A DNA stretch of 64,000 nt from an uncultured Granulosicoccaceae bacterium (GTDB taxonomy: Bacteria > Pseudomonadota > Gammaproteobacteria > Granulosicoccales > Granulosicoccaceae). Below, one piece after another: positions 1 through 64,000 of the stretch. The DNA is taken from contig CALKXD010000213.1 of assembly GCA_938003855.1 (NCBI GenBank), forward strand, positions 33,722-97,721, given 5' to 3'. The position numbers were made by a program, and so were the translations under genes. Under the pieces are notes generated by a model. The model was not told where the DNA came from, made no database searches, and saw only the letters and a list, made by a program, of their open reading frames with translations. Every line of letters begins with the position of its first letter. Within the stretch, counting starts at the first letter, position 1.

Positions 1-126
1 GCTGACCCGGGCTTGCTTGCTCAGTGGTTTGCACACTGGCAGGATCTGGTCGACTTCGAATTCTACCCGGTCGATCAGCCGACTTCACCCACCATTCCAC
101 CATCAAGCAAATCATCGAGCCTATGA
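1..126 (+). CDS. C-terminal fragment of an ORF that starts upstream of the window (product not recognised)
   Basis: Frame +1 is open from base 1 (ADPGLLAQWFAHWQDLVDFEFYPVDQP...). It ends at TGA 124-126, which overlaps the ATG at 123 of the next gene (ATGA junction typical of coupled genes). It is too short to identify. Confidence 0.35.
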   Translation, partial: ADPGLLAQWFAHWQDLVDFEFYPVDQPTSPTIPPSSKSSSL

Positions 127-671
127 CCCACCCTGCACACAGCGACATTATCGATTTCTGGTTTACTGAAATAGAGAAATCCTACTGGTTTAAAAAAGAC
201 GATGACTTCGATCAGCTACTGCGCGACAGATTCGGCGACTTGCATGCATCGGCGGTAAAATCCGAACTCTACACCTGGCGCGACAGTGCCTCCGGCCGTC
301 TTGCCGAAATCATTGTACTGGATCAATTTTCGCGTAATTTATACCGTGGTTCTGCACTGTCTTTTGCCAGCGACCCGCTGGCACTGGCGCTGGCTCAGGA
401 AGCAATCGCACTCGGCCTCGACCAGCAACTGCCAGCAGAACAACGGTCCTTTCTCTATATGCCGTTCATGCACAGCGAATCACTGTTGATTCACGATGTC
501 GCCATGACGCTATTCAAGGATCTAGGCGACGAGCGCACCTTCGAGTATGAAGAAAAACACCGGGCTATCATCGAAAAATACGGCCGCTACCCGCATCGAA
601 ACGACGTACTGGGGCGGGCATCAACGGCTGCAGAAACAAACTTTTTAACGCAACCGGGATCCTCATTCTAA
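123..671 (+). CDS. DUF924 family protein
   Basis: The track ORF is 24..671. The first 33 codons from a GTG look like overlap with the upstream gene, so the ATG at 123 (MTHPAHSDIIDFWF) fits better. DUF924-type blocks are present: YWFKKDDDFD, VLDQFSRNLYRG, FLYMPFMHSE and RYPHRNDVLGRASTAAE. Confidence 0.85.
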   Translation: MTHPAHSDIIDFWFTEIEKSYWFKKDDDFDQLLRDRFGDLHASAVKSELYTWRDSASGRLAEIIVLDQFSRNLYRGSALSFASDPLALALAQEAIALGLDQQLPAEQRSFLYMPFMHSESLLIHDVAMTLFKDLGDERTFEYEEKHRAIIEKYGRYPHRNDVLGRASTAAETNFLTQPGSSF

Positions 672-731
672 ATTGCCTGTACCTTTTGAATTACCGCCAT
701 ATCCATCCCGGGCAACGCCGCGACTTTACCG

Positions 732-1385
732 ATGAGTAACACCTATTTGCACAGCGCTGCGCTGCGGCAGTCTATCTGTGACAGCCTGCAAAAATTTGAT
801 CTGCACACCATAGACGACACGACCCTGCGCCGCGCAGCAGTGGCACTGACAGTATCGGCATTACCCGCCACCCGCAGCGCAAGCGACCCGCACACGGCCT
901 GCCTGCTACTGACGCTGCGCAATAGTGGCATGCGCAAACATGCTGGACAATTCGCCCTGCCAGGCGGCAAAGTCGACAACAACGAAACCCTTCAGCAAGC
1001 CTGTCTGCGTGAACTATCTGAAGAAATAGGACTGCATATTTCCACCGACAATGTGCTTGGCCAACTCGACGATTTCGCCACTCGATCCGGTTTTGTAATA
1101 TCGCCGTTTGTGGTCTGGCACGATGCCACAACCCGGCCGGTTGCCAATCCCGACGAGGTAGCACGCATCTTTGAAATTCCTTTGACAGAGCTTGCCGACG
1201 AGGCGCTTGCCACCATTGAAGACGGTGCGCAGGGGGACCCGTTTTTATCTATAGAGCCTGCATCGGTGAATTGCCGGGTATACAGTCCGACGGCGGCCAT
1301 CATCTATCAGTTCCGGGAGGTGGTTCTGCTTGGTAACACCACCCGCGTCGCACACTTTGAGCAACCGGCGTTTGCCTGGCGCTAG
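732..1385 (+). CDS. NUDIX hydrolase (CoA pyrophosphatase-like)
   Basis: A Nudix box is present: GGKVDNNETLQQACLRELSEEIGL (GX5EX7REUXEEXGU). Size and layout resemble the NudL/CoA pyrophosphatase subgroup. Confidence 0.85.
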   Translation: MSNTYLHSAALRQSICDSLQKFDLHTIDDTTLRRAAVALTVSALPATRSASDPHTACLLLTLRNSGMRKHAGQFALPGGKVDNNETLQQACLRELSEEIGLHISTDNVLGQLDDFATRSGFVISPFVVWHDATTRPVANPDEVARIFEIPLTELADEALATIEDGAQGDPFLSIEPASVNCRVYSPTAAIIYQFREVVLLGNTTRVAHFEQPAFAWR

Positions 1386-1452
1386 AGCATTGCACATCAG
1401 CAGGGCGTATCATCTGTGCCGGCCGATATGTATCGCGGTGGTGCTGCGTGTC

Positions 1453-2910
1453 TCAGGGATTGAGCCCGGGCTGCGCCAACCCGGGGACCGTTCCGGCCAG
1501 TTTGCGCTGCCACTCACACATACGCTCAACGGCAGTAATCATAGCTGCTGCGATGTCTTTGCCGGTCACCTCTTCTATCCCTTCAAGGCCCGGAGACGAG
1601 TTAACCTCAAGCAGCAACGGACCGTTTTTAGAGCGAATGATATCAACCCCCGCCACATGTAAACCCATCGCGCGGGCAGCTCGCACGGCCAGTTTGCGCT
1701 CTTCGGGCGTGGGCTTAATTCTGACTGCGGTACCCCCGCGATGCATATTGGCGCGAAATTCTCCCGGTGCTGCCTGGCGCTGCATTGCCGCCACCACCTT
1801 GCCTTCCACCACAAACAAACGCAGATCCTGACCTTCCGCTTCAGAGATAAATTCCTGCACCAGCAAATTAGCGTTGAGCGATTTTATCGCGTTGATGACA
1901 CTTTCCGCTGCTTTGCGGGTTTCTGCCAGCACAACACCACGGCCCTGCGTACCCTCCAGCAATTTGATGATCAACGGCGCACCACCCACCATTTCAATGA
2001 GCTCATCGGTTTCCATTGGCGAGGAGGCAAAACCGGTGATCGGAATATCCAGCTCTTCCTTCAGCAGCAGTTGCAGTGAATAGAGCTTGTCGCGTGAACG
2101 ACTGACCGCCTGCGAGGTATTTAGTGTCGGTATACCCATGCTTTCAAAGTGACGCGTCAGAGCGCAACCATAGAACGTTATGGCCGGACGGATACGCGGT
2201 ATAACAGCATCGAGATCATTAAGCAGAATACCACCGCGGGTATGCACTTCCGGTCGATCAGCATCGAGCTTCATATAACACTGACGTATATCAAAGAAGC
2301 GGATATCGTGGCCACGCTCACGGCCGGCTTCGACAATGCGCTGATTGCTGTAGAGGTCGGGGTTTGACGCCAGCAAACCGATCTTCAGGCCGTCACGGGC
2401 GTTTTCATGGCGGGCATAGATCGAGGAGATTTGCTCCGCGCTGTAACTGCCTAACAGGAAGCTGCCCGCTGGATCAACCAGTAATCGATCAATCATCGCT
2501 TCCCGCCCCAGCAACATGCGATAACCCATGTTGTCCCGGTTGGTCAGCGACAGCTCAACCTCCCAGCTTTGGTCAGCCAGACCGATCTGCGCTTTTATAA
2601 TAAAACGCCTCTCTGTAATGCCACCGCTGTTTTTTACCAGCCGCCGGTCGTGCACGAGCGCTTCACAACGCAGCACGGTTACCCGATCGTTTTGCAGAGG
2701 ATAGACCTCAAACGACACCCAGCGGCGGTTTCTGCGAGTAAAGGACTTTATGTTGAGCGCATGCAGCGTTGATGTGCGGGCACCGGAATCAACCCGCGCC
2801 TTAACCACAGGCACACCCAAGCCGGCGAAGGTACACCATTCTTCGCAGCCGGCAATTAATCGCGGGTTACCAGACATTTTTGTTTTCCACTCGACGCTGC
2901 ACAGGTTCAA
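1453..2910 (-). CDS. RimK-type ATP-grasp alpha-L-glutamate ligase fused to an N-terminal retropepsin-like (ATP-dependent zinc protease, DUF785-type) domain
   Basis: The N-terminus carries [16 protein letters not shown] (aspartic-protease-like DSGA). The C-terminal ATP-grasp blocks are [43 protein letters not shown] and [24 protein letters not shown]. The true start may be the ATG at 2877 ([10 protein letters not shown]). Confidence 0.85.
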
Positions 2911-2988
2911 AGGCCGCGAAGTTTTCCAGTTTACGACCGCGGTTGCAAGTAGTTTGCTGAGATAATAGAACCGTGCTGACGGCCGCTG

Positions 2989-4569
2989 CTAAAAATCGGT
3001 TTTTACACCACCCCCGGCTTTGCGCCGGGCGACGAAGTCATCTAGCTCGCTGCGCAAGGCGGTCTCCATCGGCGGGGCACTGTAGTCAGCCAGGCGCTGC
3101 TTCCACACTCGATTGGCTTTTTGCATAGCATCGGGGGAGCCTGCCTCCTGCCAACTTTCGTAGTTGCGCCAGTCGCTCAGCACGGGGGCGTAAAAGGCGT
3201 CCTTGAAACGCTCCTGCGTATGCGCGGTGCCGAAGAAGTGACCACCCGGGCCAACATCCCTGATCGCCCGCAGGCCAAGTTCATCATCGGAGAAATCCAT
3301 CGGGGTGAGAAACTCTGCCACCATTTGCAGGAGGTCGATGTCGAGGATAAATTTTTCATAGGAACAGCACAGACCCCCTTCCATCCAGCCTGCGCCGTGT
3401 TTTAGCAAGTGGCCACCACCATTGATAGCCCCCCACAGGGAGAATACCGATTCATAGGCTGCCTGCGCATCAACGGTATTGGCAGCACACACGTTGGATG
3501 TCCGGTACGGGATATTGTAACGTCGCGCCAACTGCCCGCCGATATGCTGCGCCTGCATATACTCCGGCGTGCCGAAGGCCGGCGCACCCGACTGCATATC
3601 AACGTTGGAGGTGAAGCCGCCATACATGGCCGGAGCTCCCGGATTAACCATCTGGCTGAACGCAATACCCGCCAGCGCCTCGGCATTTTGCAGCACCAGC
3701 GCACCGGGTATGGTGACCGGCGCCATCGCCCCGGACAAGGTGAACGGTGTAATCACCACCGGTTGATTCATCGACGCCATATCAATGATGCCCTGCATCA
3801 TCGGGATATCCAGTTGCAGTGGCGAATTAGTATTGATGATCGTAAACAGCGACGGCCTCTGACGCAGCTCCTCGGTGGTCAGGCCGTGCGCAATGCGAGT
3901 CATCTCGATAGCATCCATGACGCGCTCGTGCCCGAGTGAGTAGATGCAATAGACCTTGTCTGTCAGTGTGAGAAAATCGGACACACAATCGAGGTGTCTG
4001 ACGGAGGCGTGGACGTCGATGGGCTCGACCGGATAACCACCCAGGCCGTGCAGAACATTATGCATCTGACCCAGCTTCAGGAAATTACGGAAATCCTGTT
4101 GATTGCCGGAGCGCCGGCCGTGATCTAGACATGAGCTGTTCGGGGCGCTGGCCATCAGGCAGAAGAACAGCTGATCTCCACCCACCGTCACATGGTGTGC
4201 GGGGTTGCGCGAATGGAGGGTAAATTCCGCTGGCACACTGGCGATACTTTGCTGTATCAATTCGGCATCGAAGCGCACTTGCATGGAGGCGTCATCCACC
4301 TCGGCACCGGCCTTGCGCATAATCTCACGCGCACCATCGTGCAACACCTTCAAGCCAATCTCACCGAGCACTTTCAACGACGCGTTGTGGACCTGCTCCA
4401 CGGCCTCCACCGAGGCCAGATCAACGCTTGCAAAACTACGGGTCGGCTGCTTAAACGGTTTTTGCGACCAACTCGAAGCACCTCCCGAACCGCCCGCGGC
4501 GCGACTGCCGGCACGCCGGCGCCGTTTACGCGGTGCAGTTACCTCACTATTGACGTTAGTTTCTGACAT
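2989..4569 (-). CDS. trimethylamine methyltransferase (MttB) family protein, non-pyrrolysine type
   Basis: This is an uninterrupted 526-aa ORF with no internal TAG. It has the basic N-terminal tail (RKRRRRAGSRAAGG) and the blocks VEQVHNASLKVLGEIGLKV, TPFTLSGAMAPVTIPGALVLQNAEALAGI and GAGWMEGGL that I associate with COG5598/MttB-superfamily quaternary-amine methyltransferases. Confidence 0.8.
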   Translation of the reverse strand: MSETNVNSEVTAPRKRRRRAGSRAAGGSGGASSWSQKPFKQPTRSFASVDLASVEAVEQVHNASLKVLGEIGLKVLHDGAREIMRKAGAEVDDASMQVRFDAELIQQSIASVPAEFTLHSRNPAHHVTVGGDQLFFCLMASAPNSSCLDHGRRSGNQQDFRNFLKLGQMHNVLHGLGGYPVEPIDVHASVRHLDCVSDFLTLTDKVYCIYSLGHERVMDAIEMTRIAHGLTTEELRQRPSLFTIINTNSPLQLDIPMMQGIIDMASMNQPVVITPFTLSGAMAPVTIPGALVLQNAEALAGIAFSQMVNPGAPAMYGGFTSNVDMQSGAPAFGTPEYMQAQHIGGQLARRYNIPYRTSNVCAANTVDAQAAYESVFSLWGAINGGGHLLKHGAGWMEGGLCCSYEKFILDIDLLQMVAEFLTPMDFSDDELGLRAIRDVGPGGHFFGTAHTQERFKDAFYAPVLSDWRNYESWQEAGSPDAMQKANRVWKQRLADYSAPPMETALRSELDDFVARRKAGGGVKTDF

Positions 4570-4633
4570 TTATCCGATCAGGTCCGTGTAAATTTGTTGT
4601 GCTCCAACAGTTACTGGCGGTGTTAACAGCCAA

Positions 4634-6088
4634 TTGTTGCTATCACCATTGCGATCCTTGCTAGAATTCCACTCACCAGAGCACCGAGATTTCCCGTTGA
4701 ACTACATAAGCACCCGCGGTGGAGACGAATCACTGAGCCTCGCGCAAATAATCACTCGCGGCACCGCCCATAATGGCGGTTTGTTTGTACCACAGAACTG
4801 GCCGACTGTAGATACCAATGAGCGCACACAATTGCTTAGCGGCGAATACGCAGATATCGCCGGGCGATTGCTGCGTCTGTTTGGCGCTGACTCGCTGTCC
4901 GGCATCGATATCACCGCGGCCATCGCCAGAGCCATGACCAAATTCGACAAACCGGTAGGGCCACCGGTCAACCGGCTCGCTGACCATCTGTGGACGCTGG
5001 AGCTGATGCACGGCCCGACCCTCGCGTTTAAAGACTTTGCGTTAGCACCACTGGCCGAGATTATTGACCAGACCCTGCAGCAGCAGAACGCAAAAGCCAC
5101 GGTGCTGTGCGCCACATCGGGAGATACCGGCGCTGCGACTGTATCTGCTTTTGCCAATCGCGAGCGGCTACAGGCGGTCGTCCTTTTCCCCAACGGCGGG
5201 GTATCTGACTTCCAGCGTCGACAAATGACGACCACCGGTGCCGAGAACGTACTGCCACTTTGCGTCGACGGCGATTTCGACGACTGTCAGCGGATTGTGA
5301 AGTCGCTGTATCGCACGTCTGCCGCACAGCGCTATGGCTACACCGCGGTCAACTCCATCAACATGATTCGCATATTGCTGCAAACTGCCTATTACTTCCG
5401 GACCTCCGGCCTGATTCAACGCGATACCGGCAAGTCCGCCGATTTCATTGTCCCGACCGGTAACTTCGGCAACATTTACGCGGCTTACATTGCCAAGCAG
5501 CTCGGCGCTCCGATCAACCACCTGACCGTCACCTCAAACGATAACGATGTGCTGCCGCGTTTTTTCGACAGCCACCGCATGGCCGGACAGGAAACCGTCA
5601 AAACCATTTCCCCGAGTATGGATATACAGGTGTCGAGTAACTTCGAACGTCTGCTGTGGCATATCAAAGAACGTAACGGCACGGCCGTAAATACAACCCA
5701 GCAGAACCTTGAAAACAGCAACAACTACGAACTCAGTCACGCTGAAATGCAATTGATCAAACAAGACTTCTCGGCCGTTAAGTGCACTCAGGATCAAGCC
5801 GTCGCCGCCATGCAACAGGTGTGGTCGCAGCACCGGAAAATTATCTGCCCGCATACCGCCACCGCCATGCATGCGGCAATGCAACTGGGTCCATTAAGCG
5901 ATGAAACCGTGGTCGTTGAAACCGCACACCCGACTAAATTTTCGGCAGCCGTTGCAGATGCCATTGGCACTGAGCCCGAAAAACCGGCCAGCGCTCTGGC
6001 AACGGAAACGGCAACCGAGCAAATGGAGTTCTGCGATGCCACGGCCGATGCCGTGCAAGCGGTTGTCGACAGCAAATTTGCCGCCTGA
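4634..6088 (+). CDS. thrC: threonine synthase
   Basis: It has the YISTRG N-terminal signature, the PLP-lysine block HGPTLAFKD, and the SGDTGAA and PTGNFGN motifs. The start is uncertain: TTG at 4634, or TTG at 4697 giving MNYISTRG. Confidence 0.92.
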   Translation: MLLSPLRSLLEFHSPEHRDFPLNYISTRGGDESLSLAQIITRGTAHNGGLFVPQNWPTVDTNERTQLLSGEYADIAGRLLRLFGADSLSGIDITAAIARAMTKFDKPVGPPVNRLADHLWTLELMHGPTLAFKDFALAPLAEIIDQTLQQQNAKATVLCATSGDTGAATVSAFANRERLQAVVLFPNGGVSDFQRRQMTTTGAENVLPLCVDGDFDDCQRIVKSLYRTSAAQRYGYTAVNSINMIRILLQTAYYFRTSGLIQRDTGKSADFIVPTGNFGNIYAAYIAKQLGAPINHLTVTSNDNDVLPRFFDSHRMAGQETVKTISPSMDIQVSSNFERLLWHIKERNGTAVNTTQQNLENSNNYELSHAEMQLIKQDFSAVKCTQDQAVAAMQQVWSQHRKIICPHTATAMHAAMQLGPLSDETVVVETAHPTKFSAAVADAIGTEPEKPASALATETATEQMEFCDATADAVQAVVDSKFAA

Positions 6089-6875
6089 GCTGACAGTCCT
6101 GCCGGGTACCGCGGCAATATCGATGGCCGGGCGGTTATAGCAAAATCGTCTTGCTAGCGGGCGCTACCGGTTAAGTGTGGCGCCTGTTGTTTCAACGCCC
6201 GGGCACCGGATCACCGCACCTGCCGGGCAATACTCCAGCCCGACGCGGTGGGTCACACACGCCTGCGCGCGGCACCGCTCTGTGGTTTTGCGTATTTTAC
6301 ACAGGCCTCGGCTCCGCGGCGGGATCGACCTGTCCAAACCAATCGCCGCGCAACAGTGCATTGCTCACTGCAACGCCGGAATGCCGCCTGCTGCTGTCAA
6401 ATTTCTGCCATCGGTGAACACGTAGTCCTGATGTCTATTGCTGCCTTTGTTAAATTAGGCGCTTGTACCAATGTGTCTGCATATCCGCAGAATAAACATT
6501 AAGCATCAAGCACTTCCAGCCGACTTCTAAGTTACGCCACGACCTCAGGCCCTTGTGATCATGCTGGAAACACCGGGAGTTGACAGGCAGCGGCGCTTAT
6601 TTTGAACAGCAATAGACTGTGTCTGTGGGAGAACTGCACGGCAACGCGCCGGCTTCTGCATCTCTAGCGGGTACAGACGTCCGTTTATCTGTCGATAGCC
6701 GTTAAGGAAGCAATGGAAACTTACAAGGTTTACAAACACTACGGCGCGCGACATGGACTCCGCGACAACAAGTCGATGGCCGGATGAAACCGGTGATTGG
6801 CAGGCACTACAGAAGTGGGCTCCGGGCGAACCAGTCCGGTTTGGGTGCCATTGAAACTGGCGGATCGGTCAAACC

Positions 6876-9815
6876 ATGAAAAAATTATCGGCCAAATTTC
6901 ATTTGGCAATGGGCCTGACTTCTATCGTGACGTCACTGTTGCTGGTCGCCACACTGCTCAATCTTATCCCGGACCGCAAACAGGCCGTTGTCGACGGGCG
7001 AGTTGCCTTATCCGAATCTATTGCCTCGAGCAGCACGTTGTTTCTGCTCAACAAAGATTATTCGAGCATCACTAAAAATCTGGAATTTTCACTGTCCCGC
7101 AATGAGGACTTGATTGCCGCATCGATACGCCGCCAGCAAGACAGCAAGCCGCTGGTTATCGGCGACGAGACCGTGATTGTCGAAAGCACCGACGGGAACT
7201 CTTCAACGGATTCGCGAGTCGTTCTGCCTATTTTGCAGGGTGATAAAACCTGGGGCGAAATTATATTGTATTTCGCCACTCCCGAAGGACTAGGCCGCAT
7301 ACAGCAATTTAAAGACTCGCGGCTGTCGCTGATAGCCTTTACCGGCAGCTTCGGCTTTCTGCTGTTTTATCTCTATCTCGGTAAAATGCTCAAAGCGCTT
7401 AACCCTTCACAAGCGGTACCTGCGCGCGTGCGGTCCGCCCTGGATACTCTCGCCGAAGCGCTGCTGGTGATTGACGCAAAGTCACATGTGGTTCTAGCCA
7501 ACAAAGCATTTCAGGAAATAACCGGCGAACAGGCCGAAGCCCTGCTGGGTCGGGAAGCCTCCACCTTTGACTGGCATATCGGCGACCAGCACCCCGATGA
7601 AGCAACGGAAGATTCCAATCTGGCATTTCCGTGGCAAAACGCCATGAAGACCGGCGAAACACTACGTAGCAACCCGCTGTGGCTGAAAAACAAAGACGAG
7701 CAGTGGCATAAATTTCTGGTTAACTGCTCACCAATCCTCAACGGCAAAACCGCCAGTGGTGTATTGATCAGCCTTGACGATGTTACCGACCTGGAAGAAA
7801 AGGAAAAAGAACTTCGATTAGCGCGTGATGCGGCGGAGTTGGCAAACAGGGCCAAGAGCGATTTTCTGTCCAACATGAGCCATGAAATCCGCACACCGAT
7901 GACAGCGATTCTAGGCTTCACCGAGGTACTGAAACGCGGCACCGGAAAGGTCGACTCCGACTGGCAAAAGCACCTTAACACTATATCCAGCAGTGGCAAG
8001 CACCTGCTGGAATTGATCAATGATGTTCTGGATCTGTCGAAAGTGGAATCGGGTGCGCTGGAGGTCGAGAGTATTGACTGTGCTCCGCACATAGTGGCGC
8101 ACGATGTTGTACAAGTGCTGCGGGTACGTGCCGAGGAAAAAGATATTGATCTCAATATCAGAGTACCGGAGGCAATGCCTGAGTTTATCCAGAGTGACCC
8201 ATCGCGCTTGCGTCAGATCATCACCAATCTGGTGGGTAATGCGATCAAGTTTACCGAAAGCGGGGGCGTTGAAATCATTTTGCGCACCGTCAACAGCGAG
8301 GGGAAGCACCAATTTGCTATTGACGTAAAAGACAGTGGCATCGGCATGAACGAAAAACAACAGGCGGCGGTGTTTAAACCGTTTGTGCAGGCCGACTCTT
8401 CCATCACCCGTCGCTTTGGCGGCACCGGACTCGGTCTGTCGATCAGTCGCAAACTGGCACGGGCACTCGGTGGGGATATCACCCTGAGCAGTGAAGCCGG
8501 TGTTGGTACCACGTTCACAGCACTGATCGACACCGGTCCTCTCGATCCCAGCACCTTCCTCAGCCCGGAGCGTATCCTGGAGACACTGGTTGTCACTGAG
8601 GAAGATAATCAAACCGAGTGGGTATTCCCACCATCGAAACTGCTGGTGATTGACGATGCCGCCGAGAACCGCGAATTACTGTCACTGGTTCTGACAGACC
8701 TCGGTCTGGAGGTTGATCTGGCCGAAAACGGCGCTATCGGGGTGGACATGGTTGCCGCAAACCACTACGACCTGATTCTGTCCGACATTCAAATGCCGGT
8801 GATGGATGGCTACGAAGCGGCCCGTGCCATGCGTGACAGCGGTGTAGAGCAGCCGATCATTGCACTGACCGCGAATGCCATGAAAGGCTACGAGGAAGTG
8901 ATCCTGCAAGCGGGATTCTCTCACTACATGACCAAACCTATCGATATCGACGCACTGACCAGGTTACTGGCTAAGCTGCTGAACGGTAAACCCGGTGCTG
9001 TGAAACCGGACTCTGCTGCCTCTGAGCAGCCGTCAGTTGCCCTTACAGACAAAGTCGATACCGACGCAATAACAACGGAGGCGTCTGACACTTCCCTGCC
9101 ACTGATTTACAGTAAGCTCGGTGACTCATTGACGCTCGGGCCGGTGGTGGAAAAATTCATCGTCAAGCTGCACGAGCAACTCCCGTTAATGGAAGCGGCC
9201 CGTCAGCGGCAGGATTTCAAAGAATTGGCAGCCAGCGCCCACTGGCTGAAAGGCTCGGGCGGCACGGTAGGCTTTACCGAGTTGTCGGTTCCGGCAAAAT
9301 TACTGGAAGACAACGCGAAGGCATCCAATGAAGCAAGTTTGGAACACGACCTGCAAACTATCAGGGAAATTGCCTCACGCCTGCGCGGTGGTGTGCCGTC
9401 TGCGACAGAACTGGAAGAAAAACCGTCGCCAGGTATCAATTCCGCCACTACCGGGTCGACAGCAAGTGAGATAGAAGTCGTAGAGAGCAGTCTACTGCTG
9501 CGGGATTCTTCATTCCGGCCCATCGTCGTGAAATTTCTGCCACGTCTAAAAGAAAAACTGGACGCGATGGACGTGGCGTTAAGAGACATGGACTATGAAG
9601 AACTGGCTCAACTGGCACATTGGCTTAAAGGTTCCGGAGGTACCGTCGGTTTTGACATCTTTACTGAACCTTCAGCTGAAATGGAGACCAGCGCACACAA
9701 CAAAGATGAAGGAAATATCATTAGGCTGTTAAACGAAATCAAAGACTACGCAGAGAAGATTGTGATTCCCGGCAATGACAACGAAGGTCCATCGACCTTG
9801 AAAAATTCTGCTTAG
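6876..9815 (+). CDS. hybrid sensor histidine kinase (TM - PAS - HisKA - HATPase_c - REC - Hpt - Hpt)
   Basis: Two N-terminal hydrophobic helices are present. The H-box is SHEIRTPMTAILGF, the N box is NLVGNAIKFT and the G boxes are DSGIGM and GGTGLGLSIS. The receiver has DLILSDIQMPVMDG...ALTANA. Two Hpt-type motifs are present: SAHWLKGSGGTVGF and LAHWLKGSGGTVGF. Confidence 0.92.
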   Translation: MKKLSAKFHLAMGLTSIVTSLLLVATLLNLIPDRKQAVVDGRVALSESIASSSTLFLLNKDYSSITKNLEFSLSRNEDLIAASIRRQQDSKPLVIGDETVIVESTDGNSSTDSRVVLPILQGDKTWGEIILYFATPEGLGRIQQFKDSRLSLIAFTGSFGFLLFYLYLGKMLKALNPSQAVPARVRSALDTLAEALLVIDAKSHVVLANKAFQEITGEQAEALLGREASTFDWHIGDQHPDEATEDSNLAFPWQNAMKTGETLRSNPLWLKNKDEQWHKFLVNCSPILNGKTASGVLISLDDVTDLEEKEKELRLARDAAELANRAKSDFLSNMSHEIRTPMTAILGFTEVLKRGTGKVDSDWQKHLNTISSSGKHLLELINDVLDLSKVESGALEVESIDCAPHIVAHDVVQVLRVRAEEKDIDLNIRVPEAMPEFIQSDPSRLRQIITNLVGNAIKFTESGGVEIILRTVNSEGKHQFAIDVKDSGIGMNEKQQAAVFKPFVQADSSITRRFGGTGLGLSISRKLARALGGDITLSSEAGVGTTFTALIDTGPLDPSTFLSPERILETLVVTEEDNQTEWVFPPSKLLVIDDAAENRELLSLVLTDLGLEVDLAENGAIGVDMVAANHYDLILSDIQMPVMDGYEAARAMRDSGVEQPIIALTANAMKGYEEVILQAGFSHYMTKPIDIDALTRLLAKLLNGKPGAVKPDSAASEQPSVALTDKVDTDAITTEASDTSLPLIYSKLGDSLTLGPVVEKFIVKLHEQLPLMEAARQRQDFKELAASAHWLKGSGGTVGFTELSVPAKLLEDNAKASNEASLEHDLQTIREIASRLRGGVPSATELEEKPSPGINSATTGSTASEIEVVESSLLLRDSSFRPIVVKFLPRLKEKLDAMDVALRDMDYEELAQLAHWLKGSGGTVGFDIFTEPSAEMETSAHNKDEGNIIRLLNEIKDYAEKIVIPGNDNEGPSTLKNSA

Positions 9816-9834
9816 GTGACGGACGGCAAATGTA

Positions 9835-11643
9835 ATGAATATGAGATCAATAGGTACGTCCGACCACCCAGATGACGGTACAGACGAAGACGCCCAGTAC
9901 GAATCACTGATATCGTCTGCCACCATCATGCTGGTGGACGACGAGCCTATCAATACCGAGGTGTTGCAGACTTATCTGCAGGGTGAAGGCTACACAAATT
10001 TTATCGCTACCTGCGAGTCTACCAAGGCACTCGACATCATGCGTCAAAAGCGACCGGATGTAGTGTTGCTCGACCTCATGATGCCGGATGTATCCGGGTT
10101 CGACATCCTTACAGCGATGCGCAGGGACAGAAAGCTGCACCCGATTCCGGTGGTGATACTGACATCCTCCGATGATGCTGAAACCAAACTAAAAGCGCTG
10201 CAACTCGGCGCGATGGATTTTCTCGCCAAGCCGGTAGACGCCAGTGAACTGGCCTTGCGTCTGCGCAATACGCTAGCGGCAAAAGCCTACCAGCATCAAC
10301 TGGTCAACTACGATCAGCTGACAGGTCTGCCGAAACTGGACGCATTCCTGGAAGTCGCCGCGTCGACAGCAGCAACACTGAAAGAAAACAACACCAACGG
10401 TGCCGCGCTGCACATCTACGTTGAAAACCTGAAGAACATCAACAAATCGATGGGCCGCGAAATAGGCAACAAGCTACTGCAGGCCTTCTCACGAAAACTG
10501 GAACAGTGCATTCGATCAACAGAAGCTATTCGCTCGGCATTTGTCGCCGACGTTCGCACCAGCATCGCACGTACTGGTGGTGATAAATTTTCGGTATTTC
10601 TCGGTCCCCTGGAGTCTCCTCAGAATGCCGCGGTCCTGGCGCGCCGGATAATCATTGATACCAGTGAACCCTTTTTACTGGATGGTCAGCAGATATTCAC
10701 CAGTGTGAAAATAGGCATTGCTATATTCCCAGACGACGCCGGCAACACGCTTGAACTGATACACAATGCCGAGACTGCAATGGCACACGCACGCGAGCGT
10801 GGCGGCGCTGAAGACTATGCGTTTTACTCCGCCGAGATGAATGCAGAGAGCACCAAAATTCTCGCCATCGAAACCGGCTTGCGCACCGCCATAGAACGCG
10901 AAGAGCTGCGGGTTACTTACCAGCCCAAAGTGGATCTGCGCACTGACAAAATAATCGGCGCCGAAGCACTGATCCGCTGGGTCAGCGGTGAACTCGGTTT
11001 CGTCGGCCCCGACGAATTCGTCACTATCGCAGAGCGTACCGGGCAGATTGTCCCGATCGGTGCATGGATACTGGAGCAGGCTTGCATACAGGCGGCACAA
11101 TGGCGAAGTACTTACGCCTTCGACTTCCGATTGGCCGTCAATGTGTCGATTAAACAGCTGCACGACTCCGACATGGTCAAGACGGTACAAAACGTACTCG
11201 ACACCAGCGGCTTTCCAGCGCATTGCCTGACACTGGAACTCACCGAAGGCATGGTGATGGAAAACGCAGAATCCAATATAGAACTGCTTCATCAGCTGAA
11301 ATCACTCGGGGTTAAATTGTCAATCGATGACTTTGGCACCGGCTATTCGTCACTCAGTTACCTGCAGCGTTTCCCACTCGACGAACTGAAAATTGACCGC
11401 TCTTTTATAGAGGAAGTTAAATCAGAAGCAATACGGACACCGATCGTTAGAGCCATGGTGTCCCTGGCACACGATCTGGGGATGACCGTGGTAGCCGAAG
11501 GTGTCGAGACTGAAATTCAGCTCAACCACATGAAAATGCTTGAGTGTGAGTTGTTCCAGGGCTATCTGTGCAGCAAGCCGGTTATTGCCAAAGCGTTTGA
11601 TGCGCTGCTGGAAAACGACTACCCACGGCAATCAGCAGCCTGA
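9835..11643 (+). CDS. response regulator, REC - degenerate GGDEF - EAL (probable c-di-GMP phosphodiesterase)
   Basis: The REC domain shows MLVDDEP, VLLDLMMPDVSGFD and LAKP. The GGDEF site reads RTGGDKF (nt 10576-10590). The EAL domain blocks are intact: GAEALIRW, NVS, ELTE, DDFGTGYSSLSYL, ELKIDRSF, AEGVET and QGY. Confidence 0.92.
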   Translation: MNMRSIGTSDHPDDGTDEDAQYESLISSATIMLVDDEPINTEVLQTYLQGEGYTNFIATCESTKALDIMRQKRPDVVLLDLMMPDVSGFDILTAMRRDRKLHPIPVVILTSSDDAETKLKALQLGAMDFLAKPVDASELALRLRNTLAAKAYQHQLVNYDQLTGLPKLDAFLEVAASTAATLKENNTNGAALHIYVENLKNINKSMGREIGNKLLQAFSRKLEQCIRSTEAIRSAFVADVRTSIARTGGDKFSVFLGPLESPQNAAVLARRIIIDTSEPFLLDGQQIFTSVKIGIAIFPDDAGNTLELIHNAETAMAHARERGGAEDYAFYSAEMNAESTKILAIETGLRTAIEREELRVTYQPKVDLRTDKIIGAEALIRWVSGELGFVGPDEFVTIAERTGQIVPIGAWILEQACIQAAQWRSTYAFDFRLAVNVSIKQLHDSDMVKTVQNVLDTSGFPAHCLTLELTEGMVMENAESNIELLHQLKSLGVKLSIDDFGTGYSSLSYLQRFPLDELKIDRSFIEEVKSEAIRTPIVRAMVSLAHDLGMTVVAEGVETEIQLNHMKMLECELFQGYLCSKPVIAKAFDALLENDYPRQSAA

Positions 11644-11789
11644 CCCCTGGCCCGCCGGCCGGCAGCCTGTGCAAACCAGACCGGACGACATCGCGGTGAT
11701 GCAATCAGCAAATGCACTCACTGATGATCTACCGTGAATGACCGGCGCTGCTACCGGCGGAGTGTTGAATCCGTCTAAAGCAAGCAGCT

Positions 11790-12389
11790 TTACTCACAAA
11801 AAACGTGCAGCGGCATCTCCAGCGAGGTGATCTGCGCGGGCAGCACGGCTGTGCCACCCCAGAAGCATTTATCGTCTTCCTGTGTCACCCAGCTTTGCAG
11901 GTTCAGCCGATACTCTATGTGTTGCTCCACCGCAAAACTAACAAAACCTTCCTGATCCGTCGTCGCTCTGGCCGCCACCAGGCCTTGACCATTTTGCAAC
12001 ATCTCTGTTATCTCACAGCTGATCATCTGCGGGTATCGTGTGCGCAGACTCGCACAGCTGGCACCGATCACGTAAGTTTCAATACCATCCGTGTTGAGCA
12101 AACCGGTAGCCGCCGTCCGCGTCTGCTGCGCGATCAGTGACACCGTTAATGAACGCCCCTGATACTCGGGAACAAACCCGACACCGGGGTCAGCAGACAA
12201 ATAAACCACCACAGTGCGCAACGCTTGTGCAATGCCGCTATCAGGCTGACTCTCTGGTAACTTCTCACCATGTGCGGATGCCATCGGTGGCTCTGCGGAA
12301 TCAGCTGTCTCGTCGGAACCCGCTGACATACAGCCACCCTGTGCCAGCAACAGCACAGAGATGGCAATCCGTTTTAACCGCGTATTCAT
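11790..12389 (-). CDS. hypothetical lipoprotein
   Basis: The ATG at 12389 gives MNTRLKRIAISVLLLAQGGC, a signal peptide with a lipobox (LAQGGC). I recognise no family. It lies 49 nt downstream of the TSP3-repeat gene on the same strand. Confidence 0.6.
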   Translation of the reverse strand: MNTRLKRIAISVLLLAQGGCMSAGSDETADSAEPPMASAHGEKLPESQPDSGIAQALRTVVVYLSADPGVGFVPEYQGRSLTVSLIAQQTRTAATGLLNTDGIETYVIGASCASLRTRYPQMISCEITEMLQNGQGLVAARATTDQEGFVSFAVEQHIEYRLNLQSWVTQEDDKCFWGGTAVLPAQITSLEMPLHVFCE

Positions 12390-12438
12390 AGATTTTTTAC
12401 AGGCACCTGTATTCGTCGCCACAGTAACGGCCAAGTTT

Positions 12439-14361
12439 TCAAGACTTTAGATTTCTTGCGCCAGCGCACGCTGCTGCAACGGCTAATAACAGCAACAAGA
12501 AAAAATCACCACGCTGCTGAGCCCCCCCCATCACGCATCCAAACCCGCCGTCGACGCCTGTTCGAAGCATTGGATCAACCGCAGGGCCATCGTTAAGGGG
12601 CTCTGTGACCCGTACCGCACGGTCAAGAAAATCGGCATTGCCGTCATTGTCGGTATCAGGCAACACGACCGGCAGGCCAAAGAAGGCATCATTCCAGCCA
12701 TCGGTGTTATCGTCACGCAGGTTATCCACCCGCCCATCGTTATCGCTATCCGGGCGACCGGCCTCGGCCAGGTCACTGAAGCCATCGCCGTCAGAATCGG
12801 TATCTAGAAAATTGGCAATGCCATCATTGTCAAAATCCGGTGCAACTGTCGTCAGTAATTCTGCACTTTGCTGACCGCTGTCAACCCGGCCATTGCCATC
12901 GAGGTCGGTCCCACCTGATTCGATCAGATCAGATATCCCATCATTGTCGCTGTCGAGATCAAACCGGTTTGGCAAGCCGTCATCATCCACGTCATCCATC
13001 CCTTCCAGCTGATCAGCGATACCGTCGCTATCGGCATCACTGAGCTCAACGAGCTGCGCTATCACCGGTTCGCTCGGCTCTGAATGCGCTGGCGGGTCCA
13101 GCGGATCGGTATGGTAGAGCATCACTTCATCTGCATCAGACACACCGTCGGCATCGCTATCCGGGTTGTTGATGTCAGTACCAAGAGAAAGCTCGTGGAG
13201 GTCGTTCAAGCCATCCTGATCAGTGTCTCCGGTCAGTTCACCGAAACGGTCCGGGCTGGCATCGTAGGGATCAATAATGCCGTCACCGTCTTCATCAATG
13301 ACGGAAGCCGGCCGTATTGATTCATCCGTTTCGCCGCCGATACTCAGCCCGCCAAGCGCTGACGATGGAACACCTTCGTGATTAACCGCGCCGTCAGCCA
13401 TAGCGTCAAAATCGGCATCGACCCCACCGGCTTCAATGACATCATTTATACCATCGTTGTCACTATCAAGATCGCGGTGATCGGCTAACCCGTCGTTATC
13501 ACTGTCGCGCATTACGGCCAAACCATCACCGGCGACAGGCGATTGTGTCTGCAGGCTGTGTCGATACCCCGCAGCATCATTACTGATGCCAGTCACCCCA
13601 CCTTCATCCGGATCATTTTCATAATCTATAACCAGGCGCTCTATACCACGAAGGTGCAGCGTTACCGCACGATGCTCTGCCCTGGGTGCGGCTTGAAGTG
13701 CCGTAAAACGCAACAGACCGTTGTCGTCTTCAACCGACAGCGCTGTCGCCTCTGCTAATGAGTAGCTATCTATAGCCGCACGCGCCACCACAATACTTTC
13801 GAAGCGCTCGGCATCAAGGTCACTGATGGTAAGGTCAGCGGTCAACGCAACCGGTGTGTGATCCAGTGGATTCTCAAAGCGCCATTCAATACGGGTGGAG
13901 CCGGCACTTTGATTACGCAGCTTGACTAGATTATCGTGAAAACTCCAATCGACCAGCGCATTAGTCGACTGGATGGTGCCAATCATATCAACGCTATATC
14001 GGTCATCATCGTCAATCAACCGGTAGGTGTACTCAGAGCCCGTGGACTGATCAGTCAATGGCTCAGCCAGTGCCACCAGATAGCCGGGGATATCGACAAA
14101 GGCCTGCCCACCGGGCTGGTAGCCTTCCATCGAATTGAGCACTCCGTCATTGTCCTGATCAAGATCAACAGAATCAATGACACCGTCACCATCCAGATCT
14201 GCGCTATCAGCGATTGTCGGCAGAGGTACGGTACAAAGCAGCAGCACCAGCCACACAATCAGGCCCACTAAGACGCCGCCTGATTCAATCCCACCACAGC
14301 AGCCCGGGATGGACAAAGCAGTGCGACAGGCTGATGCTCTGGTGGTAATCCCTGTTGTCAT
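12439..14361 (-). CDS. thrombospondin type-3-like (DxDxDGxxDxxD) calcium-binding repeat protein with a C-terminal hydrophobic/basic tail
   Basis: More than 15 acidic loops are present, for example DLDGDGVIDSVD, DSDNDGLADHRD, DLDSDNDGINDV, DTDQDGLNDLHE, DSDADGVSDADE, DLDSDNDGISDL, DTDSDGDGFSDL and DTDNDGNADFLD. An N-terminal hydrophobic helix is present (GVLVGLIVWLVLLLCTV). The track ORF extends to 14583, but the ATG at 14361 (MTTGITTRAS...) is the most plausible start. Confidence 0.75.
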   Translation of the reverse strand: MTTGITTRASACRTALSIPGCCGGIESGGVLVGLIVWLVLLLCTVPLPTIADSADLDGDGVIDSVDLDQDNDGVLNSMEGYQPGGQAFVDIPGYLVALAEPLTDQSTGSEYTYRLIDDDDRYSVDMIGTIQSTNALVDWSFHDNLVKLRNQSAGSTRIEWRFENPLDHTPVALTADLTISDLDAERFESIVVARAAIDSYSLAEATALSVEDDNGLLRFTALQAAPRAEHRAVTLHLRGIERLVIDYENDPDEGGVTGISNDAAGYRHSLQTQSPVAGDGLAVMRDSDNDGLADHRDLDSDNDGINDVIEAGGVDADFDAMADGAVNHEGVPSSALGGLSIGGETDESIRPASVIDEDGDGIIDPYDASPDRFGELTGDTDQDGLNDLHELSLGTDINNPDSDADGVSDADEVMLYHTDPLDPPAHSEPSEPVIAQLVELSDADSDGIADQLEGMDDVDDDGLPNRFDLDSDNDGISDLIESGGTDLDGNGRVDSGQQSAELLTTVAPDFDNDGIANFLDTDSDGDGFSDLAEAGRPDSDNDGRVDNLRDDNTDGWNDAFFGLPVVLPDTDNDGNADFLDRAVRVTEPLNDGPAVDPMLRTGVDGGFGCVMGGAQQRGDFFLLLLLAVAAACAGARNLKS

Positions 14362-14666
14362 TGCCGAGCTCCAATAAAAAACCATGAGCGCAACACGCCG
14401 CTGAGGTCGTCGCGTACTGCAGAATCTGAGGCAGAGCCCATCGGGTAATCGATGAAGGTGCAACCCCTCCCTGATGTTGCAGCGCAAGCCGGGTGCCAAT
14501 TCGGTAAAACCGGTTATCAAATAACGTCTGACTGCAGGCCCGGCAGTCAACGTGTTGTCGGTCATGTTGTTTCTCTGACGCACCTTGCAGCACAGCCATA
14601 AGACACTTCCATCAGCGTTGGGTTGTCAGGTAAGCTTCTCGCGGGTTGCCCAGGGGAATAATCTGT

Positions 14667-14945
14667 ATGATCAAACTAATTGCAGTAATTCCGTTCATTG
14701 CGATAGGCGTGCTGGTCGGCTGGCTGATCGCACGGTTGGCAGGTACCCGGCGAACCACCCGGCTGCGCTGCATTATGACCGGAGTTAGCGGGTCATTCGG
14801 CGGTTTGCTGCTATCAGATATTGCAGGCCTTCGCCTGTATGGCAACGTGACCGATGCACTGCTGTTTTCCAGCCTCGGCGCACTGGTGCTGGCGCTGCTG
14901 GCACTGCTGCTGCTGCCGGCACCGCATCCCCCCAGTGATATATAG
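14667..14945 (+). CDS. GlsB/YeaQ/YmgE family (transglycosylase-associated) small membrane protein
   Basis: The ATG at 14667 gives MIKLIAVIPFIAIGVLVGWLIARLAG... The product has three predicted TM helices and Gly-rich GSFGG and SSLGA segments typical of this family. Confidence 0.75.
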   Translation: MIKLIAVIPFIAIGVLVGWLIARLAGTRRTTRLRCIMTGVSGSFGGLLLSDIAGLRLYGNVTDALLFSSLGALVLALLALLLLPAPHPPSDI

Positions 14946-14967
14946 GCAGTTGCAGTCCCAACTAATC

Positions 14968-15828
14968 ATGACCCGACAATCAATAAACCTCAATGTCAAT
15001 GGCCTCACTGTGCAAGCCCTGCAACACGGCGCTGGCAAACCAGTGAAAATTCTATGTGTACACGGCTGGCTCGATAACGCCCACAGTTTTCTGCCACTAT
15101 GGCCACATCTACCCGATGCGGATATCGTCGCTATCGACCTGCCCGGGCACGGACAATCGGCTCACCTTGGCGACTCAGCGCTGTATTCATTTACCACGCA
15201 GGCACACAGCATTCTGGCAGTTGCTACCGAGCTCGGCTGGAACAGTTTTCATTTGATCGGTCACTCACTAGGCGGTTGCCTGGCACCATTCTGCGCGGTT
15301 GCGGCACCGGGTTCTATAAACAGTATTACGCTGATCGATGCGGCCGGTCCGCAAACCGAAACAGCAGAAGAACTGCCAGAAAGACTGAGGCGTTCAGCCC
15401 GCGAGTATGCAACGCTCGAGCGTGTTAACTCGAAATACTACACCACCATTGAAGACGCTATCGCGGCGCGATTGCGGGCCAACAAAATGAACCCGCAGTC
15501 AGCACGGCTTATTATTGAACGGCAGCTTAGCACCACAGACCAGGGCTATCGATGGAGTTTTGATCGCAAGCTAAGAGTGGCCTCAGCGCGCTACTTCACT
15601 GAACCGCAACTGCACGCGGTGCTGCGCGCTGTCGAGTGCCCGGCGCTGTGTATTCTCGCTGAGCAAGGCTTTATTATTGATCATCCGAAGACCCGCGCCC
15701 GGCTTGACTGTCTGCAGCACCTTTCTCTGCAAACCCTGCCAGGCAATCACCATATGCATATGGATAGCCCGGCCCCCGTTGGCGCCGCGATAAAATGTTT
15801 TCTAGGCTCTCTACCTGCACTGCAATAG
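14968..15828 (+). CDS. alpha/beta hydrolase fold protein
   Basis: It has HGWLDN (oxyanion region), the nucleophile elbow GHSLGG and a C-terminal His block (PGNHHMHMD). The start is set at ATG 14968; the upstream Cys/Trp-rich extension of the track ORF overlaps the preceding gene out of frame. Confidence 0.85.
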   Translation: MTRQSINLNVNGLTVQALQHGAGKPVKILCVHGWLDNAHSFLPLWPHLPDADIVAIDLPGHGQSAHLGDSALYSFTTQAHSILAVATELGWNSFHLIGHSLGGCLAPFCAVAAPGSINSITLIDAAGPQTETAEELPERLRRSAREYATLERVNSKYYTTIEDAIAARLRANKMNPQSARLIIERQLSTTDQGYRWSFDRKLRVASARYFTEPQLHAVLRAVECPALCILAEQGFIIDHPKTRARLDCLQHLSLQTLPGNHHMHMDSPAPVGAAIKCFLGSLPALQ

Positions 15829-15883
15829 CACACTAAATAAACTGCTGTGTCGCACAGCTTGTCAGCCACCGGACTACCGGGGG

Positions 15884-16717
15884 TTAGTCGACAAACTTAT
15901 CGGCAATTGCCGAGGTAGCCAATGCCAGGCGCTGGTGCATAGAATCGCCTCCCTCCAGGGCGACTCCCACGGCCAATATATCCAGCACCATCATTTGCGC
16001 CAGCCGTGATTTAAGCGGTGAAAAGACATCGCTGTCTTCGGCGACATCAACGTTGAGATTTACATCGGCCATGCTCTCTAGCGGCGACCCGGACTGCGTC
16101 ACCGAAATAACCGGGGCACCGGTAAGCTTGGCAAGCTCCATCGCTTCGATCACGTCTTTATTTCTGCCGGTGTAGGAAATCACAATCGCCAGTGCCTTTT
16201 CATCCAGCAGCGAGGCTGCGGCTTTTTGAATATGCGGATCAACATACGCTATGGCCGGCTTACCAAGCCGGAAAAATTTCAACTGCGCATCTTCAGCTAC
16301 CAGCCCTGATCCTCCAGAGCCGTAAAACTCGACACGCTGCGATGCGCAATACAGCGAAATGGCCCGCTCTATGGCATCATGATTCAGTTGATTACGCAGG
16401 TGCTGCATCGATGCGATGGCCGAATCAATCAGCTTTGACGAGAGCTCCCGGCTGGAGTCTTTGGCGGAGACATCGCGGAAAAAAAATTTGTCCTGACTGG
16501 CAATTGATCGCGCCAGGCGCAATTTAAAGTCGTGGTAGCCGTCGCAGCCGATCGCACGGCAAAATCGCACCACAGTAGGCTCACTGACTCCAGACAGTTT
16601 TGCCAGTTGCTGTATCGACGCTTCAACGCTTGACTCAGGATTCTGCAGTACCTGCGCTGCTACTTTTTGCTCAGCGCGACTCAGCCTGCCATTAGCAGAG
16701 GTAATCTTACCAAGCAT
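15884..16717 (-). CDS. hexR: MurR/RpiR family transcriptional regulator, HexR-like
   Basis: An RpiR-type HTH is present (LAKLSGVSEPTVVRFCRAIGCDGYHDFK) with a C-terminal SIS domain (VEFYGSGGSG). The gene sits next to zwf-pgl and edd-eda. The start is either ATG 16717 or TTG 16741. Confidence 0.85.
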   Translation of the reverse strand: MLGKITSANGRLSRAEQKVAAQVLQNPESSVEASIQQLAKLSGVSEPTVVRFCRAIGCDGYHDFKLRLARSIASQDKFFFRDVSAKDSSRELSSKLIDSAIASMQHLRNQLNHDAIERAISLYCASQRVEFYGSGGSGLVAEDAQLKFFRLGKPAIAYVDPHIQKAAASLLDEKALAIVISYTGRNKDVIEAMELAKLTGAPVISVTQSGSPLESMADVNLNVDVAEDSDVFSPLKSRLAQMMVLDILAVGVALEGGDSMHQRLALATSAIADKFVD

Positions 16718-16950
16718 CACGGCGGGATTTTCCAACCACAATAAACAGGATTTTTAAACTGCGTACAGCGCCATTTACCAAGGCCATAAACCAGATTCTT
16801 TACCAGTAAGATCACACCATATTTCCTGCGTGTGCAATAGGCAAGGCAATCGTGATGAAAAGGCGACACTTTGTTCTACCTTGCTGCCAACCGGGGCACC
16901 TGTCGACCGTATCAGGCAGACACCCGGTTAGTCAGCAACGCTGAGTGACG

Positions 16951-17676
16951 TCAGGGAGCCCAGTAGACCTGCAGGTTGCTGCGGCTTTTAATCACCGCCG
17001 CAATCGGATAGACCGCAGGCTCGGACGTTAAGGCGCTTTCATACACCGCTTTCTTTTGAGCACCGGTTATGTGCAATATTAACTTGTCACTCGCGAGCAA
17101 TGCGTCAAGCGTCAATGACATGCGCGGCTGTGGCGGTGCCGGGTCCGCCGGTCCGACGGGCCAGGTTAATTTCCCGCAACCCGGTGCAATGGCGGCAGCC
17201 AGTTCTTCAGCGGCAGGAAACAATGATGCCGTGTGGCCGTCTCCCCCCATACCCAGAATGACCACATCAAACGGTTTGGCTATGGTCTCTATTGCCGCTT
17301 CGCATTGCTCCCAGCCAAGCTCTGCAGTGGCAGCCGGGTTTTTCATTGAAACGAACTTCGCGGCAGCAGCCGGCCCCTGCAACAAATGCGTATGCACAAA
17401 CAAGTCGTTGCTGTCGGGATGATCCGCATCGACCCAGCGTTCATCAGCGAGTGTTACGGTTACACTCTGCCACGGCAACTCAATACCAGACAGCTCCTGC
17501 ATAAACGCCAATGGCGTTGAACCACCGGATACCACCAACGAAGCACTGCCTCTGCGGTCTATGGCGCTTTTTAATAGAGCCGACACATCAAGCGCTAACT
17601 GTGCCGCCAGCGCATCGGCACTACCAGCAATGACATCACCGGCCTTAAACGGTTCTGTTACCGTGCTTGTACTCAC
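16951..17676 (-). CDS. pgl: 6-phosphogluconolactonase
   Basis: The SGGSTP and GMGGDGHTASLFP motifs are present. The GTG start overlaps the zwf stop (GTGA, 17673-17676). Confidence 0.92.
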   Translation of the reverse strand: MSTSTVTEPFKAGDVIAGSADALAAQLALDVSALLKSAIDRRGSASLVVSGGSTPLAFMQELSGIELPWQSVTVTLADERWVDADHPDSNDLFVHTHLLQGPAAAAKFVSMKNPAATAELGWEQCEAAIETIAKPFDVVILGMGGDGHTASLFPAAEELAAAIAPGCGKLTWPVGPADPAPPQPRMSLTLDALLASDKLILHITGAQKKAVYESALTSEPAVYPIAAVIKSRSNLQVYWAP

Positions 17677-19145
17677 GAAAACTCCTCAATCCAGCCACAT
17701 CCGTCTTTGGCAATCAGTGCATTTGATGCCGCCGGTCCCCAGGTACCCGCCGAATAAAGGCGTGGTTCAACATTAAGCTCTTCCCAGGTGTTGATGATCG
17801 GATCGATCCAGGCCCAGGCGGCAGCGACTTCATCTCTATGATTAAACAATGTCTGGTTACCCCGAATCATATCGAGCAGCAAACGTTCATAAGCAATCAT
17901 CTGACGCTTTTCAAACGCTTCGTTGAAGTCAAGGTCAAGGTCAACCGGCTGTAACTTCATTTCGTCACCACGGCCTTTGGCAAAGATCTGCAGTTTGATT
18001 ATCTCTTCCGGCTGCAGGCGAATGATCAATCGGTTCGGTGCCATCGGCATATCGAATATAGAATGTGGCACGGAGCGAAAGTTAATCACGATCTCGGTGC
18101 GCTTCTCTGGCATGCTCTTGCCTGTCCGCAGAAAGAACGGCACACCTTGCCAGCGCCACGATTCTATCTCGGCTTTTATAGCGACATAGGTTTCGGTATT
18201 GCTGCGCGGGTCAACGCCGTCGGCCTCGCGGTAGGCAAGGACCGATTCACCGGTGACCACACCCGCCTTGTATTGGCCGCGCACAATGTTGCTTAGCACG
18301 TCTTTGCCCACGATCGGCTTCAGCGACCGCAGCACTTTGATTTTTTCATCTCGGACGGCATCGGGGTGAATACTGACCGGAGGCTCCATGGCAAGTATCA
18401 CCAGCAGCTGCAAAAGATGATTCTGTACCATGTCGCGCAGGGCACCGGTATGGTCATAGTAACCCGCACGCCCCTCCACACCGAGCTGCTCGGCGATCGT
18501 TATCTGCACATCACTGATGTGCTCGCGCCGCCACAGCGGTTCGAACAACGAATTGCCGAAGCGCAACGCCATCAGGTTCTGAACGGTTTCCTTACCCAGG
18601 TAATGATCAATTCGATAAATTTGTCGCTCATCAAATGCACCGGCCAGTTGATCGTTGATCTGCAACGCACTCTCGAGATCGCGTCCCAGTGGCTTTTCCA
18701 GTGCGACACGACTCTCATGGGTCACCAGTCCGGCATCGGACACGCCCTGACATATTCGCGCAAACAGCCCCGGTGCCGTAGACAGGTAAAATACCCGCAC
18801 GCGTTCCGGATACGGTTCCAGCAGCGTGGCAAGCTTGTCGTAGTGAGATTGATCGGTGATATCAACCTGTGCGTAGACGATACGCTCGCAGTAGGTCCGC
18901 CAGGTTTCTTCGTGGAACTCTTCCGGCTTGATATAGCGTCTTGCTGCCTCCTCCATCTGCGCCACAAACTGCTCGGTGGTCAGATCACTTCGGGCGATAC
19001 AAATGATTCGGCCTTCATCCGGCAGCTGCGCCTCGTGGTGGCGAAAGTACATGGCCGGCAACAACTTGCGCATCGCGAGGTCGCCAGTGCCACCAAACAG
19101 CACTAAATCGAACGGCGCAAGCGAGAAGCTAGCAGAATTAGACAT
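17673..19145 (-). CDS. zwf: glucose-6-phosphate 1-dehydrogenase
   Basis: It has LFGGTGDLAMRKLLPA (the NADP site), the signature RIDHYLGKE, and the EKPLG and RWQGVPFFLRTGK blocks. The start is ATG 19145 (MSNSASF); the track ORF begins at an upstream TTG (19166). Confidence 0.95.
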   Translation of the reverse strand: MSNSASFSLAPFDLVLFGGTGDLAMRKLLPAMYFRHHEAQLPDEGRIICIARSDLTTEQFVAQMEEAARRYIKPEEFHEETWRTYCERIVYAQVDITDQSHYDKLATLLEPYPERVRVFYLSTAPGLFARICQGVSDAGLVTHESRVALEKPLGRDLESALQINDQLAGAFDERQIYRIDHYLGKETVQNLMALRFGNSLFEPLWRREHISDVQITIAEQLGVEGRAGYYDHTGALRDMVQNHLLQLLVILAMEPPVSIHPDAVRDEKIKVLRSLKPIVGKDVLSNIVRGQYKAGVVTGESVLAYREADGVDPRSNTETYVAIKAEIESWRWQGVPFFLRTGKSMPEKRTEIVINFRSVPHSIFDMPMAPNRLIIRLQPEEIIKLQIFAKGRGDEMKLQPVDLDLDFNEAFEKRQMIAYERLLLDMIRGNQTLFNHRDEVAAAWAWIDPIINTWEELNVEPRLYSAGTWGPAASNALIAKDGCGWIEEFS

Positions 19146-19208
19146 TAAAAAACTCCATGTGCACAAACATCCATTGTGAAATCATGAGGCGAAAAAAGCC
19201 AGAATTCG

Positions 19209-19223
19209 TGTAATTTTATTACA
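19209..19223. promoter_or_regulatory. HexR-type operator (perfect palindrome TGTAAT-TTT-ATTACA)
   Basis: The exact sequence tgtaattttattaca lies in the 208-bp divergent zwf/edd intergenic region. It matches the gammaproteobacterial HexR consensus TGTAAT-N3-ATTACA as I recall it. Confidence 0.7.
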
Positions 19224-19303
19224 GCGTTTGAATTTTCCGACGCTAATTCACCCTCATACGAATTATACTATTGCAAATACTGACACTTGCACTGAGAAAA
19301 AAA

Positions 19304-19318
19304 TGTAGTATTATTACA
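19304..19318. promoter_or_regulatory. second HexR-type operator (TGTAGT-ATT-ATTACA)
   Basis: The sequence is tgtagtattattaca, with one mismatch from perfect dyad symmetry. It lies 95 bp from the first site and about 57 bp upstream of the edd ATG. Confidence 0.65.
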
Positions 19319-19374
19319 TCGCACCTGCATGGGGCAACCCGGCTTCCACTCATACGTTTCTCGGTTTGCCCGAA

Positions 19375-21207
19375 ATGACACAAGTACATGCAACTGTGCA
19401 AGCAGTTACCGAAAGGATCCGGTCTCGCAGCGATAAACTGCGGTCTGCATACCTCGAACAGACAAGTAGTACCAAACAGAATCAGCCGCGCCGCAACCGG
19501 CTCTCCTGCACGAATTTTGCCCATGCGGTCGCGGCTGCTTCTTCTAACGACAAGCTCACACTCCATCAGGAGCGTGCACCCAATCTGGGTATTGTTTCTG
19601 CCTACAATGAAATGCTCTCGGCACACCAGCCCTTCGAGCGCTTTCCGGACATTATAAAGTCGGCCGCCCGCGAGGTTGGTGCCACTGCTTTGTACGCAGG
19701 TGGTGTGCCAGCGATGTGCGATGGTGTGACACAAGGCCGTCCCGGCATGGAGCTGTCATTATTCAGCCGCGATGTGATCGCCCAGTCCACGGCTGTCGCT
19801 CTGTCTCACGATGTCTTTGATTCAGTTATTTATCTGGGCACCTGCGATAAAATAGTACCGGGCCTGCTAATGGGGGCGCTGGGTTACGGCCATCTTCCAG
19901 CCATATTCGCACCCGCCGGACCGATGACATCAGGGCTGCCCAATTCAGACAAAGCCATTGCCCGCCAAAAGTTCGCTGAAGGCAAAATCAGCCGCGAAGA
20001 ATTACTTAAATCCGAGTGCGCCTCTTATCACGGCCCCGGCACCTGCACCTTTTACGGCACCGCCAACAGCAACCAGATGCTGATGGAAGTGCTTGGCCTG
20101 CACCTGCCGGGCAGTGCTTTCATTAATCCAGGCAATGAGTTGCGCGATACACTGACGCATGCTGCCGCAGTTCGCGCACTGGAAATAAGCGCCACCGGCC
20201 CCGACTACACACCGGTTGCTGAACTGGTCAGTGAGAAATCCATTTGCAACGCCATTGTCGGCTTGCTGGCAACAGGCGGGTCGACCAATCACACCATGCA
20301 CATCATTGCCATCGCGCGCTGTGCCGGGCTGCTGGTTAACTGGACAGACTTCAACGATTTGTCGGCGGTGGTTCCGAGCCTGACAAGCATCTACCCGAAT
20401 GGCCAGGCCGATGTTAACCAGTTTCACGCCGCCGGCGGCATGGCAGTGGTCATCAGTCAGCTGCTCAGAGGGGGTCTGCTGCACAACGATGTAAAAACCG
20501 TTATCGGCGAAGGGCTCGAGCGCTACTGCAGCGACCCGCAAATGAACGAAAACACGCTCACCTGGAAACCCAGCAACGGTGAGTCCTCTGACACCTCGAT
20601 AATCGCAAACCTCAGCAAACCATTCAGCGCTAGTGGCGGTATTGCCCTGCTGGAAGGTAATCTGGGACGCGCAGTGATAAAAACCTCAGCGGTCAAGACA
20701 GAGCATCTTCGGGTTTCAGCACCAGCCCGCGTATTCACCAGCCAGGCGGAATTTCTGGATGCGTTCGATGCAGACGAGCTCAACGGCGATCTGGTCGCTG
20801 TAGTAGTCAATCAGGGTCCTCGCGCCAACGGTATGCCTGAGCTACACAAACTGACACCGGCACTGGGTATATTGCAAGACAAGGGATTCAAGGTGGCATT
20901 GGTAACTGACGGGCGCATGTCTGGTGCTTCGGGCAAGGTTCCCGCAGCAATCCACGTATCACCGGAGTGCAGCAACAATGGCCCTCTGGCGCTGGTCAGA
21001 ACCGGCGACATCATCGAGCTCGACGCTGAATCCGGTACTTTAAATGCACAGGTTGACCCCGAGGACTGGCGCAACCGTGACCCGAGCAGCAATCCCGCCA
21101 GCGACACCAACGATGGCCGCCTGCTATTTGCCAGCATGCGCAACTGCGTCAGTACCGCTGAAACCGGTGCGCTCACGCTATTCAACCCGGAACTAAACAC
21201 CCTGTGA
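19375..21207 (+). CDS. edd: phosphogluconate dehydratase
   Basis: IlvD/Edd family blocks are present: [25 protein letters not shown] and [21 protein letters not shown]. It lies in the Entner-Doudoroff cluster. The start is ATG 19375 (the track uses TTG 19366). Confidence 0.95.
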
Positions 21208-21818
21208 CTATACGCACTATCATGCAGGCATCGCCTGTTATCCCTGTGCTGGTTCTGGAAGAACCGGACACAGCCGCCGCACTGGCCCAGGCGCTGGTCA
21301 GCGGTGGTCTGCGTACACTAGAAATTACCCTGCGCACGGCAGCTGCATTTGATGCTATCGCCGCTATCAAAGAGGCCGTGCCAGATGCCTATGTCGGGGC
21401 TGGAACTGTCAACACTTTCCAGCAGCTGGAAAAATGTCAGGCACTGAATGTCGACTTCATGGTCAGCCCGGGGTTGCATACACCGCTGGCCACTGCCGCA
21501 CTGGAGACCGGCATCCCGTATTTACCGGGTATTGCAACTGCCAGTGAAGCGCTAACCGCCGTTAACCTGGGAATTGAGTCACTGAAGTTTTTTCCAGCCG
21601 TGCCGGCCGGTGGTGTCAATTTGCTTAAAGCCTTGAGCGGCCCCTACCAGCAGCTGCAGTTTTGCCCGACAGGAGGCATAAACGCCGACAACTACCAGCA
21701 ATTTCTGGCACTTGATAATGTACTGTGTGTGGGCGGATCGTGGGTGGCCCCGGCGTCATTGATCAAACAGGCAGCGTGGGACGACATTACGGCATTGGCC
21801 GCCGCCGCGGCTGCCTGA
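21204..21818 (+). CDS. eda: 2-dehydro-3-deoxy-phosphogluconate (KDPG) aldolase
   Basis: The blocks [30 protein letters not shown] (Schiff-base Lys) and CPTGGI are present. The GTG at 21204 overlaps the edd stop (GTGA); the ATG at 21222 is an alternative start. Confidence 0.93.
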
Positions 21819-22403
21819 CTTCAGTCGCAAATCGGCTTTGTGAGTAATTGCGGTAAAACGGCACTTTAACCGCCCGCAGATTACGCAGAGTTTTGCGACT
21901 GAGCATCAGGCTTATCACCAGACAAGCGACCGCCAATATCAGCAGCAACACGATAACTGCTCTTAAGATACCCCAGCAGTTACGGCCAATCACAAAGGCA
22001 GCCACCCCCGGCTTAATCCGTCGTTTTTCCATGCGACGTGCCGCGCGCCTAATCGCACGCAGATGTCTGAAAATCACATTTCCGATCGCCTGGCCCCTCC
22101 TTTTCGCACACAACGTTTTGCGTGCGCAGGATAACGGCGCACGCCCATCACACTTTAACAATTAGCGGAACAGAGAAATCAGAACCAGTTAAAAAGGGAA
22201 AAAATCAGGTGCCTTCGCGGAATAGCGAGTCCCCACCGCATTCCCAGCTGGCACGGTCCTTCGATGGTGTAACGAGTGCTTTGTTGGAAAAAACACTAAA
22301 TCTGAGCTATACCCTTGATTTAAAGCATTCTTTTTGTTGCCGATAACTAACCTGGAAGCAACAGCAAAAGAAGCTGATCGCTGCAACTAGCTGGAAGTAA
22401 ACT

Positions 22404-22691
22404 ATGACAAGAAGCTCAAAGCTCGGTGAGGCCAGAACCACATGCGACGGATTGCATCGACTGGTTCGGCAGTTAAACGGCGCTGCCGTTGATGTCGATA
22501 ATGGCGGTGCGAGCGCCCATGAATTGCTTGCTCTGCTGGCGACAGCGAACGAATGTGTGAACAGCCTCAGTGTCCAGCTGGAAGCATTGGAAGCCGGTCA
22601 AAGCAGCGCCAATACCTCTGGCAGCGTGTCACGTTTACGGGTGGTCGAAGACCCACTGATGACGCCAGCAAAAGCCGTCAGTACCGGCTGA
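22404..22691 (+). CDS. hypothetical small protein (95 aa)
   Basis: The ATG is preceded by GGAAG with a 6-nt spacer. The product looks helical and I recognise no family. Confidence 0.4.
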   Translation: MTRSSKLGEARTTCDGLHRLVRQLNGAAVDVDNGGASAHELLALLATANECVNSLSVQLEALEAGQSSANTSGSVSRLRVVEDPLMTPAKAVSTG

Positions 22692-22728
22692 CTCTGCATT
22701 TAACCGGTCGCTGCCAGCGACCGCTGCG

Positions 22729-23598
22729 TTACTCCAGCCATTCGGAAAATCCCTCCGGCAGTGCGATCAATGCTCCGTCACTGCTCCAGCCACTGGCAGC
22801 GGCCAGCTCTGCTATCGCCGAAATACGCTCCTCGTCGAGTGGATGCGTGCTAAAAAAGCGCTCCCAGCGCCGGCTGTTTTCAGCATCCTTCTGTGCTGCG
22901 AATAAAACAAACAAATCCGCCGCACCACGAACATGACCATACAGAGCGTGGATCGCCTGCAATGCTGATCGGTCTGCCTGAGATTCCATGGATCGTGAAA
23001 AACTCATCTGCGTAATACTGCCACCCAACTCATACAGCCGCCCTTGCAGACTGGTACCTGCCGGCAACACAGCTGTACCGATTGCCACCGCCAGCCCGCT
23101 GCCTAAGCCACGCGCGGGGTGCCGCAGGCTCACATGTGAAACCTCGTGGGCGATTAACATGGCCAGTGCATTTTCATGCGGCAACAACCTCAACAAACCC
23201 CGGTGCAGATACACATGACCGCCCACCGTCGCAAAGGCGTTGATGAGATCATCCTCGATGTAATGCAGGGTAATGGGAATGTCGGCGTCGAGCTCGAGCG
23301 CATCAGTCACCCGGCGACTCAGTCTTTTCAAATACTGACGCATCGGGGTGTTAGCAGTACTTTCGGCAAAGGGGGATGATTGGCCTGTGGAGACCATAAG
23401 ATGATCGACCTTTTCCGCCACCCACAGCTCAACAGTAAAAGGCATGAGCCCGCCGAGCCTGCCGCCGCTCACGTTCAACACCATCACCAGCACAGCAACC
23501 GCCGTAATCGCAAGCAGCAGCAACCGTAGAAATTCACGCAGCGGATGGCGTTTCGGGGTGTTCAGCCCCTCCGTGGGTTGACGGTTTTCGTATCGCAT
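22729..23598 (-). CDS. M48 family metallopeptidase (membrane-anchored)
   Basis: It has an N-terminal TM helix (LLLLAITAVAVLVMVL), the zinc motif HEVSHVSLRH (HExxH) and the downstream SRSMESQADRSAL block typical of M48. Confidence 0.85.
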   Translation of the reverse strand: MRYENRQPTEGLNTPKRHPLREFLRLLLLAITAVAVLVMVLNVSGGRLGGLMPFTVELWVAEKVDHLMVSTGQSSPFAESTANTPMRQYLKRLSRRVTDALELDADIPITLHYIEDDLINAFATVGGHVYLHRGLLRLLPHENALAMLIAHEVSHVSLRHPARGLGSGLAVAIGTAVLPAGTSLQGRLYELGGSITQMSFSRSMESQADRSALQAIHALYGHVRGAADLFVLFAAQKDAENSRRWERFFSTHPLDEERISAIAELAAASGWSSDGALIALPEGFSEWLE

Positions 23599-23637
23599 AG
23601 CTATTGGACCCGGTTCACCCGGCCATCGATCATGACA

Positions 23638-24111
23638 TCAGTCCGGCAACACTTGCTGCACAGTGGAATCCCCCAGCGGTGTAAGCGCGGTACCATAGGC
23701 CAGCACCTCTATAGTGGTGACTCCTGCGGCGATTGAAGATGTCTCGTATTTGACGTTAATTACCATTGATGCCCCGACTGTACCGGCCTGCTCTTTCAGA
23801 CGCAGCAGGGACTCACGGCGACCACGGTCAAGCAGTGACTCAAACGCCCGGACCCTACCGCCAAAGAGATTGACCAGGCCCGCCATAAAGGATTTGAAGT
23901 AGTCACTACCGATAACCACACTGCCACAAACCAGCTGTTGCTGATACAGACCTGCCCGGGGTGGAAATTTAGTGGCAATGGCGGGTAGATCTGCCAGCTC
24001 ACTTTCACGTTTTCTGATGGATTGGTAGTGCCGCCGTTCGGCGATGCGACCACAGCTATACCCAAGCACCAGCAATGCGGCGAACAAACCAAAATCAAAC
24101 ACCGTCTGCAC
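23638..24111 (-). CDS. YbjQ (UPF0145) domain protein with N-terminal TM anchor
   Basis: An N-terminal hydrophobic helix (FGLFAALLVLGYSCG) is followed by YbjQ-like blocks (FMAGLVNLFGGRV, ESLLDRGRRESLLRLKEQA, GASMVINVKYETS). It overlaps the upstream ybjQ-like gene by 17 nt. Confidence 0.75.
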   Translation of the reverse strand: MQTVFDFGLFAALLVLGYSCGRIAERRHYQSIRKRESELADLPAIATKFPPRAGLYQQQLVCGSVVIGSDYFKSFMAGLVNLFGGRVRAFESLLDRGRRESLLRLKEQAGTVGASMVINVKYETSSIAAGVTTIEVLAYGTALTPLGDSTVQQVLPD

Positions 24112-24424
24112 TCACGCTGACGGCAGAACCATAGACAAATATTTCAGCCGCCCCGGCGGCAATGCCGGACGTTGAGAAACGCACATTCAATACGGCATCC
24201 GCGCCGATACTCTGTGCCTGTAGAGTCAAACGTTCGACGGCCTCTTCGCGCGACTCATGCAGCAACTCGGTATAACCCAGCAACTCACCACCGAAGATGC
24301 TCTTGATTCCCGCCATGAAATCCCGTCCCGCATGCTTGGACCGTACCGAACTCCCCTGCACTAACCCAAGGTGCGCTGTGATCGTCATGCCGGGTAAATA
24401 TTCGAGGTTGGTAATTATCATCAC
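24095..24424 (-). CDS. YbjQ family protein (UPF0145, annotated heavy-metal-binding)
   Basis: The 109-aa product has the canonical layout: MIITNLEYLPG..., GLVQGSSVRSKH, FMAGIKSIFGGEL and GADAVLNVRFSTS. Confidence 0.85.
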   Translation of the reverse strand: MMIITNLEYLPGMTITAHLGLVQGSSVRSKHAGRDFMAGIKSIFGGELLGYTELLHESREEAVERLTLQAQSIGADAVLNVRFSTSGIAAGAAEIFVYGSAVSVSADGV

Positions 24425-24632
24425 TACTACCTGCTGTTAAATGCGTCAGCCGGTGCAACCCTGGCACCCGACACTGACCACGTCAACGACACATGATCAT
24501 AGCATTATTGATAAACCACCCCGGCCTCGGCAATGTCACAGTAAGCTGATTCGCTATTCAGCGGAAATCAGGCACTATACGAAAAGCTACTACCCGGCAC
24601 CGCCAAGCGACTTTCTCTAAAGCAAGCAACCC

Positions 24633-25241
24633 ATGAGCTACATTGTACCGGCAACACCAAATCGCCACGAGCAGAGTATAAAAAAAAGCCGGTTTATTGC
24701 CATTGCCGGCTACGCCTCAAGCCGCCATCAAATGCTGGAGTTTATTCAACGTGCTGCCAGTGAGTATCCAGACGCCGGGCATGTGTGCTACGGCTGTGTC
24801 ACCGGACCGCCACTGTCCGGCACTTTTTATTGCAGCGATGATGGTGAGCCAACGGGAACTGCAGGCCGGCCCATCCTGAACGTACTGCAACACAGCGACA
24901 TCGGCGATATCGTGACCGTTGTCGTGCGCTATTTCGGCGGCGTTAAGCTTGGCACTGGCGGCCTCATCAGAGCCTACTCAAGCAGTGCGGCTGGCGCTGT
25001 GGCCGACTTGCAGACACGCCATCTGGTCGCAGTGGCACAGTTGCGGGTCACGGCGCCCTATGCGATGGAAAATGTCATTCGGCATCAGCTCTCTCTGGTT
25101 GACGCCGATGACCTGAATGTTATCTACGGGGAAGATCTGTCGCTATCCTGTAAAGTGCGTGCGGATGAAGCAGACGCGCTGATTGCAACCCTGGCAAACA
25201 TATCGCGCGGTGCCATTAAAACCAGCCTCACACCTCTTTAG
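24633..25241 (+). CDS. YigZ/IMPACT family protein (UPF0029)
   Basis: The blocks IKKSRFIA, CSDDGEPTGTAGRPIL and VVVRYFGGVKLGTGGLIRAY are present. Confidence 0.88.
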   Translation: MSYIVPATPNRHEQSIKKSRFIAIAGYASSRHQMLEFIQRAASEYPDAGHVCYGCVTGPPLSGTFYCSDDGEPTGTAGRPILNVLQHSDIGDIVTVVVRYFGGVKLGTGGLIRAYSSSAAGAVADLQTRHLVAVAQLRVTAPYAMENVIRHQLSLVDADDLNVIYGEDLSLSCKVRADEADALIATLANISRGAIKTSLTPL

Positions 25242-25266
25242 CGCATAAGCAGGCAGACCCCATTCA

Positions 25267-25965
25267 ATGACAACAATTTATCTCATACGCCACGGACAGG
25301 CCTCAGCAGGCGCCGAGAACTATGACGTGCTTTCCCCGATCGGGCGCGATCAGGCATCTGTACTTGGTGGCTACCTGCAACAAACCGGTCTGACCTTCGA
25401 CGGAATATACAGCGGCACCTTAAAACGCCAGATCGACACAGCACTTATCGCTACAGGGATAACCCCGGACACTCTGGCACAGCACAATCACTTTAATGAG
25501 TACGATCACAAAGCGATATTTGCGCGCTACCTGCCACGTCTTGCCGAGGACGATGCCGAAATAGCCGCTGCCGCGCAACAAGGCCCCAATACGTTAATGT
25601 CAGCGTCGGTATTCACCAAGCTCATGCTGGCCTGGGTTAACGACTCGAGTGATCCCGCCGATGGCGACGAATTCGAGACCTGGGCGACCTTCAAAGCACG
25701 TATATCGAATGGCATACAGCATATCGCCAAAGCCCACGACCGCAAAGCCGCTGTTGCGGTGTTCACCTCCGGCGGTGTAATCAGTACGCTGTTCCATAGC
25801 ATCTACAACACAACACCACAAAGCACCTTCGAGATGAACTGGAGCATCAACAACGCCAGTTTGTCACACGTGAAATTTAACGACGGCGCGCTCAGGCTGC
25901 GCGAGTTCAATAATATATCGCACCTGCTGCTGAAGAATGACAAAACTCTGATCACACAAATCTAG
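25267..25965 (+). CDS. histidine phosphatase (phosphoglycerate mutase-like) family protein
   Basis: The N-terminal catalytic motif IYLIRHGQ (RHG) is present, and the size is typical for the family. Confidence 0.8.
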   Translation: MTTIYLIRHGQASAGAENYDVLSPIGRDQASVLGGYLQQTGLTFDGIYSGTLKRQIDTALIATGITPDTLAQHNHFNEYDHKAIFARYLPRLAEDDAEIAAAAQQGPNTLMSASVFTKLMLAWVNDSSDPADGDEFETWATFKARISNGIQHIAKAHDRKAAVAVFTSGGVISTLFHSIYNTTPQSTFEMNWSINNASLSHVKFNDGALRLREFNNISHLLLKNDKTLITQI

Positions 25966-26084
25966 TTCATTCACCACCCGTCGAGCCACAAATCAAGCGT
26001 GTCATGCCAGCACCCGGGCACCCATGTCATCGGGTCGCTGGAGTACCGCTACCTGGCGCTGGAAAAAAATCGGGAATCCAGCGT

Positions 26085-26116
26085 CCAACGGCTACCAGCT
26101 CACAGTTAGCCGTTGG
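26085..26116. terminator. possible bidirectional stem-loop between convergent genes
   Basis: A 10-bp perfect stem (ccaacggcta / tagccgttgg) with a 12-nt loop lies between the stops at 25965 (+) and 26142 (-). There is no adjacent T tract, so function is uncertain. Confidence 0.35.
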
Positions 26117-26141
26117 GTGTTACCTGGTACACACTAAAAAT

Positions 26142-27134
26142 CTAGGGATACAAAACAATTTTCGGAGCCCCGGTCACACCATTGTGCACATCGGCAAACG
26201 CTGAGCCTCCATCTGACAGCGGTCGTTTTTCCAGCCACTCCAGAGACCCTAGCTTGCCACTATAGATTGCATCAATCGACGCCATTAAATCGGCAACTGA
26301 ATAAGTATAAGCGCCAATAAAAGTTACTTCCTGCAACGTCAAACGCCGGGTATCCAGACCATCGGCATCGTCTTGCAAACCCGCGTGACAAATAACCCCG
26401 CCAGGCTTCACCAGCTGGCTGCTCGAGGCGCGTGTCCGGCCACTTCCAACAGCGTCAATAACCACATCGAAGCTGCCCGCTTCGGGTTCAGCGGATAACG
26501 GGTCATAGACGTGACCAAAATTATATTTCTCAGCAGTGGCACGTCGCAAGGCATTGGTGTCACCAATATAAACCTCAGAACACCCTTTGCTCTGTAGCAC
26601 CAGCGCCGCCAGTACTCCTATCGCACCGGCACCGATCACCAGCGTCCGGGCTTCGGATATCGGCCGGGCAAGTACACGCTCGACCAGCGCGACACAATGC
26701 AAACTGACAGCTGTCGGTTCGGTCAGACTGGCGTGGGCGACGTCCATATCGGCCGGCATAGCCAACAGGTTTTTTTCCGGTACCACTATCTGTTCAGCAA
26801 ATGCGCCAGCCAGGCGCATCCCGATTAACTCTCGCTCGGCACACAGGTTGGTGCGACCATTCAGGCAGTCAAAACAACATCCGCAGCTGATCAACGGATT
26901 CACAATTACGCGCTCGCCGGTGCGCTCACCATTCTGCACAACGCCGGTCGCTTCGTGCCCGAGGATCAGCGGCGGCACCCTTCTCGCATCAAGTCCGTGG
27001 TAGGCATGCATGTCAGACCCGCACAACCCGCAAGCATCAATGTGCAACAACGCCTCGCCATCCAGCGGCTGAACCGGCGAAGGCTCTTCTCTGTACTGAA
27101 CTTCCTGCGTGCCGGTATAGACCAGTGCTTTCAT
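26142..27134 (-). CDS. zinc-dependent alcohol dehydrogenase (MDR superfamily; threonine/sorbitol dehydrogenase-like)
   Basis: It has MKALVY, zinc ligands in CGLCGSDMH and GHE, the structural-zinc Cys cluster (CGCCFDCLNGRTNLC) and the Rossmann motif GAGAIG. The start is set at ATG 27134. Confidence 0.88.
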   Translation of the reverse strand: MKALVYTGTQEVQYREEPSPVQPLDGEALLHIDACGLCGSDMHAYHGLDARRVPPLILGHEATGVVQNGERTGERVIVNPLISCGCCFDCLNGRTNLCAERELIGMRLAGAFAEQIVVPEKNLLAMPADMDVAHASLTEPTAVSLHCVALVERVLARPISEARTLVIGAGAIGVLAALVLQSKGCSEVYIGDTNALRRATAEKYNFGHVYDPLSAEPEAGSFDVVIDAVGSGRTRASSSQLVKPGGVICHAGLQDDADGLDTRRLTLQEVTFIGAYTYSVADLMASIDAIYSGKLGSLEWLEKRPLSDGGSAFADVHNGVTGAPKIVLYP

Positions 27135-27245
27135 TGAATTAGACCTCTTGTTGCTATTTTCTTCGTTCGGTTTTCTACCACTAGCCAGTGAACCATCCGT
27201 TATGAGCATACATTTTTTCAATCCACAACAGATTTATCGCTTGCA

Positions 27246-28352
27246 TTGGCCAACTATTTGCCAAACCAGGTTATCAGTGTCAAAACAGCAGACGGTAGAA
27301 AGATGCGATTAATACCAGCAGTAATCCTCAGTGCGCTACTCGCGGTAGTGTACTGGATTGGTGCCACGGTCTTCACAGACCGGATCGAACGGGATATCAC
27401 CGAGCGATCTCATGCGGCCGTCGCCATGTTACCAGAGGTCGACGTCAACGTTGACGGACGCGATGTTACGTTAACCGGCAATGTAAATACAGCAAGTGAA
27501 CGCAATGAGGCAGAGCACCGGGTTGACTCGGTCTGGGGCGTGCGTGCATCACAAAACGAACTGAATGTCTTCAAACCCTACAATTTCAACGCAAGTAACA
27601 ACGCAAACGACGGACTGAAGATCGTCGGGACCATCGATAATGAGAACTCAATGGCAGAGTTGCGCACGTCACTTGCACCACTATCGCCGACTATTGATGT
27701 TGACTATGGTGCACGGCCGATGGTCAAAAGCGCCGAGAAATTGAAAATCGGAACCGGCAGCCTGCTACTGCTAAATCACGGCGATCTAAAAATTGATGAC
27801 AAAGAGTTTGTTCTCAATGGCCTCGCTGCCGATGAAGAGGTGCGTTCGACCATTGTCAACAGCCTGATTGACAAGCACGCGTCACTGGCCCCTCTCGATG
27901 TTGTTGCGAACATTGACGTGGCCAGTACATTGACGCAGGCCTGCCGCAACCAGCTTGACTCAGTACTGGACAATAACACCGTCCTCTTCGACGTAGCCCG
28001 CTATGATATTCCTGAATCGCAAAACGCTATTATTGCCGAATTCGCAACCCTGATGCAGCACTGTCCCGGATCAGTACTTATAGAAGCTCATGCAGACCAT
28101 GACGGGAGCGAGACGTACAACCTGGATCTGAGCCAGAGACGTGCGATGGCAGTCGCAGCTCAACTGATCCGAAACGGCGTTGCAACAACACGGATAGAAT
28201 CATTCGGGTATGGCGAAACACGCCCTGTCGCATCAAATGAATCAACGAACGACAAGACATACAACCGACGGGTTGAAATGCAGTACGTTCATGATAATCC
28301 AGTTCCTAATCAACACCAAGAAGCCATAATAAGCTCACAGAGCGCGGAGTAG
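27246..28352 (+). CDS. membrane-anchored BON domain / OmpA-C (MotB-like) peptidoglycan-binding protein
   Basis: The TM helix is IPAVILSALLAVVYWIGATVF. A BON-like segment follows: VDVNVDGRDVTLTGNVNTASERNEAEHRVDSVWGVRASQNELNV. The C-terminal OmpA-like domain reads VLFDVARYDI...IEAHADHDGSETYNLDLSQRRAMAVAAQLIRNGV...GYGETRPVASN...NRRVEMQY. The start is TTG 27246 or ATG 27303. Confidence 0.85.
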   Translation: MANYLPNQVISVKTADGRKMRLIPAVILSALLAVVYWIGATVFTDRIERDITERSHAAVAMLPEVDVNVDGRDVTLTGNVNTASERNEAEHRVDSVWGVRASQNELNVFKPYNFNASNNANDGLKIVGTIDNENSMAELRTSLAPLSPTIDVDYGARPMVKSAEKLKIGTGSLLLLNHGDLKIDDKEFVLNGLAADEEVRSTIVNSLIDKHASLAPLDVVANIDVASTLTQACRNQLDSVLDNNTVLFDVARYDIPESQNAIIAEFATLMQHCPGSVLIEAHADHDGSETYNLDLSQRRAMAVAAQLIRNGVATTRIESFGYGETRPVASNESTNDKTYNRRVEMQYVHDNPVPNQHQEAIISSQSAE

Positions 28353-28354
28353 AC

Positions 28355-31300
28355 ATGCTTTATTTAATCACTCAGATATTGCTAATATTATTTATAGCAA
28401 CCGTCCTCGGCGTGTTGTTGGGTTGGGTCTTACGTAAGATTAAGGCCTCTCAAGTCGAAGAAAAACTTAAACAGCGCCTGCATGAGTCTGAGCAAACGAT
28501 CAAGCCGATCAAACAGGCTTTATCAGAAGCGCAGGGCGATGTTGCCGGACGCGATGCAAGCATCGCAGGCCTTCAGGCTAAGTTGAAAGATTTCGACTCC
28601 CAGGCCCCGGGCATCAAGGCAGAGATCGACAAGTTGTCCAGCAAGCTCGGTGCAAGTAATGCGTCGGCCGAGGCTTTAAAGCAGGCACTTAGCGACAAGG
28701 ACAATCAGTTGCTACGATTAAGCAATGACTTGTTGCAGGAAAAAGCAGCTGTCCGACAGGTGGATCAATCACTGGCTGATGCACAGGGTAAACGTGCCGA
28801 GCTGGAACAACGATTGGCAGAAATGCGGGTTCGTCTGGACAACAACGATGCTGCAACACAAAGAGCCAAAGCAGACTCAAACGCACTGCAGCGTGAAATC
28901 AACGCACTTCAAATCAAGCTCAATGACTCAGAGCACAAACGCGATGCTTCCGTCGCCGATCTAAAACGCACGCTGGAACTGGAGTCGAAGGAACACGCCA
29001 AAGCGACTGCCGCACTGGCTGCTGTGGAAAGTGAACGCGCTCTGGCTAATGAAAAAATCGATGCGCTGACAAAGGATTTGCAGGACAAAATCACTGACCA
29101 TAAGCTGGCTATTACCGAGCGTGAGGCGCTGCAGCGCGAAGTCGCCTCACTGCAAGCTCAACTTGACCGATTGCAAAAGTCTCATGACGCCAAAGTCGCC
29201 GAACTTCAGCAACTACTGGCCGCCCGCCAGCAAGTCAATGATGATGCCAACAAAAAGCTTGCTGAAAACGCCGGTGCGATTGCCCGACTGGAAGGCGAGA
29301 TTGACCGTGCCCGTGACAAACTCGCTACCGCGCAGCAAGCCGGCGCAAGCGCTGCTGCAGAACGTGATTCACTGAACAAGCAACTCAGCGACCTTGGTCA
29401 GGCCAAGGCCACACTGGAAACAGACGCCGCCGACAAAGCCCGACAACTCGAGCAGAAAAAACAGGCGCAGCAAGACAAGATTGATCGACTGGAAAAAGCA
29501 CTCGCCGACACCGAATCACAAAAACTAGGATTCGCCAGTAACCTCGATGGCGTCAGAGCACAACTGCAAGCAACTAAAACGACCGAAGATCGAGCTGCAA
29601 AAGACAAAGATCGTCTCGAGCACAAGATTGGTTTGCTGGAAGCCAAGATCAAAGCGCAGACCAAAGAAGCGGAATCACGCATTGCCGATCTGGAGAAGCA
29701 ACTCACTGAAAGCAAGCTGGCTCGGCAATCTGCCAGTGACCAGCAACGTGATCTGGAGCAACGCATTCAGACACTGAAAGATGATCTGAACGAAAGGATC
29801 ACCGATCTAAAACTTGCCTCTACGCTGCGACAGAATCTGGAAAAGGATGTATCCGGACTGGAGGACGAAGTGAAAGGCCTGAACGATCAAGTCAAATCAC
29901 TGCAGCAGGCCCTGGATAAGTCAAAGGCTGATCACAACAGCAAGATCGCAGCACTGAAAGCATCACTGGCTGATAAAGAGGCACGCCTGGCCGACGGCGG
30001 TCTCGCGATACAGCAGTTGGCTGATCTGAAAAAAGCGCAACAAGAAGCAGACAAACAGCACTTGGCAGCACTGAAAGGTGCCGAAGGGAAAATCGCTGAG
30101 CTCGACCGACAACTGGCTAAGCAAGGCAGCGAACTAACCAGTACAAATGCTGAAGCAAAGCGCCTGAAGGAAGAGTTCGACAGAGCGTCCAGCCAGAATC
30201 AGCTTCTGCAGGACAAGCTGAACACCAACCAGGGTCAACTGCAATCAGCAGAGACTGCACTTAAGCTTGCCGAGAGCGATGGCGCGAAAGCACTGCAGGC
30301 CGCAGCGCTGGCCGCTGACAACGCGAACAATGCCTTGTCTTCAGCCACCGGAAAAGTTGCCGAGCTGAAAAATAAAAATGGCGTACTCGAAACTGAAATA
30401 GCAAAGCTCAAGCAGGACTACGCTGACGCTAAAATGGCGGCAACAGCAAATGCTGCAGAAGTGACTTCACTGAAAGACGATAGCAATAAACAACAGCTGG
30501 CACAGGAAAAAAATAACGCCGCACTCGAGCAAAAACTGGACAAACTAAACAAAGATCTGTCAGACGCTATCGCAACCGCCCAGGCAAATGCTGCCGAAGC
30601 CGCTGCCCTCAAGAGCGACAACAAAAAGCTGCAGAGAGATCTTGATTCAGCCCTGCTCGCTGCCAGAACCGATGTGTCAAGACTGCAAGGCGAAAACGAT
30701 AAGGTCACCGACCAGGTGAATGACTTGCTGCAAAAGCTCGATACAGCCAGGCAACAACTGCAGACTCAGGACAAGGCGGCAAGCACCAAAATAAGCGATA
30801 CAGCAAAGGCTCTGAGTGAGGCCACCAACGAAAATCGCCAGAACAGCGATGCTCGTGCAAAGGCAGAGCGGCGTGCCGCTGAGCTCGAACAGAAAGTAGC
30901 GGGTCTGACAGACCAACTGCAGGATTTAAAAGAAACAGCAGCCGACCTGAAAACCAACGCTAAAGTCAGCGTTGCAGAAAATGCCGCCTTACAACGTGAG
31001 CTGCAGGCAGTAAAAGACGCCGCACAAGCCGCTGATCAGCAGCATGCAAAAACCCTGGATACCCTGCAAAGCGATCTGGCAGCAACACAGGCATCTGCCG
31101 CAAAGGCCGAAAAAGACGCTGCTAGTTTCCGCGATACTGCCGCTGAACTCAAGCGCGCCAAAGAGTCGGATGCCAGCTCAGACCGCCAGGCACTTGCAGA
31201 CCTAAACAAGCAGCTGACGGCTACCGGCAATGAGAAAAAGCAACTTGCTAATTCCCTGGCAAAGGCACAGAAAGATCTGGCTGATGCCACAGCCGAGCTA

Positions 31301-31978
31301 AAAGATGTCAAAACAGACGGCAAACTGGCATCCGCAGAATCCAGGAAGCTGGAAAAGGAAGCCGTTCGCCTCGATCAGGCTTACGCGGCACTGAAAAAAG
31401 AGCTCGAGAACACCGCCAACGCCAAACAGCAATTCCGCGATGACGCAAACAACGCCAACAAGGAAAATGCTGACCTGAAGCGTCGGCTTGAAACCAAAGA
31501 AAAAGAACTCAGTGACTTGACAGGTAAGCTGCCGACTCTGCAATCAGAGCTCCGTCAGAAAGAGAAAAGCGAAGCACGGCTGGAAACTGAAATCGCTCAA
31601 TTGAAAGCTCAGTTGAACTCGGTGAATGACAAAATCGGTACCCTGACCAGTGATCTGGGTAAGCGCGATACCGACAACGCCAACTTGCGCAACGAGACGC
31701 AGGCAATGCAATCGCAACTGTCAGAGTATCAATCACTGGAGGTAGAACTGCTCGATCGCATCAAGGCACTCGAGACTGAGCTCACCAGTGCACGCAAAGA
31801 TGCCAGTAAGAATCTGCTGTCACGGATACTCGAACTGGAAGCGATGCTGCAGGCAGAACGCAACAAGGCCGAAGAGTTTCGCACCATGACAGGCTTGGGT
31901 GATGTATCCGTCTCACAGTCTACCATTCGCAAAGTTGCGGCAAACTCCGAAAGCCATAAAAAGAAAAGAAACGGATAA
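28355..31978 (+). CDS. 1207-aa single-pass membrane protein consisting almost entirely of coiled coil (no family recognised)
   Basis: The ATG lies 2 nt after the upstream TAG, with GGAG 5 nt upstream. One N-terminal TM helix (LITQILLILFIATVLGVLLGWVL) is followed by RKIK. About 1150 residues of A/L/Q/K/E/D-rich heptad-like sequence follow, with no Cys, no further Trp and only three Pro. The gene ends before a strong terminator. Confidence 0.85.
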   Translation: MLYLITQILLILFIATVLGVLLGWVLRKIKASQVEEKLKQRLHESEQTIKPIKQALSEAQGDVAGRDASIAGLQAKLKDFDSQAPGIKAEIDKLSSKLGASNASAEALKQALSDKDNQLLRLSNDLLQEKAAVRQVDQSLADAQGKRAELEQRLAEMRVRLDNNDAATQRAKADSNALQREINALQIKLNDSEHKRDASVADLKRTLELESKEHAKATAALAAVESERALANEKIDALTKDLQDKITDHKLAITEREALQREVASLQAQLDRLQKSHDAKVAELQQLLAARQQVNDDANKKLAENAGAIARLEGEIDRARDKLATAQQAGASAAAERDSLNKQLSDLGQAKATLETDAADKARQLEQKKQAQQDKIDRLEKALADTESQKLGFASNLDGVRAQLQATKTTEDRAAKDKDRLEHKIGLLEAKIKAQTKEAESRIADLEKQLTESKLARQSASDQQRDLEQRIQTLKDDLNERITDLKLASTLRQNLEKDVSGLEDEVKGLNDQVKSLQQALDKSKADHNSKIAALKASLADKEARLADGGLAIQQLADLKKAQQEADKQHLAALKGAEGKIAELDRQLAKQGSELTSTNAEAKRLKEEFDRASSQNQLLQDKLNTNQGQLQSAETALKLAESDGAKALQAAALAADNANNALSSATGKVAELKNKNGVLETEIAKLKQDYADAKMAATANAAEVTSLKDDSNKQQLAQEKNNAALEQKLDKLNKDLSDAIATAQANAAEAAALKSDNKKLQRDLDSALLAARTDVSRLQGENDKVTDQVNDLLQKLDTARQQLQTQDKAASTKISDTAKALSEATNENRQNSDARAKAERRAAELEQKVAGLTDQLQDLKETAADLKTNAKVSVAENAALQRELQAVKDAAQAADQQHAKTLDTLQSDLAATQASAAKAEKDAASFRDTAAELKRAKESDASSDRQALADLNKQLTATGNEKKQLANSLAKAQKDLADATAELKDVKTDGKLASAESRKLEKEAVRLDQAYAALKKELENTANAKQQFRDDANNANKENADLKRRLETKEKELSDLTGKLPTLQSELRQKEKSEARLETEIAQLKAQLNSVNDKIGTLTSDLGKRDTDNANLRNETQAMQSQLSEYQSLEVELLDRIKALETELTSARKDASKNLLSRILELEAMLQAERNKAEEFRTMTGLGDVSVSQSTIRKVAANSESHKKKRNG

Positions 31979-32024
31979 TCCCGCAGTAACAACGAGTCCT
32001 TAGCTGGTTATTTTTCCAGCATTC

Positions 32025-32054
32025 AAAAGCCGCTTTTTAAAGCGGCTTTTTTTT
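32025..32054 (+). terminator. rho-independent terminator
   Basis: A 10-bp stem (aaaagccgct / agcggctttt) with loop ttttaa continues into a run of 8 T. It starts 47 nt downstream of the coiled-coil gene stop. Confidence 0.85.
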
Positions 32055-32171
32055 GGCCGGCAAAACCCGGGGGAAGTCTGTACGCTGGCCGTTATCATCG
32101 CAACGCCGGTGGCTTACAAAGCAGTATATTGTTTGCTGCGCGACAAAGCTGCGGTAGTCGGGTGGCAGGCG

Positions 32172-33947
32172 CTAGCCGCGACTACTGCGCAACACAGCGG
32201 CAACATTCTCTGCAGCTTCATACACCAGCGCAGCGTCTTCACCGGTATTCAACTCAGCGGCATTGGCTTCGTCGGTATCAATATGCATTTCAAGTTTATA
32301 TTTCTCGCTGACGCGTACCAACACATCGCCAAACGCTAGATCACGGGGTCCGCCGGTGATCGCAACTTCGACGATGTCTTTATCTGATACACCAAACACT
32401 TCAGCGTCCTGCGGATGCATGTGAATGTGCCGCCGAGCGCAAATCAATCCTTCAGTGAGATGTACCGAACCCTGCGGACCTTCCAGTATGATTGGCGCTG
32501 AGCCCGCCACCTGCCCTGAGTCCCGGATTGGAGCATCAATACCCAGCCTGAATTCATCCGTGCGGGAGATCTCGATCTGATCAACAGAGCGTAACGGGCC
32601 GAGTACGCGCACACCGTCAATGCGGTTACGTGGGCCAATCAGATTGACCTTCTCCACACAGGCATACTGACCGGGCTGCGAAATATCACGATACTTTGTC
32701 GGCTTGGCCTGCGCTCCGAACAACGCCGCAAATGTTTCTTTGGTTAAATGCATGTGCCTGGCGCTTACGGCCACCGGAATAGTCTTTGGGCTATGCAGTA
32801 GATTTTGTTGCTCGACGATACGCTGCGTTTGCCTGGCGATCATCAGCTCTTCATCGGTTTTGACAACCATCACGCGGACACGGGAGTTTGCCTCACTGAT
32901 CGTGGCGACATTGGCCGCAGCCAAGACATCCGCATCGGTGTTGCGGTCTTCATCCAGCCGTATCCCTAAAAACTCCAGCCGCTGCAGTATACGCCGGCGC
33001 ATCGTTGCGCTGTTTTCGCCAATGCCACCGGTAAACACCACGCCATCAATACCACCCATAACGGCGGCGTAGGCCCCCACATATTTGCGAACGCGATGGG
33101 CAAAAACATTGATTGCCAGCCGCGCCCTGTCGTCACCCTGCTCGGCCAGATCTTCCAGCTTACGCAGATCGTTGCTGCTACCGGACAGCCCTTTCAGACC
33201 GCTTTGACGATTGAGCAGAGCGTCGAGTTGCGACACGCTGAACTCACCGCTGCGCAGCAGTGCCATCAGTGCTCCGGCATCGATGTCACCCGAACGAGTC
33301 CCCATCACCAGACCTTCCAGCGGCGTCATGCCCATACTGGTATCTGTTGAGTGCCCGAATTCAACGGCGCAGGCGCTGGCTCCATTACCCAGATGCAGCG
33401 TCACCAGACGCAACTCATTCAATGGAGCTGCCAGCGCGTCAGCAGCGACACCGGCGACGTACTGGTGAGATGTGCCGTGAAAGCCGAAACGACGAATGCG
33501 ATGTTTATTGGCAATGTCGCCGTCTATTGCATAACACCGTGCGCGACGCGGCATTCGCACATGAAAGGCGGTGTCGAATACGGCGACGTGCGGCACGTCA
33601 GGCCAGCGTTGTCGGGCAATGTGGATGCCCTCTAGATTAAACGGGTTGTGCAGCGGCGCATCAACTGATCGCGCATCAATCTCGGCAATGACTTCTGCAT
33701 CGATAGCCACCGCGTCGAAGTAGCGCTCGCCTCCGTGCACAACGCGATGACCCACTGCATCAACGCGGTGGGCAGAACACTGCGAAACCAGATGCTCCAG
33801 CGCTTGCTGATGAGTACGCCAGACGGAATCAGCCTCGGCGATGTGCTCGATTTTTCCGCTCAGCAAACGACTGCCACTGGCAACGTCAATTAACTGATAC
33901 TTGACGCTCGAAGAACCACTATTGACGACCAGTACATTCACGGGCAA
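32172..33947 (-). CDS. ackA: acetate/propionate kinase fused to a PduL-type phosphate acyltransferase
   Basis: The N-terminal ~390 aa carry acetate-kinase blocks: LVVNSGSSSVKYQL, HRVVHGG, PLHNP, AVFDTAFH, RRFGFHGTSH, HLGNGASA, GTRSGDID and FTGGIGEN. The C-terminal ~195 aa (nt 32172-32765) are PduL/PTAC-like, with the duplicated motifs VSARHMHLT and CARRHIHMH plus LEMHIDTDEANAA. The start is TTG 33947 or GTG 33941. Confidence 0.88.
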   Translation of the reverse strand: MPVNVLVVNSGSSSVKYQLIDVASGSRLLSGKIEHIAEADSVWRTHQQALEHLVSQCSAHRVDAVGHRVVHGGERYFDAVAIDAEVIAEIDARSVDAPLHNPFNLEGIHIARQRWPDVPHVAVFDTAFHVRMPRRARCYAIDGDIANKHRIRRFGFHGTSHQYVAGVAADALAAPLNELRLVTLHLGNGASACAVEFGHSTDTSMGMTPLEGLVMGTRSGDIDAGALMALLRSGEFSVSQLDALLNRQSGLKGLSGSSNDLRKLEDLAEQGDDRARLAINVFAHRVRKYVGAYAAVMGGIDGVVFTGGIGENSATMRRRILQRLEFLGIRLDEDRNTDADVLAAANVATISEANSRVRVMVVKTDEELMIARQTQRIVEQQNLLHSPKTIPVAVSARHMHLTKETFAALFGAQAKPTKYRDISQPGQYACVEKVNLIGPRNRIDGVRVLGPLRSVDQIEISRTDEFRLGIDAPIRDSGQVAGSAPIILEGPQGSVHLTEGLICARRHIHMHPQDAEVFGVSDKDIVEVAITGGPRDLAFGDVLVRVSEKYKLEMHIDTDEANAAELNTGEDAALVYEAAENVAAVLRSSRG

Positions 33948-34002
33948 ACCCCAAAAACCACTATGTTACACGGGGATCTGTCCACGGCAGGTTGCCAACA
34001 GG

Positions 34003-34031
34003 CAAAAAAAAGGCTGCGTTACCGCAGCCTT
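34003..34031 (-). terminator. rho-independent terminator (reads on the minus strand)
   Basis: A 9-bp stem (aaggctgcg / cgcagcctt) with loop ttac is present. On the minus strand it is followed by a run of 8 T (A run 34004-34011). It starts 23 nt downstream of the beta-propeller gene stop. Confidence 0.8.
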
Positions 34032-34053
34032 GTTTCAATTGCCAGGTAAGGTC

Positions 34054-36270
34054 TTACTCGTTGATGGAGACGGGTGAATCGACTCCCCACTCACCGTATT
34101 GCAGAGAACCATTGTGGATGGCGTACAGACCGCCATCCGAGGCAATAACAGCGCGGTCATTTTCAAGACTTACCGGGGAATAATTATGCCCGGCATCGCG
34201 GCTTTCATAGGTCCAGTTCGGACTGGCTACAAAGGCCGAAGCGCCTGCATCAACTTCCATGGTCAGCAACATGTTCGAGGTCCAGTCAGACCACGCCGAC
34301 GGACTCGACGATTCAACAGGCTCGTCGTGCAGCTGAAGCGGTATGGCAAAACGTCCGTTGCTGGAACCCGAGCCAGGTAACCAGGCAAATGCATGGTGGT
34401 TGGTCAACGCCGGTGTTTGCGTGCCGCGCTTTCCAATAACCACACTGTCTGCAACAAACGGGTTGGAGGCGTCAGACACATCAAACAGTGCCAGCTTGAC
34501 GCCCTGATACCAGGCACCTCGACCATCGCCCCAGCCACCATTGCCGGCAATAGCATCTTTACCCAGTCCAATCAGCAGCGAGTCGTTAACAGGGTGCAGA
34601 TAATCCGAGTATCCGGGTAACTCAAGCTCACCGGCAATAGACGGATCATAGGGATTGGATACATCGAGAACATACAATGGATCTGTGATGCGGAACGTCA
34701 CCAGATAGGCGCGATCACCAATAAACCGACTGGCGTACAGACTTTCACCCTCTTTACCAATGGGAGCAGGTCGGTCACTATTGGGCAGTGTGGACAGGGT
34801 ATTCAGGCGAGATGTACTGCTTTCACCCAATATATTTAGAGTCACTGGAGAGCCAGACCGGCTTTCATCAAAAGACACTATACGCAGATTGCCATCTTTC
34901 TCACTCATGCGGAAAGGCTTTCGCTTTATATTCCAGCCCAGGTGACCACTGACGGACCCGGTTCCCTTAAATGCAGGTGCACCGTTGCTGTTGAGGCTGA
35001 ATTTATGCACTTCCGTGGTAATTTCCGGCCGTGAATAGCTTAGAACCGTGTCACCACGCTCATCGGTGGAAAACGAATAGTCATACTCGGTAGTGGCCAG
35101 ATAAAGCGCATTCTGAGAAACGTAGATGGTTTCGGTGTCGCCGACAAAGCAGGTGTTATTAACCTGTACATTTCGAGTGTCCAGATCAATGGTCACAATA
35201 GAAATTACACTGGGATCCCGATGATACGGGATAGCATCACCGGTCGCAGTATCAGAGTTTTCAGCCACTGGCGGATCACTTTTATAACAGCGGTTATCTC
35301 TGATTAGCGCGGTGTTGCCGCCGTCATCGACGCGGTAGCTTGGTAGAAAATCCGCGACATCGGCATTTTCGATAGCAGTGCGGTTGCGTTGAAAGTCGGC
35401 GTCACTCGACGGGTAGAGAATGATATCCTGGATTTGCGGATGGTAGCGCGTCACGACGATAAGTCGATTATCTATTTTACGACTGGAAATCAACTGACCA
35501 TCGATATCCACCGTTCGTGTCACCGACATATTGCCGCTATCTGCCGCGTCAATCCATGACACACGAGTTTCCCGGCCAGCCCACAGCGACGATGTATGCC
35601 AGTAGGCCCAGTTATCAAAAGACTGTCGTGACAGCATGACCAGATCCCGGGCAGAACCGTTTTTATGCAGATACATACCCTCGGGGGAATGATTACCCAG
35701 CGGTAGCTTCAGGCGAGACAGCACTGCCGAATTGTTTTTATCCATGCGATACGCACTGAGCGTATTTTCCGATGTAGTGGGCGCAATCGTCAGCCCCTGA
35801 TCCGCCAGCAGTACAGGAAAGATGCCGTAGTACTGCGAATTAGGCGTCTCGAGCGCAAACAAGGTGTTACCGTCAATTTTTATCCGATCAGACTCATCGA
35901 CTCCGACTTCCTGAACATTGGTATCACTGAAACGGGTTTCAGCCGGTACGCTGGTACCACCGGTATCGGCCGATGATTGCTCTGCTACCGCATCGACAAG
36001 CAGGCCACCGGCCTGTCCGATTGCACTGGTGGTGTAATAGTTAATCAGAGACTCACGGATAATCGTGTCCGCTTGATCCGCTGCCAGAACGGGCACCACC
36101 GGAGTCTCGGTGCCATTGTTGTTGTCGCCGTTGTTTGTGCCATCGCCGGTACCAACACTCGAACTGTCACAGGCAGCCAATGCGAAAACAACAGCGAGTG
36201 TCACAAGGCCACGACCGGCTATTCTGTGTGTTAGCGCGGCTTGGCTGCTTGTTCGTGCTTGAACAGTCAT
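34054..36270 (-). CDS. secreted beta-propeller domain-containing lipoprotein (COG4880/PF09826-like)
   Basis: The ATG at 36270 gives a signal peptide with lipobox (VVFALAAC) and then an N/G/T-rich linker. The family-typical C-terminal block is RFIGDRAYLVTFRITDPLYVLDVSNPYDPSIAGELELPGYSDYLHPV. The track ORF extends 23 codons further upstream. Confidence 0.8.
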   Translation of the reverse strand: MTVQARTSSQAALTHRIAGRGLVTLAVVFALAACDSSSVGTGDGTNNGDNNNGTETPVVPVLAADQADTIIRESLINYYTTSAIGQAGGLLVDAVAEQSSADTGGTSVPAETRFSDTNVQEVGVDESDRIKIDGNTLFALETPNSQYYGIFPVLLADQGLTIAPTTSENTLSAYRMDKNNSAVLSRLKLPLGNHSPEGMYLHKNGSARDLVMLSRQSFDNWAYWHTSSLWAGRETRVSWIDAADSGNMSVTRTVDIDGQLISSRKIDNRLIVVTRYHPQIQDIILYPSSDADFQRNRTAIENADVADFLPSYRVDDGGNTALIRDNRCYKSDPPVAENSDTATGDAIPYHRDPSVISIVTIDLDTRNVQVNNTCFVGDTETIYVSQNALYLATTEYDYSFSTDERGDTVLSYSRPEITTEVHKFSLNSNGAPAFKGTGSVSGHLGWNIKRKPFRMSEKDGNLRIVSFDESRSGSPVTLNILGESSTSRLNTLSTLPNSDRPAPIGKEGESLYASRFIGDRAYLVTFRITDPLYVLDVSNPYDPSIAGELELPGYSDYLHPVNDSLLIGLGKDAIAGNGGWGDGRGAWYQGVKLALFDVSDASNPFVADSVVIGKRGTQTPALTNHHAFAWLPGSGSSNGRFAIPLQLHDEPVESSSPSAWSDWTSNMLLTMEVDAGASAFVASPNWTYESRDAGHNYSPVSLENDRAVIASDGGLYAIHNGSLQYGEWGVDSPVSINE

Positions 36271-36365
36271 TATCAATCCTCTAGTTACTTGAAGTTCCAA
36301 TCGGTCTGTGGAGTTCCCTGCCAGTTGCCGGGATTCCAATAATTATAGTCCAATTTCATATATAC

Positions 36366-36381
36366 TGGGATTTTTTTCCCA
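36366..36381. promoter_or_regulatory. palindromic operator candidate TGGGA-N6-TCCCA (copy 1)
   Basis: The sequence tgggattttttt­ccca without the soft hyphen, i.e. tggga tttttt tccca, has perfect 5+5 inverted arms. It lies in the AT-rich 206-bp divergent intergenic region. Confidence 0.5.
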
Positions 36382-36426
36382 AATATAAACTAATATTTCG
36401 GCAGGTCAAGCCGAAAGTTAACATTA

Positions 36427-36442
36427 TGGGATATTATTCCCA
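36427..36442. promoter_or_regulatory. palindromic operator candidate TGGGA-N6-TCCCA (copy 2)
   Basis: The sequence tggga tattat tccca has the same arms and spacing as copy 1, and its centre is 61 bp away. It overlaps the upstream ATG (36426) of the track ORF, which argues for the ATG at 36477 as the real start. Confidence 0.5.
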
Positions 36443-36476
36443 ACTAAAATCATCAGTTCGGTATATCATTACTCGC

Positions 36477-37325
36477 ATGAGCAACACTGCCAACAATCCA
36501 CTGTCCCACGCTGTACGCACCATGCTGCGACCGCTTGTGCGGCTATTGCTCCGGAACGGCGTAGCCTATGCAGATTTCGTTCACTTTGTTAAACAGATGT
36601 TTGTCGAGGTCGCCAGTGAAGACTTCGATCTGCCCGGACGCAAGCAATCAGTGTCACGAATTGCCGTTGTCACCGGTATCAATCGCAAGGAAGTAAAAAG
36701 GCTGCTCGAGGAAGATCTCGACGATTCACCGGGGCCGGAAAATAATCGTGCCGCGCGGGTTGTCAACGGCTGGATGCGCGATGAAAAGTACTGCGACCCT
36801 AAGGGCAACGCACGGGCGCTGTCCTGGGCCGTGGCCGACGACGACGCCAGCTTTGAAAGCCTGGTCAAGGAATACAGTGGCGACATGCCGGCTCGCTCTA
36901 TTCTCGACGAACTGATTCGCCTGGGTGCGGCGCAACTCACCGACGACAATCAGGTATCCCTCACTTCCAACGGCTATGTGCCCGCCAGTAATAAGGAAGA
37001 ATTACTGCGACTGTCAGGGGAAAGCGTCGGCGACCTGCTCGCCACTATCGATCACAACCTTGCCGGTGACAGCACCACTACCCGGCTCCAGTTAAGCGTG
37101 GCATACGATAACGTAAGTCGCGAGGGCGTCGATCTATTCCGTAGCCTGAGCCGCGAGAAGTCGCTGGAGCTACTGCACTATCTAGACGGTTTTCTCGCCA
37201 CTCAGGATCGCTCGGTGAATCCGTCAGCCCGGGGTGAAGGCCGCCATCGCACCGGCGTTGGAATCTATTTCTTTGAAGAAGCACTTAACGACAACACGGT
37301 TGATACTGATGTTAAACCGAAATAA
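36477..37325 (+). CDS. hypothetical cytoplasmic protein with N-terminal HTH-like segment (possibly DUF6502-type; not certain)
   Basis: The N-terminus reads MSNTANNPLSHAVRTMLRPLVRLLLRNGVAYADFVHFVKQMFVEVA, followed by SVSRIAVVTGINRKEVKRLL (helix-turn-helix-like). There is no signal peptide. The 3' end overlaps the next gene by 17 nt. Confidence 0.65.
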   Translation: MSNTANNPLSHAVRTMLRPLVRLLLRNGVAYADFVHFVKQMFVEVASEDFDLPGRKQSVSRIAVVTGINRKEVKRLLEEDLDDSPGPENNRAARVVNGWMRDEKYCDPKGNARALSWAVADDDASFESLVKEYSGDMPARSILDELIRLGAAQLTDDNQVSLTSNGYVPASNKEELLRLSGESVGDLLATIDHNLAGDSTTTRLQLSVAYDNVSREGVDLFRSLSREKSLELLHYLDGFLATQDRSVNPSARGEGRHRTGVGIYFFEEALNDNTVDTDVKPK

Positions 37326-38643
37326 GACAGCAATCAGCAGCACCATAGCGAAGGTTAAGATCCTTCTGGTCGCCGGCGCGCTGCTCAGCGCCTGCGACGG
37401 CGGCATCTCAGGTACTGGAGACGGTGGACCGATTGTCGTCATACCTGACGCTGGAAGTTCACCAACGGACTCACTTCCAGAAAGTTTATATTACGAGCAC
37501 CTCACAACACTGCCACAGCAAAGTGTACTTGCCTTACCGGCGCCGCTGGTGTCACGCCCGTCCACAGCGCAGCCATTGAACTCAATCGCAGCAGCACACA
37601 GCCAGCTGCTCGGCACTGTGGCGCTAACCGGTATACAAGTGCAAACCGACTTCAGCCTGATTGAAGCGGCGATTTCGGAATCACTACAGTTGTGTGCCAA
37701 TGAACTGCAGTGCACCAGCGTGCCATCGGAAGTGCTAACGTCGTACTCTCCGGAGATCTCAGCCACGGAGCAACACCAGCTGCAGACCTTCACCGGCACT
37801 GATGCAGACAGCAGCGGGCGGTTTGTGTCCTTCACTGACCTGACGTTTGGGCCTTCACTGAGCGGCTACTATGACCAGAGCCTTACCTACAGTCGCGAAG
37901 ATGGCAGTCGGGTGCGAGCGCAATGGACAGCCGGTAGTAGTATTGTCTCGCTGCTTGTCGACAGCTCCACGATGACCCTGCACACCCTGCTTGAAAAAAA
38001 CAGCACCCGTAACCGCATGACTTTCAGGGTGGAGGATCGCAGCGGATCGTCGGTCAGAGTGCTGAATGCAGTAGCCGAATCGGCGGCTGATGTACCTTCA
38101 ACAGTTACCGTCATATCTGACTTGTACATCGACCGGGTGTACGACGTTCATGCCATTGGCAACGACTTCAACGCTGCTGTTTTCACACGCCACCCGACCG
38201 ACACCAACCAAGCCAGGCAACGTGAATTGATCACCGCGAATGGACAGATATATAACATTCAATCCTGTACAAATATCAGTGATTGCAATGACTGGATAAC
38301 GGTGTTTACCAATGCGGAATCAGCTGACCCCGAGCCGGATACAAAGTACACTGAGTTAGAAGCACAGGCGCGCGACGTCGCACCGTCACAGGGCATCACC
38401 GTGACAAACCTCAGCGCGGATGTTCTGTCTTTTGTTCTGGCAGCCGGCACGTCCGCCCCTTCTGCAGCAGACATCGTCTGTTCCGGGCAACAACAAATTC
38501 CCGAGGACTCTGACAGCGAACGTACAAGACTATTCTGCTGGCAGCCGCTGCCGTTGCAGCAGTCGGTACGGGTGTATCGAACCATCAGCAACAGCGGCAC
38601 ACTTGAGTATCAACTACTCGACGGCACCACTATTAATCCATAG
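37309..38643 (+). CDS. hypothetical lipoprotein (444 aa)
   Basis: The ATG at 37309 gives MLNRNKTAISSTIAKVKILLVAGALLSAC, a signal peptide with a lipobox, with Asp at +2. I recognise no family. Confidence 0.65.
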   Translation: MLNRNKTAISSTIAKVKILLVAGALLSACDGGISGTGDGGPIVVIPDAGSSPTDSLPESLYYEHLTTLPQQSVLALPAPLVSRPSTAQPLNSIAAAHSQLLGTVALTGIQVQTDFSLIEAAISESLQLCANELQCTSVPSEVLTSYSPEISATEQHQLQTFTGTDADSSGRFVSFTDLTFGPSLSGYYDQSLTYSREDGSRVRAQWTAGSSIVSLLVDSSTMTLHTLLEKNSTRNRMTFRVEDRSGSSVRVLNAVAESAADVPSTVTVISDLYIDRVYDVHAIGNDFNAAVFTRHPTDTNQARQRELITANGQIYNIQSCTNISDCNDWITVFTNAESADPEPDTKYTELEAQARDVAPSQGITVTNLSADVLSFVLAAGTSAPSAADIVCSGQQQIPEDSDSERTRLFCWQPLPLQQSVRVYRTISNSGTLEYQLLDGTTINP

Positions 38644-38753
38644 AGTTAGATAGCAGCAAAAAATAGTTTTAAGGTTATAGAGCGATGCTGAAGGCGGGTA
38701 GGCGAGCTTCAGTCAGTACTATCTGCGTCACAGTACCTGGAGGCTGTACCGCA

Positions 38754-38777
38754 CCTGCTGACGACAGTGTCAGCAGG
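38754..38777. repeat. GC-rich palindromic hairpin (cctgctgac / gtcagcagg), REP-like
   Basis: A 9-bp perfect stem with a 6-nt loop lies between the convergent stops at 38643 (+) and 38803 (-). The arms are closely related to the hairpin at 39581-39615. Confidence 0.45.
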
Positions 38778-38802
38778 TAACATCAGGTGTCAGGTCTGAC
38801 GC

Positions 38803-39534
38803 TCACATAACACAGTAACTGGCCGCCAGCATCGGGCCGTTATTTTTCTCTTGCAGAAAAACCGCACAGCCGCTGTTTTTATCTTCCAGCCCAGGCACAG
38901 CGACTGTGGTTCGATAGCTGCTGTTGTGTAGATCAGCAAGCGGCTTCAGGTCCCGGACCACATGATGGTTTCGCATCACCTTGCCCTGATTCTCACCGTT
39001 TTTAACATCGGTTACCTGCAGGCGGTCAAAGACAGCTAAATACAATCTCGCCGACGCCTCATGACTGCCATCAACGGTTATCGTGACATCGTTACCGGCC
39101 TGCTTCGCTGCAATGACCAATGGCGGTATCGCAACACTCAATGCTTTTTTTATCGCCGAGCGGCTTGTTCCCACCTGTGCCGTGGTGCCATTGACGATAA
39201 TCTGCGGGGTGTACACGCCTCGCTTACCCCTGAGCGGCCTGGCGTTATAGTTTCGCTGACGCTTGGTATAGGCGGCACTCGAGAACGGGTCCTTCCAGGT
39301 ACCTGCAGCGCCGTAATTGAGATCATCCCAATAGTCAACATGAAACTCCAGAGCAACAAGCTCAGGGTTGTCGGCGATTAACTGTGCCAGATGCTCATCT
39401 GCCGGCGGACAGGAGTAACACCCCTGTGAGGTAAAAAGTTCGACAATCGGCGCTGCCGCCAACGGTGTTGCAGACCCGAACAACAAGGCACTGAACAGTG
39501 AAAGAATTCCTGGTCGCACAGTATTTATCTCCAA
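38803..39534 (-). CDS. DUF1223 domain-containing protein (thioredoxin-fold, secreted)
   Basis: It has a signal peptide and then VELFTSQGCYSCPPAD, the hallmark CxxC block of DUF1223. The start is TTG 39534 or GTG 39519. Confidence 0.85.
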   Translation of the reverse strand: MEINTVRPGILSLFSALLFGSATPLAAAPIVELFTSQGCYSCPPADEHLAQLIADNPELVALEFHVDYWDDLNYGAAGTWKDPFSSAAYTKRQRNYNARPLRGKRGVYTPQIIVNGTTAQVGTSRSAIKKALSVAIPPLVIAAKQAGNDVTITVDGSHEASARLYLAVFDRLQVTDVKNGENQGKVMRNHHVVRDLKPLADLHNSSYRTTVAVPGLEDKNSGCAVFLQEKNNGPMLAASYCVM

Positions 39535-39580
39535 CTTTGTCGTATACGTGGCTAAATTAATGACTACGGCAATCAGAAAG

Positions 39581-39615
39581 CCTGCTGTCGGCGTATCAGT
39601 ACAGTCGACAGCAGG
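39581..39615. repeat. GC-rich palindromic hairpin (cctgctgtcg / cgacagcagg), REP-like
   Basis: A 10-bp perfect stem with a 15-nt loop lies 47 nt upstream of the DUF1223 start. It shares the cctgctg...cagcagg arms with the hairpin at 38754-38777. Confidence 0.45.
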
Positions 39616-40032
39616 TTATCTGTAGGTCTAGACAGTCTGGCTCGGATGAAGTTCGCCGGCAACACCTGCTCACGGACAGAGTCTCGCCCTTGTGAACCGG
39701 AGCACCGGACTGCCGCTCCTTGCTAAGCGGCTAATTTCCCTTAATCAGGGAGACCTCCGGGTCGCCGCAGAATCAGTTGGTGTGGTCGACGACCTTGCCA
39801 GCGGCCTGCGTATCGATTGTTGTACTTTCTATAAATATTGCGATCAAAAAAACGAGTGCTCGCAGCAACCAGGCACTGACCAGAGGCGTACAAATCGAGT
39901 TCCCTTGTGCCGCCTGTTACCGGCCGTGGCAATAGAACGGCCACCCGCCATTGTGGCGTACCGTGTTATTTTTCAGGTGCCGTGCAATACTATCGCCTGA
40001 CGGCTATCGCGGTGACTTACACCGGGTTACGG

Positions 40033-41424
40033 TCACCGACCGGTCATCTGCAAGTACTCATCTGCGTAGCGACTCCCCAGTGTTCTCAGCCCCTCGGCGG
40101 AGAAATGCGAGCCATAGGGGTCACTCTCACGCTTTGGCAAATCCGTCGCAGCGACGCAGCCGGTCAGCGGATCTGCATCTGCATTCAGCGCCATCAAACG
40201 CCGGTTTACTCCTTCGGCACGTCTTGTCTCCCCACAAATAAATGCGGTATCACTGCGCCCCCACGATTCGTTGCGCAAATTACCGATCAGCGCGTTTAAC
40301 TTAATGGCGTAATAATTTTTATATTCAAATGAGTCCTTAGAGGTGAATCCCGTCGCGCCTGCATCCGCTGTACCTTCATACAACCAGTCATTCTCACCCT
40401 GGTGCCAAAGCACCGCATCGACACTGGACTTATGTGGAATATCCTTGAGCGCTCGCGCTACTTTATTTCCCAGAACCGTATAGAACTCACTGCCATAGTC
40501 CCAATGCGCTATACCACGCCCGGACGCTGCAGCCACAATAAAAGCCGGCACTCGATCTCTGGTCTGTTCAGCCACACGTTTGCCGAAGTGAAAAGCAAAA
40601 CTGTTCAGTGGATCGCGGTCAGGGGTGGTTGTAGAAAAATTTCCCGGCGCGCCGTGGAGATCCCAGACCTGATGCAAATCAGCGATTTGCCAACCATCAT
40701 CGGTGTAGGCAAATACACGCTGATGAGGTTGATCAAGGAAAGCATCAAAGTCGGTTTCTGCCGCAGCCACATTTGACTGCCCGGTTACCACAATAACCTC
40801 GGTTATATCGTCGACGGTCAGATCATCGTCTTTTTTGTCTGTCACCACCAGGCAACTCTTACCATTTTCCCAGCCGTACCCATCACCATCGGGATCACTG
40901 TCTGAGGATTCACAATCTGCGATTAGATCAACATCACCCGGCGGCACAATGCATTTGGAGCCGTTTTCAGTACCATAGCCATCACCATCCGGGTCAGTCA
41001 GGTCCAGTGAGCATGCAGGCAGATCACCCTCGCCACCGCCCGAAGAACAAGTACGGTTATTTTCCCAACCATAACCGTCGCCGTCAGGATCGCTGCCTGC
41101 GAGCTTACAAAGCGGGTGCAATGCACTATCGGCCAATGTCACCAGACAGGTCTGACCGTTCTCCCAGCCATATCCGTCGCCATCGGGGTCACTGCCGGCA
41201 GACTGACACGCGGGATGGTCCTCGTGATTTTTATCCTGCACTGAACCGGCAATCAGACAGGTAGCATTGCTTTCCCAGCCCCAGCCGTCCCCATCACTGT
41301 CCGACGACGGATACTGGCAATACGTAATCTGTTGGGCTTGCGCGGCGTTAAGGCAAAACAGCACGGAAAAACAACAGGCAACAGCACGCGCAAAAACAAA
41401 ATGGGGGGAATTACTGTTGAACAT
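40033..41424 (-). CDS. secreted SASA/DUF303-type (SGNH-like, GQSN) carbohydrate O-acetylesterase-like protein with five N-terminal Cys-bracketed DPDGDGYGWE repeats (paralog 1)
   Basis: A signal peptide (AVACCFSVLFCLNAAQA) is followed by five C-x(3-6)-D-(S/P)-DGDG-(W/Y)-G-(W/T)-E-(N/S)-x(2,3)-C modules. The catalytic-domain blocks are VVTGQSNVAAAE, VLWHQGENDW and YGSHFSAEGLRTLG, and the C-terminus ends YLQMTGR. Confidence 0.8.
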   Translation of the reverse strand: MFNSNSPHFVFARAVACCFSVLFCLNAAQAQQITYCQYPSSDSDGDGWGWESNATCLIAGSVQDKNHEDHPACQSAGSDPDGDGYGWENGQTCLVTLADSALHPLCKLAGSDPDGDGYGWENNRTCSSGGGEGDLPACSLDLTDPDGDGYGTENGSKCIVPPGDVDLIADCESSDSDPDGDGYGWENGKSCLVVTDKKDDDLTVDDITEVIVVTGQSNVAAAETDFDAFLDQPHQRVFAYTDDGWQIADLHQVWDLHGAPGNFSTTTPDRDPLNSFAFHFGKRVAEQTRDRVPAFIVAAASGRGIAHWDYGSEFYTVLGNKVARALKDIPHKSSVDAVLWHQGENDWLYEGTADAGATGFTSKDSFEYKNYYAIKLNALIGNLRNESWGRSDTAFICGETRRAEGVNRRLMALNADADPLTGCVAATDLPKRESDPYGSHFSAEGLRTLGSRYADEYLQMTGR

Positions 41425-41510
41425 AGTGCCCTGTCTAAATCGATCAGAACACTAGCGTATAGTTCAAATTTTCATTTCACGGCTGGCCGAACAATCAATT
41501 TGCGCCGAAA

Positions 41511-42602
41511 TTAACGTCCTGTCATCTGAAAATACAATTCGGCATAGCCACGCCCGAGTTCACGTAAGCTCTCAGCGGTAAAGTGAACCCCGGCACTGTC
41601 GTAAGTTGCGAATCCTTCGGCCGCGACACAGCCGGTCCAGACATCGTCGTCACGGTTCAGGTTGGTCAGATGGGAGTTAACCGGCGACTGCGCCGTCTCA
41701 CCACAAATAAATGGCTTGCCGCCCGAAAACCAGCTTTCGCTACGGAAATTCGAGATCAATCGATACAGGCTGTCGCTATAGTAGTTATCTTCGTTAGCCT
41801 GGGCCTTGCTGTCCGGATCTGAAGTCCCGACATCAGTCCAGTCAGTTTCGCCCTGGTGCCACAAAATACCGTCAAACCCGTTTTTGTGTGGCAGAGCGTT
41901 GATCGCTGATAGCGCTTTCTGACGTATCTGGTTGAAAAAAGCACCATCAGCGGCCCAATGACTTATGCCTTCGCCTGGTGCAGTAATCAACACAATGCCG
42001 ATCACCCGATGCGAATCGAGTTGCGCCAGCTGCTTGCCAAAGTGGAAACCGAAATTATTGTGCGGATCAGTATCCGGCGAAGTACGCGGATGCCAGTCCA
42101 GATCCCATACCTGCTTCAAACTGGCTTTTTCCCAACCGGTATCGGTATAGGCATAGAAGCGATCAACCGGACTGTCGAGCAGTGTATCGAAGGCAGTTCG
42201 TGAGCCCAGCGCATTTGATTGCCCGGTTATCAGTACCAGATCCGTGATTGAGCCCGGCCCGCTTGCGACAGGCGGATTATCGGGTGCCGGTGCGGGCGGC
42301 TCGGGTTCCGGTGCGGGCGGCTCGGGTTCCGGTGCGGGCGGCTCGGGTGCCGGTGCGGGCGGCTCGGGTTCCGGAGCGGGCGGCTCGGGTGCCGGTGCGG
42401 GCGGCTCGGGTGCCGGAGCGAGCGGCTCTGGTGCCGATGTGGTTTCTTCCCCGGTCTCGTCGATACGATCCCCGGTCTGGATAACCTCTTTGACTTCATC
42501 GGGAACACTGGTCACAACAACTGACTGGCCATCGCAGGCAACAACAACCGCTGCGGCGATCACTACAAGGAGTCGCCTGCTCCGCCAAACTAGGGAATAC
42601 AT
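41511..42602 (-). CDS. SASA/DUF303-type esterase-like lipoprotein with (EPPAPxP)n linker (paralog 2)
   Basis: The ATG at 42602 gives MYSLVWRSRRLLVVIAAAVVVAC (lipobox, Asp +2). A Pro/Glu/Ala linker follows. The catalytic blocks are LITGQSNALGSR, ILWHQGETDW and AGVHFTAESLRELG, and the C-terminus ends YFQMTGR. The track ORF begins 17 codons upstream. Confidence 0.8.
   Translation of the reverse strand: MYSLVWRSRRLLVVIAAAVVVACDGQSVVVTSVPDEVKEVIQTGDRIDETGEETTSAPEPLAPAPEPPAPAPEPPAPEPEPPAPAPEPPAPEPEPPAPEPEPPAPAPDNPPVASGPGSITDLVLITGQSNALGSRTAFDTLLDSPVDRFYAYTDTGWEKASLKQVWDLDWHPRTSPDTDPHNNFGFHFGKQLAQLDSHRVIGIVLITAPGEGISHWAADGAFFNQIRQKALSAINALPHKNGFDGILWHQGETDWTDVGTSDPDSKAQANEDNYYSDSLYRLISNFRSESWFSGGKPFICGETAQSPVNSHLTNLNRDDDVWTGCVAAEGFATYDSAGVHFTAESLRELGRGYAELYFQMTGR
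42280..42435. repeat. 21-bp tandem repeat, 7 full copies plus a partial one (coding; encodes the EPPAP(A/E)P linker on the minus strand)
   Basis: The unit tcgggt(t/g)ccgg(t/a)gcgggcggc repeats head-to-tail from 42280 to 42426 with 0-2 substitutions per copy. A diverged partial copy follows. Confidence 0.9.
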
Positions 42603-42723
42603 ACACACTACTACCGAAAACGTAACCCGCCAATTATTGCAATGTTCGTTCAAAAATTTTGCGCGTTATTACCGATTTCCAGTGCTGCTTACAATTCACA
42701 AACAAGTTGATTTTACACCAGCC

Positions 42724-43908
42724 TTATCGCATTAGATCAAGGTATTTTCCCGCGTATCGCCCCCCGAGCTTGCGCAGTGCTGCAGCTGAGAAATGCACGC
42801 CGTCTCCAACAGAATCGAGGCCTGAGGAACTGACACATCCGGTACGATGGTCACCGTCATTATTCAGAGCCAGCAAGCGTCGATTAACCGGAGCCTGCAA
42901 GGTTTCACCGCAAATAAACAACCCGTCATCGTTAAACCAGCGCTCACGTCGAAAATCATTAACCAGTGTGCTCAGCTTGCTTGAGTAATACGCGGTGTCA
43001 TACCAGTCAGATTCTCCTTGATGCCAGAGAATTGCTTTGACCGTTGGACGCCCTGGCAAAGCGGCTATAGCAGTCTCTACCGTCGTGTTAATCCCGTTGA
43101 AAAAATCTCCACCGCGGTCCCAATGTGCAATGGCCTCTCCCGGTGCTGTCATCAATATGAATCCGATCACTCTATCGGGATCGCTGAGCGCAACCTGCTT
43201 GGCAAAATGAAACGCAAAGTTGTTTGCTGGCTGGCCGGTGATGTCGGTTCGCGGGAACCAGTTCAGGTCCCATATCTGCCGCAGATCGGCGATGCTCCAA
43301 CCGTTGCTTGTATAGGCATAAACCCGCTTTACCGGGCTATCTAGTTGCACGTCATAGGAGTCGGGATCGAGGAAGGCTGTTTCACCACCCAGTGCGTTTG
43401 ACTGACCGGTCACCAACACCAGGTCGGTGATACTTCGCCCGGCGTCACCCACCACCCTGCTCGAGCAAGTAGTGCTGTTTTCCCACCCGAAGCCATCACC
43501 GTCGGAATCGTAACGCGAGTGGCTGCACGCTGGAAACCTGATTGTTACTATTTCCTCCGTGGCCTGCCCGACCAGACAGCTTTGGCCTTTTTCCCAGCCA
43601 AAGCCGTCACCATCCGGATCACTGGCAGGGTTTAGACAAATCGCTTTACGTGTACTGCCAACCTTGCAACTGGCGCCATGCTCCCAACCGAAACCATCAC
43701 CATCCGGATCGCTGTCGCGACTTTGGCACCATGGTTTTTGCGACGCCACAACCGTGCAACTTGCCCCGTTTTCCCAGCCAAAACCATCACCGTCGGGGTC
43801 GCTATCGGGACTGACACAGTCAGGACGGGCAAAAACCGACACGGGTGCTGCAATTACCACCAACACCAGCCCGGCAATTAATTGTTTAAGTCGTTGATTA
43901 AATTTCAT
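42724..43908 (-). CDS. secreted SASA/DUF303-type esterase-like protein with four Cys-bracketed D(P/S)DGDGFGWE repeats (paralog 3)
   Basis: A signal peptide (LIAGLVLVVIAAPVSVFA) is followed by four repeats (CVSPDSDPDGDGFGWENGASC and similar). The catalytic blocks are LVTGQSNALGGE, ILWHQGESDW and DGVHFSAAALRKLG. Confidence 0.8.
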   Translation of the reverse strand: MKFNQRLKQLIAGLVLVVIAAPVSVFARPDCVSPDSDPDGDGFGWENGASCTVVASQKPWCQSRDSDPDGDGFGWEHGASCKVGSTRKAICLNPASDPDGDGFGWEKGQSCLVGQATEEIVTIRFPACSHSRYDSDGDGFGWENSTTCSSRVVGDAGRSITDLVLVTGQSNALGGETAFLDPDSYDVQLDSPVKRVYAYTSNGWSIADLRQIWDLNWFPRTDITGQPANNFAFHFAKQVALSDPDRVIGFILMTAPGEAIAHWDRGGDFFNGINTTVETAIAALPGRPTVKAILWHQGESDWYDTAYYSSKLSTLVNDFRRERWFNDDGLFICGETLQAPVNRRLLALNNDGDHRTGCVSSSGLDSVGDGVHFSAAALRKLGGRYAGKYLDLMR

Positions 43909-44015
43909 TGAGGGGAAAAGGCTCTAAGGATAACTACAAAAATTGCGCTGGTGTTGATTAGGATCAAGCCCTATCCGCATGGAACTATCACAACACCGTA
44001 CTACCGGATCAGTTG

Positions 44016-45014
44016 TTATTCTGTCATTTGCAAATATTTGGTGGCATAGCGAGTACCCAGTATCCGCAATCCCTCGGCCGAGAAATGAAGATTATCCAGT
44101 ATGGTCGACAAACCGTCAGATTCGACGCAACCACTCCAGGGCTCACCATTCGTGTTCAAGGCCATCAATACCCGATTGACCGGAGCTTCGACGGTTTCAC
44201 CGCAAATAAAGGGCTTGTTAAAACCGAACCAGCTTTGCGATCTAAAGTTATTGATTACCCCGGATAAGGCGACCTGGTAGTACTCGTCATCAGCCCAATC
44301 CGTCTCGCCCTGGTGCCAGAGAATTCCATCGATAGACGACTTACTAGGCAACTCATTCAACGCCGCTACCACCCGATCGCTTATTTTCTGGAAAAACTCA
44401 CCGCCGGAATCCCAATGAGCAATGGACGCACCCGGAGCGGTGACCAGGATAAAACCCACCACCCGTTGCGGCCGGCGCTGCGCAACCTTTCTGGCAAAAT
44501 GGAAGGCAAAATTGTTGGACGGGTCGGTGTCCGGATCATTGCGTGGATGCCAGCCCAGATCCCAGACCTGATGAAGATCGGCTACGCGCCAACCATCGCT
44601 GGTGAAGGCAAATGCACTGTCGACTGGTGTATCCAACGCGGCGTCGTAGGAGGTATCCGCACCCAGCGCATTGGACTGCCCGGTGACCAGAACCACGTCA
44701 GTAATATCTGCGGGGGTATATGCGCCGAATATTGCTGGTGTACCGATCGGTGTATCCAGGGGTGTCCCGGCCGGCGCGGACTGCGGTGTCACTACCGGCT
44801 CGACCGACGACGATCCGCTATTGCTGCCACCGGTGTCGGTTGGGACAAGCGCTGTAGAGTCTTCACTCTGGCACGCAGCTAGAATCAGCATGAGTGCTGC
44901 GACTATCGCCATCGAAGCGACTCGTCCGGTAACACGCACGGCAAATACAGACAGACCACGGGATTTATACAAGGCTGGAGTACTGCGTGCTTGCGACAAA
45001 TTCAGTTTGGGCAT
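44016..45014 (-). CDS. SASA/DUF303-type esterase-like lipoprotein with Ser/Thr/Pro linker (paralog 4)
   Basis: It has a lipobox (MLILAAC) and a short S/T/P/G-rich linker. The catalytic blocks are LVTGQSNALGAD, ILWHQGETDW and DNLHFSAEGLRILG, and the C-terminus ends YLQMTE. The exact start is uncertain (ATG 45014 or an internal GTG/ATG). Confidence 0.8.
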   Translation of the reverse strand: MPKLNLSQARSTPALYKSRGLSVFAVRVTGRVASMAIVAALMLILAACQSEDSTALVPTDTGGSNSGSSSVEPVVTPQSAPAGTPLDTPIGTPAIFGAYTPADITDVVLVTGQSNALGADTSYDAALDTPVDSAFAFTSDGWRVADLHQVWDLGWHPRNDPDTDPSNNFAFHFARKVAQRRPQRVVGFILVTAPGASIAHWDSGGEFFQKISDRVVAALNELPSKSSIDGILWHQGETDWADDEYYQVALSGVINNFRSQSWFGFNKPFICGETVEAPVNRVLMALNTNGEPWSGCVESDGLSTILDNLHFSAEGLRILGTRYATKYLQMTE

Positions 45015-45472
45015 AGGGAAATTAACTTCTACGGTCCGGCAGATCAGCGCCGCTCGTTACACCTCATTATACCGGATTTAGCGGTCATTAAATGACAATG
45101 GCTTTAAATTCACCAATCAGCTTTCAGAGCAACCCCGGGCACAAAACAAACGGCCTGTATCAGCACAGCAGCAGATCGGACAACCTTCTTTGCGAAGCGT
45201 TCGCAGTTCTGTAAATCCGTGGCAGTTACAAGACTCTGGTGCTTCCGGGTACGGACTATTGCTACCGTGGCTCCCCAGAGTATGGCGGCAACGGCTTTCC
45301 ACGCGCCCGGTCATTATAACCGCCAGCGTGCAAAATCCGTCTGTCGTTGATGTAATCGCCCTGAGTACCGGGTGCCGGGCTGCGTTTGGCGCAGTATGAT
45401 TCTGCCCGCTTCCATCGGCCCGTGCCCAACGTCAAATGCCGGGAATCACCCGGCACAGCAGGTTGTCAGTGC

Positions 45473-46873
45473 CTAGCGGGTTTCCAGCCAATGCTGATGA
45501 GCAAGATCAATCCCGGCCCGTGCGCGGGTAAACAGATCGTCGATCTGCGCTTCAGTGATGATCAGTGGCGGCGACAATATCATCGCATCATCGACGGCGC
45601 GCATGATCAGACCATTATCCATACAACGGTCCCGGCAAAAGCCGCCTATAGAACCGTCGGTGCCAAACGTCCCATTGCCGGGTTTATCAGGAACCAGCTG
45701 AATAGCACCCAGCAACCCGATGCCGCGCACTTGTCCGACTAACGGATGTGCGCTGAGTTCTTGCAAGCGTTTTTGAAAGTACGGCGCAATGCGCTCACCG
45801 GTTGTCTCCACGATGCGCTCACGCTGCATCAGTTCAATGTTGGCCACCGCCGCGGCGGCACAGGCCGGATGACCGGAGTAAGTATACCCGTGATTAAACT
45901 CACCGCCCTGCTCTAGACCGGCTACCACGCGATCACTGACCACCACGCCGCCAATCGGCAGATACCCCGAGGATAGACCTTTCGCAATGGCCATCAGATC
46001 GGCGGTGATATTGAACTCATCGGAGCCAAACCATTTTCCGGTCCGGCCGAACCCACAGATGACTTCATCTGCGACCAACAGAATATCGTGTTTGGTGCAG
46101 ATTTTCTGTATCAACGGCCAGTAGGTTGCCGGAGGTACAATGACTCCGCCGGCGCCTTGCACCGGCTCGGCAATAAATGCCGCAACATTGCCCGCACCCA
46201 GCTCTAGGATTCTCTCTTCCAGTGCCAATGCAGCACGTTCTCCGAAGTCCTCTGGCGTTTCGTCGAAGCCGTTAACAAACCAGTGTGGCTGCATGATGTG
46301 CTGAATGTCGGCAATCGGTAATCCGCCCTGCTTATGCATGGGTTTCATGCCACCGAGGCTGGCACCTGCCATGGTGCTACCGTGATAGGCGTTCTCGCGA
46401 CTGATGATGATTTTTTTGTCCGGCTTGCCGAGTGCAGACCAGTAGTGGCGAACCATACGCACTACCGTGTCGTTTGCCTCTGACCCGGAGCTGCAGAAAA
46501 ACACCCGATTCAGATGCTCGGGGGTGAGCTCTGCGACCCGCGCCGCTAACTCAATAACCGGCGGATGGCTGGTCTGAAAAAAAGTGTTGTAATACGGCAA
46601 TTGCTGCATCTGCTGATACACCGCATCCATAATTTCGCGTCGACCATAGCCTGCATTAACACACCACAGCCCGGCCATACCATCGAGAAACTGGTTGCCA
46701 TCGGTATCCCACAGATGGACACCCTCAGCGCGTTCGATGACTCGCGTGCCCTTTTTATTCAGTGCCTGGGTATCGGTAAACGGATGCAGGTGATGCATGG
46801 CATCTAACTGCTGCAATGTTTCAGTTGATGTATTGTGCAAGCCTTCCAAAGGACTTCTCCGTAGCGTGGGCAA
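45473..46873 (-). CDS. class-III (omega) aminotransferase, putrescine/beta-alanine--pyruvate aminotransferase-like
   Basis: The blocks GLWCVNAGYGR, SGSEANDT, DEVICGFGRTGKWFG and AKGLSSGYLPIGG (PLP Lys) are present, and the size is 466 aa. Confidence 0.88.
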   Translation of the reverse strand: MPTLRRSPLEGLHNTSTETLQQLDAMHHLHPFTDTQALNKKGTRVIERAEGVHLWDTDGNQFLDGMAGLWCVNAGYGRREIMDAVYQQMQQLPYYNTFFQTSHPPVIELAARVAELTPEHLNRVFFCSSGSEANDTVVRMVRHYWSALGKPDKKIIISRENAYHGSTMAGASLGGMKPMHKQGGLPIADIQHIMQPHWFVNGFDETPEDFGERAALALEERILELGAGNVAAFIAEPVQGAGGVIVPPATYWPLIQKICTKHDILLVADEVICGFGRTGKWFGSDEFNITADLMAIAKGLSSGYLPIGGVVVSDRVVAGLEQGGEFNHGYTYSGHPACAAAAVANIELMQRERIVETTGERIAPYFQKRLQELSAHPLVGQVRGIGLLGAIQLVPDKPGNGTFGTDGSIGGFCRDRCMDNGLIMRAVDDAMILSPPLIITEAQIDDLFTRARAGIDLAHQHWLETR

Positions 46874-46951
46874 TATTCTGTGAGGTAGGTGATTAGCCGC
46901 CGGTCAGCCCCGGACAGCTTTGCCGGTTTTCGGCACGCGCCATTACAGATA

Positions 46952-47698
46952 CTAATCCAGCACTCCGACGCGCTGTTTAAAGTTTACGCCCGATATTGAC
47001 GCCTGCGCGGACAATGCCGCCACCGCACTAGCAATATCGTCAGAAAACGCAGCCACCGCAACACTGTAAGCCGCTACCATCGCAGAGTAGTTTTCTTCAG
47101 CGACCGGCACACGGTACTCGGTAATCCTGGTGTCAATCAACCGCGCTCGTTTCTCTCCGGTCAACACCTGCCAACGAATCTGCAGATAAACGTCACTGTT
47201 AACGGAACCGATCATCTGCAGCACATCAATTCGAACCTGATAGTCGATCTGATTGCCCAGCCACGGATAGGCATAGAGTTTATTCAGGCCAAGCCGCCCT
47301 GCAATATTGGTGATAACAACACGCGATATATTTTCTCGCAGCGGCTCACTCCAGCGATGATACTCGGCCACATTGAGCTGATTGCTGTCACGTGGTGTGA
47401 CAATATTCGGTCGATTGATCGTTTCAGGGATGGTGATCGGACCCACGCCGATCGCCAACCGGGCGAGTCTGTCAGCATCTGAGCGGGAACCACGCGATAC
47501 CGGCTCTGCTGCGGCCTCCGGTGTCAGCACGTAATAGTCCGGCAACGGCGTGTTAATGCAGCCAGCCCCGGCCATCGCAAGCACCATCACAGCGATACGC
47601 AACAGCCCATCAGAGAACAGGGGTTTCTTCATTTTGTCGTAATACTCAGGCAAAGCCACAGATCTGCTTATCATAGCCGGTTGATCCTTTGAGTTCAT
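46952..47698 (-). CDS. pqiC: PqiC-like ABC-transport auxiliary lipoprotein (DUF330)
   Basis: It has a lipobox (LAMAGAGC), lies immediately downstream of pqiB, and has the typical size. The start is ATG 47698 or ATG 47632 (MKKPLF...). Confidence 0.75.
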   Translation of the reverse strand: MNSKDQPAMISRSVALPEYYDKMKKPLFSDGLLRIAVMVLAMAGAGCINTPLPDYYVLTPEAAAEPVSRGSRSDADRLARLAIGVGPITIPETINRPNIVTPRDSNQLNVAEYHRWSEPLRENISRVVITNIAGRLGLNKLYAYPWLGNQIDYQVRIDVLQMIGSVNSDVYLQIRWQVLTGEKRARLIDTRITEYRVPVAEENYSAMVAAYSVAVAAFSDDIASAVAALSAQASISGVNFKQRVGVLD

Positions 47699-47729
47699 CG
47701 ATCAGTCAACCACCGGGGGGTTATCCCGA

Positions 47730-49451
47730 TTATTTGCCAAACAGGAACTCTTCCGGCTTTTTCTCGACCGACTCTGACACCGCGAGCACCGCCCGGGAGG
47801 CTGCCTGCAGATCTTTAAGCGTATTGAGCAGGTTGTAGTAAAGCGGAGAATCCGGCGCAATGCCTGCCATTGATTCGTCAGCAGTAGCAACAAACTCGCT
47901 CATTTGCGCGGAGAGACTGGTCAGCTCCCGACGCAGGTTTTTGCCGAGCGTTGCATACTCCACAATGGCTGAGTCGGCAGAGTCAAAGGTCCGGTCTACT
48001 CGCTCCGGCAAAGCCAGGTCATCGAACTGCCCCAACAGGGTATTGGCTCTGGCAACCGCCGAGTTAGCATTTTCGAACAGCTCCTGCAGCGGCAAGGCGT
48101 TGATTTTTGCCAATGCCTTTTGCACACCATCGGTCACCTGATCAAGATCAGACGCCACACTTGGCATAATCGAGATCCCCTCCGAATTCTGTGTGAGCGG
48201 ACCGCTAATCCCTTCGTTATAGACGTCGAGCGCGATATACAACTGCCCGGTCAGCAAGCTGCCGGTCTGAAGTTTGGCACGTAATCCATTGGCAATCGCG
48301 TCATTAATGATTTGAGAATCCTCAGTATCAACGAACTGAAAACCCTGCACCCGCTCGGGCTGAACCTCGATGTATACCGGTACGGCGACCGATTTACTGT
48401 CGGCATTGTAAGTCAGCTTTATATCCGTCACGCGCCCGATCTGCACACCGCGAAACTCAACCGGTGCTCCTCGCGATAACCCGCGTACCGATTCATCAAA
48501 ATAGACAACGTAACGATATTTACCAAGACTCACATCCTGTATCAACACCTCCGTCGCCGCCTCCTGGGAATCGTGCAGCAAAAACGCATAGCCGTCTTCG
48601 ACGGTCCTCGGGAATTCGTACTCATCAATGATATCGAAGGCAACGCCTCCTTGGGCGAGGCCTTCGAGTGATGGTGTTCGAACCTTAAAACCGCTGGAGT
48701 TTACTGTCAGATCGACGCCGCTGACATTCCAGAACTGCGTAGTGTTGCGGATAATCTTGTGATGTGGCGCTTCGACAAAAATCGTAAACTCCACTCCTTC
48801 ATAGTTATCCTGAAATCGCTGCGCTTCAATCTGTCCCACTTTGACCTGTCGAAAGTACACCGGCGACCCGACCCCGACGTAACCGGCTCGCTTGGCCTGT
48901 AGCTTAAGTCGCAGACCCGGCGCGTCTTCATCGGTCAGTGGAGGTTGCTCAAGCCCTGTAAAAGCAGTGACAACATCACCACCGAGAATTGAATTGACCT
49001 GTATGTAGGCTCCGGACAGCAGAGTCCCCAAACCCGACACACCGCTGGTGCCAACACGCGGCCGTACCACCCAGAATCGCGCATGCTCATTAAGGTAACG
49101 CTTTGAATCCACCGTCATTTTGGCGGTCACCACCACGGAATCCAGCCCCTCGCTGAGGCGGATTTTATCGACAACCCCGATATTCACATCGCGATATCGG
49201 ATGGGGGTTTTACCGGCAATCAACCCCTCGGCACTGGCAAACTGAATCTCTATTACCGGCCCTTGCTTCTGGAAAAAAGTAAACGCCAGATAAAGCCCTA
49301 ACGCCGCAGCAAGCACCGGAGCAAGCCAGAAAACTGAAATTCTCTGACTACGCCGCGGCCGTTCAATATTCGGTCGCGCCGCCTCGACGTCGTAACTGCG
49401 CTGCCGGTAGTGGCTGGAGGCATTTTTTGGTCGTCTGAAACGCTCGTTCAC
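47730..49451 (-). CDS. pqiB: PqiB-like intermembrane transport protein (multiple MCE domains)
   Basis: An N-terminal TM helix (ISVFWLAPVLAAALGLYLAF) is followed by repeated MCE-type blocks (G.PVRYRGV.IG.V-like: PIRYRDVNIGVV, PVYFRQVKVGQI, PVEFRGVQIGRV). It lies downstream of the pqiA genes. Confidence 0.88.
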   Translation of the reverse strand: MNERFRRPKNASSHYRQRSYDVEAARPNIERPRRSQRISVFWLAPVLAAALGLYLAFTFFQKQGPVIEIQFASAEGLIAGKTPIRYRDVNIGVVDKIRLSEGLDSVVVTAKMTVDSKRYLNEHARFWVVRPRVGTSGVSGLGTLLSGAYIQVNSILGGDVVTAFTGLEQPPLTDEDAPGLRLKLQAKRAGYVGVGSPVYFRQVKVGQIEAQRFQDNYEGVEFTIFVEAPHHKIIRNTTQFWNVSGVDLTVNSSGFKVRTPSLEGLAQGGVAFDIIDEYEFPRTVEDGYAFLLHDSQEAATEVLIQDVSLGKYRYVVYFDESVRGLSRGAPVEFRGVQIGRVTDIKLTYNADSKSVAVPVYIEVQPERVQGFQFVDTEDSQIINDAIANGLRAKLQTGSLLTGQLYIALDVYNEGISGPLTQNSEGISIMPSVASDLDQVTDGVQKALAKINALPLQELFENANSAVARANTLLGQFDDLALPERVDRTFDSADSAIVEYATLGKNLRRELTSLSAQMSEFVATADESMAGIAPDSPLYYNLLNTLKDLQAASRAVLAVSESVEKKPEEFLFGK

Positions 49452-49457
49452 AGTGGA

Positions 49458-50063
49458 TCAGTCCCAGATCAAGCGGGAGTCTAAGGAGATAGCGGACAGC
49501 ATGGTGAAGATGACTGACGCACCAAACGCGGTAGCCCCGACGCCGGGTTCGATCTGTGCCACAGAGCCAACCTGTACCAACGCGGCTAGAATGGCCACCA
49601 CAAACACATCAATCATCGACCAGCGACCGATAAATTCAGTCAGTCGAAATAATCGCGTGCGATCGTATTGTCGCTGGCGGTATTTACTCTGTATGGAAAT
49701 CAACAAATAGCCAACCGCAAAAAATTTTAGAACAGGCACCACAACACTTGCCACAAAGACCACCAGCGCCACCGGATAGGATTTAAGTTCCAGTAGCACC
49801 AGAATTCCGCCGAAAATAGTGTTGGGTTGAGAATCCCCAAACACTGAGGTAAACATGATCGGATAAATATTGGCCGGAATGTAAGCCAATAATCCAGCCA
49901 ACAACCATGCCCACGAGCGCTGCACACTCATTGGCTTGCGCGAGTGTAATCGTGCGTAGCACAACTGACACTGTGGCGGCGTCAGTAACCCTTCCGCAGA
50001 CAACCGGGTAATCGTACCGCAGGCAGGACAGGCAACCAGACCGCATTCAGCCGCAGTTTTCAT
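49458..50063 (-). CDS. pqiA: paraquat-inducible protein A family protein (second half-size PqiA)
   Basis: It has the zinc-ribbon-like motif CPACG...CQLC followed by four hydrophobic helices. Its start overlaps the upstream half-gene stop (ATGA at 50060-50063). Confidence 0.85.
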   Translation of the reverse strand: MKTAAECGLVACPACGTITRLSAEGLLTPPQCQLCYARLHSRKPMSVQRSWAWLLAGLLAYIPANIYPIMFTSVFGDSQPNTIFGGILVLLELKSYPVALVVFVASVVVPVLKFFAVGYLLISIQSKYRQRQYDRTRLFRLTEFIGRWSMIDVFVVAILAALVQVGSVAQIEPGVGATAFGASVIFTMLSAISLDSRLIWD

Positions 50064-50782
50064 GACACTCCACGGTCTACAGGTCCGTTATCCCGGGCGC
50101 TCAATATCGCTAACCGGCCACCACGGGAGTGGCTGATAAATTCCCACAGTGTGTGGTTATCAACCATTTGAGCAGCAACCGCCGCAAGAATGTTCAGCAC
50201 AGCAAACGCCCAGAAAGACAGTCCAAGAATAATATTCGCCATTGATGCCAGTTTGACTAAAGCCACAATCGCACCGAGCAGATAGATTTCCATCATGCTC
50301 CAGGGCGAAAGACTCACAATGCCTCGAAAGACCAGTTCAATACCCGGCAACCGTTTGCCAGCGCGAAGCGGCAACAATATGTACAACAGCCCCACCACCC
50401 GCAATAACGGGATCAAAATGATAAATCCGAAGCACAGTAAACCCAGCAGCCACATACCCTCGTCCGACAACGCAAACACCGCAGAGATAATCGAAATACT
50501 TTGCGTGTTACCGGAGACACTGATGGCCAGAAACGGAAACGAATTTGCCACCACAAACATAATCAACGCCGCCACACTCACCGCCAGCGTGCGGTCTATG
50601 CTGTTGTATTTTCTGGCGTACAGAAACGCATTACAGCGAATACAGCGGGCCACCGCACCGACCGGCAGGTCGTGTTTTTCATGCAGCAGATCGCACTCGT
50701 GACAAGCAACCAACGACAATAGCAGCGTATCGACTCGCGTACGCGCAGTCGGCGGATGTTCAGAGTCGTTCATTGCCGGCAA
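50060..50782 (-). CDS. pqiA: paraquat-inducible protein A family protein (first half-size PqiA)
   Basis: It has CHECD...CIRCN followed by hydrophobic helices, and is paralogous to the downstream half. Confidence 0.85.
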   Translation of the reverse strand: MPAMNDSEHPPTARTRVDTLLLSLVACHECDLLHEKHDLPVGAVARCIRCNAFLYARKYNSIDRTLAVSVAALIMFVVANSFPFLAISVSGNTQSISIISAVFALSDEGMWLLGLLCFGFIILIPLLRVVGLLYILLPLRAGKRLPGIELVFRGIVSLSPWSMMEIYLLGAIVALVKLASMANIILGLSFWAFAVLNILAAVAAQMVDNHTLWEFISHSRGGRLAILSARDNGPVDRGVS

Positions 50783-51086
50783 TTCCGGTAGTTGTCAGTC
50801 AATTTGGTATCCAGCACTCGCCGACAGTCAGGCCCCCAGTCGTTTGACATCACAAGAAGCAATCGCGTTGACGTCGCCGGCGGTCGTAACCACCGATGCG
50901 TCGAAACCATCCACCAACACCCGCTGGTTGTGCGCTGAGCAATAGATTGGCGTGTGCATCCCAACAACCTTGGCAAGAACGCGGCCAGAATCTGCCGTCG
51001 CCGGGAAAGGCGATGCTAATCAATAGTCGCGGGCCACTTTGCGACAGCGGCCGTTGGCTAACGACCGGGCAGTCCGGCTTGGAGTA

Positions 51087-51773
51087 TCACGCTTTTAGAT
51101 AAGCCAGATCAAAGACCTCATGACCCAGTCGACGACCGCGTTGCTCAAACCTGGTAGTCGGCCGACTGGCAGTAATACTGGAAAGACGTGGCTCATCGTG
51201 AACGCGTTCAAAACCCTCGCAGTCGGCAAGCGCCTGCTCCATGTGAATGGCGTAGGACTCCCAGTCCGTGGCCATATGCAGTACCGCACGATCGGTCATC
51301 AGCGGCAGAAGCAGTTTAATAAACTCGGCGTTGACGATCCGCCGCTTGTGATGCCGTGTCTTGTGCCACGGATCCGGAAAATACAGATTCAGACGATCAA
51401 TGCTGGTGTATTCGATGTGCTTTTCAAGCAATTCCAAAGCATCATAGCGAATCAATCGGACGTTGCTTAACTCGCGACTGGCAATTTCACCAAGCGCGTG
51501 CCCGACCCCGGGTAAATGAACCTCCACGCCTAGAAAATTTATTTCAGGGTTGGCCTCAGCCATCTGTGCCAGCGCTTCGCCGTTGCCAAAACCGATTTCC
51601 ATCCAGACAGGTGCGACGCGCTCGAACGATTGGTTCAAGTTGAATTTAGCAGCACCAACTTCGAGTCCGAATTGAGTCCAGTGCAGATCGAGGCTGCGCT
51701 GCTGCCCTTCGGTTAACCTGCCCTGACGCAAAACAAAAGTGCGGATAGAGCGTCTACTTAGTGTGGTTCCCAT
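51087..51773 (-). CDS. trmB: tRNA (guanine46-N7)-methyltransferase
   Basis: The blocks EIGFGNGE (SAM binding), FPDPWHKTRHHKRR and MATDWESY are present. Confidence 0.92.
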   Translation of the reverse strand: MGTTLSRRSIRTFVLRQGRLTEGQQRSLDLHWTQFGLEVGAAKFNLNQSFERVAPVWMEIGFGNGEALAQMAEANPEINFLGVEVHLPGVGHALGEIASRELSNVRLIRYDALELLEKHIEYTSIDRLNLYFPDPWHKTRHHKRRIVNAEFIKLLLPLMTDRAVLHMATDWESYAIHMEQALADCEGFERVHDEPRLSSITASRPTTRFEQRGRRLGHEVFDLAYLKA

Positions 51774-52332
51774 AGATGAATGTCGCGTGCCTGAGCTTAA
51801 AGGTTAGGGTGGGTGTCCTATTTTACGTGGAAAAGCCGCACAGTTGCATGCATTAAGTATCAACACCGCAACGCGCTGGAGCCTGCGGTTACTAATTCCG
51901 CAACGCTGGTAGACCTCGATTTTTTTCTTTCTGCAACAAAGCAGTGATGGTCATCTTAGGGGATCAACTATATACTCAGAACAGTGGAGGTCGCTTTTGT
52001 TTGCACGGCCAATGGCACTTGCCTGTTCGGCTAATGTCGCCGTCTTCTCACCGGTTTCACCTGCTCGATCATTCGCGTTTTAAAAAAGTGAATCGATTTT
52101 TGCACCACTAGCTGTATCCAGCTTTTTAGTCATTCCATTGGCGATCCCCCGGGCATTGTCAGGACTATGGCACTTGCCTGCGTGCCGCTGGGAGTTCATC
52201 AGAAAAAATCGATGCCTGACTTTTTCTGCGTTTGACCGCCGTACACATTAATACACCGCCAGACTGAGACTCTCGGAGACCACCTCTGAATCAGGCCGGG
52301 CAGAAAATAAAGAGGTCATTAGCCCGAACACT

Positions 52333-54195
52333 ATGAATGAAGCCAGCGCACTCACCTCAGAAATTATCCTTGTGTTGGGCTTGCTTTCATTTACGGTTTA
52401 TCTGTTCGTCTCTGAAGTAGTGCGTATCGATGTGGCGGCCATCACCATCATGGTGTTACTCGGCCTTACCACCATGATCCCCGGCCTCACCCCCGTCATC
52501 AGCACCACCGAGTTATTCGACGGCTTCTCGAGCAACGCAGTCATGTCGATCATTGCGGTGATGATTATCGGCGCCGGTCTCGACAAAACCGGCATTATGA
52601 GTCGGGTGGCAAACTGGATATTGCGCAAAGGCGGCTCAACCGAAGCACGCGTCACCCCGCTGATCTCCGGTACCGTCGGCATCATTTCCAGCTTTATGCA
52701 AAACGTCGGTGCCGCAGCGCTGTTCCTGCCGGTTGTCAGCAGAATCAGTCGCCGTACCAATATCCCGATGTCGCGCATGCTGATGCCAATGGGATTTTGC
52801 GCCATCCTCGGCGGCACCGTTACCATGGTAGGTTCAAGCCCGCTGATTCTGCTAAACGATCTGCTGCTGTCTTCAAACAAGGCGCTTCCGGCCGAGAACC
52901 AAATGCAGACGTTCGGCCTGTTCGATGTCACTCCAATCGGACTCGCCTTAATCACGACAGGTATCCTGTTTTTTGTTTTGTTCGGACGCTGGGTACTACC
53001 TGACGTTAAAGGCGAAAAACAAAAAGAAACCACCACCCGCACTGCTGATTACTTCCAGCGTGTTTACGGTATTACCGGTGAGTTGTTCGAGCTGCAGGCC
53101 ACTATAGACAGTCCACTGGTCGGTATGACCATCATGCAGATAGAGCGCACGCTTGAAAACGTCCCTTTTGTACTGGCCGTGCGCAACGGTGAAGATGTCA
53201 CCGTTGTCCCGGATGGCAAAGAGGTCATTTGGGTAAACAGCTACGTCGGCGTGCTGAGTAACAAACGGCAGTTGGTCAAATTTGCACGTCAATACAAAAT
53301 GCGTATTGTAAAAAGCGAAAACCACTTTGCCAGTGTCATGAATGCCCAGGAAACCGGCATCGCCGAGATCGTCATACCACCGGGCTCTTCACTGGTTGGC
53401 CAAAGCCTCAACGACTTACAACTGCGTCGCAACGACGGGCTGCATATTCTGCGTATTTACCGTGCCGGCTACACGCTCGATAAATCCATACGCGATGAAC
53501 CACTGCAGGGTGGTGATACGCTGGTCGTGCACACATCATGGCGCAACCTGAAAAAACTGCGTAACAACGAAGACTACGCCGTAGTGACAGATCACGTCGA
53601 CGAAGAACTGCGGCCGAACAAAATCCGGCCGGCGTTGATTTTCTTTGCCATTGCACTATCTCTGGTGCTGTTTTCCGAGCTGCGCTTATCGGTTTCTCTG
53701 CTGGTCGGGGCGATGGGCATGGTGCTGGCCGGGGTACTGACAATGGACGAGGCATATCGAGCGGTCAGCTGGAAAACCGTGTTTCTGCTCGCCAGCCTCA
53801 TCCCTCTGGGTCTGGCCGTAGAGAAGTCTGGCGCGGCAGCCTGGATTGCCGCACAGACACTTCTAGTACTAGGCGATGTTCCGATCTGGCTGTTGCAGGC
53901 CGTCATTGCGGTGCTGTCGACTATGTTCACACTGGTGATGTCGAACATCGGTGCCACGGTGTTGCTGGTTCCGCTGGCCGTTAACATCGCCGTTGGTGCC
54001 GGCGCTGACCCGGCCATATTCGCGCTGACCGTTGCAATTGCCACATCGAACTCATTCATTATCCCGACCCATCAGGTCAACGCTCTGATCATGGGTCCGG
54101 CGGGCTATCGGGTGATCGATTTCATGCGTGCCGGTACATTCATGACGATCCTTTTCCTGATCGTCAGTCTGCTGATGATCAATCTGGTTTTCTAG
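52333..54195 (+). CDS. SLC13/DASS family permease with two internal TrkA-C (RCK_C) domains
   Basis: Multiple TM segments flank a ~200-aa soluble insert with two RCK_C-like repeats (IDSPLVGMTIMQIE..., VIPPGSSLVGQSLNDLQLRR...). The overall size is 620 aa. Confidence 0.85.
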   Translation: MNEASALTSEIILVLGLLSFTVYLFVSEVVRIDVAAITIMVLLGLTTMIPGLTPVISTTELFDGFSSNAVMSIIAVMIIGAGLDKTGIMSRVANWILRKGGSTEARVTPLISGTVGIISSFMQNVGAAALFLPVVSRISRRTNIPMSRMLMPMGFCAILGGTVTMVGSSPLILLNDLLLSSNKALPAENQMQTFGLFDVTPIGLALITTGILFFVLFGRWVLPDVKGEKQKETTTRTADYFQRVYGITGELFELQATIDSPLVGMTIMQIERTLENVPFVLAVRNGEDVTVVPDGKEVIWVNSYVGVLSNKRQLVKFARQYKMRIVKSENHFASVMNAQETGIAEIVIPPGSSLVGQSLNDLQLRRNDGLHILRIYRAGYTLDKSIRDEPLQGGDTLVVHTSWRNLKKLRNNEDYAVVTDHVDEELRPNKIRPALIFFAIALSLVLFSELRLSVSLLVGAMGMVLAGVLTMDEAYRAVSWKTVFLLASLIPLGLAVEKSGAAAWIAAQTLLVLGDVPIWLLQAVIAVLSTMFTLVMSNIGATVLLVPLAVNIAVGAGADPAIFALTVAIATSNSFIIPTHQVNALIMGPAGYRVIDFMRAGTFMTILFLIVSLLMINLVF

Positions 54196-54253
54196 AATAC
54201 CCCGGCGATGATAGGGTGCCGGATACTGATCTGCGAACACGGTCCCTCGACTC

Positions 54254-55291
54254 ATGCAATACCGGCAACTCGGCAACACCAGGGTAAGCGCAATCTGCCT
54301 GGGCACAATGACCTACGGCACGCAGAACACTGAAGCGGAAGCGCATGGCCAACTCGACTACGCGCTGGAGCGTGGCATCAATTTTATCGACACCGCCGAG
54401 CTTTACCCCTCCCCGGTCACCGCCGACACCTACTCCCTCACCGAAACCATAGTCGGCCGCTGGTTACAGCATCAGGATAGGTCATCTGTTGTTGTTGCCA
54501 GCAAAGTGGTTGGACCGGCACCGAAAAAATGGATCGGTCATATACGCAACGGACCCCAACTCAACGCAGAACAAATAGAACAGGCACTCAACGAGAGTCT
54601 GCGCCGCCTGCGCACGGATTACCTCGATTTGTACCAGATCCACTGGCCGGCCAGAAACACAAACTATTTCGGCAAATCCGGCTACGAGTACGGACGCGAC
54701 AAACATGACTCCCCTATCGAAGACACGGTTGAGGTACTGGCAAAACTGGTGGCCAGCGGCAAGGTACGTCAGATCGGGGTATCCAACGAAACCCCATGGG
54801 GATTGCATCGTTACCTGAGCGCGGCTGATCAGCTATCCGTGCCTGCTATTGTCTCGATACAAAATCCGTATTGCCTGCTGAACCGCAGCTATGAAACAGG
54901 ACTGGCCGAATTTGCCCACCGTTCAAAGGTTGGCTTGCTGGCCTACTCGCCGCTGGCCGGCGGTACACTGTCCGGCAAATACCTCAAGGGTCAACAGCCC
55001 GCAGGGGCGCGGCTGACCCTGCACGCAAACTATTTCTACCGCTACACCACCGCACACGCAGTAGCCGCCATCAGCGAGTACGTCGACATTGCCAACACAC
55101 ACCGGATCGACCCGGCGACGATGGCACTGGCATTTGTTAACCAGCAGCCGTTTGTCACCTCAACGATCATTGGCGCTACCAGACTCGAACAACTAAAAGC
55201 TAACATAGACAGTATTACCACCACCCTCGATGCCGACATCATCAAGCAGATAAACAATGTTCATCAACGGCGCCCCAACCCGTGCCCCTGA
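54254..55291 (+). CDS. tas: NADP(H)-dependent aldo-keto reductase, Tas-like
   Basis: The N-terminus MQYRQLGNTRVSAICLGTMTYGTQNTEAEAHGQLDYALERGINFIDTAELYP parallels E. coli Tas. The blocks DLYQIHWP and IGVSNETPWG are also present. Confidence 0.85.
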   Translation: MQYRQLGNTRVSAICLGTMTYGTQNTEAEAHGQLDYALERGINFIDTAELYPSPVTADTYSLTETIVGRWLQHQDRSSVVVASKVVGPAPKKWIGHIRNGPQLNAEQIEQALNESLRRLRTDYLDLYQIHWPARNTNYFGKSGYEYGRDKHDSPIEDTVEVLAKLVASGKVRQIGVSNETPWGLHRYLSAADQLSVPAIVSIQNPYCLLNRSYETGLAEFAHRSKVGLLAYSPLAGGTLSGKYLKGQQPAGARLTLHANYFYRYTTAHAVAAISEYVDIANTHRIDPATMALAFVNQQPFVTSTIIGATRLEQLKANIDSITTTLDADIIKQINNVHQRRPNPCP

Positions 55292-56058
55292 TCGACACCC
55301 ACGTTCACTTTGACCATCAACGCTTCGACAGCGATCGCGATGCCGTCTACCAGAGGGCAATGGCGAGTAACGTCACCCGAATGATCATTCCAGCGGTATG
55401 CAGGGAGCGCTGGACAAACGTTACCGCTGTCGCGCGGCAGTACCCCGGGGTATTTGCCAGTTACGGGCTGCACCCGATGTATCTGCACGAACACCACCCG
55501 AATGATCTGCCACTGCTGGAGCAAACGATCACCGGGAACAGTTGCGTTGCCATTGGTGAATGCGGATTGGATGGCACAATGAATGAGGCGAGCCTCCAAC
55601 AGCAACACGACTACTTCCAGCAACAGCTGCAACTGGCAAAAAAGCACCAGCTTCCTGTGATTCTTCACGCTAGAGGTGCCGTCGAAAAAGTTATTCTGGC
55701 GCTGCGCTCAGATGGACCCGGCAAAGGCGTTGTGCATAGCTACAACGGCAGTCTGCAGCAGGCCTATCGCCTGATCGATATGGGGTATCACCTGAGCTTC
55801 GGCGGGCCGGTGACCTATACACGTGCGCGCAAACTGCAGGCGCTGGTCAGGCAATTGCCACTCGACAGTCTGCTGCTGGAGACCGACGCACCTGACCAGA
55901 CCGGATCGGCACATCACGGCACTCGCAATGAACCCGCGTATCTCACCGAGGTGCTCACCGCTGTGGCGGCTATCCGGGGTACCGGGGAATCTTCAATCGC
56001 TCAGGCCTGCAATCGCAACGCCTGCGGGTTATTCGGCCTGCCTGCGCAATCAGACTAA
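55282..56058 (+). CDS. TatD family metal-dependent hydrolase (YjjV-like)
   Basis: The blocks IDTHVHFD, GLHPMY, IGECGLD, HARGA, HSYNGS and LETDAPDQ are present. It overlaps the upstream gene by 10 nt. Confidence 0.88.
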   Translation: MPLIDTHVHFDHQRFDSDRDAVYQRAMASNVTRMIIPAVCRERWTNVTAVARQYPGVFASYGLHPMYLHEHHPNDLPLLEQTITGNSCVAIGECGLDGTMNEASLQQQHDYFQQQLQLAKKHQLPVILHARGAVEKVILALRSDGPGKGVVHSYNGSLQQAYRLIDMGYHLSFGGPVTYTRARKLQALVRQLPLDSLLLETDAPDQTGSAHHGTRNEPAYLTEVLTAVAAIRGTGESSIAQACNRNACGLFGLPAQSD

Positions 56059-56124
56059 CGCTGCGCTGAGGACTTCCAATCCGTGCAGACAAACACACCG
56101 CATGCGTTGTCCCGGACGCGATAT

Positions 56125-56877
56125 TTAGTACGGAAAACGTTGCGGCACGTAGATTTTCTCCATCTCATTTTCGATCCAGGTGCTGGCTTCAAGCAGCACA
56201 TCGTCTGCGTTTCGATTGTCGGTTGGAATCGGCGGGCCAACCGAAATGGTGATGGTACCCGGCCATTTTAGAAAACTGTGCCGTGGCCAGAATTCTCCGG
56301 CGTTGTGTGCGACCGGTAAAACCGGTGCGCCGGTTTTGACCGCGATTACTGCGCCGCCTTTTTTATAGGCGGGTGCAGCCCCCAGTGGTGTTCGGGTCCC
56401 CTCGGGAAAGATAGTAATCGAAAAACCATTATTCACCTTGATACGGGCCTGGTCGATGAGCTGCACCATCACCCGACGGCCGGCGGATCGATTGATATAG
56501 ATATAATCAAGCGCGGCAAACGCCCAGCCAAAAAAGGGTATCCAGAGTAATTCCCGTTTGGCCACATACACCGAATGCGGAAAAAACAACTTCAGTGCAA
56601 ACGTCTCCCAGGTGGACTGGTGCTTGGCGAAGATAATCGCGGGCTCGAGCGCAGTATGCTCGCTGCCACGTAACTCAAAGTTTATTTTGCAGGTTACTTT
56701 CAGCCACCAGATAACAAACCGTACCCACAAATTGACCACGTCATAGCGCCGGCGCAGCGGCAGCACCACGGACACCAGTACAGGTAGCCAGTACACGGCA
56801 ATTGATATCGCAAAAACTACCCAGAACAGTAGCGAGCGCAGGTACAACACCGGACGGGGCGGTAGTGTATTTGTCAT
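56125..56877 (-). CDS. plsC: 1-acyl-sn-glycerol-3-phosphate acyltransferase
   Basis: An N-terminal TM segment is present, with acyltransferase motif I KHQSTWE and motif III FPEGTR. Confidence 0.85.
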   Translation of the reverse strand: MTNTLPPRPVLYLRSLLFWVVFAISIAVYWLPVLVSVVLPLRRRYDVVNLWVRFVIWWLKVTCKINFELRGSEHTALEPAIIFAKHQSTWETFALKLFFPHSVYVAKRELLWIPFFGWAFAALDYIYINRSAGRRVMVQLIDQARIKVNNGFSITIFPEGTRTPLGAAPAYKKGGAVIAVKTGAPVLPVAHNAGEFWPRHSFLKWPGTITISVGPPIPTDNRNADDVLLEASTWIENEMEKIYVPQRFPY

Positions 56878-57148
56878 GGGAGTCGTCGTAAAAACCTTGC
56901 AAAATATTGGGAACTTCAGGGGCCTTGCGTAGCGGCAGAAATTCAGCGGCTCGCAACACTCAATCGCTCATTGCGTTCTTTACTGTGGAGGTTCATCGAA
57001 GGAAAGGACAAGAGACTCATGAGATTCGTGTAACTGCTTTGTCAACCGATAATGAAGCACGCTCGGACGTCGGCACTATAAGCTAAAAGCACCGCACGGT
57101 GCGGGCAATTTCCGTATCAGAATAACTTTACGACTCATTCAACAGGAT

Positions 57149-57691
57149 TTAGTCGACAACGGCCAATAGATCATCGACAAACGACGCCAGATCATCGAAC
57201 ACGGCGATGTTTTCAAGGTGTCGGTTTTCCTCAAGCGTCCGATTCCCGTGCCCTGAGCGCACCAGCACCGGTGTCGCCCCGACCACCATGGCCGACTGTA
57301 CATCCCGCAGTGAATCACCCACCAGGGGCACTCCGGCAAGCTCGATATCGAGCCGTTTCATCACGCTGTGCAGCATGCCCGGACGCGGCTTGCGACAATT
57401 GCAGTCGTCGTCCGGCTTGTGCGGACAGATAAACACCGCATCAATACGCCCGCCGCTGGCCGCAACCGTCTGATGCATGCGCTCGTGAATTGCGTGCAGA
57501 TCCTCAAGCGTCAGCAAGCCACGCGCAATACCACTCTGGTTAGTCACCACTACCACGCGATAATCGGCCTGACACAAACGCGCGATCGCCTCGATGCTAC
57601 CTTCAATGGGCACCCAGTCACTGTCGGAGCAGATGTAATTTTCCGACTCTTCGTTAATGACACCATCTCTGTCGAGTAACACCAGTTTCAT
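57149..57691 (-). CDS. gmhB: D-glycero-beta-D-manno-heptose 1,7-bisphosphate 7-phosphatase
   Basis: The HAD motif I is LLDRDGVIN. The zinc-binding CPHKPDDDCNCRKP block and GDSLRD (motif IV) are also present. Confidence 0.9.
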   Translation of the reverse strand: MKLVLLDRDGVINEESENYICSDSDWVPIEGSIEAIARLCQADYRVVVVTNQSGIARGLLTLEDLHAIHERMHQTVAASGGRIDAVFICPHKPDDDCNCRKPRPGMLHSVMKRLDIELAGVPLVGDSLRDVQSAMVVGATPVLVRSGHGNRTLEENRHLENIAVFDDLASFVDDLLAVVD

Positions 57692-57753
57692 GAGGTCGTG
57701 GAGTCCATCGGCTTAACCGGTCGCTTGTAACAGCGGGTTCAAACAGGGAGACA

Positions 57754-59829
57754 TCAGGATTGCAGCCCACCGAGCTCGGCAACATGTGAAAAGAGCCCGC
57801 GCAGCTCCGACAACATGGCCAATCGATTGTTGCGCACAGCAGAATCTTCAGCCATCACCATCACCTCTTCAAAATACGTATCAACGGGCTCTCTGAGAGC
57901 GGCCAGTGATTGCAGCGCGCGGGTGTAATCACCCGCCGCAAACAGCGGCTCGATCAGTGCCTTGCGCTCGGTAACCGCGCTGTGAAGTTTGCGTTCGGTG
58001 TCATTTTCAAAAAGGCTCTCGTCGATAGCCACGGACTCAGACAAGGTATTTTTCTTCAGTATATTGGAAATGCGCTTGTTGGCAGCCGCCAGGCTTTCTG
58101 CCTCGGGCAGTGTCGAGAATGCCACCACTGCTTTGATGCGCCGATCAAAATCACCGGGCGCTGTCGGTCGCACGGCGGCGACAGCCTCAAAAACCTGTGG
58201 GCTGACTTCCTGTGCGGTGTAATAGGCACGCAGACGATCAAGCATAAAATCAAACACCTCGTTAACAACACCCGCAGCATCTGCTTTATCGCCAAGGCCG
58301 TCAGCCGCCTGCTGCAGTAATGCTTCAAGGTCGAGTTCAAGATCGCATTCGATAATCGTGCGCAAAACGGCTAGCGCTAAACGTCGTAGGGCAAACGGGT
58401 CTTTAACACCGGTAGGCTTTTGGCCAATGGCAAAAATACCAACCAGCGTGTCGAGTCGATCGGCAACCGCCAGCGACTGACCCACCGCCGACTGCGCTAA
58501 CCGGTCTTCAGCGTTGCGCGGCAGGTATTGCTCACTGAGTGCCAGGCTAACCGCATCGGGCTCGTTCTGCAGTGCGGCATAGTATTGACCCATAATGCCC
58601 TGTACCGAGGGAAACTCACCGACCATCTCGGTCATCAAATCACATTTCGATAACTCGCTCGCACGCTCTGTGTGGGCGACATCCGCACCGATCTGTCCGG
58701 CAATAGTGCAAGCCAGCTTTCCGACGCGCTCGGTTTTTTCAAAGACACTGCCGAGCCTGGTTTGAAACACTACCTTTTTCAGTGTGGCGATATGATCCTG
58801 CAATGGCTTCTTGCGGTCCTGCTGCCAGAAAAACATCGCATCCGCCAGCCGCGGTCGAATCACAACCTCGTTGCCGATACGCACCTGATCGGGATCAGTG
58901 CTTTCAATGTTGGAAATCGTGATAAAGCGCGGCATCAGTTTTCCCGATGCATCCAACACAGGAAAATATTTCTGGTTGTCTTTCATTGTGGTGATCAACA
59001 CTTCGGACGGAATCTCCAGATAGACCGACTCGAACTCACCGGCCACCGGAACCGGCCACTCCACCAGAGCGGTTACTTCATCGAGCAATGCTTCATCGAC
59101 CACTGCCTCGCCGCCCAGTGCCTTCGCCGTGGTGGCGACACCATCGGCAATTATCTGCCGGCGCTCTGCAAAGTCTGCGATCACCATCCCCTGATCCTTC
59201 AACGCCACCCGGTAGTCGGCGGGATTGCCGATCTCAATCAGTGCTGAACTGTGAAAGCGATGGCCGCGCGTGCTGCGGCCTGACTGCAGCCCGAGAATCT
59301 CTGCCGGTACCACATCGTTACCCAGCAGCATCAGCAACCAATGCGCGGGCCTGACAAATTCAACGCTGCTATCACCCCAGCGCATGCGCTTTGGGATAGG
59401 CAATGCCGCCAGCGTTGCAGAGACGATATCGGGCAGCAACTCAGCTGACGCCAGGCCGACCTGCTCAATATTGCAAACCAGCCACTCGCCTTTGTCAGTT
59501 TTCAGGCGTTCGAGGTCTGCAATCTCGACTCCGCAGGAGCGGGCAAATCCCATTGCAGCCTTGCTCGGGTTGCCGTTTTCGTCGAAAGCGGCTGCAACAG
59601 CGGGTCCGCGTTTTTGCAGTTTGCTGTCTGCTTGTCGCATCGGGACATCGGCGATATGCACCGCAAGCCGTCTGGGTGACGCAAAAACATGGGTATCGCT
59701 GCCCGCGATCTGCGCGTCCTTTAACCCTTTGTTTATCCCTTCTGCAAAAGCGTTGGCCAGCGTCTGCAGGGCCTTGGGCGGGAGCTCTTCAGTACCCAGC
59801 TCTACCAGGAAATCTGCTCGATCCGTCAT
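57754..59829 (-). CDS. glyS: glycine--tRNA ligase beta subunit
   Basis: The 691-aa product starts [13 protein letters not shown] and overlaps the glyQ stop by 4 nt. Confidence 0.95.
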
Positions 59830-60746
59830 GCTGCCGCCCCTTTTTCCTGTCCATTGGCTAACAGTGGAAATTCAAGCTTCTCGCGGGCGGCAAGATAGGC
59901 TTCTGCGACTCCCCTTGCCTGTTGTCGGATACGCAATATAAAGCGTTGCCGTTCGGTGACCGAAATAGCGTGCCGCGCATCGAGCATATTAAAAGTATGT
60001 GACGCTTTCAGTACCTGCTCGTAGGCAGGCAATGGCAACGCGAGCTCGCTCAAACGCTGCGCTTCTGCTTCGTGACTATCGAACATGGTAAACATAGCGT
60101 CGACGTTGGCGTGCTCGAAGTTGTAGGCCGATTGCTCTATTTCATTTTGCAGGTAGACATCACCATAGGTGACGACAGAGTTGCCGTGCTTTGACCAGAC
60201 CAGATCATAAACGCTATCGACCCCTTGTATGTACATAGCCAGCCGCTCGAGGCCGTAGGCTATCTCACCCATCACCGGACGGCACTCAAGCCCCCCCACC
60301 TGTTGAAAATAAGTAAACTGAGTGACTTCCATGCCATTCAGCCAGACCTCCCAGCCAAGACCCCAGGCACCCAGTGTCGGTGACTCCCAGTTATCTTCAA
60401 CAAACCGGATATCATGTACCAGCGGGTCAAACCCCAGTGCTTTCAGTGACCCGAGGTAGAGCTCCTGAAATTGATCAGGAGACGGTTTCATCACCACCTG
60501 AAATTGAAAGTAGTGTTGCAGGCGATTAGGATTTTCACCGTAGCGACCATCGGTCGGGCGACGCGAGCCCTGCACATGACAGGCACTCCACGGCTCCGGG
60601 CCGATAGCTCGCAGGAAGGTCGACGAATGAAATGTGCCGGCACCGACTTCCATATCGTAAGGCTGCTGTACCGTACAACCTTGTTCACTCCAGTAATGCT
60701 GCAGCGCAGCAATCAGGCCCTGGAATGTGGTCAATTCATAGTGCAA
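59826..60746 (-). CDS. glyQ: glycine--tRNA ligase alpha subunit
   Basis: The blocks [45 protein letters not shown] and [17 protein letters not shown] are present. Confidence 0.95.
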
Positions 60747-61124
60747 ATCGATACTCCCGTTAAATAGATGATGGTCAGCTCTCGGGATTGAATGATCTTA
60801 AGCGGCAAACCGGCAACCTGCTATTGTAACTTGCACGGCTCACCAAAAATAGGACGCACGGCGGCGTTTGCACCCATTTTCGGTTAAATCGTGTACACTT
60901 ATGCGGCCACCAAATACGCCAAATACCGCGCACTATGTTTGCGCTTTGAAACCCTGATGCGCTGGGTAGAGTCCGGTAAAATTTGTACCGGCACGGCACA
61001 CCATCTACCTGTAAGCCCGTTTTTGGCCTGCACATAATACTTGTCCGGGGTAACGACCTGCCGGAAATTTAACCAGGTCCACCCTGGTACACACCACAGC
61101 TAATCTAACTGATCGAGGAACCCG

Positions 61125-62534
61125 ATGAGCGCAAATGACGTATTAAAAATGATGAAAGAAAACGCTGTGACTTTCGTCGACTTTCGCTTTACCGATACAC
61201 GCGGCAAAGAACAGCACGTCTCAGTACCAAGCCATCAGGTCGAAGAAGACACCTTCGAAGAAGGCAAAATGTTCGACGGCTCTTCTATCGCCGGATGGAA
61301 AGGCATCGACGCCTCCGACATGATCCTGATGCCGGACGCCTCAACCGCGGTGCTTGATCCGTTCACCGAGGAAGCAACGGTAAACATCCGCTGCGACATC
61401 ATCGAGCCCGACACCATGCAAGGCTACGACCGCGATCCACGCTCCATCGCCAGTCGTGCAGAGGCCTACATGCTGTCGCAGAATATTGCCGATACCGCCT
61501 TCTTCGGCCCTGAGCCCGAATTTTTCATTTTCGACGATGTACGCTGGGGCACCGAAATGGGCAGCACCTATTTCCACATCGATTCCGACGAAGCGGCCTG
61601 GAACACCGGTAAAGACATGCCCGGTGGCAACACCGGTCACCGCCCGGGCGTCAAGGGTGGCTATTTCCCGGTCCCTCCGGTCGACTCCCTGCACGACATT
61701 CGCGCCGAAATGTGCGTGGTCATGGAGCAAATGGGACTCACTGTCGAGGTTCATCACCATGAAGTAGGCACCGCCGGACAGTGTGAGATCGGCACCCTGT
61801 TCAATACACTCGTGAAGCGCGCCGACGAAGTTCAGATTCTTAAATATGTGGTGCAGAATGTCGCACACCTGCATGGCAAAACAGCCACCTTTATGCCAAA
61901 ACCGCTGGTCGGTGACAACGGCAGCGGCATGCACGTGCACCAGTCATTGTCAAAAGATGGCAACAACCTTTTTGCCGGTGATGAATACGGCGGCCTGTCT
62001 GAAATGGCGCTGCATTACATCGGCGGCACCATCAAGCACGCCAAAGCAATTAATGCATTTGCAAATGCCTCCACCAACAGCTACAAGCGCCTGGTGCCGG
62101 GTTTTGAAGCACCGGTAATGCTCGCTTATTCGGCACGTAACCGATCAGCCTCTGTACGTATTCCGCATGTTTCCAGCCCTAAGGCACGACGCATCGAAGT
62201 ACGATTTCCAGATCCGACCGGCAATCCGTACCTCACCTTCACCGCACTGCTGATGGCAGGCCTGGACGGCATCAAAAACAAAATTCACCCCGGCGATGCA
62301 ATGGACAAGGATCTCTACGATCTTCCCCCGGAAGAAGCCAGAAAAATCCCCCAGGTTGCACACTCGCTGGACCAGGCACTCGACGCACTCAACGAAGACC
62401 GCGCCTTCCTGACAGCCGGCGGTGTAATGAGCGACGACATGATCGACGCCTACATTGACCTGAAGATGGAAGAAGTCACGCGCTTGCGCATGGCCACCCA
62501 CCCGGTTGAGTTCGACCAGTACTACAGCCTGTAA
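61125..62534 (+). CDS. glnA: glutamine synthetase, type I
   Basis: The blocks [47 protein letters not shown] and [12 protein letters not shown] are present, with an adenylylation-site-like [10 protein letters not shown]. Confidence 0.95.
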
Positions 62535-62543
62535 CACAGTGCT

Positions 62544-62580
62544 CTTGCGGCAGAGTTTATTGCTCTGTCGCAAGTTTTCT
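62544..62580 (+). terminator. rho-independent terminator downstream of glnA
   Basis: A 12-bp stem (cttgcggcagag / ctctgtcgcaag, with one G-U pair) and a 7-nt loop are followed by tttt-c-t...tttt. It starts 10 nt after the glnA stop. Confidence 0.75.
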
Positions 62581-62656
62581 GCATTTTCTTAAGCTAACTG
62601 CAATTGCAGGCCTGAATTTTGTCTGCCCAAGGTACACCATACTTTACTGGAGTACC

Positions 62657-63226
62657 TTGCGCGTGAGGTCCTTTGCTCTTCTACCCGTTTTTCTTGCCAG
62701 CACCCTGCTGGTAGCAAACAGCTCTTCTATCGCCGGGATTTACAAATACATCGACGAGGATGGCCAGGTTGCCTACAGCGATAAACCGGTGGACGGCGCT
62801 GAAAAAATGAATATCCGCGAGCGGGCGCCGCGCCCGGAGGCCGGATTCGACACCAACAGCAACCGCGGACAGGGCCCAGAGGGCGAACTGTCCGAGCAAG
62901 TGGAGTATGAATCGCTCGAAATCCTGACTCCCCGAAACGACCGCGTCATCGCTGACCGAACCGGCTCGGTTGAAGTTATTTTGCTGCCCACTCCCAGACT
63001 GGCCGATGGCCACGAGCTAATCATCGTCGTAGACGGCAAAGACATCAGTCGCGGCAGACATGCTAATGTGACGCTGTCGCAAGTGCCTCGCGGCTCGCAC
63101 AAAGTCTCTGCCAGAATACTCGATTCAGGGGGACAAACCCTGATGACCTCGCCCACCGTGACGTTCCATGTCAAAAGACCCATCATCGACAAAGACAGTC
63201 CACTGGCATACGACAACGACAACTAG
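62657..63226 (+). CDS. DUF4124 domain-containing secreted protein
   Basis: A signal peptide is followed by IYKYIDEDGQVAYSDKP, the DUF4124 signature. Its position between glnA and ntrB is as in many gammaproteobacteria. The TTG start is preceded by TGGAG. Confidence 0.8.
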   Translation: MRVRSFALLPVFLASTLLVANSSSIAGIYKYIDEDGQVAYSDKPVDGAEKMNIRERAPRPEAGFDTNSNRGQGPEGELSEQVEYESLEILTPRNDRVIADRTGSVEVILLPTPRLADGHELIIVVDGKDISRGRHANVTLSQVPRGSHKVSARILDSGGQTLMTSPTVTFHVKRPIIDKDSPLAYDNDN

Positions 63227-63451
63227 TCGGCAGAGCGTATCCGCGGCCTATGCGGCATTAATTCCAACGGCGTCACGGCACGAGACCACGTCACTCTCAG
63301 CTAACGCCACAACGCGCATTTCAGCAACCAAAAACCGGCACAGCACGGCGCGGGCGATTGTCAGCGCTGTGCCGATTAACCACAGCAATGCAACACAACA
63401 GCCCGGTGGCTGGTAAACTCCACGTCTCTGAAGTACGACACCGGCGCCGGA

Positions 63452-64000
63452 TTGAACCCCAACGAAAGCTTGCTCAACCACACCAGTGTGGCCGTGGTAT
63501 CGCTTGATAGCACGCAACGCATACAGTGGATGAATTTATCAGCAGAAGCGATGCTCAGTTGCAGCCAGCGGGTTGCCCACGGGCAGAACATCACCCGGCT
63601 GTTCTCTCTCCCCGATACACTGGTGTCGCAAATCAAAGAGACCCTGCTGACCGGCCAGATACTGATCAGCCGCAAGCTGGAAATTGCCACGCGGGCGCAG
63701 GAAACTATCCTGGTCGACTGCATCGCCACACCGATCGACCTGAACAGCAGCGAGCCCAGAGTGTTGCTGGAACTGATGGACATTGACCGGCAACAGAAAA
63801 TAGCCACCGAGCAAGCCCTGCTCGAGCAACAGGAGCGCTCACAGAATATACTGCGCGGGGTCGCTCACGAGGTACTCAATCCGCTCGGCGGTATCCGCGG
63901 TGCTGCACAACTTCTGGAGTTGGAGCTGACCGGATCATCACTGACCGAGTATACCCAGCTATTGATCAAAGAAGCCGACCGCTTGCAGGATCTGGTGCAG
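63452..64000 (+). CDS. glnL: nitrogen regulation sensor histidine kinase NtrB (5' part; runs off the window)
   Basis: This frame is open from 63380 to the window end. A PAS-like N-terminus is present (LLNHTSVAVVSLDSTQRIQWMNLSAEAML), with the H-box GVAHEVLNPLGGIRGAAQLLE. There is no in-frame ATG before 63530. The TTG at 63452 is my best guess for the start; CTG 63410 or GTG 63488 are possible, so the 5' end is uncertain. Confidence 0.8.
   Translation, partial: MNPNESLLNHTSVAVVSLDSTQRIQWMNLSAEAMLSCSQRVAHGQNITRLFSLPDTLVSQIKETLLTGQILISRKLEIATRAQETILVDCIATPIDLNSSEPRVLLELMDIDRQQKIATEQALLEQQERSQNILRGVAHEVLNPLGGIRGAAQLLELELTGSSLTEYTQLLIKEADRLQDLVQ

Follow-up and report, generated by a model that had tools for sequence, protein, structure and literature searches.

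Two tandem genes on the forward strand of a 64,000-nucleotide stretch (the window) from an uncultured Granulosicoccaceae bacterium were analysed. ORF1 (27303..28352) encodes a 349-aa protein in which a transmembrane (TM) helix precedes three BON-like repeats and an OmpA-C domain. The 1207-aa product of ORF2 (28355..31978) begins with an N-terminal TM anchor, continues as a coiled-coil rod of about 1150 residues and ends in a disordered basic tail. An earlier note, made from the sequence, had placed both genes correctly, as the window sequence confirms, except for the start of ORF1. It had begun ORF1 at TTG 27246 (368 aa), but the start is most likely ATG 27303 (349 aa, MRLIP...), because nearly all homologues are 349-351 aa long and begin there; about 100 full-length homologues of that length start with MRL.... 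The proposed tight coupling of the two genes holds: only 2 nt separate the TAG of ORF1 (28350-28352) from the ATG of ORF2 (28355), a GGAG (28346-28349) lies 5 nt 5′ of that ATG inside the last codons of ORF1, and the 2-nt gap is identical in all "pair A" orthologues. The terminator reported after ORF2 is real as well. This intrinsic hairpin (32025..32054, forward strand) consists of an 11-bp stem (32025-32050) with a 4-nt loop and a U-run (centroid −15 kcal/mol, z = −3.5), and it was absent from the output of a simple consensus scan. It lies between ORF2 and the convergent ackA-PTAC gene. As noted before, the neighbours (a zinc ADH, an ackA-PTAC fusion and a beta-propeller protein) give no functional hint.

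ORF1 has the TM, BON and OmpA-C content first proposed for it, with Pfam matches above cut-off for BON (32.3 bits, cut-off 27, residues 50-107 of the 368-aa form) and OmpA (70.7 bits, cut-off 27.2). Where a single BON-like segment had been described, however, the AlphaFold model (AF2; mean pLDDT 86) gives three BON-like alpha/beta repeats (27438..27920, forward strand; residues 46-89, 94-135 and 143-206 by AF2 secondary structure), and Pfam BON covers the first of them. Foldseek matches of this region are Rv0899 and the dual-BON protein DolP (6xmv); the top match of the ORF1 model is 2l26, also Rv0899 (E 7e-13). Judging by the model, ORF1 falls within the Rv0899/ArfA-like TM-BON-OmpA-C architecture, with M. 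tuberculosis Rv0899/ArfA as the nearest solved structure. The OmpA-C-like peptidoglycan-binding domain (27936..28289, forward strand; residues 212-329 by Pfam OmpA and Foldseek) matches Pal and OmpA-C with TM-scores up to 0.88 (target-normalised). Within it D265 and R280, 15 residues apart, are invariant in the homologue alignment, and we take them to be the counterpart of the HTD...RA pair that binds DAP in OmpA-like domains (PDB 3TD5). The protein ends in a disordered tail (28296..28349, forward strand; residues 332-349, pLDDT <50) with a conserved I-I-S-S-Q-S-A-E, which is kept across the family, also in paralogues with a 24-28 nt spacer.

The TM and juxtamembrane part of ORF1 (27309..27419, forward strand; residues 3-39) is modelled by AF2 as one long helix, a TM segment at about residues 3-24 followed by a predicted periplasmic juxtamembrane helix with a conserved I-E-x-D-I-x-x-R motif. 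The TM segment is the best-conserved region of the protein (0.70 vs 0.55 overall), an indication that it is kept and has a function. Across 33 ORF1 homologues it is preceded by about 0.9 K/R and followed by net acidic sequence. This charge pattern points to an N-in/C-out orientation, which would put the BON/OmpA part in the periplasm, as the earlier note had it. At its end the hydrophobic segment reads I-G-A/T, a possible signal-peptidase site; cleavage there would make ORF1 soluble, and contact with ORF2 would be hard to explain.

ORF2 opens with a conserved anchor (28355..28444, forward strand; residues 1-30, MLYLITQILLILFIATVLGVLLGWVLRKIK), the sole universally conserved part of the partner proteins in an alignment of 22 diverse members. 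Y3, L4, G23 and W24 are invariant there, Q7, L12 and R27 nearly so, and the common pattern reads M-x-Y-L-x-x-Q...G-x-x-x-G-W-x-x-R. ORF2 carries Y3, L4, Q7, L12, G19, G23, W24 and R27 of this pattern, and with them a G19-x-x-x-G23 (GxxxG) motif. In distant taxa the TM sequence of ORF1 is not conserved whereas the partner anchor is, so the anchor is perhaps kept for a reason other than contact with ORF1, such as self-association or insertion. None of 68 partners has K/R in its first 3 residues, while the 12 residues around the helix end (from G-W) hold a mean of 3.2 and a minimum of 2. Such a distribution argues for an N-out/C-in orientation; the three-TM partners of Bosea and the cytoplasmic Urf1/protein-O domain, discussed below, agree with it. 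The cytoplasmic location predicted earlier for the coil is thus supported, and the RKIK right after the TM helix and the SHKKKRNG at the C-terminal end are present as described.

Most of ORF2 is a coiled-coil rod (28442..31891, forward strand; about residues 30-1179, by heptad score and AF2 helix). The composition given in the earlier note is accurate: of the 1207 residues none is Cys, W24 is the single Trp and the three Pro lie at 51, 85 and 1060. The heptad score of ORF2, 0.456, far exceeds that of shuffled sequences (0.234 ± 0.014). The 13 real register shifts are −3/+4 stutters without exception, and heptads are otherwise continuous. AF2 draws a single helix to about residue 1179. Position a is occupied by L/I/A/V/N and position d by L/A, a parallel-dimer-like composition from which we infer a dimeric state. 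The coil had been expected to exceed 100 nm, and about 170 nm is predicted if the rod is continuous. The degenerate internal repeats once seen in it come down to one short motif, ALQRE, which recurs at residues 177, 258 and 878 (three occurrences vs about 0.01 expected from a composition estimate); a composition-corrected self-BLAST gave no significant long repeat in ORF2. Residues 1-320 are conserved and residues 600-1100 rich in indels. Homologues with conserved ends measure 633-1277 aa, and this roughly two-fold spread of rod length within one orthologue group argues against a precise ruler. Length change by internal duplication is visible in P0003. Many genomes have retained 3.6 kb of strongly heptad-constrained sequence that includes conserved segments; selection therefore acts on the rod, which is more than decoration.

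The C-terminal module of ORF2 (31718..31975, forward strand), one of three types found among the partners and termed type iii, comprises a conserved rod end and a disordered tail of about 28 residues (alignment A4). The rod end follows E-L-L-x-R-I-x-x-L-E...L-L-S-R-I-L-E-L-E-A-M-L-x-A-E-R-x-K-A, and the tail has an A-A-N-S motif and the basic end HKKKRNG. A search of 1.84 billion representative proteins gave 35 matches, C-terminal in all but about four weak or fragmentary ones; on this evidence the module is lineage-restricted. AF2 predicts a single helix and then a low-pLDDT tail, and hhalign probabilities are 1.3% to the type ii module and 0.1% to DUF4332, both helix-hairpin-helix (HhH) modules. 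We consequently rejected ORF2 as a partner of the DUF4332/Urf1-C HhH kind. The basic patch of 4-5 residues in the tail is weak evidence for any target.

The earlier note had named conservation of the pairing in relatives as a point on which its reading could fail; the pairing is strongly conserved, whichever gene the search starts from. An anchor-bearing gene lies directly downstream in 78 of the 83 sources found via ORF1-like genes, with a gap of −4 to +33 nt where measured, and an OmpA-domain gene lies immediately upstream for all six proteins found via ORF2 or via just the anchor. The pair occurs in Granulosicoccaceae, Thiotrichales, several gammaproteobacterial lineages, Hyphomicrobiales, Inquilinaceae and Gemmatimonadota, and no third gene is conserved across the groups carrying it. 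Most sampled Granulosicoccaceae genomes have two pairs, and the family has at least four pair types with differing rod lengths. One paralogous pair is downstream of a gene for a MarR-type regulator.

Partners range from 43 to 1695 aa, with rods of roughly 0 to about 1600 residues between conserved ends. At the rod-less extreme stand the Bosea-type partners and anchor-only ORFs of 43-57 aa that adjoin OmpA genes, and many relatives retain the pairing with rods of only 0-300 residues. Three C-terminal modules are interchangeable: DUF4332 (E 1e-23 to 1e-25 in sister partners), a Urf1-C-like HhH domain and the type iii module of the window. Two of the three are HhH domains, and the Urf1-C-like one of sister partners matches PDB 9wqv_a and 8yy9_O at E about 1e-15. 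The compact domains of Urf1 and protein-O are cytoplasmic and tethered to a membrane anchor via a flexible or extended linker (PMC12079452), and both DUF4332 and the Urf1/protein-O C-terminal HhH modules are orphan domains (PMC12079452, PMC13066640). Both DUF4332 and the C-terminal "compact domain" of Urf1, protein-O and NuoE resemble ORF2 in forming a membrane-tethered cytoplasmic end, but they are unrelated to its type iii module (hhalign about 1%). The Urf1/protein-O C-terminal domain was recently seen in photosynthetic complexes.

The earlier reading of ORF2 as a giant of no recognisable family, in a pair with no described counterpart, is only partly supported. It stands in that no curated Pfam or NCBIfam family covers ORF2 (SMC matches are below threshold, and there is no TolA, FimV or tape-measure match), and a PDB sequence search with ORF2 gave no match. 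On the other hand, the pair is not unique but a lineage-specific form of an anchor-rod-adaptor module that occurs widely; the sequence comparisons indicate a conserved, so far undescribed two-gene module. ORF1 was also considered as a stator subunit of the MotB/ExbD/TolR kind and rejected, since its TM helix lacks an Asp and its partner has a single TM helix; MotB and MotS models reach 39-56 bits against cut-offs of 250-300.

The nearest precedent, by analogy, is the ompATb operon (rv0899/arfA, rv0900/arfB, rv0901/arfC). The statement that no two-gene system of this architecture is described has to be qualified accordingly: that operon adds a small membrane-protein gene immediately downstream of rv0899, although the rod and end module of ORF2 are unlike it. 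Rv0900, a 50-aa membrane protein encoded beside rv0899, is required for OmpATb expression and acts post-transcriptionally to control OmpATb levels, a dependence that implies partnership in the membrane (PMC3618439). At low pH the operon enhances secretion of ammonia (PMC12183614). ORF1 shares the architecture of Rv0899, the product of the next gene likewise starts with a single TM helix, and the anchor-only relatives match Rv0900 in size, a likeness of size and position. In contrast, Rv0900 is rod-less, while in ORF2 a coil of about 1150 residues leads to a conserved end module, and an Rv0901-like third gene is not conserved in the pairs studied here.

Other systems share parts of the plan. 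FimV/HubP follows the same logic of wall anchor, TM helix and cytoplasmic scaffold: a domain in the periplasm binds peptidoglycan, and beyond the membrane span a large scaffold in the cytoplasm recruits clients. It does so in one polypeptide, with LysM instead of OmpA-C, acidic repeats instead of a heptad coil, and a FimV C-terminal motif. Pfam and NCBIfam find none of these features in our pair, whose anchor and scaffold are separate polypeptides; we rejected the identity and regard the polar-landmark analogy as a guess. Crescentin, FilP, Scy, CCRPs and TipN, the last a TM-anchored protein with a large cytoplasmic coiled coil, share the long heptad rod with stutters and membrane-associated scaffolding. 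They lack the Y-L-x-x-Q...G-W anchor and the interchangeable C-terminal modules, their sequence relationship to ORF2 is only one of coiled-coil composition, and to our knowledge none has a dedicated peptidoglycan-binding partner gene. Zorya pairs a peptidoglycan-binding OmpA/MotB-type protein, ZorB, with a membrane protein, ZorA, that has a very long cytoplasmic coiled-coil tail. The pairing plan is the same, and PADLOC ZorB models match ORF1 in its OmpA-like region. But ZorA is a stator subunit of the MotA kind with several TM helices, and ZorB has a stator plug and a TM Asp, whereas ORF1 and ORF2 are single-TM proteins and the TM helix of ORF1 has no Asp. ORF2 has no ZorA match, and there are no ZorC/D genes and no defence island.

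We lean towards a wall-fixed, membrane-spanning complex of the two proteins that couples peptidoglycan to the cytoplasm through ORF2 as a long tether or scaffold. ORF1 would insert N-in/C-out, hold its three BON-like repeats at the periplasmic face of the membrane and bind peptidoglycan with its OmpA-C domain through D265/R280, which would fix the complex laterally to the wall. ORF2 would be produced together with ORF1 through translational coupling and insert N-out/C-in. We infer physical contact between the two proteins, in which the GxxxG helix may pair with itself and with the TM and juxtamembrane helix of ORF1. From there a parallel two-stranded coil of about 170 nm would project into the cytoplasm or lie along the inner face of the membrane, as an evolvable spacer or scaffold. 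Specificity would reside in the conserved membrane-proximal third of ORF2 and in the distal end module with its basic tail; this end may bind a cytoplasmic target, through an HhH domain in sister families and through the helical end and short basic disordered tail in the window. Tethering or scaffolding as the function of the pair is our speculation.

It is also conceivable, though we consider it unlikely, that ORF2 behaves like an intermediate filament and polymerises under the inner membrane as a skeleton riveted to the wall by ORF1, stiffening the envelope or protecting it from osmotic stress with no specific distal cargo. A long rod with regularly spaced stutters and free of Pro would suit such a polymer, as would the Pfam Filament match of ORF2 and the faint Rod_CreS matches of its homologues; yet the Filament match (40.2 bits, cut-off 40) is composition-driven, exactly at threshold and typical for any long coiled coil. 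BON domains are linked to osmotic and envelope stress, and DolP binds phospholipid (PMC7806268). The multiple pairs and pair types of varied rod length in Granulosicoccaceae, and the MarR-type regulator gene ahead of one of them, would also accord with a skeleton. Against it, the C-terminal modules are both conserved and interchangeable and include HhH domains, which speaks for a specific interaction at the distal end, and rods of 0-300 residues are too short for a skeleton although pairing is kept. Those short partners bear on another reading, more doubtful still, in which ORF1 is the working part, as in ArfA/ArfB, serving wall-membrane integrity or adaptation to pH and ammonia. The anchor protein would then mainly stabilise or regulate ORF1 as Rv0900 does, and the giant rod would be a lineage-specific accessory. 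Rv0899 as best structural match, the dependence of OmpATb on Rv0900 (PMC3618439), ammonia secretion at low pH by that operon (PMC12183614), the anchor-only partners and the anchor as sole universally conserved part all speak for it. The selection acting on 3.6 kb of heptad-constrained rod speaks against it, and the function of ArfA is itself unsettled.

Two further readings have little standing. TolA has an N-terminal TM helix and a helical domain rich in Ala/Lys/Glu/Asp and works with an OmpA-like protein. ORF2, which has no Cys, might similarly be a periplasmic rod with its helix as signal anchor, contacting the OmpA-like protein as TolA contacts Pal. We hold this to be highly improbable, and rejected ORF2 as a TolA: all 68 partners lack K/R before the helix and have at least two after it, a pattern that predicts a cytoplasmic rod, the end domains of sister proteins are cytoplasmic in solved complexes, 170 nm is many times the width of the periplasm, and there is neither a tolQR nearby nor a TolA family match. 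A relationship of ORF2 to SMC, Rad50 or MukB, or of the pair to defence systems of the Zorya, Lamassu or Wadjet type, is effectively refuted. Sub-threshold matches to SMC, Rad50, JetC and LmuB for ORF2 and to ZorB for ORF1 had suggested it, but those of ORF2 all fall in coiled-coil segments far under the cut-offs (SMC_prok_B 104.7 bits, cut-off 567), no Walker A motif was found in ORF2, ZorB matches cover only the OmpA-like domain, and the window has no ZorA/MotA-like or other defence gene near the pair.

Returning to the wall-fixed complex, a broader hypothesis is possible, and we offer it only tentatively: such pairs may form a hitherto unrecognised, phylum-spanning class of trans-envelope tethers, in which a wall-bound TM-BON-OmpA protein and an anchor-spacer-adaptor protein hold a target at a set distance from a point of the sacculus, with rv0899-rv0900 as the minimal, rod-less form. 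The HhH adaptors suggest the nucleoid as a possible target, and large membrane-associated complexes are another candidate. Systems known to connect the static cell wall with the way the cytoplasm is organised are few, FimV/HubP and the tail of Zorya being the rare examples. The simple two-gene design seen here would join an anchor in the wall to a conserved membrane helix, with a spacer whose length can be tuned and an end domain that can be swapped. The module gives a possible explanation of why the poorly understood OmpATb of M. tuberculosis needs Rv0900, and it offers a first genomic context for the orphan domains DUF4332 and the Urf1/protein-O C-terminal domain. Its natural variants, from anchor-only peptides to 1700-residue rods, form a comparative series on how rod length and end domain relate to function. 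Cultured Granulosicoccus strains exist, in which genetics and cryo-ET should be feasible.

The two-gene unit in the window represents one form of a module that is widespread: a gene for a BON-OmpA protein with a transmembrane (TM) segment (ORF1, 27303-28352, + strand, 349 aa) followed by one for a coiled-coil partner with an N-terminal TM anchor (ORF2, 28355-31978, + strand, 1207 aa). Both genes were confirmed where the earlier note had placed them, save that it began ORF1 at 27246; the ATG at 27303 is the likelier start, since homologues are 349-351 aa long and begin MRL.... The close junction described there was found as well, reading ...GCG GAG TAG AC ATG (GGAG at 28346-28349, stop codon at 28350-28352, ORF2 start at 28355), and so was the terminator after ORF2, a hairpin (32025-32054; centroid -15 kcal/mol, z = -3.5) whose 11-bp stem is followed by a U-run.

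The coupling proposed from this single locus is conserved in relatives. A full-length ORF2 search, its candidate list swamped by coiled-coil words, returned only 3 relatives, and the partner family was reached via ORF1 searches, not via ORF2. Each of these three homologues (716-1162 aa) has a 351-aa BON-OmpA gene upstream, with a 2-nt gap. The 79 loci from an ORF1 profile scan (one genome per species), 3 metagenomic loci and the window made up 83 sources, and in 78 of them the next same-strand gene begins with the anchor helix, M-x-Y-L-x-x-Q...G-x-x-x-G-W-x-x-R; two of the remaining five have an anchor-like ORF, and the three without one are partial, OmpA-only matches. Among 22 diverse members, Y3, L4, G23 and W24 of the anchor are invariant and Q7, L12 and R27 nearly so. 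At the loci measured directly, the gap between the two genes runs from -4 to +33 nt. A 46-aa anchor profile found only 10 short fragments in a set of 5.8 billion proteins; in the reverse look-up, three of these, short proteins found through the anchor profile alone, each have an OmpA-domain gene directly upstream. The pair occurs in Granulosicoccaceae, Leucothrix, a Methylothermaceae MAG and other gammaproteobacterial MAGs, in Bosea and other Hyphomicrobiales, and in an Inquilinaceae and a Gemmatimonadota MAG. No third gene conserved across these groups was found, and a third gene as part of the module was rejected. In the literature searched, neither the partner family nor the pairing turned up, and within it both are apparently undescribed. 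Marassi 2011 reportedly may already note the co-occurrence of Rv0899-like and Rv0900-like genes.

Both domains that the note reported in ORF1 score above their Pfam cut-offs, BON (32.3 bits, cut-off 27) and OmpA (70.7 bits, cut-off 27.2); NCBIfam matches cover the OmpA-like region only, all below family cut-offs. With 33 homologues as input, AlphaFold2 gave a model (mean pLDDT 86) in which a single helix (residues 3-39) takes in the TM segment and a juxtamembrane stretch. It is followed by three alpha/beta repeats that resemble BON (46-89, 94-135 and 143-206), the OmpA-C domain (212-329) and a disordered tail (332-349; window 28296-28349). D265 and R280 are invariant among homologues, with a 15-residue spacing like that of the two residues that bind diaminopimelate in OmpA-like domains. 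The top PDB match of the model in Foldseek is M. tuberculosis Rv0899/ArfA (2l26, E 7e-13), ranking ahead of Pal, OmpA-C and YfiB domains, and we assign ORF1 to the Rv0899/ArfA architecture as a new member. Its most conserved part is the TM segment (0.70 vs 0.55 overall), with about one K/R before it and net acidic sequence after, which fits a retained N-in/C-out anchor, although a possible I-G-A/T signal-peptidase site is also there. I28, D31, I32 and R35 of the juxtamembrane helix are invariant. A MotB-type stator was rejected on family scores and the TM segment. The disordered tail ends in a conserved I-I-S-S-Q-S-A-E, which appears as [IL]-S-[ST]-x-S-x-[ED] in paralogues, even in those whose pair has its genes 24-28 nt apart; its conservation is therefore not just that of an overlapping ribosome-binding site, and it may be a periplasmic peptide motif.

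ORF2 is rich in Ala (17%), Leu (13.6%), Lys (10.8%), Gln (8.8%), Asp and Glu (~8% each). The residue counts reported from the sequence were confirmed: no Cys, a single Trp (W24), and Pro at three sites (51, 85 and 1060). The N-terminal helix carries G19-x-x-x-G23, with no K/R before it and R-K-I-K after. Heptad periodicity lies ~16 standard deviations above shuffles, and all 13 real register shifts in the rod, the coiled coil behind the anchor, are -3/+4 stutters, so the rod is predicted to be continuous, not broken into segments. The heptad core is occupied by L, I, A, V or N at position a and by L or A at d, which we take to be the classical parallel-dimer pattern. At ~0.15 nm per residue, a 1150-residue rod would span roughly 170 nm. 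AlphaFold2 folds the last 120 residues as one helix to about residue 1179 and then a ~28-residue disordered tail ending HKKKRNG. The internal repeats that the note had seen reduce to a short motif, ALQRE, present three times; long repeats were rejected, none being significant, and the searches otherwise gave only three short arrays of tandem repeats with about two copies apiece.

Across the family, the rod ranges from about 0 to ~1600 residues (partners of 43-1695 aa), and three kinds of C-terminal end module follow it. Module (i) is DUF4332, of the helix-hairpin-helix (HhH) clan (E 1e-23 to 1e-25). Module (ii), D-D-L-K-x-I-x-G-I-G-P...R-D-x-W-V-x-Q-A, matches the C-terminal compact domain of Urf1/protein-O (9wqv_a, 8yy9_O; E about 1e-15), seen in recent RC-LH1 structures and of obscure function according to their authors (PMC12079452, PMC13066640). 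Module (iii), the window's type, is a conserved rod end with a disordered basic tail. Hhalign relates (i) to (ii) with 78% probability and found no relation of (iii) to either (about 1%); on this result a reading of the ORF2 C-terminus as a degenerate HhH domain was rejected. Module (iii) is rare, with 35 matches, nearly all C-terminal, in 1.84 billion representative proteins. In the window's orthologue group (633-1277 aa), residues 1-320 and 1121-1200 are conserved and 600-1100 are indel-rich. The rod of P0003, an ORF2 homologue (L001:10001-12151), holds a recent, near-perfect tandem duplication of ~70 residues (ADKEARAADGGLA...DKSLAAAIA, twice), which shows how rod length changes.

Strict adjacency in both directions, translational coupling and the joint conservation of the ORF1 TM segment and the partner anchor point to a putative stoichiometric membrane complex. 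The requirement of Rv0900 for OmpATb expression in M. tuberculosis (PMC3618439) points the same way. Such a complex would be fixed to the wall through ORF1. The charge distribution in 68 partners predicts a cytoplasmic location for the rod, with which the three-TM Bosea partners and the cytoplasmic Urf1 domain agree. Conserved ends around a variable middle suggest a spacer or scaffold, whose distal end module would engage a cytoplasmic target; that the window's module binds DNA is suggested only by analogy with HhH modules and by the short basic tail. We thus hold, with slightly better than even confidence, that the pair is a wall-anchored cytoplasmic tether or scaffold. Its design functionally resembles FimV/HubP, TipN, CCRPs and the ZorAB tail, but it lacks the defining features of FimV/HubP and ZorAB and apparently also those of TipN and CCRPs.

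An IF-like membrane skeleton is a considerably less likely reading of the long rod; Pfam Filament scores 40.2 bits in ORF2 (cut-off 40), among library matches that are all composition-driven coiled coil, and the view that ORF2 has no recognizable family is upheld for the curated libraries. The partner might instead mainly stabilise ORF1 in an ArfA/ArfB-type envelope function, as the Rv0900 dependence could also be read; we consider this unlikely. A periplasmic TolA-like rod is very improbable, TolA-like identity having been rejected on charge distribution. Least credible is an SMC-like or defence component: SMC reaches 104.7 bits against a cut-off of 567, JetC and LmuB match coil segments only, no Walker A motif was found in ORF2, and SMC, Rad50 or defence-system identity was rejected on these grounds. 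A PDB sequence search with ORF2 gave no match. The module favoured here as a tether or scaffold is clean, conserved and experimentally tractable, and is known here from computation alone.

Sixteen Granulosicoccaceae genomes (among L004-L047 and L059) carry two paralogous pairs each, and a second one is probable elsewhere in the genome that holds the window. In pair A, the window's group, 2 nt separate the genes and the rods are 633-1277 aa long. The other is usually pair B (23-28 nt gap, 413-639 aa rods), but three genomes have a Pro-rich type with a long rod instead. Further types in Granulosicoccaceae genomes are one that ends in HhH (892-1357 aa) and a variant of type iii (1082-1415 aa). 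Directly upstream of most pair B loci (L016-L032, e.g., L017:7153-7743), on the same strand, lies a gene for a ~192-aa MarR-type winged-helix regulator (Pfam MarR_2, E 5e-11). In Bosea and other Hyphomicrobiales (L050-L078, e.g., L053:4859-9536), an OmpA protein of ~800 aa with many BON-like repeats precedes a ~250-aa partner with three TM helices and a Urf1-C-like domain, and upstream of most of these pairs, in the same orientation, come a porin-like gene and a 1439-aa ORF. Anchor-only mini-ORFs of 43-57 aa, the size class of M. tuberculosis Rv0900, lie directly 3′ of OmpA-domain genes (L071:~8537-8668, L165:4001-4159, L166:4001-4141, L167:580-753); some may be split genes, since a 422-aa ORF lies 100 nt beyond the one in L165. 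The 1146-aa partner at L034 is intact, but its ORF1 orthologue (L034:8001-9187) is broken into two ORFs of ~200 aa each; the break is a frameshift, a pseudogene or an assembly error.

Around the pair in the window, one ORF of 591 aa (32172-33947, - strand) joins acetate kinase (Pfam Acetate_kinase, 428 bits) and a phosphotransacylase of the PduL type (PTAC, 245 bits), and such fusions of 587-601 aa hold the same position in related contigs. The gene beyond it (34054-36339, - strand), which adjoins ackA-PTAC in relatives too, encodes a 761-aa Beta_propel protein (PF09826, 326 bits), which is hydrophobic in an N-terminal segment and has a linker rich in Gly, Asn and Thr. On the other side, a trio on the - strand (22729-24424) consists of two YbjQ-family genes in tandem (109 and 157 aa) and an adjoining 289-aa ORF; their counterparts at L001, a syntenic locus, carry the annotations YbjQ_1 (twice) and Peptidase_M48. 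Synteny of the three genes, downstream of edd-eda (19366-21818), extends to most pair A loci.
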